A DNA stretch of 32,000 nucleotides from Geotalea uraniireducens Rf4 (lineage in GTDB: Bacteria > Desulfobacterota > Desulfuromonadia > Geobacterales > Geobacteraceae). The position numbers were made by a program, and so were the translations under genes. This document shows, piece by piece, positions 1-32,000 of the stretch. The DNA lies in the NCBI RefSeq assembly GCF_000016745.1, contig NC_009483.1:840001-872000 (forward strand). Direction: 5' to 3'. The notes under the pieces were generated by a model that ran no database searches, was not told where the DNA came from, and was given only the letters and a program-made list of their open reading frames with translations. Every line of letters starts with the position of its first letter. Positions within the stretch are counted from its first letter, which is position 1.

Positions 1-594
1 AGCAAGAAAGGGGCAACAGCGGCACGTATCCAGGCGGCGATTACTAATAAAGTCGGCGGCATGGGGGCACTCTCATCTCTGACCGCTGCCCAGGTTCAGT
101 CCATAGCCGATGTCCTGGCGCCTGCTCCCGCGCCTGTACCGACTCCTGCACCAATAGACGGAGCGGCTCTCTACGCGGCAAACTGCGCCGGATGTCACGG
201 CATCCTGGCCAATTCCGCGAAAAAAGGTGTAACTGCCGCCGCAATCCAGGTCCGCATGGCGAACCCTCCCTATGCGACACGCAGTTTGAGCGCTGCGGAG
301 GTGCAGGCCGTTGCCGCCGTGTTGGCTGTGACCCCGACTCCGACGCCGACGCCGACGCCCGCACCCGTGCCCGCACCCGTGCCTGCACCGCTGCCTGGTA
401 AAGCCGTTTATGATGGCTTCTGCGCCGGATGCCATTCCCTGGGTAGCTATGACGCCGCCGGCTCGCCAAATCTTTCCAGCAAGGGCGCGCTGGTCAACGG
501 CAAGTTTCCGACAGCCGGGGTTGCCGGGCATAAGGGCATAACCCTCTCGGTCACGCAGAGAACGGATGTGTCGGCTTTTCTCAATGCTAACTAG
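1..594 (+). CDS. c-type cytochrome built of repeated mono-haem modules (5' partial; frame open to the window edge)
   Basis: Frame 1 has no stop from nt 1, so the ATG at 61 is probably internal. Two CxxCH haem motifs are present (CAGCHG and CAGCHS). The module 'CxxCH...KKG-TAA-IQ...L[ST]AAEVQ..A.VLA' is seen twice, and its tail is already present at nt 1-120, implying a third module upstream. Modules are joined by a TPTPTPTPTPAPVPAPVPAP linker. Stop TAG at 592-594. Confidence 0.8.
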   Translation, partial: SKKGATAARIQAAITNKVGGMGALSSLTAAQVQSIADVLAPAPAPVPTPAPIDGAALYAANCAGCHGILANSAKKGVTAAAIQVRMANPPYATRSLSAAEVQAVAAVLAVTPTPTPTPTPAPVPAPVPAPLPGKAVYDGFCAGCHSLGSYDAAGSPNLSSKGALVNGKFPTAGVAGHKGITLSVTQRTDVSAFLNAN

Positions 595-660
595 TTTCCA
601 TCCGGGCCCCGGATGAGAACCTAACTAAAACCCGCAATTTCTGGTCGTATCAAGAAAAAC

Positions 661-690
661 GGGCCTGCATCAAGCAGGCCCGTTTTTCTT
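661..690. terminator. bidirectional rho-independent terminator between the convergent cytochrome and dedA genes
   Basis: Stem GGGCCTGC (661-668), loop atcaa, stem GCAGGCCC (674-681), followed by GTTTTTCTT. It is preceded by AAGAAAAAC, so the element reads the same on both strands. Confidence 0.6.
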
Positions 691-796
691 ATGTGCATCG
701 AATGAAAATTTGTCGGAAGGCAAATGCGCCGTTACCTTGACAAAATCAGGCCCGGCAAGTAATACTAGGGAACGGTTCGGATGAATATCTGCGGCA

Positions 797-1429
797 TCAG
801 ACGATGCGATCCGGCAAGGTTTTTTGATGCTTGGTACTTTTATTCCGTTGCAGCTTTACATAGACCGCGATCAGCAGTGCGCTGAAAACGACCACTCCGA
901 TCAGCGCCTTGTGGGAGTAACGCATGATCAACTCCTGGTTCTGGCCGATAAAATAACCGATCCAGGTCAGTACGCTTACCCAGATTCCCGCGCCGAGGAG
1001 GGTATAGAGGGCGAACTTGACGTGGTTCATTCCTGCGAGCCCGGCTGGCAGGGAGATGAGGTGGCGCACCACCGGCAGGAGGCGGCCGATAAAGGTGGAT
1101 ATCTCGCCGTGGCGGAGAAAGAAGCCTTCGACTTTGGCAAACTTTTCCTCGGTTATCCAGACGTATTTGCCGTATTTCAGCAGCAACGGCCGTCCCAGGT
1201 AGTGGGCGGCGAAGTAGTTGGCGTAAGCCCCTATCAGGCTCCCCATGGTGCCGCAGAGGATGGCGATGAATGCGTTCATCTCCCCCCGCTGAGCCAGGTA
1301 GCCGGCCGGCGGCATGACCAGTTCGCTCGGGATGGGGATGACCGAACTTTCCATGGCCATGAGCAGGAAGATGCCGGGATAGCCCATTGCCTTCATGGTG
1401 ATCAAGAGCCAGTTTATCGCTTCATGCAT
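797..1429 (-). CDS. DedA (SNARE-associated) family inner-membrane protein
   Basis: Typical DedA sequence (ESSVIPIPSELVMPPAGYL ... FLRHGEISTFIGRLLPVVRHLISLPAG) with multiple TM segments. The ORF is open to 1465, but the ATG at 1429 is preceded by AAGGAG with an 8-nt spacer, so 1429 is preferred. Confidence 0.8.
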   Translation of the reverse strand: MHEAINWLLITMKAMGYPGIFLLMAMESSVIPIPSELVMPPAGYLAQRGEMNAFIAILCGTMGSLIGAYANYFAAHYLGRPLLLKYGKYVWITEEKFAKVEGFFLRHGEISTFIGRLLPVVRHLISLPAGLAGMNHVKFALYTLLGAGIWVSVLTWIGYFIGQNQELIMRYSHKALIGVVVFSALLIAVYVKLQRNKSTKHQKTLPDRIV

Positions 1430-1533
1430 TGTGTAGACTCCTTTGACAATTTCTATTAGCGGCATTTTATACAGTTTGGAAGAAAAAAACCAGCAAAACC
1501 GAAGTGGAAAAATGATGGCATGAGAGGAACAGA

Positions 1534-3348
1534 GTGAATTTTTCAGACAGATTGAGGCATGAAGTTCTGGTAGGGGACGGCGCCATCGGCACGATGCTCT
1601 ATGCCAAAGGGGTCAGCCTCGATGCCAATTTCGAGCACCTCAACCTGGTCCGGCCGGAGCTGGTGCTGGGTCTGCATCAAGAATACGTGGCCGCCGGGGC
1701 GCAGGTGATCGAAACCAATACCTTTGGCGCCAACTATCCGAAGCTTCATGCCATAGGACTAGGCAACAAGGTTCATGACATCAACCTGAAAGGGGCGCTT
1801 CTCGCCCGCCGGGCTGCGGAAGGACGTGACGCGTTCGTGGCCGGTTCGATCGGACCTCTGGTAAAGCTCAAGGGGGAAGAAAGAGACCTCGGCGAGAGGG
1901 AGATGCTCGAAATCTTCCGCGCCCAGGTCACGGCGCTGACGGAAGGCGGGGTAGACCTGTTCATCCTTGAAACCTTTTCCGACCTGAGGCAGATTGAAAT
2001 CGCCCTTCAGGTGGCCAAGGAAACCGGATTGCCGGTCGTCGCCAATATGGCTTTCGGCGAGAACAGCCGCATCGCCGGCGGTATTGAAGCCGAGGCCGTG
2101 GCGGAAAGGCTTGCCGCGGCGGGTGCCGATGTGGTCGGCGCCAACTGCGGCGCAGGGCCGCTGGAGATACTGCGCACCGTCAAGCGGATGGGGGCAGTCA
2201 TTGAGCTCCCCATTGCTGCCTACCCGAACAGCGGCTTCCCGGAATACGTCGATGGCCGCTACATATATCGCGCCACCCCGGAGTATTTCGCCGGCATGGC
2301 TGCGGAAATGGTTGCCGTGGGCGCGGCCCTCGTCGGCGGTTGCTGCGGCACTACCCCTGCCCATATCATGCGGATTGCCGAGAAGGTCAGAGGCCTAAAG
2401 CCGGTGCCGCGCGCTCCCGCGCCCCCTGTGCACGCGGTGGAACGCGGCGGCGTGCGGGAGGGAACCGGGCCGGGCTTTCTCGCCGGATGGGGAAAAGAAA
2501 AGATCGTCACCGTCGAACTGGACCCGCCGAAGGGGCTTGACTGCAGCAAGGTGCTTATTGGCAGCCGGATACTGAAGGATGCCGGGGCGGACGCCATCAA
2601 CCTTGCCGAAAATCCTCTGGCGCGGGTACGGATGGGGAATATCGCATTGGCCAGCCTGATTCAGAAGGAGGTCGGCATCGAGGTAATCGTCCATATCACC
2701 TGTCGGGACCGCAACCTTCTCGGCCTTCAGTCTGATTTGATGGGGGCCAGCCTGCTCGGCATCCGCTCCATTCTGGCCGTTACCGGCGATCCGGCGAGCC
2801 TTGGAGAGCAGGCGGGGGCATCATCCGTATTCGATCTCAACTCCTTTACCCTGATAAAACTCCTCAACGGCCTCAATGGAGGGGTCAATGCCCTGGGGAA
2901 TCCCATCGGCAGCGGCACCCGCTTTACCATTGGCGCAGCCTTCAATCCCAACACCCAACGGATGGATGTCCAGGCCGGCCGGCTGGCAAAAAAGGTCGTA
3001 AACGGAGCCTGCTTTGCCCAGACCCAACCGATCTATGACGTGCAGCGCCTCGACGAAATGATTGAACAGACTGCGCACCTGGATATCCCCATCCTCCCCG
3101 GTATCTTGCCGCTGGTCAGCGAGAGGAACGCCGAATTTCTCCACAACGAGGTGCCGGGGATCATTATTCCCGAGGAGATCAGGATGCGGATGAGGGGGAA
3201 AGAGAAGGACGAGGGGGTACGGGAGGGGCTGGCCATTGCCCGCGAGTTTATTGCTGCCGTGCGGGAGCGGGTTGGCGGTTTCTACCTCATTCCTCCCTTC
3301 GGCAGATACGAGATTGCCGCAGAGCTGGTGAAATATATCAAGGGGTAA
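1534..3348 (+). CDS. yitJ: bifunctional homocysteine S-methyltransferase / 5,10-methylenetetrahydrofolate reductase (YitJ-type fusion)
   Basis: 604 aa. The N-terminal half carries the Zn-ligand motifs of the Hcy S-methyltransferase domain (GANCG, GGCCGTTP). The C-terminal half is MetF-like (VELDPPKG, HITCRDRN, LAVTGDP). GTG start preceded by GAGAGG. Confidence 0.85.
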   Translation: MNFSDRLRHEVLVGDGAIGTMLYAKGVSLDANFEHLNLVRPELVLGLHQEYVAAGAQVIETNTFGANYPKLHAIGLGNKVHDINLKGALLARRAAEGRDAFVAGSIGPLVKLKGEERDLGEREMLEIFRAQVTALTEGGVDLFILETFSDLRQIEIALQVAKETGLPVVANMAFGENSRIAGGIEAEAVAERLAAAGADVVGANCGAGPLEILRTVKRMGAVIELPIAAYPNSGFPEYVDGRYIYRATPEYFAGMAAEMVAVGAALVGGCCGTTPAHIMRIAEKVRGLKPVPRAPAPPVHAVERGGVREGTGPGFLAGWGKEKIVTVELDPPKGLDCSKVLIGSRILKDAGADAINLAENPLARVRMGNIALASLIQKEVGIEVIVHITCRDRNLLGLQSDLMGASLLGIRSILAVTGDPASLGEQAGASSVFDLNSFTLIKLLNGLNGGVNALGNPIGSGTRFTIGAAFNPNTQRMDVQAGRLAKKVVNGACFAQTQPIYDVQRLDEMIEQTAHLDIPILPGILPLVSERNAEFLHNEVPGIIIPEEIRMRMRGKEKDEGVREGLAIAREFIAAVRERVGGFYLIPPFGRYEIAAELVKYIKG

Positions 3349-3367
3349 CCCAAAAGGAAGGCCGACC

Positions 3368-3781
3368 ATGTCTATAATTGTTCGCTTGACGCTGTTATCA
3401 TCTTTGCTTGTTATTGTTGCAGCCTGTAGCATGCCGTTTCTGGTCAAGGACGAGTTTGACAAGAGCTCCAAGGAGTATGGCCGGATGCTTCGCTGGCAGG
3501 AATTCGAGAAGGCCGCCGATACTTACGTCGGCGTGTCTCTGCGCGATGAGTACCGCAAAAGGATCGTCGCGGCCAAAGACGTCAAGGTGGTTGATTACCG
3601 CATCAGGAGTGTGGAGTACGATCAGAAAGCAAAAAAAGCTGAGGTGACGATGGAGCTGGATTACTATGCCATTCCCTCGACAACGGTGAAGACAGTGGTG
3701 GATACGCAAAAATGGCTGTATAAAGACGGCGCTGGACAAACCGGCTGGCGGCTGGAGTCGCTTTTGCCGGAATTCAGGTAG
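3368..3781 (+). CDS. small lipoprotein of unknown function
   Basis: N-terminus MSIIVRLTLLSSLLVIVAAC has a lipobox (V-A-A-C). AAGGAAGG RBS lies 7 nt upstream of the ATG. Packed tightly between yitJ and the SiR-like gene. Confidence 0.6.
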   Translation: MSIIVRLTLLSSLLVIVAACSMPFLVKDEFDKSSKEYGRMLRWQEFEKAADTYVGVSLRDEYRKRIVAAKDVKVVDYRIRSVEYDQKAKKAEVTMELDYYAIPSTTVKTVVDTQKWLYKDGAGQTGWRLESLLPEFR

Positions 3782-3812
3782 CCTGCGCAACTTTAGCGAC
3801 AATGGGGAACTG

Positions 3813-4487
3813 GTGAAAAAGGACATTCTGGAAAAGGGCGCAATTCTGCAGCGGGACAGGGAGACTTACGCCATAGCGCCGCACATCCCGGCGGGGATCA
3901 CCGACACCGCCACCCTGCGAAAGATCTGTGACGTGGCCGATAAATACAGGGTGGAGGCAATCAAGATCACCTCGGCCCAGCGCATTGCGTTGATCGGCCT
4001 CAGGGAAGAGGATCTGGACGACATCTGGACCGATCTGGCCGTGACTCCCGGGGCAGCCATCGGCCTCTGCGTGAGAAGCGTGAAGATCTGCCCCGGGACC
4101 ACTCACTGCAAGCGGGGGGTGCAGGATTCGGTCTCTCTCGGCCTCAAGCTGGACAGCATCTACCATGCCATGGAGCTTCCCAACAAGATGAAGATGGGGG
4201 TGTCCGGCTGCATGCTTTCCTGCGCCGAATCTGCGCTCAAGGATATCGGAGTAATGGGGACCAATAAGGGGTGGAGGATCATGGTCGGCGGCAATGCCGG
4301 CGCCCGCCCCCGTATCGGCGATCTGCTCGTGGACAACGTCCCTACCGAGGAGGCGGTACTTGAGATCGTGGCAAAGGTCATCGACTATTACAAGAACGCT
4401 TCCAATCAGAACCGCATCGGCCGGATTATCGAGGAGATGGGGATCGAGCGGTTCCGTGAAGAGGTGCTGGGGAGTCATGAGTCGTGA
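3813..4487 (+). CDS. small nitrite/sulfite-reductase-like sirohaem-[4Fe-4S] protein
   Basis: 224 aa. Carries the Cys-x5-Cys ... Cys-x3-Cys signature of sirohaem/[4Fe-4S] reductases (CPGTTHC ... CMLSC), preceded by the ferredoxin-like half-domain (ITSAQRIALIGL). Size resembles low-molecular-weight assimilatory-type sulfite reductases. GTG start. Confidence 0.75.
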   Translation: MKKDILEKGAILQRDRETYAIAPHIPAGITDTATLRKICDVADKYRVEAIKITSAQRIALIGLREEDLDDIWTDLAVTPGAAIGLCVRSVKICPGTTHCKRGVQDSVSLGLKLDSIYHAMELPNKMKMGVSGCMLSCAESALKDIGVMGTNKGWRIMVGGNAGARPRIGDLLVDNVPTEEAVLEIVAKVIDYYKNASNQNRIGRIIEEMGIERFREEVLGSHES

Positions 4488-4574
4488 GTCGTAGGGGCGA
4501 CCCCGTGTGGCCGCCCTGATGGGCCGGGGTCAGGTATAGTTTTGATCGAAGATTGAGGGCAGATAGGGGTTTTT

Positions 4575-5333
4575 GTGGCACTGATAGAAGACAGGCTGTT
4601 CACGAGGATTAAAAACAGGGTGGGGCGGGCTATCGCCGATTACAACCTGATTGAGGAAGGCGACCGGATTGCGGTGGCGGTATCGGGGGGGAAGGATTCC
4701 TATACTCTGCTGCATATCCTGGAAACATTGCGCAAGAGGGCACCGGTGCGCTATGAAATCATGGCGATCAATATCGATTCCGGTTATCCGGGTTTCAGGG
4801 CCGACATCATCGAGGAACATCTCCGCGAGCACGGTTTCGTTGCCCACATGGAAAAGACCGACCATTACGGCATTATCAAGGAAAAGCGCCGTCCCGATTC
4901 GTCTTACTGCTCCATTTGCGCTCGCCTGAAACGCGGCGTTCTCTACGGCCTGGCCCAGCGCTATAACTGTAACAAGCTGGCGCTCGGGCACCACATGGAC
5001 GACTTCATCGAAACCCTGCTCCTCAACCAGTTTTTTGTCGGTTCGCTGAAGGCGATGGCGCCGAGCATGCTGGCGGACAACGGCCTGACTACCGTTATCA
5101 GGCCGCTGGTCTACGTGCCCGAGGAGGATATTATTCCCTTTTCCCGCAACAACCGCTTCCCCGTCTTATGCTGCTGCTGCCCGGTCTGCGGCTCTGCGGA
5201 CCAGCAACGCAAGCGGATGAAGGAGCTTTTGAAAACGCTGGAAAAGGAGAACCCCTTTGTCAAAAAGAGTCTCTTAAAGGCTCTGGCCAACGTGCAGCCA
5301 CGCTACCTTCTGGACAGGAGAGTGAAATACTGA
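4575..5333 (+). CDS. ttcA: tRNA 2-thiocytidine(32) synthetase TtcA
   Basis: PP-loop SGGKDS, conserved CSICARLKRG and C-terminal CCCCPVCG cysteine clusters, LALGHHMDD motif. Length 252 aa. GTG start. Confidence 0.85.
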   Translation: MALIEDRLFTRIKNRVGRAIADYNLIEEGDRIAVAVSGGKDSYTLLHILETLRKRAPVRYEIMAINIDSGYPGFRADIIEEHLREHGFVAHMEKTDHYGIIKEKRRPDSSYCSICARLKRGVLYGLAQRYNCNKLALGHHMDDFIETLLLNQFFVGSLKAMAPSMLADNGLTTVIRPLVYVPEEDIIPFSRNNRFPVLCCCCPVCGSADQQRKRMKELLKTLEKENPFVKKSLLKALANVQPRYLLDRRVKY

Positions 5334-5547
5334 CATGACGCCGGCGGGTACGGATGCCGTGTGTCCTTTTTACCGTCTTTGCCGTCTTGCTCCGTTGCCA
5401 GTCCCTCATCTCGTCCGTCACCGTCAGATAACCGCAGTAAATGACGACTATTGCCCCGACTATGACTATCGGTTCCATGGCCTACCCCCGTTTTTCTTGA
5501 TAAAGGGACTATAGCAGAGGGGTGTGACGGAATAAGTCGTAAAGGCG

Positions 5548-5659
5548 GTCGGCAGTCGGCAGTCGGCAGTCGGCAGTCGGTGGTCGGTGGTCGGTGGTCG
5601 GTGGTCGGTGGTCGGTGGTCGGTGGTCGGCAGTTGGTGGTTAGTGGTTAGTGGTTAGTC
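5548..5659 (+). repeat. 16-unit tandem heptamer array (GTCGGCA x4, GTCGGTG x7, GTCGGCA, GTTGGTG, GTTAGTG x2, GTTAGTC)
   Basis: Read directly from the sequence in perfect 7-nt register. The array ends 25 nt before the ATG of the polyferredoxin gene, directly upstream of its AAGGTGAGG RBS. Confidence 0.95.
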
Positions 5660-5684
5660 TCGGCGAAGCTTAAAAGGTGAGGAT

Positions 5685-6662
5685 ATGGGTAAAAGATACT
5701 TGCAGCCGCTCAGGATTCTGGTCCAGTGGGGATTTCTCTTCTTTTCCCTCTACCTGGGTATACAGTTTTATCGCTTTGTCCTTCATTTCCGCTCCGGCGG
5801 CGCAGCGCCCTTTGTCCCCCGGCCGGATGGCGTCGAGGCGTTTCTTCCGATCTCCGCATTATTGAGTCTCAAGGACTGGCTGGCCAGCGGTTCCATCAAT
5901 CCGATCCATCCGGCTGCTTTAGTGATTTTCCTCACCGTTGTGGCGGTATCGTTTCTCCTCAAGCGCTCCTTCTGCTCCTGGGTCTGTCCGGTCGGCACCA
6001 TCTCGGAGGTGCTCTGGAAGTCCGGCTTCAACCTGTTTCGGCGCAACTTCCGCTTACCCCGTCGGATGGACCTGGTGTTGCGCGGCATAAAATTCGTGCT
6101 GCTCTGCTTTTTCCTCTACTCCATACTCTATGCCATGGCGCCCGGGCAGGTTACCGCATTTATCTATTCCGACTACAACAAGATGGCCGACGTGCGCCTG
6201 CTTGATTTTTTCGTTCACCTGTCTGGATTCTCCCTGCTGGTCATCGGCGGCCTGGCACTCCTCTCCCTGCCGATCCGCAACCCGTTTTGCCGCTACCTCT
6301 GCCCCTATGGCGCGCTGCTTGGTCTGATATCCATGCTCTCTCCGGTCAAGGTGACCAGAGAGGGGAAGACATGCGTCTCCTGTGGCGTCTGTACCCAGGT
6401 CTGCCCATCGTACATACCGGTGATGGCCAAGGAACGGGTTTTTTCGGAGGAGTGTATCGGTTGTCTGCGCTGTATCAGCCATTGCCGGGCGGAAGGCGCC
6501 CTGGAGATGAAGCTGACCGGGCGCAAGGTGGTGGTGAACGGCCTGCTCTTTGCCGTACTGGTTGTGCTCCTGTTTTTAGGGGGAACGCAGGTGGGGAAGG
6601 CGACCGGCCACTGGCGGACGGCGATTACGAAAGACGATTATGCGCGGCTGATCGGCAGGTGA
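5685..6662 (+). CDS. integral-membrane polyferredoxin (NapH/MauN-like 4Fe-4S-binding protein)
   Basis: Several TM helices. Two membrane-proximal Cx3CP motifs (CSWVCPVG, CRYLCPYG) plus two ferredoxin clusters (CVSCGVCTQVCP, CIGCLRCISHC). Strong RBS. Confidence 0.8.
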   Translation: MGKRYLQPLRILVQWGFLFFSLYLGIQFYRFVLHFRSGGAAPFVPRPDGVEAFLPISALLSLKDWLASGSINPIHPAALVIFLTVVAVSFLLKRSFCSWVCPVGTISEVLWKSGFNLFRRNFRLPRRMDLVLRGIKFVLLCFFLYSILYAMAPGQVTAFIYSDYNKMADVRLLDFFVHLSGFSLLVIGGLALLSLPIRNPFCRYLCPYGALLGLISMLSPVKVTREGKTCVSCGVCTQVCPSYIPVMAKERVFSEECIGCLRCISHCRAEGALEMKLTGRKVVVNGLLFAVLVVLLFLGGTQVGKATGHWRTAITKDDYARLIGR

Positions 6663-6673
6663 AAAAGAAGACC

Positions 6674-6718
6674 CCGCAGGCTAAGACGTTTGGTCATTAA
6701 GTCTTATGCGGCTTTTTC
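6674..6718 (+). terminator. candidate rho-independent terminator after the polyferredoxin gene
   Basis: CCGCA..TAAGAC (6674-6687) pairs with GTCTTA-TGCGG (6701-6711) with a small bulge, followed by CTTTTTC. Confidence 0.45.
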
Positions 6719-6757
6719 ATGACATGCGCTCGGAGGACATCAAAGATTCCATTTACC

Positions 6758-7183
6758 TTATGCATCGCCCCACGGACTGTAAACCTTGGCCCTGCAGCGC
6801 TCGATATCCTTGACATTGCGCGTTACCACGATCAATCCGTGTGCCGTGGCCGTGGCAGCTATGAGTGAATCCATTACCGGCAGCTTTTCCCCCTTCCGTT
6901 CAGCATCCCCCTGAAGCGTTCCCCAGGCCAGAGCCGTTTCCAGGTCGAGATCAAGGATACGTCCGGCGAAACGCTCCGCAAGATCATGCTCGACCCACGC
7001 CTGAAGCTCATCTTTCCTGGTGCTGCCGGAAAGCTTGCTGATTCCCTTTTGCAGTTCTCCAAGGGTCAGGACACTCAGGAAAAGACCCTGCTCATCCTGT
7101 TCGTCCAGCCAGTTTACCACAGCGGCATTCGGTTCCTTTTTCACCAGCTCGGAGATCAGGCAGGTGTCGAGAAGAAATTTCAC
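6758..7183 (-). CDS. vapC: PIN-domain type II toxin VapC
   Basis: 141 aa. N-terminal FLLDT acidic motif, conserved D/E positions and C-terminal VVTRNVKDF-like motif (VVTRNVKDIERC). The GTG start overlaps the antitoxin stop (GTGA). Confidence 0.85.
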   Translation of the reverse strand: MKFLLDTCLISELVKKEPNAAVVNWLDEQDEQGLFLSVLTLGELQKGISKLSGSTRKDELQAWVEHDLAERFAGRILDLDLETALAWGTLQGDAERKGEKLPVMDSLIAATATAHGLIVVTRNVKDIERCRAKVYSPWGDA

Positions 7184-7461
7184 AGTTCCACCTCACGGGA
7201 GAAATCGGCACTGCGGCTGAGATCGAGCTCTGTATCATGAAGCGGTGATTGTCTGAAGAACTGCGATAACGTGGACCGCGGTTGAGTCAGCTTTTTGAAT
7301 TCCTCAAAAGAGACTAAGACCGCCGCCGGTTTGCCCCGCAAGGTGATGGTTTGCGGACCATCATGAAGAGCCGAGTCCACTACCTGGCTCAATCGGTTCT
7401 TGGCTTCCTGAAGCTGCCATTCACGTTCGTGGGGCAATCGGTCTTTTTTATTGGCTTTCAT
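7180..7461 (-). CDS. Phd/YefM-family antitoxin (VapB partner)
   Basis: WQLQEAKNRLSQVVDSA...GPQTITLRGKPAAVLVSFEEF is the Phd/YefM N-terminal fold. The ORF is open to 7527, but the ATG at 7461 has GGAGG 4 nt upstream. 4-bp overlap with vapC. Confidence 0.8.
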   Translation of the reverse strand: MKANKKDRLPHEREWQLQEAKNRLSQVVDSALHDGPQTITLRGKPAAVLVSFEEFKKLTQPRSTLSQFFRQSPLHDTELDLSRSADFSREVEL

Positions 7462-7475
7462 AACACCTCCGTAAT

Positions 7476-7488
7476 CTAGACGGTCTAG
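7476..7488 (-). promoter_or_regulatory. 13-bp palindrome CTAGACcGTCTAG, candidate VapB-VapC autoregulatory operator
   Basis: Perfect 6-1-6 palindrome lying 15-27 nt upstream of the antitoxin start. Type II TA operons are commonly autorepressed through such sites. Confidence 0.35.
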
Positions 7489-7635
7489 CCAGATAAGAAT
7501 ACCACGCTTTTGTAGTACAGGGAACAACTTTATCCTGGTCCTATGGCGAGGTGTATTTCATTGTCTTTTCATTGGGGGTACGAGGCTGACTAAACGGGTT
7601 CATTCATGGCAAAGTTCTTCAGAAATATCCATTGC

Positions 7636-7677
7636 AAATAAAAAAAGGGGCGCTGCATTTAAGCACCGCCCCTTTTT
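7636..7677 (-). terminator. rho-independent terminator downstream of dksA
   Basis: GGGGCGCTGC (7647-7656) pairs with GCACCGCCCC (7663-7672), one mismatch. An A-run on the plus strand gives TTTTTTTTATTT on the minus strand just after the dksA stop. Confidence 0.6.
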
Positions 7678-7699
7678 CATGAATGATATCAACCCGCTG

Positions 7700-8119
7700 C
7701 TAACCCTCTTCGTCCTCGCCCAGGGCAATTTCCCGGTAGGCGCGGTCCTCTTCGAAGCGCTTGGTCTGGGCCTGCAACTTCTCGATGTCCGCCTTGCACT
7801 TGACGCAGTAACGGGCAAAGGGCACGATCTTCAACCTGCCGAGAGGAATTTCTTCCTCGCACTCTTCGCAGATGCCGTATTCCCCTTCTTCGATCTTCAG
7901 CAATGCTTCGTCGATGTTCCGCAGTTTTTCCCGCTCACGGTCGTCGAGCAGCAGGCCCAGTTCACGGTCCCGCTCGCTGGACGCCTGATCGTAGATGTCA
8001 CCACTCGGCTCGTTGGTGGGGATATCGGAACCCGACTTCAGCGACTTGCTAATTTCGTTGATGGTCTCTTCCTTCATTTTGAGCAGAAGAGCTTTTATTT
8101 CATCCAGTTTTTCTACCAT
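7700..8119 (-). CDS. dksA: DksA/TraR-family C4 zinc-finger RNA-polymerase-binding regulator
   Basis: 139 aa. Coiled-coil region with a DxxDxA tip motif (DIYDQA) and a CxxC-x17-CxxC zinc finger (CEEC...CVKC). Confidence 0.8.
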   Translation of the reverse strand: MVEKLDEIKALLLKMKEETINEISKSLKSGSDIPTNEPSGDIYDQASSERDRELGLLLDDREREKLRNIDEALLKIEEGEYGICEECEEEIPLGRLKIVPFARYCVKCKADIEKLQAQTKRFEEDRAYREIALGEDEEG

Positions 8120-8165
8120 TAAATCCGCTCCGTTTCTTGGAATCTACTGCCTGAAAGGCGACGCA

Positions 8166-8193
8166 ATAATACAGCAAATCCGCCTTTTGTCAA
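8166..8193 (-). promoter_or_regulatory. sigma70-type promoter candidate for dksA
   Basis: Minus strand reads TTGACA-N16-TATTAT (-35 at 8188-8193, -10 at 8166-8171), about 45 nt upstream of the dksA ATG. Confidence 0.5.
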
Positions 8194-8230
8194 GGGAAAA
8201 GCCGTCCTTTGCACAAGCCCCGGCAAAGGC

Positions 8231-9577
8231 TCAGGGCACGATTTCACCGATCAGATCATAGTCGGAAGAATCGGTAATTCGCAGCTTGACGATATCGCCG
8301 ATCTGCGCGTTGCCCGAGGTGACATAGACCTGACCGTCTATGTCGGGGGCTTGTTTGGAGGAGCGTCCTTTCAGCAGTAATTCGGTTTCTTCACTGTATC
8401 CTTCAATCAACACCAGTTCCTCGGTGTCGACCAGACTGCGATTGTGTTTGAATGAAACCCGCGCCTGGGTGCGCATAAGTTTTTTATACCGCTCCCGTTT
8501 GACCCGCTCGGAAACCTGGTCCGGCATCTCAGCTGAAGGGGTCCCCTCCTCGCGGGAATAGCAGAATACTCCCAGCCGATCGAAGCGGGTTTCCTCGACG
8601 AAATGGAGGAGTTTTTTGAAATCTTCGTCCGTCTCCCCCGGGAAACCGACGATCAAGGACGTCCGCAAGGCAATTCCCGGTATTTCGCCGCGCAGTTTTG
8701 CGATGAGCGACCTGATTTCCGCTTCGCTGCTCCTCCGGTTCATCCTTTTGAGAACCGGGTCACTGACATGCTGGAGCGGGATATCCAGGTATTTGCAGAC
8801 CTTGTCTTCGTCCCTGATCAGCTGAATGAGGCTGTCGCTGATGCCGTCGGGATAGGCGTAAAGGAGTCTGATCCATTGCAGCCCGTCCAATGCGGCCAGT
8901 TCTTTTATCAGCCCTTCCAGTGATGCGCCGCCGGCCAGATCCTTGCCGTATCCGGTAATGTCCTGGGCGATGAGGTTGATTTCCTTCACCCCCCGTGCGA
9001 CCAGTTCCCTGGCCTCCTTGAGCAGCTTGTCCAGTGGACGGGAACGGAACGCGCCGCGCAGGGAGGGAATTACGCAGTACGAGCAGCAGTTGGAGCAACC
9101 TTCGGCGATTTTCAGGTAGGCGGTGTAATAGGGTGACGACTGCAGCCTGGGGAGATCCTCATCGTAAAGAAAGTTCGGGTCGCCGGTGTAGCGGAGCTGT
9201 TCGGACATCCCCTCCTTTTCGGCGATGATTTCAGCGATGCGCGGGTAGTCGCCGGTACCGACGAAGATATCCACTTCGGGCAGTTCCTTGACGAGTTCTT
9301 CCTGGTAGCGCTGCGGCAGACAACCGGTGACGATCAGCAGCCGGCAGCGGGCGTCGTGCTTGCGATCCGCCAGGTCGAGGATGGTGTCGATGCTCTCCTG
9401 TTTTGCTTCCTTGATGAATGAACAGGTGTTGACGATGATGATATCGGCTTCCCGTTCGTCGGTGGTGACTTCATATTTTTCCTTGGCCAGATAGCCGAGC
9501 ATGACCTCGGCGTCAACCAGGTTCTTCGGACAGCCGAGGCTGACCAGGCTTACTTTTTCCTTGATGCTTGTGCTCAA
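8231..9577 (-). CDS. rimO: ribosomal protein S12 methylthiotransferase RimO
   Basis: 448 aa. N-terminal MTTase domain ([11 protein letters not shown]), radical-SAM Cx3Cx2C (CSNCCSYC) and a C-terminal TRAM domain. TTG start with an AAAGGAG RBS. Confidence 0.9.
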
Positions 9578-9593
9578 AATTACTCCTTTTATA

Positions 9594-9691
9594 GTCGGTC
9601 GGCAGTCGGCAGTCGGCAGTCGGTGGATGGTAAAACCACCGACCGCCGACCATTAACCGCCGACCGCTTTTCTAACCGCCGACCGCTTTTC
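9594..9691. repeat. second locus of the GTCGGYR heptamer family, with a 15-bp hairpin and a 19-bp tandem duplication
   Basis: GTCGGCA x3 plus GTCGGTG (9598-9625). GTCGGCAGTCGGTGG (9612-9626) pairs with CCACCGACCGCCGAC (9636-9650) around a 9-nt loop; the one mismatch becomes a G-U pair in the minus-strand RNA. TAACCGCCGACCGCTTTTC is duplicated exactly at 9654-9672 and 9673-9691. The locus fills the whole yajQ-rimO intergenic space. Confidence 0.9.
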
Positions 9692-10176
9692 TATTGCCTG
9701 AAATTGACGAACTGCAGTTCGACGCCCAGGTCCTTCCCTTTCAGCAGCTGGATGACTTCCTGAAGGTCATCGATGTTTTTGCCGGTTACCCGCAGTTGAT
9801 CTTCCTGTATCTGGCTCTGGACCTTGAGTTTGGTTTCCTTTATGACGTTGTTGATCTCTTTCCCCTTTTCCTTGGAGATTCCCTGCTGGATGGTGATGAT
9901 CTGCCGCACCATCCCGCCGGAGGCGTTTTCCACCTTACCGTATTGGAGAGCCTTTACGGATATGCCCCGTTTGATGAACTTCGATTGCAGGATGTCGATG
10001 ATCGCCTTGAGCCGGAAATCGTCCTCGGAGAGAAGCTTGACGGTATCTTTTTCCTGGGTTATTTCGCTTTTCGAACCTTTAAAGTCGTAACGCTGGGCTA
10101 TCTCCTTGATGGTCTGGTTGACGGCGTTGTCCACTTCCTGCATGTCCACCTTGGAGACGATGTCGAATGACGGCAT
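9691..10176 (-). CDS. yajQ: YajQ-family (UPF0234) nucleotide / c-di-GMP-binding protein
   Basis: 161 aa. The N-terminus [21 protein letters not shown] and the overall length are characteristic of YajQ. GAGGAGG RBS. Confidence 0.85.
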
Positions 10177-10222
10177 ATATCCTCCTCATAATTTATAATA
10201 GTAGAAGCAACATAAAACCTGG

Positions 10223-10948
10223 TTACTTCTGTTCCTGATTTATTACTTCCACTCCGCTGGGTATTTTGAAGCTGAACCTGTCGTTTTTCATCCCCCGGTT
10301 GACCCGCACCTTGCTGAACTCTATGGCAGTCCGGTTACCGAATGCATCAAAAACAACAGAGGAGGCGATGGGGAAGGGATTCACCGCATGTCCTTCCTTG
10401 ATGAAGCTTTCAACGGCTTGTGATTCAATGGTCAGCTGGAGTTTTGCCATCGCCTGGCTCGGTTTTTTCGGAACCAGCTCAAGAACGTAATTCCCCTTTT
10501 TGTCGCGACCATCGGCAGCGAATTTTATGGCAAAATCCCTGGTGACATGACCCATGCCGGTCAGGTAGTCGAGCGCCACGGTGCTGCCGCCTTGAAACAG
10601 CGCGGTCACGTCGGATACCATCACTTGCTTGTTTTCGGGAAGGTAGTACCAGACTTTCTTGCCGTTGGAAATGATCTGCTGTTTGGGCCGGGTGTAGTTG
10701 AAGCGGAACATGGCGGTTGCGCCAGCCGGTTTTTTCATGAAGAGTTCGCCGGCACCACGCTCTTGCCGTTTCATGGAGGCAATGTCCGTGCGCTGGGAAA
10801 ATTCAGCCTGCACGTCTGCCAGGTTGTTGTATCCCTGTTCCAGGGTTTTGACTACATCCGCCAGCTCGGCGCCGAAACACTCCTTCGGCGAAGCGGACAG
10901 GGAGAGAATAAGGCATGCGACTAGCGATATAAGCAGTAACGGTTTCAT
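10223..10948 (-). CDS. secreted LolA-fold protein (outer-membrane lipoprotein carrier-like), paralog 1
   Basis: Signal peptide present. LolA-family core (FSQR...FRFNYTRPKQQIISNGKKVWYYLPENKQVMVSDV...GNYVLELVPKK). Colinear with the upstream paralog. Confidence 0.7.
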   Translation of the reverse strand: MKPLLLISLVACLILSLSASPKECFGAELADVVKTLEQGYNNLADVQAEFSQRTDIASMKRQERGAGELFMKKPAGATAMFRFNYTRPKQQIISNGKKVWYYLPENKQVMVSDVTALFQGGSTVALDYLTGMGHVTRDFAIKFAADGRDKKGNYVLELVPKKPSQAMAKLQLTIESQAVESFIKEGHAVNPFPIASSVVFDAFGNRTAIEFSKVRVNRGMKNDRFSFKIPSGVEVINQEQK

Positions 10949-10979
10949 TGGGCTTCCTGTTTAACGTGGTAATAATTGC

Positions 10980-11006
10980 AAAGGCGACATGCAGTATGTC
11001 GCCTTT
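10980..11006 (-). terminator. perfect 11-bp hairpin between the two LolA-like genes (attenuator or weak terminator)
   Basis: AAAGGCGACAT, 5-nt loop, ATGTCGCCTTT. On the minus strand it is followed by GCAATTATT, so there is no long U-tract. Confidence 0.35.
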
Positions 11007-11040
11007 AGCTTCTTCGTTCAGAATTACACGGGACCGGCCG

Positions 11041-11874
11041 TCACTGATGCGTGGGAGGCCTGACCACTTCGACCGCTGCCGGAACGGTGAATTCAAAAAG
11101 CTGGTCAGAAATCCTCGTGTCGGTCTTGACGTTGCTGAATTCCATGATGGTGGTGTTCCCTTGATGGTCGATGACCGTGGTTGAGAGAACGGGGAAGGCG
11201 GTCTGGTCCCTTTGAACGCTTCCCAAGGGCAAGCTGTTCAAAATCTGTCTGAATTCGTCTTCGGTCAATTGGCGGCCCAGCTGCATCCGCTTTTGCGTAT
11301 AGAGGTAGACTGCGTCGCGCTGGACGACGATGAAGAGCTTCTCGATGGTTGCTGTTGCCCGCCGCGGGTTCAGCTCCAGGATGTAATTACCTTCAATGTC
11401 CCGGCCTTGGGGGGAAAAGGTGGTCAGAAAGTCTCTGGATATGCGTCCCAGCCCCTGGAGGAAATTGGAGGCCCGGTTGCGGTCCGGGTTAAAACCCAAC
11501 GGGTTGAAGACAAAGCTGACATCGCTCTGGATGACCGTGCGGTTTTCCGAGAGGTACATCCACATGGTTATGCCGTTGCTGACGATTTCGTGGGTGGTGG
11601 GACGGAAATAGTCGAAACGGAACTTGAGGGGCTCGCTGTCACCGGCCGTTTTCAGGAACATCTGCCCTTCAGCGCGCATTTCCCGCTTTTTCTCCGCCAT
11701 GGTCGACCGCTGGAAAAAGTCGGTCGTTACGTCGGAGAGGACCCTGTAGGATTTTTCAACGGTATCGACCACGTCCTGAAGCCCGACATTGACCTGAGCA
11801 GTGACGGCGGCTTCAGCGCTGATCGCCATCTGCAGCAACAGCAAGAGGCTGATGAAGGCTCGCATGGTTCTCAT
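11041..11874 (-). CDS. secreted LolA-fold protein, paralog 2 (with an internal insertion)
   Basis: Signal peptide ending AISAEA|A. Core FFQR...FRFDYFRPTTHEIVSNGITMWMYLSENRTVIQSDV...GNYILELNPRR. Carries about 35 extra residues (YTQKRMQLGRQLTEDEFRQILNSLPLGS...) relative to paralog 1. GGAGGG RBS. Confidence 0.7.
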   Translation of the reverse strand: MRTMRAFISLLLLLQMAISAEAAVTAQVNVGLQDVVDTVEKSYRVLSDVTTDFFQRSTMAEKKREMRAEGQMFLKTAGDSEPLKFRFDYFRPTTHEIVSNGITMWMYLSENRTVIQSDVSFVFNPLGFNPDRNRASNFLQGLGRISRDFLTTFSPQGRDIEGNYILELNPRRATATIEKLFIVVQRDAVYLYTQKRMQLGRQLTEDEFRQILNSLPLGSVQRDQTAFPVLSTTVIDHQGNTTIMEFSNVKTDTRISDQLFEFTVPAAVEVVRPPTHQ

Positions 11875-11984
11875 ATTCCCTCCCCGATGCAGTAGGAAAA
11901 TGTTCTTTCCATTGAAATGTCAATATTGCCATAACTCTTGCAGCTGCGCAACCATCTTTTAAGAGGCTTTCCATGAGCCTGATT

Positions 11985-12593
11985 TCAGGCATCGATGGCA
12001 TTCAGAATAACATCGAGGGAAGGTGTTGCGGGCAGCAGGAAAAAATGACCGGAGGTCCGTTCATTGCCGATGGTAAATTCTGTTTCGATCATGAACGCCG
12101 CGTCACCGGCTTCACCCAGCGCAATGAGCACATCATCGACGATTGCTCCGGCCATGTCGAAGGAAAAGAGTGGAATCGAGGGGATGAGGGGCATTTTCAG
12201 CATGTTTCCCAGGGCGTTCAGGTATGCCGATGCCAGAATGTTGCCCACTTCCTTCAGCGTGGAAATTTCTAGTTCAGTCAGTGTCGTTCCTGTGGGTTGG
12301 TGGGGAGATAGAAGTTTCTCCAGAATTGACAAGGCATTATCTTTTGGAAAAACCATCAGGATATTGCCCCTGGCATTTCCCAGAATCTGAAGATAAATCC
12401 CGGCTACCATTAGTTCAGCTCCGCCGCATACTTTGGGGAGACTTGTTATATCCATGGCTATGACTTTGGGGACATTGAGGTATACGGTCTTTCCCATAAG
12501 CTGTGAAAGGGCGGTAGCGGCGTGACCCATGCCGATATTGCTCACCTCGCGCAGGGCATCAAGCTGCACTTCTGTTAACATGGTATTTCCCAT
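11985..12593 (-). CDS. cheC: CheC-type CheY-P phosphatase
   Basis: Two copies of the [D/S]xxxExxN active-site motif (DALREVSNIGMG and STLKEVGNILAS). About 200 aa. Confidence 0.8.
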   Translation of the reverse strand: MGNTMLTEVQLDALREVSNIGMGHAATALSQLMGKTVYLNVPKVIAMDITSLPKVCGGAELMVAGIYLQILGNARGNILMVFPKDNALSILEKLLSPHQPTGTTLTELEISTLKEVGNILASAYLNALGNMLKMPLIPSIPLFSFDMAGAIVDDVLIALGEAGDAAFMIETEFTIGNERTSGHFFLLPATPSLDVILNAIDA

Positions 12594-12622
12594 ATGGATA
12601 TCCCTTGTGTCCTTGTCGGAAT

Positions 12623-14257
12623 TTACATCAGGTTGGCAACGTCCAGGATGAAGACCACTTCTCCATTGCCGAGGATCGCCCCTCCTGTCAATCCTTTTAA
12701 CTTAACCAGAGGTCTGCCGAGTGGTTTTACGAAAAACTCCTGTTGGCCGATAAAACGGTCGACCACCAGTCCCACTTTGCGTCCCTTCACTTCGCTGACG
12801 AAAACGGGGATTGCCTCGCCGGTCAGATGGGAAAGCGGCAAACCGAAAATGCGGTTGAGGCTTACGAGCGGTATTGCCTCTTCCCCCATGTAAAAAACCT
12901 TGTGTTTCCCCTCGGTGGTTATCAGCCCGCGCTTGAGTTCCAGGGTGCGGATGATGTTGACTACCGGAACGGCGACCTTGAGGTGTGCGCAATTGACCAC
13001 AAGGGCCTGGATAATCGAGATGGTCAACGGCAGTTTAAGGGTTATTCTGCTCCCCTGCCCCAGGGTTGAATCTATCAGGATGTTGCCTCCGAGGGCTTTA
13101 ATGGCCGACTTGACGGCATCCATGCCGACGCCGCGCCCCGAAATCTCGGTCACCTCTTTAGCGGTGGAAAATCCCGGAACGCAGGTAAGCATCAAGGCTT
13201 CCCTGTGGGACAGAAGCCATCCCTCTTCCTGCTTGATAACCCCTTTTTCGATTGCGGAGGCGATCAGTTTTGCCGGGTCCATGCCCCTTCCGTCGTCTTC
13301 GACGGTAATGACCACCTGCTCCTTTTCCCTTCGCGCTGCCAGTCTGATTTTGCCCCGGCTGGACTTGCCGGCGGCTAGTCGTTCCTCCGTGGTTTCCACC
13401 CCATGGTCGACGGCATTTCGCAGGATGTGGATCAGTGGGTCGGAAAGCTCTTCCAGGATTCCCCGGTCAAGTTCAATCTCCCTGCCTTCCACTTCAAAGA
13501 CGATCTCTTTGCCGCTCTTTTTGGCCAGATCCCGTATCAGGCGGGGAAAACGGTCGGTAATTGCTGCAAAGGGGATCAGGCGGACCTTCATCACTTCGTC
13601 ATGGAGGCCGCGCAAAAGCTTCGATAGTTCCACACACGCCTCATCGAGGCTCCCCGAACCCAGCTGGCTGTTGATGGTCATGATCCGGTATTTGTTGGTT
13701 ATCAACTCGCCGGTCAGATTTATCAGCTGATCGAGGACATCGGTTTTTACCCTTACCGTTTGCGAGGCGTCACTGCCGGCTTGGCGTCCTTCATCTTTTC
13801 CTGAGGCGTTCAATGGAACCGGTTGCACCGGTGGCGGCTGTTCCGTTTTATGGGTCTTGATTGATGGTATTTCTGTGCTTGGCGGAGGGTAGTTGATGAG
13901 CCTCTGGACCAGACCACGAATGTCGCGGCTTGCCGGGGCGTCTTGTTCCACGTCTGCTATCATTGCCTCAAGCAGGTCGGTCCCTTCCAGCAGCAAGTCG
14001 GCTGCGCCCCCATCGAAAGGCAAGGCCCCCTTGCGGACCCGGTCCATGAGATCTTCAAGCTTATGGGCCAGTTCAGCTATGTCAGCGTACTCCATGGATG
14101 CGGCCATCCCTTTGATGGAATGGGCAATGCGAAACAGGGAATCTATTGTTTCCCGGTCACCGGCATCCTTTTCCAGGGCAACTATCAGTTCATTTATCGA
14201 ATTGAGATGCTCTCTGGATTCGGAGATGAACAGCTCCCTGTATTGGGACATGTCCAT
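12623..14257 (-). CDS. cheA: chemotaxis histidine kinase CheA (short form, no P2 domain)
   Basis: Hpt domain with the phospho-His motif FRIAHSIKG. A Pro-rich linker of about 50 aa runs into the dimerisation domain (VRVKTDVLDQLINLTGEL). HATPase domain (DDGRGMD, GRGVGMD) and a C-terminal CheW-like domain. Confidence 0.9.
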   Translation of the reverse strand: MDMSQYRELFISESREHLNSINELIVALEKDAGDRETIDSLFRIAHSIKGMAASMEYADIAELAHKLEDLMDRVRKGALPFDGGAADLLLEGTDLLEAMIADVEQDAPASRDIRGLVQRLINYPPPSTEIPSIKTHKTEQPPPVQPVPLNASGKDEGRQAGSDASQTVRVKTDVLDQLINLTGELITNKYRIMTINSQLGSGSLDEACVELSKLLRGLHDEVMKVRLIPFAAITDRFPRLIRDLAKKSGKEIVFEVEGREIELDRGILEELSDPLIHILRNAVDHGVETTEERLAAGKSSRGKIRLAARREKEQVVITVEDDGRGMDPAKLIASAIEKGVIKQEEGWLLSHREALMLTCVPGFSTAKEVTEISGRGVGMDAVKSAIKALGGNILIDSTLGQGSRITLKLPLTISIIQALVVNCAHLKVAVPVVNIIRTLELKRGLITTEGKHKVFYMGEEAIPLVSLNRIFGLPLSHLTGEAIPVFVSEVKGRKVGLVVDRFIGQQEFFVKPLGRPLVKLKGLTGGAILGNGEVVFILDVANLM

Positions 14258-14260
14258 GTA

Positions 14261-14626
14261 TCAGACTCCTGCAATCCTCTTGATTACTTCCTTCACCCGC
14301 TCGGGATTGAACGGCTTGAGAATAAAATCTTTCGCGCCTGCTGCATGGGCTGTCTGGGTCAGCGCTTCCTGGCCGATGGCACTGCACATCACTACTTTAG
14401 CCCCACCGTCAAGAGCCATGATTTCCGTAAGGGCCTCGATGCCGTTTTTGGTTGGCATGATTATATCCATGGTGGTAATGTCAGGGCGGCATTCCTGGTA
14501 TTTTGCGACTGCTTCGATGCCATCGGCCGCTTCTGCAATAACCTGATAGCCATCTTCTTCAAGAATGCCCCGCAGCATTTTTCTCATGAAAAGCGAGTCG
14601 TCCACAATCATCAGCTTAATGTCCAT
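14261..14626 (-). CDS. cheY: CheY-like single-domain response regulator
   Basis: 121 aa. Receiver motifs: acidic pocket (IVDDS), phospho-Asp (ITTMDIIMP), and the conserved Lys in ILKPF. Confidence 0.9.
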   Translation of the reverse strand: MDIKLMIVDDSLFMRKMLRGILEEDGYQVIAEAADGIEAVAKYQECRPDITTMDIIMPTKNGIEALTEIMALDGGAKVVMCSAIGQEALTQTAHAAGAKDFILKPFNPERVKEVIKRIAGV

Positions 14627-14673
14627 AGTGTACCTCCATCGGCTCGGCTTTCACCAGCTTCCCACGCTTGAAA

Positions 14674-15102
14674 TCAGTCGTTAATAGTTGCTTCCAGCTT
14701 TTGTATAAGATTGTCCAGCGCCAGCAGCCTGATTTTGTCAGTGCCGTTGTGAAGCAGCTCTGCGGTCATCTCATCATCGACGGCAGATTCTCTCCGCAAT
14801 GATTCTGCCGAAACAATGGAGATCACGCTGTCAACCCAGAGGGCGAGGTTCGCAAGACGGCTGTCCAGAACCAGGACTTTTCCTTCGGGGGTAAGGTTCC
14901 CCATATTTTGAAAATTTGCCAGATCGAGGACGGAGGTCAGGTTGCCGTGAAAGTTCATGATGCCAACGAAATGACCCGGTGCGCAAGGGATTGGAAAGGT
15001 CGGCGGCGGTTCAACGACTTCTGCCACGTCCTGCAGATCCAGGGCATATTGTGCCCCCCGCAGGGCAAAAATAAGATATCGCGCCGTACCGTTGTTCTTC
15101 AT
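14674..15102 (-). CDS. cheW: CheW coupling protein
   Basis: 142-aa CheW-like domain ([15 protein letters not shown] ... [16 protein letters not shown]). Its ATG overlaps the MCP stop (ATGA). Confidence 0.85.
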
Positions 15103-16379
15103 AGAGCCAGCTGGGCGCCGCCGGGAACCTTGAATTGTTCGACGATCGTCAGTAGTTCTTCAGCGAGCTTTGTCAGTTCTGCGGTGGCATGGACCATCTC
15201 CTGCATGGCGGCCGACTGCTCTTCCGTTGCCGCTGAAACCTCTTCGGTGGAAGCTGCATTATCTTCCGCCACCTTGGCGATTTCATCGATCATCGACACC
15301 ATCTTTTCGGCACCGGCGGTTTGCATCTGGGAGAGGTCGGCGATACTGTTCGTCTTGCGCTCGGTTTCGATGACCGTGTTGAGAATCTCGCGGAATGACT
15401 CTGCCGTGGTATCGATGTTTTTCTTGCCCGCGCTGATGTTCCGGGAACTATCGGCGATGGTTTCGTGGACCCTGCGGCTTTCTTCCTTGACCATTGCGAT
15501 CAGCTCGATGATGTCTGCTGCCGATTTTCCTGCTCCGTCTGCAAGCTTTCTTACTTCTTCGGCTACAACGGCAAAGCCCTTGCCGTATTCGCCGGCCCGT
15601 GCCGCTTCAATTGATGCGTTGAGGGCAAGCAGATTTGTCTGTCTGGCGATTTCACCTATAAAATCGGCGATCTTTCCCACTTGCTGTAACTTGGTGTTCA
15701 AATCCATAAACTGCATGCCGATCAGTTCCACACTGTCGAAGAAAGATTTCATCCGTGTCAGCGAATCCTTGGCCAGGTCACCACCCCTTTGGGCCGTAAG
15801 ACTGGTTTCGCGGGCGGCCTTTGACGCTTCCCTGGCTCTCCGGGCTATTAAATCTACGGAAATGGCCATTTCGTGGATGACCTTGGAACTTTTTGTCACC
15901 ATTTCCGCCTGGGTTTCAGCTCCCCGGGATATCTGCTCCACGGCCTGCGCCACCTCTTCGGAAGACGCATTGATTTCCAGTGCGGAAGAAGAGATGGTGC
16001 GGGATGATTCGGATACGTTCTCGGAAGTTCCCCGGATATGTTTAACGAGTTCGCGCAGGTTCCCAACCATCCGGTTGATGGAAACGGCCATTTCGTGGGT
16101 TTCATCGAGGAAGACCGAATTTCGGGTGACGATGTCTTTGGTCAGGTCTCCCTGGCTTATGTCTTCGGTCGCTGCGGTCAAGAGGGAGATGTTCTTCGTA
16201 AAGCTCTTGGAAAAAATCCAGCCGAGGATGAGGCCGATGGTCATGGCAACCGCATAGGAAAGGATATTGGTGATTTCCGGCGAGTAACCGAGGTGCTTGA
16301 CACCGTCGGGAACAAAAGCGACCGATGCTACAACTACGATAAATCCCAAAATGAACTTATACCCTATGGGGATATGCAT
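15099..16379 (-). CDS. methyl-accepting chemotaxis protein with a minimal periplasmic loop
   Basis: Two N-terminal TM helices separated by about 15 residues, then HAMP, then the signalling hairpin [38 protein letters not shown]. There is no C-terminal NWETF-type pentapeptide. GGAGGG RBS. Confidence 0.9.
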
Positions 16380-16554
16380 GACACCCTCCTATTTGACAGC
16401 TTCGTCAAAAATCCATTACGGCGTTGCTTTGTCGCGCCGGTGTTCGCATACACATAGTGCATGCTCCGCTGCTAGCCCTTAACACCATGCTCATGGAGTT
16501 TCTCTGCGCCGTTCTTATTGAACCCTCGTCTGCGGATTTTGTCGCTTCATTATT

Positions 16555-16570
16555 AGCACATGTCGTGCCA
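16555..16570 (-). promoter_or_regulatory. sigma54 (-24/-12) promoter candidate upstream of the mcp-cheW-cheY-cheA-cheC genes
   Basis: Minus strand reads TGGCACGACATGTGCT, against the consensus TGGCACG-N4-TTGCW. The GG and GC dinucleotides have the correct spacing. It lies about 175 nt upstream of the MCP ATG, in the 223-nt cheR-mcp gap. Confidence 0.45.
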
Positions 16571-16602
16571 TATGTGTTGTCGATGGCGGTCGTTTTTAAA
16601 AA

Positions 16603-17523
16603 CTACAGGACTTGGTAAATGCGTTCTACCGGGCAGATTGTTTTAAAACGCCTGCGGGAGTTTCCGACAAGGGTTTCCGATTTGCCCAGTACCAGTATGC
16701 CTCCACTGGGCAGGACATTGGCAAAACCTTCAAGAATTTTTTCCTGTTGTGATCGCTCAAAATAGATGAGGACATTACGGCACAGGATGAGATCGCTCAT
16801 TACATAGGTGCTGACATCGTAGAGATCGCCCTGCCTGAAAGTAACCAGCTTTTTAATTTCCGGCAGCAGATGGTACTTTGACTCTATCCGGTCAAAATAG
16901 CGTGTTTTTATCGACTCGGACATCTCCGACAATCGATCTTCGTTGTATGCCGCCGTCCTTGCCACTTCCAAGGTCCCTGCGTCAACATCGGTCGCCAGGA
17001 TCGAGACATTGACCACTTTCATCTCGGCACCGAAGGTATCATTCAGTATCAGTGCAAGGGTGTACGGCTCTTCCCCGCCGGCGCAGCCGACGCTCCAAAG
17101 CCTGAGGTCGCGACGTCCCTCATTGTTGCACCGGGTAAAGAGTTCGGGGAATATATCATTTTTCAGCTTTTCAAAGGTGGGCGGATTCCTGAAAAAATGA
17201 CTGACATGAATCGTCAGCACCTTAAGCAGAAGTTCCAGTTCCGACTCGTTATTCAGAAGAAGCTCGCAGTAGGCTTCGGCAGTATTGCTGTGGGTTGCTC
17301 TTATCCTGATGCTGATTCGTCGTTTTATGCACTTGTCTTTGTAACAGTCAAGGTTAAACCCCTTCAGGTTTTTCAGTATTTTACCGATCGTTTCGAAGGC
17401 TTCGGAAGAGATGTCGGGAGAACTTCTTTCCGGCAGGCCGATTATCTTTATGGTGGGTTTGCTCATCTCAGAAGGCATTAGCTGGCGGTGGATAAGAATC
17501 GGTTGTCCAACTGCATTGCGCAC
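16603..17523 (-). CDS. cheR: CheR-type MCP glutamate O-methyltransferase
   Basis: CheR N-terminal helical domain followed by a SAM-binding domain (LRLWSVGCAGGEEPYTLA, ILCRNVLIYF). The start is uncertain: ATGs at 17523, 17478 and 17466 all lack a clear SD. Confidence 0.85.
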   Translation of the reverse strand: MRNAVGQPILIHRQLMPSEMSKPTIKIIGLPERSSPDISSEAFETIGKILKNLKGFNLDCYKDKCIKRRISIRIRATHSNTAEAYCELLLNNESELELLLKVLTIHVSHFFRNPPTFEKLKNDIFPELFTRCNNEGRRDLRLWSVGCAGGEEPYTLALILNDTFGAEMKVVNVSILATDVDAGTLEVARTAAYNEDRLSEMSESIKTRYFDRIESKYHLLPEIKKLVTFRQGDLYDVSTYVMSDLILCRNVLIYFERSQQEKILEGFANVLPSGGILVLGKSETLVGNSRRRFKTICPVERIYQVL

Positions 17524-17720
17524 TGTCGGTTGTATGAATGAGGGTCGCCGGGATCAGGGTGGGCATGAAGCAAACCTTTGCATTGGAAGCGATTGGATAA
17601 CGCTCGAAACTACGACGTTCATAGCAAGTTGTGTCACAAAAGTCAATCTGCTGTAACGGGGGGCTTTGATTGTTACGGGCTGTTGTATTGCCGAATGAGA
17701 CCATGGCCGGTGGCCTGATG

Positions 17721-18059
17721 TCATCGTGCATGGAGTTCTTCGCAAAGCATATTGTAGCTGTCTTCTCCCGCGACAAACCGGGTTATCCTGACACCCATGC
17801 CACTTTTTTTGACGAGCCGCACCATGTTTGCCGGCACCTTTTTGGCCCACATCACGCGGGCTTCCAGTGTGACGATGTTCTCTTCGCTTAGCGCAAGATC
17901 AATTTTGATCTTGCTTCCAGGCGGAGCGACGTTTGCTGTTTTGATGAACATCCCCTGATGGGAGATATCTTCCGTAAAGGCAAAACGGTCGGATTCCTGA
18001 AGACCGAATTTTAAGGTCAGTCTTTTACGATGTCTTCTGATGTTCCGTTTGTCCGCCAT
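17721..18059 (-). CDS. PilZ-domain c-di-GMP receptor
   Basis: 112 aa with both halves of the PilZ c-di-GMP motif: RRHRKR (RxxxR) and DISHQG (DxSxxG). Confidence 0.8.
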   Translation of the reverse strand: MADKRNIRRHRKRLTLKFGLQESDRFAFTEDISHQGMFIKTANVAPPGSKIKIDLALSEENIVTLEARVMWAKKVPANMVRLVKKSGMGVRITRFVAGEDSYNMLCEELHAR

Positions 18060-18202
18060 GTTTGGCCTGCCCTTCCCGGTAAAAACTGCCGTAGATTACC
18101 ATATATTTCGCATAAGTAAAAAGAAAACTGTGCCGGCAGCTGTTGCGAGAAGATAGTTCCGCGGCAGTTCAGGGGAGGGCGACGTTTAAGATGGCGGCGA
18201 CG

Positions 18203-18925
18203 TTACTCCTTGGTTTGCAGCAGGTTTTTCACCCTGTCCACCCGGAATACATACCAGGTATCCGCTTCCGCCATTCGACGCTCGGATTCGGTAGAAACCA
18301 GCCCCTCAAGGGTTACCACATAATTGCGGCAGGTAACGCGGATCTGGGTGGCGTTGACAAAGGGGTCCTTTTCCAGCATCAGCCTGATCGCATCAACGAC
18401 TTCATCGTCGTTGTCCTCTTCAGGCGGCGCTACTTCCAGTCCGTTTACAACATCACTGCTTCCCGGCACCCACCATGCCAGCACCCCTGTAATCCGTTTC
18501 TGTGAGAGGCTGCCGACCTGGCCGTTCAATGTCACCACCCCGTTGATCACCTCCACTTCAATGGCGCCAAACGGGGTGACCGGTTCCCTGACGGTTTCCA
18601 TGCTTCCTTTTATCAGAGCCCTGATGGCATAGGCTTCCAGAAGCTGTTCCGAAAGGAGGGCGTTACAGACGTGATCGCGGATTTCGCCGTCCTCCATCTG
18701 CTCGGCGGGCTGAACGTGGAGCCGATCAACGATTGCCGAAACGCCGGGAACGGCGCCTGCAATTTCCAGGGCAATCTTTTTTGCAGCGATATCTCCCGTC
18801 TCCCCAGTCAGTGTCGCTACCCCGTCAAGGTAGTCGATTTGAATCGGGTAGGCGTGGAGGTTGACAAGAGTCTCTTGTTCAAGTGATGCCGCGATTCTCC
18901 GGATGATTTCGTCTGCACTCTTCAT
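18203..18925 (-). CDS. BON-domain protein (OsmY/DolP-like; roughly 2-3 BON repeats, no obvious signal peptide)
   Basis: Repeated BON pattern '...V..GV.TL.G.V.s...k..a...a..v.GV..V.n.L.V': YLDGVATLTGETGDIAAKKIALEIAGAVPGVSAIVDRLHV, and VINGVVTLNGQVGSLSQKRITGVLAWWVPGSSDVVNGLEV, plus a third partial repeat. Confidence 0.75.
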   Translation of the reverse strand: MKSADEIIRRIAASLEQETLVNLHAYPIQIDYLDGVATLTGETGDIAAKKIALEIAGAVPGVSAIVDRLHVQPAEQMEDGEIRDHVCNALLSEQLLEAYAIRALIKGSMETVREPVTPFGAIEVEVINGVVTLNGQVGSLSQKRITGVLAWWVPGSSDVVNGLEVAPPEEDNDDEVVDAIRLMLEKDPFVNATQIRVTCRNYVVTLEGLVSTESERRMAEADTWYVFRVDRVKNLLQTKE

Positions 18926-19010
18926 ACCCGTCTCCTCTGGCTGTTGCCGCCGTCAAGTGAGCTGTACCTTGCTATATTTTACTCAAATAACGGAGTTTAA
19001 CCAGGGACGG

Positions 19011-19040
19011 CGTAACAAAAAAGGGCGGCCAAAGCCGCCC
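19011..19040 (-). terminator. rho-independent terminator after the 19087-19524 gene
   Basis: Minus strand reads GGGCGGC-tttg-GCCGCCC followed by TTTTTTGTTA. Confidence 0.6.
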
Positions 19041-19086
19041 TGCCATATATTAAATATAAACGATAAAAACGCCCTGATAATACGCT

Positions 19087-19524
19087 TTACACCATCTCTT
19101 CCAGCTCATGCTCCGCGATCTGGACGATTTCCAGGTAAATAGCGATCATGACGCCGACCTCGCACCATTTTTTGGCGATGGAGCGGAGCAGTGACCAGCC
19201 GTTCACCACCGTGCCGGAAAAGAGCAGGATGCCGATCATCCTGTCTTCTTCACAGGTCATCAGGAACACGGAATAGACGGCAATGGTCAGCATCGAAGCG
19301 AGCCAGGCCAGCTCCGGCCCCTTGAACGGGTTCGACATGACCTTGAGGTAGTCGATATAATAACGGCTGAGCCCCCCGACTTTCTGCAGAAATTCGCCCA
19401 CTTCATCTTTTCCCTGCTTCAGATAGGCGTAGGAAAGAAACCGTTCCTTTGCCCGTTCTTTTCCCCCGGTCATCCGTTCATGGACATATTTGTCGATCGC
19501 TTCATCAATTACCTGAGTATTCAT
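19087..19524 (-). CDS. hypothetical membrane protein
   Basis: 145 aa from the ATG at 19524, which has GAGGTG 6 nt upstream (the ORF is open to a GTG at 19533). A soluble charged N-terminal half is followed by 2-3 hydrophobic segments. No family recognised. Confidence 0.5.
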   Translation of the reverse strand: MNTQVIDEAIDKYVHERMTGGKERAKERFLSYAYLKQGKDEVGEFLQKVGGLSRYYIDYLKVMSNPFKGPELAWLASMLTIAVYSVFLMTCEEDRMIGILLFSGTVVNGWSLLRSIAKKWCEVGVMIAIYLEIVQIAEHELEEMV

Positions 19525-19768
19525 GGCCGCCACCTCTTGGTTCCTGAGCTGAGTATCCCAACCCTCCGGTTCTTAAGAACACATCCCTTTGCAGGATTTT
19601 AAATACATAAATCGTGCCGGTATTATGAGGGGTGAAAGTGAAGGCTGTGTAAAGGTAATTATACCCGATTTCGCGGGATTTTCTCCGGCAAATTTGTGTG
19701 ACCATGCCTGTGAATTTTCGGAAAAATACGAGATGTTTTTTTGCATCGCTGCGAGATTGATTGGTTCA

Positions 19769-19807
19769 TTTTTGCACATGTGCAAAAATGATGGTGCATT
19801 TTGCACC
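19769..19807. promoter_or_regulatory. two adjacent perfect palindromes sharing GTGCA/TGCAC half-sites (candidate operator pair)
   Basis: TTTTTGCACATGTGCAAAAA (19769-19788, 20 bp perfect) and GGTGCA-TTT-TGCACC (19793-19807), in the 370-nt non-coding gap upstream of the 19087-19524 gene. Confidence 0.35.
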
Positions 19808-19870
19808 AGGATGTGACGATTTGAACGGTTGACGAGGGGGAGGCAAAAGTGTCCTTGACGGGGCTGAAGA

Positions 19871-19895
19871 GGGGAACAGGCACAGCCTGTTCCCC
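19871..19895 (-). terminator. 11-bp perfect hairpin immediately after the small secreted-protein gene
   Basis: GGGGAACAGGC-aca-GCCTGTTCCCC starts 7 nt past the stop. The minus-strand tail is TCTTCAG, a weak U-tract. Confidence 0.45.
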
Positions 19896-19902
19896 GTGCG
19901 GA

Positions 19903-20145
19903 CTAATGCTTCTTATGCTTGCCGCGCTTGCGTCCTTCTTTTTCGTGTTCCTTGTCTCTCTTTTTGGACTTGTAATGACCGAGGTGTTTCCCCTGGTCTC
20001 CTTTGGATACGACCTGTACAGTCGGGGCAGGGGGAAGATTACCCCCTTTGATGTTGATGTTGAGATCCACACCGGTAGCTGCAAGAGCCGCTGTGGATGC
20101 TGCAAAGAAACCGGCTAAAATTACCATCATCAAGAGTTTTCGCAT
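19903..20145 (-). CDS. small secreted protein with a Lys/His-rich tail
   Basis: The ATG at 20145 (AGGTGA 4 nt upstream) gives 80 aa: signal peptide MRKLLMMVILAGFFAASTAALA followed by the C-terminal tail KHLGHYKSKKRDKEHEKEGRKRGKHKKH. The longer 136-aa ORF prefix has no coding character. Confidence 0.45.
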   Translation of the reverse strand: MRKLLMMVILAGFFAASTAALAATGVDLNINIKGGNLPPAPTVQVVSKGDQGKHLGHYKSKKRDKEHEKEGRKRGKHKKH

Positions 20146-20251
20146 ACGTTCACCTTTTCTGAGAGTTGTCCCCGTGGTAAAAATGCGCACCAGGCGGGAA
20201 TCCTGGAACGCAGCCGGCAAGCTTCGGCATCGTTTCTCTTCAGCGTCCTTT

Positions 20252-21556
20252 TTATGAGCGCAGATATTCACCGATCTTTTCTGCCAGGGTGCTGTAGATC
20301 CGCTTGCATTCATCTTCTTCCTTTTCCAGGAGCGTTACTCTGAATCCCTGCAGTCCGGTGTTGAAGGAAGAGAGCGGAACAATGCAGATGCCGGTATGGG
20401 CGAGCATGTAGTAGACAAAACGCTTGTCCGGCGAGACGCCGGGGGCGTTGACGAGTCCCTCGACCAGTTCCCTGACCTCCGGATTGGCGATGGGGAGGCT
20501 CTGGCGGTTGTTGAGCAGTCCCTCTTCAAAGGCGACCGCCATATAAAAGGCGCCATTGGTGCGGTTGACGATCAGCCCCGGCACATCCTTGAGGAAGTCG
20601 TAGGTGATGTTGCTCATCCGCTCGTAACGGGCGATGCGCTCCGAGAGATAGTTGCCGTATTCCGGGTGGGACATGATGGCCGGAATGGTCTTCTGCGGCA
20701 GGGTGGTGGAGCAGACCTCGTTCATCTTGGTACTGAGGATGGAATTGATGTATTTCTTGAAGCGCTCGTCTCTGCCGTAGTTGTAGACCTCGATCCAGCC
20801 GCAACGGGAGCCGGGCCAGGGGAGTTCCTTGGAGATCCCCTTCATGGCAATGGCCGGTACATCGCCGATCACGTCGGAGATGGGGACGGTCTTTTCCTTG
20901 TTGTAGACGATGTTGTTGTAGACCTCGTCGGCGATGATGAACAGGTCGTATTCCTTGGCGATGGCGACGATCTCCCGCAGGGTCTCGACCGGGTAGACCA
21001 TGCCGGTCGGGTTGTCCGGGTTGATCAACATGATGCCGGAGATCTGCGGGTTATACCGGGCGTGGTTGCGCAGGTCCTCCAGGTCGGGATACCAGTTGTC
21101 TTCCGGCTTCAGCCGGTAGCAGACCGGTGCGGCAAGGGCATGGGCCGCTTCTCCGAGGGTGTGGGTGGTGTAGGTCGGTGAAGGCATCAGGACGCGGGTT
21201 TCGTGACGGAGGTTGCCGTATACCTTGGCGATGGCGTCGCCGAGGCCGTTGAAGAAGATGATGTCGTCCGGGGTGATCTGGGCGCCGCCGCGCTTGTTGG
21301 TCATCTCGCAGATGAACTCGCGGGTCTCCAGCACGCCGCGGGTATGGCAGTAGCCGTAGGTGTCGTCGTTCATCGCTTCCCTGGCTACGATCTCCTTCAT
21401 CCAGAGGGGGATGATTTCTCCCTTGACGATCGGGTCGCCGATGTTTTCCCAGTTGATCTTCACCCCGTGTTTTTGCAGCTTTTCCGCCACATTGACGATG
21501 TTGCGGATTTCGTAGGTCAGCTCGCCGGCTCCGGGGGTAACAATTTCGTTTCGCAT
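20252..21556 (-). CDS. PLP-dependent class I/II aminotransferase (alanine/aspartate aminotransferase-like)
   Basis: 434 aa. Fold-type I motifs: INPDNPTG, IIADEVY, and the PLP-Lys region GISKELPWPGSRCGW. GAGG RBS. Confidence 0.85.
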   Translation of the reverse strand: MRNEIVTPGAGELTYEIRNIVNVAEKLQKHGVKINWENIGDPIVKGEIIPLWMKEIVAREAMNDDTYGYCHTRGVLETREFICEMTNKRGGAQITPDDIIFFNGLGDAIAKVYGNLRHETRVLMPSPTYTTHTLGEAAHALAAPVCYRLKPEDNWYPDLEDLRNHARYNPQISGIMLINPDNPTGMVYPVETLREIVAIAKEYDLFIIADEVYNNIVYNKEKTVPISDVIGDVPAIAMKGISKELPWPGSRCGWIEVYNYGRDERFKKYINSILSTKMNEVCSTTLPQKTIPAIMSHPEYGNYLSERIARYERMSNITYDFLKDVPGLIVNRTNGAFYMAVAFEEGLLNNRQSLPIANPEVRELVEGLVNAPGVSPDKRFVYYMLAHTGICIVPLSSFNTGLQGFRVTLLEKEEDECKRIYSTLAEKIGEYLRS

Positions 21557-21596
21557 CTCTTACCTCGCTCTATTGTTTAAATGTCAGGCTTGATCT

Positions 21597-21630
21597 GAAA
21601 TAAAAAAGGCCGCGGGGGATACCCACGGCC
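21597..21630 (-). terminator. strong rho-independent terminator 41 nt upstream of the aminotransferase start codon
   Basis: Minus strand reads GGCCGTGGG-loop-CCCGCGGCC (one G-U pair) followed by TTTTTTATTT. Confidence 0.65.
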
Positions 21631-21786
21631 TTTGAATATAAGTAATGTGACAGCGCATACTCATGGGGCAGCGGGCGTACCTGCGGCGTAAAACGCCGCT
21701 GCGCTGATAGCTCGTGCATTCCCGTAAATGATGAGAGATGAAGTAATGTGCATAGATGTCTCAAATAGCACAGTCCAATTACCTAG

Positions 21787-22401
21787 TCAATGTTTTTGTG
21801 GGTCGAACTTGTCGTCGATGGAGATGGCAAAACGCCCGTCGTTGTCCCTCCAGCGCATCCAGCCATAGGCCGTCAGATCGACGAGCACGAGTGCCCAGTC
21901 TTCCTTGATCTCGATAATGCGCAGGTTCTTTTGCCGGGAAAGGGTGTCTATCTGCGGCGAGGTGGGGGATGGTTCCCGGCGAAGGAGATATAGATCTTTT
22001 TTCAGTCCAGGCAGGAGCCTTGCCGCCCGTCCCTTGAGAAAACTCCCCCATGGTGAATATTCCCAGTAGCGCGGCATTTCCAGCCAACCCTCACGCCCCG
22101 CGTCGTCATAGGCGATGCGCAACCAGTTCCCCTTTTTCCCGATTACCGCCACCGGGTATTCTTCGCGGCGTCCCTGGATCACCGGCGCAAGGGGGGGGAG
22201 ATCTTTGCCGTCGAGTTCGGCGATCCTTTCCACGCCAGGCTCCCGGTAAATGGCCAGAGCACGGACATCGTCGCGCTGGGGGGGGAATGGGCGGATGACC
22301 AGGAGGCCGTTGCCGCTGAATGGGCGGGACTTGGCAATGCCAAAGGCAGGCAACGCCGAAAGCGCCAGCAAAAGCGATATGATCAGGGTTCGAAACAGCA
22401 T
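21787..22401 (-). CDS. secreted protein with SH3-like repeats, unknown function
   Basis: Signal peptide MLFRTLIISLLLALSALPAFG. Two segments resemble bacterial SH3 domains (GNWLRIAYDDAGREGWL; EDWALVLVDLTAYGWMRW). Starts 6 nt after the cupin gene stop. Confidence 0.6.
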   Translation of the reverse strand: MLFRTLIISLLLALSALPAFGIAKSRPFSGNGLLVIRPFPPQRDDVRALAIYREPGVERIAELDGKDLPPLAPVIQGRREEYPVAVIGKKGNWLRIAYDDAGREGWLEMPRYWEYSPWGSFLKGRAARLLPGLKKDLYLLRREPSPTSPQIDTLSRQKNLRIIEIKEDWALVLVDLTAYGWMRWRDNDGRFAISIDDKFDPQKH

Positions 22402-22407
22402 ATACTC

Positions 22408-22875
22408 TTAGAAAAGCGCCTTAAGCCCGGCAAGATAGTCCGGAACTTCCGGAGCTCCGTCTTCGGGAGCCCATGGTGCTTTTTCCTCCTCGTTCAAAGG
22501 AATGTAAGGGCCAGCCTTGGCCTCGAAGAAAATGGTTCCTTTCTCCAGGCTCACCGCGGTATGGAATACCCCGTGAGGAATGTCCGCGATCAATGTTTCG
22601 TTTGCAACCGCAAGGGTGGCCTTCTCCATTACGGCGCCGTTCTCGTCGAAGGTGATGATCCCCAGTTTTCCCCTGAGGACGACGAACGATTCATCCTTGG
22701 TGGGGTCCAGATGCCGGTGGGGGCGGATGTAAGAGTCGGGCTCGATGGCGTTCAAGAGACGGTGACAACAGAAATCGTCCGAGGGGTGGAGGTTGAAGTT
22801 CTTTCTCAGCCGCGGGTTCTCCTGCGCCTGGGCGGTAATGGTATCCATCAATTGTTTGCCAACGATTTTCATCAT
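22408..22875 (-). CDS. WbuC-family cupin-fold metalloprotein
   Basis: RLRKNFNLHPSDDFCCHRLLNAIEPDSYIRPHRH...ESFVVLRGKLGIITFDENG matches my memory of the WbuC-type cupin family. The start is ambiguous: a TTG at 22884 and tandem ATGs at 22875 and 22872, preceded by GGGGAAG. Confidence 0.65.
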   Translation of the reverse strand: MMKIVGKQLMDTITAQAQENPRLRKNFNLHPSDDFCCHRLLNAIEPDSYIRPHRHLDPTKDESFVVLRGKLGIITFDENGAVMEKATLAVANETLIADIPHGVFHTAVSLEKGTIFFEAKAGPYIPLNEEEKAPWAPEDGAPEVPDYLAGLKALF

Positions 22876-22889
22876 CTTCCCCAATTTAA

Positions 22890-23009
22890 GTAACGCTCAA
22901 AAATGTCCATGTGCAAGGCGCGCAAAGCCTGAGGAGTGAGGCGTACACCGGTACGCCGCAGTGACGAAGGGTGTGCGCAACGCCGGAGATGGGCGTTTTT
23001 CAGCGTTAC
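22890..23009. repeat. about 120-bp imperfect palindromic (REP/MITE-like) element between the VOC and cupin genes
   Basis: Terminal inverted repeats GTAACGCTCAAAAA (22890-22903) and TTTTTCAGCGTTAC (22996-23009) match 13/14. A central GCGTAC-accg-GTACGC palindrome and partial arm complementarity lie in between. The right end overlaps the VOC stop codon. Confidence 0.6.
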
Positions 23010-23359
23010 CCCTCGACGAGAGCGAACTGGTTGCCGTCCGGGTCCTTCACCACAGCCATCTTGCCCCATGGAGTCCGTTCCAGCGGTTCGGCAAATGAAA
23101 CGCCGGCATTGGTCAGCTCCTTGCAAAGCTGCTCCAGGTCCGAAACGACCAGGGTAACGCCCGTATGACGCCCTACCAGCGGCTGCGCTGCCTCGTGCAT
23201 GGCCAATGACACACCCAGCGTGGCCCCATTGCCGGGAAAAAATTCCATCATCGCCACCGATTCCTGCACCAGCGGCAGTTTCAGCAATTCCTTGTAAAAG
23301 CGCTTTGCCCCTTCAAAATCCCGGACAAAGACCACCACGTTTTTCATCCCTTTTACCAT
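23006..23359 (-). CDS. VOC-family (glyoxalase/bleomycin-resistance/dioxygenase) protein
   Basis: MKNVVVFVRDFEGAKRFYKELLKLPL ... GVTLVVSDLEQLCKELTNAGVSF.EP....WGKMAVVKDPDGNQFALVE is a typical VOC betaalphabetabetabeta module pair. The ATG at 23359 (GAGG upstream) or at 23347 is preferred over 23392. Confidence 0.75.
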   Translation of the reverse strand: MVKGMKNVVVFVRDFEGAKRFYKELLKLPLVQESVAMMEFFPGNGATLGVSLAMHEAAQPLVGRHTGVTLVVSDLEQLCKELTNAGVSFAEPLERTPWGKMAVVKDPDGNQFALVEG

Positions 23360-23475
23360 CGCTCTGCCTCGCATACAACGGCTTCGGCACATGAAGCCGT
23401 CGTAGAAATTTCTAAATGGTTAGATAAATAGCAGACGAGCGGGCAACTGGCAAGGGCTATTTTTCTCGTCCTCCC

Positions 23476-23503
23476 TTGTCCTGTAGCGATAATCGGGTAT
23501 ATT
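23476..23503 (+). promoter_or_regulatory. sigma70-type promoter candidate for the thiolase-like gene
   Basis: TTGTCC-N16-TATATT, 23 nt upstream of the ATG at 23526. The GGGAGG RBS lies in between. Confidence 0.3.
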
Positions 23504-23525
23504 TATCAACACGGGAGGTGTCTTC

Positions 23526-25151
23526 ATGAAAACATTTTTTCAGCCGCGGAAGGTATATGTGGCAGCGTCATATATGGCGCCGGTCGGCCGCTACAACGGC
23601 AAGGAACGGGAGGCGCTCAGCTTCCTGGAACTGGCGGAAAAGGCCGGGGCGGTTTTTGCCGGCAGCCCGGTCAGGACAAGGGAAATCGAGGCGGTAGTGG
23701 TGGGGTGTCAGAACCCGGTCGCCTTTTCCGGCGTGGACAATACCGCTGCCAAGGTGGCGGGGGTGCTTGGCATCTCCGGCGCCAAATCGGTGCTGATCGA
23801 CACCGCTTCCTCTTCCGGGGCGTCGGCCTTCGAGAACGCCTACATGGAGATAGCCTCGGGGCGTTCCGATCATGTGCTGGCCATCGGCATCCAGAAGATG
23901 AGCGACGTCTCCACGTCGGATGCCACCCGGATCGTCGCCGGGGTAATCGACCGGGATGAAGCGGAATTCGGCCTCTCCATGCCTGCCTGCGGGGCCTTGG
24001 TGGCCAGGTCGCTGATGCAGCGGCTGAATCTTTCCGAAGAGGAGTGGACGGCCTATTCGGCGATGCTCACCGAGCGTGCCCACCGCTATGCGGCAAAGAA
24101 TCCCGATGCCCACCTGAATTTCGAGATACCCCTGGAGGAGTACTACCGGCAGATCGTCAACGGCAAGAACTACCGCTACTGGTGGCCGCTCCGCTACCAT
24201 GATTTCTGCCCCATGTCAGACGGCGTGGCGGCGGTAGTGCTAACCGCCCGGCCGCAGGAGGTGCTGGTGACGGGGGTGGGGAGCGCCACGGACATTCCGA
24301 CCATCGCCGACCGCAAGTATTTCCATTCATTTCCCGCCACGGTAAGGGCGGCAGCAGCGGCTTACGGCATGGCCGGGATCAGGGATATCACCGACTTCGC
24401 CGGCAGGCTCCACGTGAACATGCACGATCCCTTCAACGGTTTCGGCCCCATCAACATGGTCGATCTCGGCATCCTGCCGCGGGCAAGACTTTTGGACGGC
24501 CTGCTCGACGACAGCCTGACCGGCGAATACGGCCGCTTTCCCACCAATCTGACCGGCGGCCTGAAAGGGCGCGGCCACCCGCTCGGGGCCACCGGCATGA
24601 TCCAGGTTGTGGAAAATCACCGCCTGATAACGGAGAAGGGCTTTCAGGCCGGTCTCTCCCACTCCATCGGCGGTCCGATCAACAACAACGTGGTCATCCT
24701 CCTGGAGAAGGCGGACCATTACCGTCGCCGCCGCCACGAGCCATACAAACCGTGGGGATTGCCGTCGCTCGGCACGCTGAAGCCGAAGCAGGTTACCGTC
24801 GAGGCGCTCCTGGCCGGCGTGGATGCAGTGGAGGGGAGGTATGTCACCTCCACCACCAGGTTTGACTACAAGTCCGGTGAGCCGCTCAATACGCTGATGC
24901 TGGTTTCCTGCCGCATGGATGGGGGGCGCTATACCTTTCTCTTCGGCATCGGCGGGGAGCATTACCCGAGCATCGCCCGCCTCTCTTCAGGGGACCGGCT
25001 CAGCCTGGAACGCTCCAACGGTGGCATCCTGGTCAACCGGATGCCGGTCAAGCGCTTCTACCAGCGCACCCTCGACGGATTGATGGAGATGGCCGAATCG
25101 GGGTGGCGGATGATCAAGGGAAGGGGTGAGGTAAAATCGGCAGGAAAATAA
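23526..25151 (+). CDS. thiolase-like protein (SCP-x/archaeal type) with a C-terminal OB-fold-like extension
   Basis: 541 aa. Thiolase C-terminal loops NLTGGLKGRGHPLGATG and SHSIGG are present. At the nucleophile position the sequence reads IDTASSSGASA. About 140 additional C-terminal residues follow an RRRRHEPYKP linker. Confidence 0.8.
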   Translation: MKTFFQPRKVYVAASYMAPVGRYNGKEREALSFLELAEKAGAVFAGSPVRTREIEAVVVGCQNPVAFSGVDNTAAKVAGVLGISGAKSVLIDTASSSGASAFENAYMEIASGRSDHVLAIGIQKMSDVSTSDATRIVAGVIDRDEAEFGLSMPACGALVARSLMQRLNLSEEEWTAYSAMLTERAHRYAAKNPDAHLNFEIPLEEYYRQIVNGKNYRYWWPLRYHDFCPMSDGVAAVVLTARPQEVLVTGVGSATDIPTIADRKYFHSFPATVRAAAAAYGMAGIRDITDFAGRLHVNMHDPFNGFGPINMVDLGILPRARLLDGLLDDSLTGEYGRFPTNLTGGLKGRGHPLGATGMIQVVENHRLITEKGFQAGLSHSIGGPINNNVVILLEKADHYRRRRHEPYKPWGLPSLGTLKPKQVTVEALLAGVDAVEGRYVTSTTRFDYKSGEPLNTLMLVSCRMDGGRYTFLFGIGGEHYPSIARLSSGDRLSLERSNGGILVNRMPVKRFYQRTLDGLMEMAESGWRMIKGRGEVKSAGK

Positions 25152-25174
25152 AAATCAAAGAGCCGTTCGTCCCC

Positions 25175-25468
25175 GTGGAGCAGCACGATACGCTCCGCCA
25201 TGAGATCGTCTCCCTTCTCGATGGGCATGAGCTCTCCGCCCGGGAGATTTCAGCGGAAATCGGCATCGGCGAAAAAGAGGTTTACGGTCATCTTGAGCAT
25301 ATCCAGCTGCACAAGAGGGACCTGCACCTCCTGATCACGCCGGCCGTATGCAGGAAATGCGGGTTTGTCTTCAGGAAGAGGGAGCGTCTGAAAAAGCCGG
25401 GGAGATGCCCGGTCTGCCGCGGTGAGCTGATCAGCGAGCCGCTATTCTCCATTGAGAAATCCGGTTAG
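25175..25468 (+). CDS. small winged-HTH + zinc-ribbon protein
   Basis: 97 aa. N-terminal HTH-like segment (LSAREISAEIGIGEKEVYGHLEHI) and a C-terminal CxxC-x15-CxxC ribbon (CRKCGFVF...CPVCRG). GTG start 23 nt after the thiolase stop, with no clear SD. Confidence 0.6.
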   Translation: MEQHDTLRHEIVSLLDGHELSAREISAEIGIGEKEVYGHLEHIQLHKRDLHLLITPAVCRKCGFVFRKRERLKKPGRCPVCRGELISEPLFSIEKSG

Positions 25469-25711
25469 GCGATTTGCGCCCGTGATCGCGGCAAAGTCTG
25501 TACTTCCTGCAACGGCTATCCATGCCGTCCGATCTTCTCTTCTCATTATCAGCGCCACATTTATCAATATTTGGCAGTTGACGCCCCCCCTCCCGGCTTA
25601 TGACACGATGATTCTCTTGTCTCGTGGCCTGTAACTCCTGTTATTGCAACGCATCGCACGCTGGTGGCTTTGTCAAGGCACGGCCAGTAGCAGTTTTTCG
25701 GATTAATCGTG

Positions 25712-25741
25712 TTGACATGCTCCTGCTCATCGGTGTATTGA
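25712..25741 (+). promoter_or_regulatory. sigma70-type promoter candidate for the diguanylate cyclase gene
   Basis: Perfect -35 TTGACA (25712-25717), 18-nt spacer, TATTGA (25736-25741). If this promoter is used, the GTG at 25746 is too close to be the start. Confidence 0.4.
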
Positions 25742-25781
25742 ATCTGTGTTTCTGTTAATCGATGGATGGGGTGAGCGACCG

Positions 25782-27020
25782 GTGAAAGTCACTGTTCTCA
25801 AAAAACTGACAATCTTTGCACTGCCTGCCATGTTGCTCGTGGCGGCATACTTGTCGCTTCCTCACATTGCCGCCCTCTCTCCAGCCCAGCGCGAGCTTGC
25901 ATTGTTTTCCCCCTATCTGGTCGTCGTTGTCGGGATGTCTCTGAGTTTCGCCTTCGGCCGCGGCCGGGTTTTCTTCATCCTGCTTCTCCAAGGAATTTTT
26001 TACTGGAGTTTTCGCACCTACCTGCAAAACGGCATAAACGGCTTTGCTCCCCAGGTGGTGTTTCAGTCGCTCTGCCTGCTCCTTCCCCTCAACATCACCC
26101 TCTTCTCCTTCATACGCGAACGGGGGGTGATGACCGTCTCCGGCCGGATGCGCTTTATTTTCCTGGCTTTGCAAGCGGCAATGGTCGCCTGGATCATCAG
26201 GTACCAGCACGACTACAGCGATCTGCCGCTTTTTTTATCCGCGAAATTCCTCCACTTCCCCTTCATTTCAGATCTGACGCTTCCCCAGCCAGCTTTGCTC
26301 CTGATAGTTGCGGGCATTCTCCTCATCTTTATCCGTGCGTTCACCAGGCAATCCCCCATCGACAGCGGCCTCCTCGGCTCTCTGGTTGCCGTTGCCGTTG
26401 CCTGCAACTGGTTGGCGAGCACGGATGTCCCCCTTGTTTTCATCTCCGCAGCCGCATTGATACTCTCCGTAAGCGTCCTCCAGGACTCCCACAACATGGC
26501 TTATCGCGACGATCTGACCGGGTTGCCGTCGCGGCGCGCCCTGAACGAGCAGATGTTGGGCGTGGGGAGGCAATATGTGATCGCCATGCTCGACGTCGAT
26601 CATTTCAAGAGCTTCAACGATAGTTACGGTCACGATGTGGGGGACCAGGTGTTGAAGATGGTGGCGAAGAAGATGGCGGCGGTCAAGGGGGGAGGCAAGG
26701 CATACCGTTACGGCGGCGAGGAATTCACCATCCTCATGCCGCGCAAAAAGATGGCCGAGGCCATTCCCTTTCTGGAAGAGGTGCGAAAGAACATCGCCAC
26801 TTATCAGCTTGTGCTGCGAGGCAACGACCGCCCCAAAGAAGCGAAAGAGGGGAAAAAGCTGCGCGCCTCCGAACGTGGCGACAAGTCCGTGTCGGTGACC
26901 ATCAGCATCGGCGTTGCCGAGAGCAGCGATAGCCTGAGAAGCGCCGAAGAGGTACTCAAGGCGGCGGACAAGGCCCTCTACCGGGCAAAGAGCAAGGGAC
27001 GAAACCAGCTGAGTAAATAA
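25782..27020 (+). CDS. membrane-anchored diguanylate cyclase (multi-TM N-terminal domain + GGDEF)
   Basis: About 6-7 TM segments, then a GGDEF domain (DDLTGLPSRRAL, DVDHFKSFND, active-site RYGGEEF). The GTG at 25782 has GGGGTGAG 6 nt upstream. The longest ORF starts at GTG 25746. Confidence 0.85.
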   Translation: MKVTVLKKLTIFALPAMLLVAAYLSLPHIAALSPAQRELALFSPYLVVVVGMSLSFAFGRGRVFFILLLQGIFYWSFRTYLQNGINGFAPQVVFQSLCLLLPLNITLFSFIRERGVMTVSGRMRFIFLALQAAMVAWIIRYQHDYSDLPLFLSAKFLHFPFISDLTLPQPALLLIVAGILLIFIRAFTRQSPIDSGLLGSLVAVAVACNWLASTDVPLVFISAAALILSVSVLQDSHNMAYRDDLTGLPSRRALNEQMLGVGRQYVIAMLDVDHFKSFNDSYGHDVGDQVLKMVAKKMAAVKGGGKAYRYGGEEFTILMPRKKMAEAIPFLEEVRKNIATYQLVLRGNDRPKEAKEGKKLRASERGDKSVSVTISIGVAESSDSLRSAEEVLKAADKALYRAKSKGRNQLSK

Positions 27021-27228
27021 ACATAAGTATTAGGTCTTTTTATTGATTTTGCTGCCGCCACGTGCGAAGATGCAGCCGCTGAATTTTTTCATGGAGTGGT
27101 GCTAGTTCAGACATGCAAATCCAGGCCTTTAAAGCTACCGCGAAGCGGATTGGTTCAACTAATTTTTTAAGCGGAAAGTTGTCTTTTGGACCTGTATTTT
27201 TGTCGCATCTTCCAATAAAGAGCATGCC

Positions 27229-29163
27229 ATGTTTACCGTAAGAGTCATTCCCGCTTTTTTCCTCTATTTCCTTTTTCTCTGCACAGCTCTTCCTTGTGCA
27301 GCGGCTTCCCCCCCTCTCGTCCTCCACGAAACAACCGTATCCTCCCGGCTGTCCGGGCATATCGACATACTCGAAGACAAAACAGGAAAATTGACGATCA
27401 ACGAGGTGAGTTCTCCCGAAGCGGACAGGCTGTTCAAGCCGCCTGTCGAAAGTAGAGGGTTTGCGAAAAGAGTCTACTGGATCAGGTTTACCATCGAAAA
27501 TAAAGCGGAAGCGGGAAAACGCTGGCTGCTCGAATTGAGTGCTCCGAATATAGGTTATCTCGACCTCTACGTTCCGACTGCACGGGGCGGCTTCGATCTC
27601 ATGCAGGCCGGCGCCATGCGGCCGATGAGCATACGGACGTTCCAGCACAGGAATCCGGTCTTCCCTGTTGTCATTTACGGTCAGGGTAAAACCTTTTATC
27701 TGCGAGGCGATGGCAATAGAAGTGCGCTATTGTCTTTAACGGTTTGGTCACCTGAGGCTTTCACCCGCATGGACCACCGGAGAGACCTGATTGCAGGTTG
27801 CTACTTCGGGGCCATGATGGTGATGGTCGCCTACAACCTGTTTATTTTCTTCTCCCTGCGCGACAGGAACTATCTTTACTATATCATCGATATCTTCTGC
27901 TTCGCTCTGTACGTGTTCTTCGCCAAGGGGTTTCTGGTAGAGTTCATCAGCGCGGAGATGGTGTGGGTCTTCAACTATACCCTTATCCTCGCCCTGCTGC
28001 CGATGCTCACCGGGCTGGCATTTTGCCGGAACTTTCTCGCGACGGCACGCAATGCTCCCCTCATCGACCGTATTCTGAAGTTATTCATGCTTGTAGTTGT
28101 CCTGTTCGTGCTCGCACTATTTATTGTGCCTCAGGAGGGGATGGTACGTGCCTTGACCATTATCGCGCCCTGCATGTCTTTAGTTATCCTGACTGCGGGA
28201 GTAATCTGCCTTCGCAGAGGGTATCATCCGGCCCGCTATTTTATCGCCGCACGCATCTTTCGCTTTTTCGGTCTGATCACGTTTATGCTCGCCATAAATA
28301 ATATCCTTCCCTGGAATTTACTGACTATGTCCAGCTTGCAGTTGGGGTCAATTCTCGAGGTGCTGTTCCTCTCCTTTGCCCTGGCCGACCGTATCAATGT
28401 GATGCGGCGCGAAAAGGAAGAGGCGCAGGCGGACGCGATCAGATCGAGCCACCTGGCTTCGCTTGGCGAGCTTGCGGCCGGCGTGGCGCATGAAATCAAT
28501 ACACCGGTGAATACCATTATCAATTCGGCGGATCTTATTCTTGAGAGTGACGACCGGACGGCTACCGAACACGATGCCGCAGTGATAAAAAAACATGGCA
28601 GACGGATTGCGATCATCGTCAGCAGCCTGCTCTTCTTTGCCCGCCGTCCGGCGCTGGAAAAGACGCCGTTTGCTGTGGCCGCGCTGCTGCACGGGACGCT
28701 GGATATGATCGGGGCCAGACTCCGTCAGGAGAATATAGCCATAACCGAGCAGATCCCTCCGGACTTGGCCGAAGTGCTGGTGCATCCGCAGCAGATCGAG
28801 CAGGTGTTTCTCAATATCCTGATCAACGCCATGCATGCCCTTGACGAGAAACATGGAGGGGGGTATGACGGCAAACGCCTCGAAATATCCGCCTCGGAGC
28901 TGTTCATTAATGGCCGACCATTCGTGCGGATCACCTTCCATGACAATGGCATCGGCATACCGCCGGAGCTGCTGAACCGGGTCACGGAATCATTCGTCAC
29001 CACCAAACAGACCGGCAACGGGCTGGGCTTAAGCATCTGCCGGCAGATTATCGCCGACCATGGCGGCTTCCTGCGGATAGAGAGTCGGGTAGGGGAGTAC
29101 GCCACGGTGAGCGTGGATTTACCGGCGGTGGAACGGCAAATCCCCCCTGCCCCCCTTTCATAA
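27229..29163 (+). CDS. 7TMR-DISM sensor histidine kinase
   Basis: Signal peptide, a periplasmic 7TMR-DISMED2-like domain (IDILEDKTGKLTINEV...RVYWIRFTIEN), seven TM helices, HisKA (LGELAAGVAHEINTP) and HATPase (GNGLGLSICRQIIADHGG). Confidence 0.85.
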   Translation: MFTVRVIPAFFLYFLFLCTALPCAAASPPLVLHETTVSSRLSGHIDILEDKTGKLTINEVSSPEADRLFKPPVESRGFAKRVYWIRFTIENKAEAGKRWLLELSAPNIGYLDLYVPTARGGFDLMQAGAMRPMSIRTFQHRNPVFPVVIYGQGKTFYLRGDGNRSALLSLTVWSPEAFTRMDHRRDLIAGCYFGAMMVMVAYNLFIFFSLRDRNYLYYIIDIFCFALYVFFAKGFLVEFISAEMVWVFNYTLILALLPMLTGLAFCRNFLATARNAPLIDRILKLFMLVVVLFVLALFIVPQEGMVRALTIIAPCMSLVILTAGVICLRRGYHPARYFIAARIFRFFGLITFMLAINNILPWNLLTMSSLQLGSILEVLFLSFALADRINVMRREKEEAQADAIRSSHLASLGELAAGVAHEINTPVNTIINSADLILESDDRTATEHDAAVIKKHGRRIAIIVSSLLFFARRPALEKTPFAVAALLHGTLDMIGARLRQENIAITEQIPPDLAEVLVHPQQIEQVFLNILINAMHALDEKHGGGYDGKRLEISASELFINGRPFVRITFHDNGIGIPPELLNRVTESFVTTKQTGNGLGLSICRQIIADHGGFLRIESRVGEYATVSVDLPAVERQIPPAPLS

Positions 29164-29224
29164 AGGGGGGGTAAAAAACCTCCTCGAAAGAATTGTGAAA
29201 AGCCTCCCCCTTTATGAAAGGGGG
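29150..29224. repeat. pair of mutually reverse-complementary G5/C5 palindromes flanking the HK-RR intergenic region
   Basis: CCCCCCTTT-CAT-AAAGGGGGG (29150-29170, spanning the HK stop codon) and CCCCCTTT-ATG-AAAGGGGG (29206-29224). Each can form its own hairpin, or the two can pair with each other. Confidence 0.7.
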
Positions 29225-29277
29225 ATTGAGGGGGATTTAGATTTTAGTTGCCAACTCCAAAAAAACAGGAATCGAAT

Positions 29278-29961
29278 ATGACCACACGCATACTCATCAT
29301 CGAAGACGAACAGGATCTTGCCGTCACTTTTCAGCGTTTTCTCCGCGGAGCAGGCTATGCGGTCGATTTGGCGGACGATTATGCCGGTGGCAGAGAACTG
29401 TTGACCAGCGGCGGCTACGGCGCTGTGTTCCTCGACATAAATCTGCGCGGCAGGCTGACCGGTATGGATTTGCTGCGGGAGGCACGGGAGATCAACATAG
29501 ACACTCCGGTGGTGATTATTACCGGTTCCCCCGAGGTGGCGACCGCGGCCGAAGCGGTGCGTAACGCCGCCTTCGACTATCTGTGCAAGCCGATCGAAAA
29601 AGAACAGTTGCTCAAGAGCGCAGCCGCCGCGCTTGAACACAAAGCCGCCACCGATGAAAAACGGCGCTATCAGCAGCAGTTGGAGTCGGTTGTCAACAAC
29701 ATGAGAAACGCGCTGGCCGCCGTCGATGTTGCCCTGCCGTCGCCCGCAGGGCGGACTCAGGAATCTTCACTGGATGCCCTCAGCGAGCGGGAACGCCAGA
29801 TTGTCTCCCTGCTGGGGCAGGGGGAAACCAATATCGATATGGCCGCCGCCTTCGGCATCAGCGTCAGGACGGTGGAATCCTACCTTGGCCGGATCATCGA
29901 AAAACTGGGGCTTGACGGCATGAAAGAACTCCGCCGCCTGGCTATCCGGATCAAACAGTAG
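29278..29961 (+). CDS. NarL/FixJ-type response regulator (REC + LuxR HTH)
   Basis: REC domain (ILIIEDE, phospho-Asp in VFLDINL, conserved K in LCKPI). C-terminal LuxR HTH (LSERERQIVSLLGQGETNIDMAAAFGISVRTVESYLGRI). The ATG at 29278 is preferred over the TTG at 29248. Confidence 0.85.
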   Translation: MTTRILIIEDEQDLAVTFQRFLRGAGYAVDLADDYAGGRELLTSGGYGAVFLDINLRGRLTGMDLLREAREINIDTPVVIITGSPEVATAAEAVRNAAFDYLCKPIEKEQLLKSAAAALEHKAATDEKRRYQQQLESVVNNMRNALAAVDVALPSPAGRTQESSLDALSERERQIVSLLGQGETNIDMAAAFGISVRTVESYLGRIIEKLGLDGMKELRRLAIRIKQ

Positions 29962-30070
29962 TAGTTATACTTCCCCCGTTTCACCACCTCTGACCGCAAA
30001 TTCCCCCACAAAAATACTGTAAATCCCCCTGCATACACGCTGTTCATCCTCTTGTATATTATACACAATT

Positions 30071-30086
30071 AAGCTTGTTCAAGCTT
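30071..30086. promoter_or_regulatory. 16-bp perfect palindrome AAGCTTG-TT-CAAGCTT upstream of the repeat lipoprotein gene
   Basis: Lies 51 nt upstream of the ATG at 30137, next to an AT-rich imperfect palindrome TTGTATATTATACACAA. It has the size and shape expected of a LuxR-type regulator site. Confidence 0.25.
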
Positions 30087-30136
30087 CTCTGCGAATACAT
30101 CACTCGATACATAAAGATATCCGATTGGAGGGTTTC

Positions 30137-31747
30137 ATGAAAAACGTCGTACTTTTATTTTGTCTTTTCTGTCTGACCGCCTGCGGCGGCAGCAGCACCA
30201 GTGTCGGTAACGGTTCCCGTACCGTCTCCGGCACGGTCACGGCAAACGGCGCGGCCCTGTCCGGAGCCACCATAACATTTAGCGGCACTGCATCCGGCAC
30301 CGCAACCACCGGTTCAGACGGCGCCTACAGCTTTACCGGCGTCAATAACGGCACCTATCAGGTAACCGCCGCAAAAGCGGGCTATGTCGTTACTCCGGCC
30401 AGTCTTTCGACGTCAGTCACAAATACTGATGTTACCGGGCAAAACTTCACCGCCATACCGGCAAACTACACCATATCCGGCAGCGTGACCTTTGCCGGTA
30501 TTGCGCTCGAAGGGGCCACCGTAACACTGAACGGCACCTCCCTGTCCGGCACCTCATCCACCACCGCCACCACGGACGCAAACGGAACGTACAACTTCTC
30601 CGTTTCTGACGGCAGTTATACCATCACCGCCGTAAAAACAGGCTATGTCCTTACCCCGGCCTCCCTTGCAGTGGCAGTTGATAATGCCGATGTCACCGGC
30701 CAGAACTTCATAGCCGCTTCCGCGAGCTACACCATCTCCGGCACCCTGACATCGGGCGGCGCCGCCTTGTCGGGCGCAACCGTCACGCTCTCCGGAACAA
30801 GTGCAGCAACCACAACCACCGATACAAGCGGCAATTACAGCTTCAGCGTACATAATGGCAGCTACACCGTAACCCCGTCAATGACCGGATACAATTTTAC
30901 GCCAGCCAATCGTGCGGTAACGGTAAACAACGTCGATGCCACCGGCCAGAACTTCACTGCCGCCGATGCAACCTACACGCTCTCCGGCACCATAACCGTC
31001 GGCAGTGCGGCCCTGTCCGGCGTCACCGTAACATTGTCCGGATCAGGCAGCGGCACAACCACCACCGACGCAAGCGGCAACTATAGCTTTACTGTACTAC
31101 ATAACGCCAGCTACACCGTAACCCCGACAAAAATCGGCTATGGTTTCACCCCTGCCACCCAATCCGTAACCGTTGCCAATGCCGACGTTACCGGCAAAAA
31201 CTTTACCGCAACAGCAACATCGTCACCCACCTACTCAATTTCCGGCCTGGTGACCCTGAACGGCGCCGCTCTTTCCGGCGTCACCATCAGCGCCACCGGG
31301 GCGACTCCGGTCGTAACCGACGGAAATGGCGCGTACACCATCAGCGGCCTTGCCAGCGGCAGCTACACGGTGACCGCGGCCAAGACCGGCTATACCCTGT
31401 CGGCCGGCCAGTCCGTCACCATAAGCAGCGCCAACGTAACCGGCACGAATTTTACCGCAACAGCGCTGCCGTCACCTACCTACTCAATTTCCGGCCTGGT
31501 GACCCTGAACGGTTCCGGTCTCGCCGGTGTCGCGGTGGCGCTCACCGGTAGCGGCGCCGCAAACACCACGACCGATGCAACCGGCGCATACACCTTTGCC
31601 GGGGCGCAAAACGGCAGCCATACGGTCACTCCGACACTGAGCGGGTATCTGTTCACTCCGGCCAGCGCCTCTGTAACTGTCAGCGGCGCTGACTCGACCG
31701 GCAACAATTTCACGGCAGCCACCGGCACTGTAACAGTCACTTGGTAA
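30137..31747 (+). CDS. lipoprotein composed of six tandem carboxypeptidase-regulatory-like (CarboxypepD_reg / Ig-like beta-sandwich) repeats
   Basis: GGAGGG RBS followed by ATG at 30137. Lipobox LTAC in MKNVVLLFCLFCLTACGG. Six repeats of about 80-85 aa follow the pattern 'YTISG.VT..GAALSGATVTLSG....TTTD.SGNYSF.V.NGSYTVTP...GY.FTP....VTV.NADVTGQNFTA'. Confidence 0.85.
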   Translation: MKNVVLLFCLFCLTACGGSSTSVGNGSRTVSGTVTANGAALSGATITFSGTASGTATTGSDGAYSFTGVNNGTYQVTAAKAGYVVTPASLSTSVTNTDVTGQNFTAIPANYTISGSVTFAGIALEGATVTLNGTSLSGTSSTTATTDANGTYNFSVSDGSYTITAVKTGYVLTPASLAVAVDNADVTGQNFIAASASYTISGTLTSGGAALSGATVTLSGTSAATTTTDTSGNYSFSVHNGSYTVTPSMTGYNFTPANRAVTVNNVDATGQNFTAADATYTLSGTITVGSAALSGVTVTLSGSGSGTTTTDASGNYSFTVLHNASYTVTPTKIGYGFTPATQSVTVANADVTGKNFTATATSSPTYSISGLVTLNGAALSGVTISATGATPVVTDGNGAYTISGLASGSYTVTAAKTGYTLSAGQSVTISSANVTGTNFTATALPSPTYSISGLVTLNGSGLAGVAVALTGSGAANTTTDATGAYTFAGAQNGSHTVTPTLSGYLFTPASASVTVSGADSTGNNFTAATGTVTVTW

Positions 31748-31759
31748 GGGGATAACGAC

Positions 31760-32000
31760 ATGACACTATTTAATACGCAGACACTCAAACATCTTGTCAT
31801 CATCATGCTTCTGGTCCTGGTCAGCGGATGCAGCGGCACATCGGCAAACGGCACCGGCTCCATTGCGGCAAAACTCGCCTGGCGTACCAGTAAAGTCGCG
31901 GTCAAGGGCGTCGCAGCATTGCCTGCGGCTCCTGCCGGTGTGGTGACGGTCAGGATCATTATTTCCGGCAGCGGCATGACCACCATGCAGCAGGACTTTG
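31760..32000 (+). CDS. lipoprotein, 3' partial (runs off the window)
   Basis: Not in the supplied ORF track because it has no stop. The ATG at 31760 is preceded by AAGGGG with an 8-nt spacer. Translation MTLFNTQTLKHLVIIMLLVLVSGCSG... has a lipobox (VSGC). The frame is open for 80 codons to the window end. Confidence 0.6.
   Translation, partial: MTLFNTQTLKHLVIIMLLVLVSGCSGTSANGTGSIAAKLAWRTSKVAVKGVAALPAAPAGVVTVRIIISGSGMTTMQQDF

Follow-up and report, generated by a model that had tools for sequence, protein, structure and literature searches.

A relative of the locus considered here is the Dif chemosensory pathway of Myxococcus xanthus. There the kinase DifE has EpsW as its phosphorylation target, and EpsW acts on the phosphoglycosyl transferase EpsZ; DifD and DifG together form a phosphate sink (PMC12802240, PMC4671073). 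Dif-like clusters have also been listed in Geobacter, where CheR stands in place of DifB, as cluster 1 of Geotalea (Geobacter) uraniireducens and cluster 6 of Geobacter sulfurreducens, and their receptors, Gura0724 and GSU3196, respectively, are the only ones assigned to class 44H (Tran 2008). Receptors with tiny periplasmic domains are considered to sense via partner proteins, and Dif has been tied to lipid sensing (Tran 2008). Co-transcription with lolA was later predicted for the 44H receptor gene of Desulfuromonadales (Aklujkar et al. 2012). The literature searched yielded no experimental work on any Geobacter Dif-like cluster.

The window, the 32 kb stretch of G. uraniireducens Rf4 DNA analysed here, contains the published non-motility cluster known as Dif-like cluster 1, and the region is thus already known: its receptor is verbatim the Gura0724 sequence in supplement file 2 of Tran 2008. 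A preliminary description had proposed an undescribed system, a claim that does not survive a cluster in print since 2008 and a lolA co-transcription prediction dating from 2012. What is new is the distribution of the che-LolA synteny, the comparable constancy of other flanking genes, the persistence of LolA after loss of che genes, the restriction of the BON and PilZ neighbours to Geotalea, and a loss of the CheA P2 domain that is real and derived in Geobacteraceae.

Thirteen open reading frames make up the region, all on the minus strand, and their Pfam and NCBIfam assignments agree with the gene calls first made. The receptor gene mcp (Gura0724, DifA-like; 15099-16379; Pfam MCPsignal 3.1e-39 plus HAMP) encodes a class 44H protein in the Tran 2008 classification, with two transmembrane segments plus HAMP and MA domains; a loop of about 14 residues lies between its hydrophobic segments (approximately residues 8-24 and 38-57), in keeping with the periplasmic part of about 15 residues originally described. 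The mcp stop and the start of cheW (DifC-like; 14674-15102; Pfam CheW 7.5e-17) share a 4-nt ATGA overlap, and a 3-nt gap separates cheY (DifD-like single-domain response regulator; 14261-14626; Pfam Response_reg 4.5e-27), which has D9, D10, D54 and K104, from cheA (DifE-like; 12623-14257; Pfam Hpt, H-kinase_dim, HATPase_c and CheW domains), both junctions being as previously read. The CheY-P phosphatase gene cheC (DifG-like; 11985-12593; Pfam CheC 7.4e-18) encodes both active-site motifs intact ([DS]xxxExxN-x22-P at residues 12 and 111), and its product matches the NCBIfam model CheC_Thtogales at 5.2e-43, under the cut-off of that model. Upstream of the receptor gene lies cheR (receptor methyltransferase; Pfam CheR 5.9e-52, CheR_N 1.8e-10), whose longest frame (16603-17523) begins at a GTG at 17523, its true start being likely the ATG near 17466. 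The scanned frames of the 32 kb hold no Pfam domain of CheB, CheD, flagellar or pilus proteins, as had been noted, and tblastn of the window with the CheD of a relative as query gave no match.

The 223-nt spacer between cheR and mcp contains the sigma54-like -24/-12 motif noted before, TGGCACGACATGTGC (16556-16570, minus strand; GG-N10-GC spacing), which starts 191 nt ahead of the mcp start codon (ATG). Of the relatives checked, the near-identical contig L091 (L numbers denote loci of relatives) alone shares the motif, which is therefore a candidate only. Intergenic terminator-like sites on the minus strand occur solely at 19041-19022 and 7667-7649, both outside the stretch from the BON gene to dksA, and none was found within the junctions; we infer that the LolA-like genes are probably transcribed together with the che genes or just after them.

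CheA comprises P1, a linker, P3, P4 and P5, with H46 lying within HSIKG and followed by a Pro-rich linker of 59 residues. The lack of P2, part of the preliminary description, is a real loss, since the same Pfam model that finds no P2 in this protein, or in that of L090, matches the orthologous CheA proteins of L045, L006 and Myxococcus (DifE); P2 is missing from every Geobacteraceae CheA examined, and its loss is derived in that family. By sequence, CheA groups with the 44H/CheC/CheD-type systems of archaea and Firmicutes, which we take to be of class F1 and not of the alternative cellular function class proper. The suggestion of an alternative cellular function pathway thus stands insofar as the cluster is a non-flagellar, Dif-like 44H one (Tran 2008), but not as regards the affinities of its kinase. 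Sequence conservation indicates that the che genes are functional, dN/dS against L085 being 0.05-0.29 for all of them, with MCP and CheY 92-93% identical to their L085 counterparts and the catalytic residues of CheC, CheY and CheA intact.

The cluster is orthologous to the M. xanthus dif locus, with cheR replacing difB and with cheD and the CheA P2 domain lost. The order MCP-CheW-CheY-CheA-CheC is that of dif, identities to Myxococcus dif loci amount to 34-39% for MCP, 52-53% for CheY, 42-58% for CheA and 33-42% for CheC, and the gene directly upstream is thiL in Myxococcota as well as in Desulfuromonadales, an indication of a single ancestral locus. The Geotalea version differs in having two LolA-like genes downstream, whereas Myxococcus Dif works without a LolA neighbour.

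The first of these, LolA-like 1 (11041-11874; Pfam LolA 3.4e-13; matching a G. uraniireducens protein at 100% identity), is a divergent paralogue of LolA fold that is secreted and carries an insertion of three helices, about 40 residues long; it scores 75 bits against TIGR00547, whose cut-off is 112. Its AF2 model (pLDDT 84.9) finds LolA crystal structures as top Foldseek matches (target-normalised TM-score 0.72-0.80) and is also paired with RseB, a LolA-fold stress sensor. In a neighbour-joining tree, LolA1 and the single copies that follow cheD in other Desulfuromonadales fall together in 90/100 bootstraps as a derived clade marked by an FFQ motif and the helical insertion, the gene adjoining the che cluster being a derived paralogue and not the most canonical LolA. 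Nearest to the canonical form is LolA-like 2 (10223-10948), also secreted, which exceeds the TIGR00547 equivalog cut-off of 112 (117.4 bits) and matches P. aeruginosa LolA (2w7q) over its full length at 8.6e-14; the N-termini of both proteins are hydrophobic. GSU3203, the inferred G. sulfurreducens orthologue of LolA-like 2, is depleted in Tn-seq and on the 'essential' list, from which the LolA1-type, MCP, CheW, CheA and CheC genes of that species are absent. A further G. sulfurreducens LolA, GSU3483, adjoins a LolB-like gene, so that the basic Lol chaperone need not be one of the che-adjacent copies.

The preliminary description had cast the LolA-like proteins as candidate output or partners of the Che pathway, and had proposed a comparison of the cheC-lolA-like block across relatives. 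The arrangement extends far beyond one genome: in 59/60 informative LolA-centred metagenome loci, the first gene detected upstream of the LolA-like gene is a che gene, the arrangement is present in all Desulfuromonadales genome loci found via CheA, and the CheD-to-LolA spacing is mostly 16-47 nt in many genomes, where RimO is 59-99% identical to that of the window. Very short spacing combined with deep conservation is a classic signature of a shared operon and often mirrors shared function. The LolA1 type might be a genuine part of the Dif-like pathway, sensing the acyl chains of lipids or lipoproteins in the periplasm on behalf of the loop-less 44H receptor, or serving as a co-expressed envelope-remodelling output. 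In favour of such a role are, besides this adjacency, the distinct derived clade, the separate LolA beside a LolB-like gene in G. sulfurreducens, the resemblance to RseB, which with binding-protein-dependent receptors offers a precedent, the view of tiny-loop receptors and of Dif lipid sensing in Tran 2008, and the predicted co-transcription (Aklujkar et al. 2012). Conserved adjacency is in itself weak evidence, however, because genes of unrelated function, thiL on the upstream side and, in Myxococcota and other lineages, larB-larC on the downstream side, flank the cluster just as faithfully. Moreover, in Geobacter sp. DSM 9736 the locus reads thiL-LolA1-LolA2-yajQ-rimO and is free of che genes, G. 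hydrogenophilus keeps both LolA genes having lost MCP, CheW and CheA, and L096 and L102 keep LolA1 without receptor and kinase. One LolA gene is found at the locus in Geomonas, L002, L045 and other non-Geobacteraceae Desulfuromonadales; in Geomonas and L002 this copy is of the LolA2 type, and the Geomonas cluster is complete yet devoid of the LolA1 type. Together with the Myxococcus pathway that dispenses with such a neighbour, these cases make LolA1 membership unlikely, although it fares best among the alternatives. The che-LolA position goes back to one ancestral rearrangement in Desulfuromonadales, inherited since; the conserved adjacency proposed earlier holds, whereas a partnership specific to LolA does not follow from it. 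The LolA-like proteins serve the envelope in their own right, any role as pathway input or output being putative, and LolA-like 2 is a neighbour, likewise only a putative member.

Among the remaining neighbours, BON, PilZ and YajQ had also been named earlier as candidate partners. YajQ (DUF520; 9691-10176), RimO (8231-9577) and the DksA-like protein (7700-8119), all assigned by Pfam and NCBIfam, are widely conserved, slowly evolving neighbours (dN/dS 0.02-0.06), with identities of 88-98% to their counterparts in L083 and L085, both Geotalea relatives, and of 71-84% to those of the other Geobacteraceae-type loci, and they adjoin LolA even where no che gene is left. The BON protein (18203-18925; Pfam BON 1.6e-33, three BON stretches) has no signal peptide and no hydrophobic N-terminus and so is probably cytoplasmic, not a periplasmic OsmY-type protein. 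It shares the distribution of the PilZ protein (17721-18059; Pfam PilZ 9.8e-09, TIGR02266 match under cut-off), which is next to the cluster in L083, L085 and L091 and missing from all other relatives; both are Geotalea-specific neighbours. Slightly less probable than LolA1 membership is that, in Geotalea only, PilZ and perhaps BON were recruited to tie c-di-GMP to receptor methylation or kinase activity: the RxxxR and DxSxxG motifs of PilZ are intact, the order BON-PilZ-CheR is preserved in four Geotalea-type loci, dN/dS is 0.12-0.17, and a 4-nt overlap of the PilZ stop and cheR start in G. daltonii and L085 suggests translational coupling there, but the association is confined to one genus, the upstream place being taken by thiL, gatB or an aminotransferase gene in all other relatives, and in G. 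uraniireducens itself some 200 nt separate PilZ from cheR.

Least probable of all is a rudimentary or auxiliary module that is being lost and has no output of its own, its 44H receptor and kinase feeding or needing the major Che systems, including those for motility, a notion consistent with mosaic losses in Geobacteraceae (G. daltonii lacks CheY and CheC, the gatB clade retains just CheY-CheA, and G. hydrogenophilus and DSM 9736 have the losses described above), with the lack of CheB and CheD at the locus and with a CheA nearest to motility-type CheAs of archaea and Firmicutes, but at odds with eight intact che-cluster genes under the purifying selection noted above, with the close identity of MCP and CheY to those of L085, with the absence of flagellar genes nearby, and with 44H receptors not being expected in 34H, 36H or 40H arrays (Tran 2008, Moine 2014).

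We regard as probable a Dif orthologue that operates as follows. The 44H receptor, with almost no periplasmic domain, would receive its signal from a partner protein or from the membrane and form complexes with CheW and the P2-less CheA, which would autophosphorylate at H46 and hand the phosphate to the clustered CheY. CheR would methylate the receptor, demethylation or deamidation being carried out by enzymes encoded elsewhere or dispensed with. By analogy with DifD and DifG, CheY and CheC would most likely serve as a phosphate sink, a role that fits the loss of CheY, CheC and/or CheD from G. daltonii, L104 and L107, where MCP, CheW and CheA are kept, and also the lack of P2 in every Geobacteraceae CheA examined. 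CheA probably also phosphorylates an EpsW-like orphan single-domain response regulator encoded elsewhere, and its homology to Dif suggests that the pathway would thereby direct the production of extracellular polysaccharide or matrix, not motility.

Minus-strand ORFs for every gene named in the preliminary description of this region are present where it placed them, and their Pfam and NCBIfam domains agree with its calls: in order of transcription, BON, PilZ, CheR, MCP, CheW, CheY, CheA, CheC, two LolA-family proteins, YajQ and RimO; a DksA-like protein follows. The MCP (15099-16379; Gura0724) has HAMP and MCPsignal domains (Pfam) and two hydrophobic segments (approximately residues 8-24 and 38-57) which, by hydropathy, leave a periplasmic loop of roughly 14 residues, close to the 15 or so first described. 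Also as described, its gene overlaps cheW by 4 nt (ATGA), and 3 nt separate cheY from cheA. CheA contains only Hpt, dimerisation, ATPase and CheW-like domains (Pfam), and its reported lack of a P2 domain is borne out by the absence of a PF07194 match and by a Pro-rich linker, following HSIKG at H46, that keeps P1 and P3 just 59 residues apart (about 50 in the earlier estimate). The acidic pocket and Lys usual for CheY are in place, and CheC has both [D/S]xxxExxN-x22-P active sites, at residues 12 and 111. The PilZ protein, with RxxxR at residues 5 and 9 and DISHQG (DxSxxG) at residue 31, is a predicted c-di-GMP receptor by these motifs, and YajQ, at 220.7 bits, clears the NCBIfam NF003819 cut-off of 146. 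The BON protein (18203-18925, minus) comprises three BON stretches and, unlike periplasmic BON proteins of the OsmY type, has neither a signal peptide nor a hydrophobic N-terminus. A Pfam search of the main ORFs (non-overlapping) in the 32-kb window detected no CheB, CheD, flagellar or pilus domains, and tblastn with CheD from a relative gave no cheD match in the window, which agrees with the absences first noted. With no flagellar or CheB domains in the 32 kb, the linked flagellar or motor genes and the CheB/CheR adaptation pair expected of flagellar chemotaxis are not found. The proposal of a non-motility chemosensory cluster holds, given this lack of flagellar genes and the Dif-like assignment of Tran et al. 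(2008).

That assignment also bears on novelty. Tran et al. (2008; PMC2577667) had already given the window MCP sequence, as Gura0724, in supplementary file 2, and the same study identifies Gura0724 and GSU3196 as the sole class-44H receptors of their respective genomes, gives the label "Dif-like" to G. uraniireducens cluster 1 and G. sulfurreducens cluster 6, and describes CheR instead of DifB in the Geobacter variant. The 44H class of the window MCP is used here as assigned there, with heptads as published; DifA is likewise of class 44H (Moine, 2014). LolA is not mentioned by Tran et al. (2008; PMC2577667) but its place next to the cluster is, by Aklujkar et al. (2012; PMC3543383), so that both the Dif-like cluster and its LolA neighbour are already known, and the suggestion of an undescribed system falls. 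The literature searched on GSU3194-3204, Gura_0724 and Pcar_0032 yielded no functional study.

Kinship with the Dif system of Myxococcus xanthus (DifA/B/C/D/E/G), which acts on exopolysaccharide through EpsW and EpsZ, is evident from sequence and gene order. A CheA-based scan of species-representative genomes, with a best match of 52%, recovered Desulfuromonadales loci, many Myxococcota dif loci, and CheC/CheD-type systems of archaea and Firmicutes. The Myxococcus locus reads MCP-DifB-CheW-CheY-CheA-CheC, and its proteins share 34-39% (MCP), 52-53% (CheY), 42-58% (CheA) and 33-42% (CheC) identity with those of the window, close to the values tabulated by Tran et al. (2008). Common to both are the order MCP-CheW-CheY-CheA-CheC (on one strand in the window), a 44H receptor that spans the membrane twice and has a minimal periplasmic loop, and a CheC-type phosphatase without CheB. 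The differences are that CheR replaces DifB, a YjbR-domain protein in the Myxococcota dif locus L019; that DifE has P2 whereas the window CheA does not; and that LolA-like genes, yajQ and rimO follow the cluster in the window, as against larB-larC in Myxococcota. Between receptor and CheW the window has no room for a DifB, the two genes overlapping by 4 nt, and tblastn with DifB found no match in the Desulfuromonadales loci. Directly upstream of the cluster, thiL is found in Myxococcota and in most Desulfuromonadales, including the Geobacteraceae-type loci L090 and L101 and the single-LolA Desulfuromonadales locus L045, while BON-PilZ takes its place in the window; a position downstream of thiL, shared by these relatives and not by the window itself, suggests one ancestral locus.

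Two further systems invite comparison. G. sulfurreducens che cluster 6 (about GSU3195-GSU3201, with MCP GSU3196, cheY44H and cheD44H) is orthologous and occupies the same place before LolA1-LolA2-yajQ-rimO-dksA. It and the L090/L101 form keep cheD and have thiL upstream, whereas the window form has lost cheD and has BON-PilZ instead; L090 and L101 share the P2-less CheA of the window, a likeness observed in these two loci. The CheC/CheD-containing 44H systems of Bacillus, Thermotoga and archaea, which we take to be class F1 in the Wuichet-Zhulin scheme, have CheC and a 44H receptor in common with the window, whose CheA P3-P5 region has 40-49% identity with its counterparts from Methanosarcinales, Firmicutes, Synergistetes and Thermotogae and whose best NCBIfam CheA match is the archaeal model. 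Unlike them, the window cluster is without a flagellar or archaellar link, CheB, CheD, P2 or a receptor sensing domain, and its function is expected, unlike theirs, to be non-motility. The electrode-sensing Esn network of G. sulfurreducens (EsnABCD) is ruled out, having a 40H receptor and its CheW and CheA genes at GSU2220 and GSU2222.

The distribution of P2 shows its loss to be real and derived. PF07194 matches Myxococcus DifE and the CheAs of loci L045 and L006 and does not match those of the window or L090. CheA with P2 and a single LolA gene go together in loci where RimO identity to the window is as low as about 60%, taken to be non-Geobacteraceae Desulfuromonadales, while two LolA genes and a CheA without P2 characterize the Geobacteraceae-type loci, from all of which P2 is absent. 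The loss coincides with the appearance of the two tandem LolA genes. One clade (L001-L003, L114, L115, L121-L134) has only gatB-CheY-CheA(-P2)-LolA1-LolA2; CheY and CheA persist there as an intact pair, and the cluster contains neither a receptor nor CheW nor CheR.

The preliminary description had also proposed that the LolA-like, BON, PilZ and YajQ proteins are outputs or partners of the chemosensory proteins, and asked whether their synteny extends beyond one genome. A close MAG, with proteins 82-98% identical to those of the window, has the same gene order; G. daltonii has BON-PilZ-CheR-MCP-CheW-CheA-LolA1-LolA2-YajQ-RimO-DksA, with CheY and CheC missing; and Geomonas RF6 has aminotransferase-CheR-MCP-CheW-CheY-CheA-CheC-LolA (one copy)-YajQ-RimO-DksA, with no BON or PilZ. 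A Desulfuromonadales MAG reads Lon-ThiL-CheR-MCP-CheW-CheY-CheA-CheC-CheD-LolA1-LolA2-YajQ-RimO-DksA, with a cheD-lolA1 gap of 15 nt. G. hydrogenophilus has ThiL-CheR-CheY-CheC-CheD-LolA1-LolA2 and so on, with MCP, CheW and CheA missing, and Geobacter sp. DSM 9736 has ThiL-LolA1-LolA2-YajQ-RimO-DksA, with che genes wholly absent. Protein look-ups were supplemented by one metagenome scan with a LolA1 profile, which gave 79 loci, 60 of them with sufficient upstream DNA. The nearest detected gene upstream of LolA was a che gene in 59 of these 60 (28 CheD, 23 CheA, 7 CheC, 1 CheR), some being near-duplicates, so that they do not amount to 60 independent observations; RimO identity to the window ranged from 59 to 99% across the metagenome loci, and the CheD-to-LolA gap was mostly 16-47 nt. 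Hence, che-LolA adjacency is order-wide rather than confined to one genome, and BON and PilZ are limited to Geotalea.

Constancy of adjacency is nevertheless weak evidence for function around this cluster. In Myxococcota (L019-L044 and others) and in L004-L006, L037, L043 and L077, the dif cluster has thiL upstream and larB-larC downstream, and the same flanks recur in other loci labelled Deltaproteobacteria or Thermodesulfobacteriota. The larB-larC pair encodes nickel-pincer cofactor proteins (AIR carboxylase-like and nickel-insertion, respectively). The thiL-dif-larB-larC arrangement is a deeply conserved locus without obvious functional logic. Because thiL and larB-larC are equally constant, the reasoning that makes LolA a partner would make them Dif partners too. 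Rearrangements in Desulfuromonadales are few and lie at the upstream edge, where thiL gives way to gatB in one clade and to BON-PilZ in Geotalea, and a single rearrangement in an ancestor could account for che-LolA adjacency. Moreover, LolA1 is retained where all che genes, or receptor and kinase, are gone, Geomonas has a complete cluster and no LolA1-type gene, and Myxococcus Dif has no LolA neighbour. The proposed partner set thus resolves mostly into neighbours: BON and PilZ are peculiar to one genus, YajQ, RimO and DksA are conserved widely and evolve slowly, and the LolA genes are an inherited arrangement already noted in the literature.

Signals in the spacers were surveyed as well. Terminator-like sites in intergenic minus-strand DNA occur only at 19041-19022, upstream of BON, and at 7667-7649, downstream of dksA; a crude scan with a weak consensus found none in the che-LolA, LolA-LolA and LolA-yajQ junctions, where the first two spacers, of 110 and 92 nt, are long enough for promoters. 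The 19041-19022 hairpin, whose 8 pairs include 7 G-C pairs and lead into a T run, is the strongest of the region, is preceded by the gene for a GSU0071-family protein with no assigned function (19087-19533; NCBIfam, 7.6e-64), and marks the upstream end of a possible BON-to-dksA stretch of transcription. The sigma54-like promoter first described has a candidate motif, TGGCACGACATGTGC, within the cheR-mcp spacer, but among the relatives checked the motif is conserved nowhere outside G. uraniireducens. That spacer (16380-16602) measures 223 nt in G. uraniireducens, 44 nt in G. daltonii and 149 nt in L085, a close Geotalea-type MAG; the PilZ-cheR spacer (17524-17720) is about 200 nt in G. uraniireducens, and PilZ and cheR overlap by 4 nt in G. 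daltonii and L085. No riboswitch or sRNA was recognised by Rfam in the long spacers, and ARAGORN found no tRNA.

Elsewhere in the window, a PIN-domain toxin (6758-7183, minus) and a Phd/YefM antitoxin (7180-7527, minus) lie between the dksA-like gene and a Fer4 gene; dksA and Fer4 are immediate neighbours in G. daltonii (L083) and L085, so the toxin-antitoxin pair looks like a species-specific toxin-antitoxin insertion. A second signaling patch occupies the plus strand at 25746-31747. It comprises a GGDEF protein (25746-27020) in which the N-terminal 250 residues are unassigned, a histidine kinase of the 7TMR-DISM type (27229-29163), a response regulator of the LuxR type (29248-29961) and, at 30125-31747, a protein of 540 residues built of CarboxypepD_reg-type repeats. 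A 604-aa protein at 1534-3348 fuses homocysteine S-methyltransferase and MTHFR; after it come a small ORF of unassigned function and a NIR_SIR-domain protein, an order kept in G. daltonii, L085 and Geomonas.

Against the closest MAG, all thirteen genes have dN/dS of 0.02-0.29, the mark of purifying selection, with YajQ, RimO and DksA evolving more slowly than the che genes and LolA1; the cluster is hence functional in this lineage, although eroded in several others. In the Dif system, DifE phosphorylates EpsW, by which the phosphoglycosyl transferase EpsZ is activated, DifD and DifG form a phosphate sink, and the input is possibly pilus-related (PMC12802240; PMC4671073). By homology, the receptor-CheW-CheA complex would be expected to signal to an orphan response regulator and thereby to matrix or polysaccharide production, and the clustered CheY and CheC would damp the signal; we infer this whole mechanism, matrix output and damping alike. 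The window itself contains no EpsW or EpsZ candidate. In some Geobacteraceae, CheY and CheC have been repeatedly lost while MCP, CheW and CheA are retained. Together with a CheA lacking P2, such losses fit the phosphate-sink model of DifD/DifG, under which an orphan response regulator is the predicted real output.

The two LolA-like proteins, both with N-terminal signal sequences, differ in how closely they match the LolA chaperone of E. coli and P. aeruginosa. LolA2 (10223-10948, minus) scores 117.4 bits, above the TIGR00547 equivalog cut-off of 112, aligns over its full length with P. aeruginosa LolA (2w7q) and, by these measures, looks like a working LolA. LolA1 (11041-11874, minus) scores 75.2 bits, below that cut-off, but has the fold: its AF2 model (pLDDT 84.9) has LolA crystal structures as top Foldseek matches, with target-normalised TM-scores of 0.72-0.80, and includes a three-helix insertion of about 40 residues. 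In a neighbour-joining tree rooted on three gammaproteobacterial outgroups, 90 of 100 bootstraps placed LolA1 with the lone LolA next to the che genes in other Desulfuromonadales, and just 6 placed it with LolA2; LolA1 and these single copies share an FFQ motif and the helical insertion, whereas LolA2 has the canonical FSQ and no insertion. Besides the tandem pair, as found in the window, G. sulfurreducens has a third LolA elsewhere, GSU3483 (623 bp), beside an annotated LolB (GSU0457) and fabZ-1 (Chan, 2017, Tables S2 and S4). It is on the Tn-seq "essential" list, as is GSU3203 (245 reads, 3 sites), and the LolA1, MCP, CheW, CheA and CheC genes are absent from that table (Chan, 2017); that GSU3203 is the LolA2 orthologue we infer from gene numbering and the architecture of L090. 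On that basis its listing would be indirect evidence that LolA2 shuttles lipoproteins between LolCDE and the outer membrane. The view that LolA2 is the housekeeping LolA and LolA1 a recent tandem copy was dropped, in light of the grouping of LolA1 with the single che-adjacent copies and the third LolA in G. sulfurreducens. Instead, that grouping, the sub-cut-off score and the third LolA point to the che-adjacent gene being a derived paralogue that need not be the basic chaperone. RseB, a periplasmic sensor of LolA fold in sigma-E envelope stress, illustrates the use of such a fold in signaling rather than transport, but the LolA1 match to it (Foldseek E about 3e-6) is far weaker than to LolA, and the window holds no anti-sigma partner; RseB serves here as no more than a precedent for the speculative view of LolA1 as a sensor.

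As the re-discovery of a published cluster, the finding matters little as it stands. What thiL and larB-larC provide is a control, by which adjacency around the dif cluster is no guide to function. The lead that remains is the LolA1-type paralogue: a derived LolA-fold gene tightly behind the cluster, order-wide, is a cheap and testable one. It is rather improbable that the LolA1 type, the single copy outside Geobacteraceae, works with the loop-less 44H receptor as its sensing partner in the periplasm, coupling the state of envelope lipids or lipoproteins to a matrix-controlling chemosensory kinase. Were this true, a Dif-type pathway would have its first molecular input.
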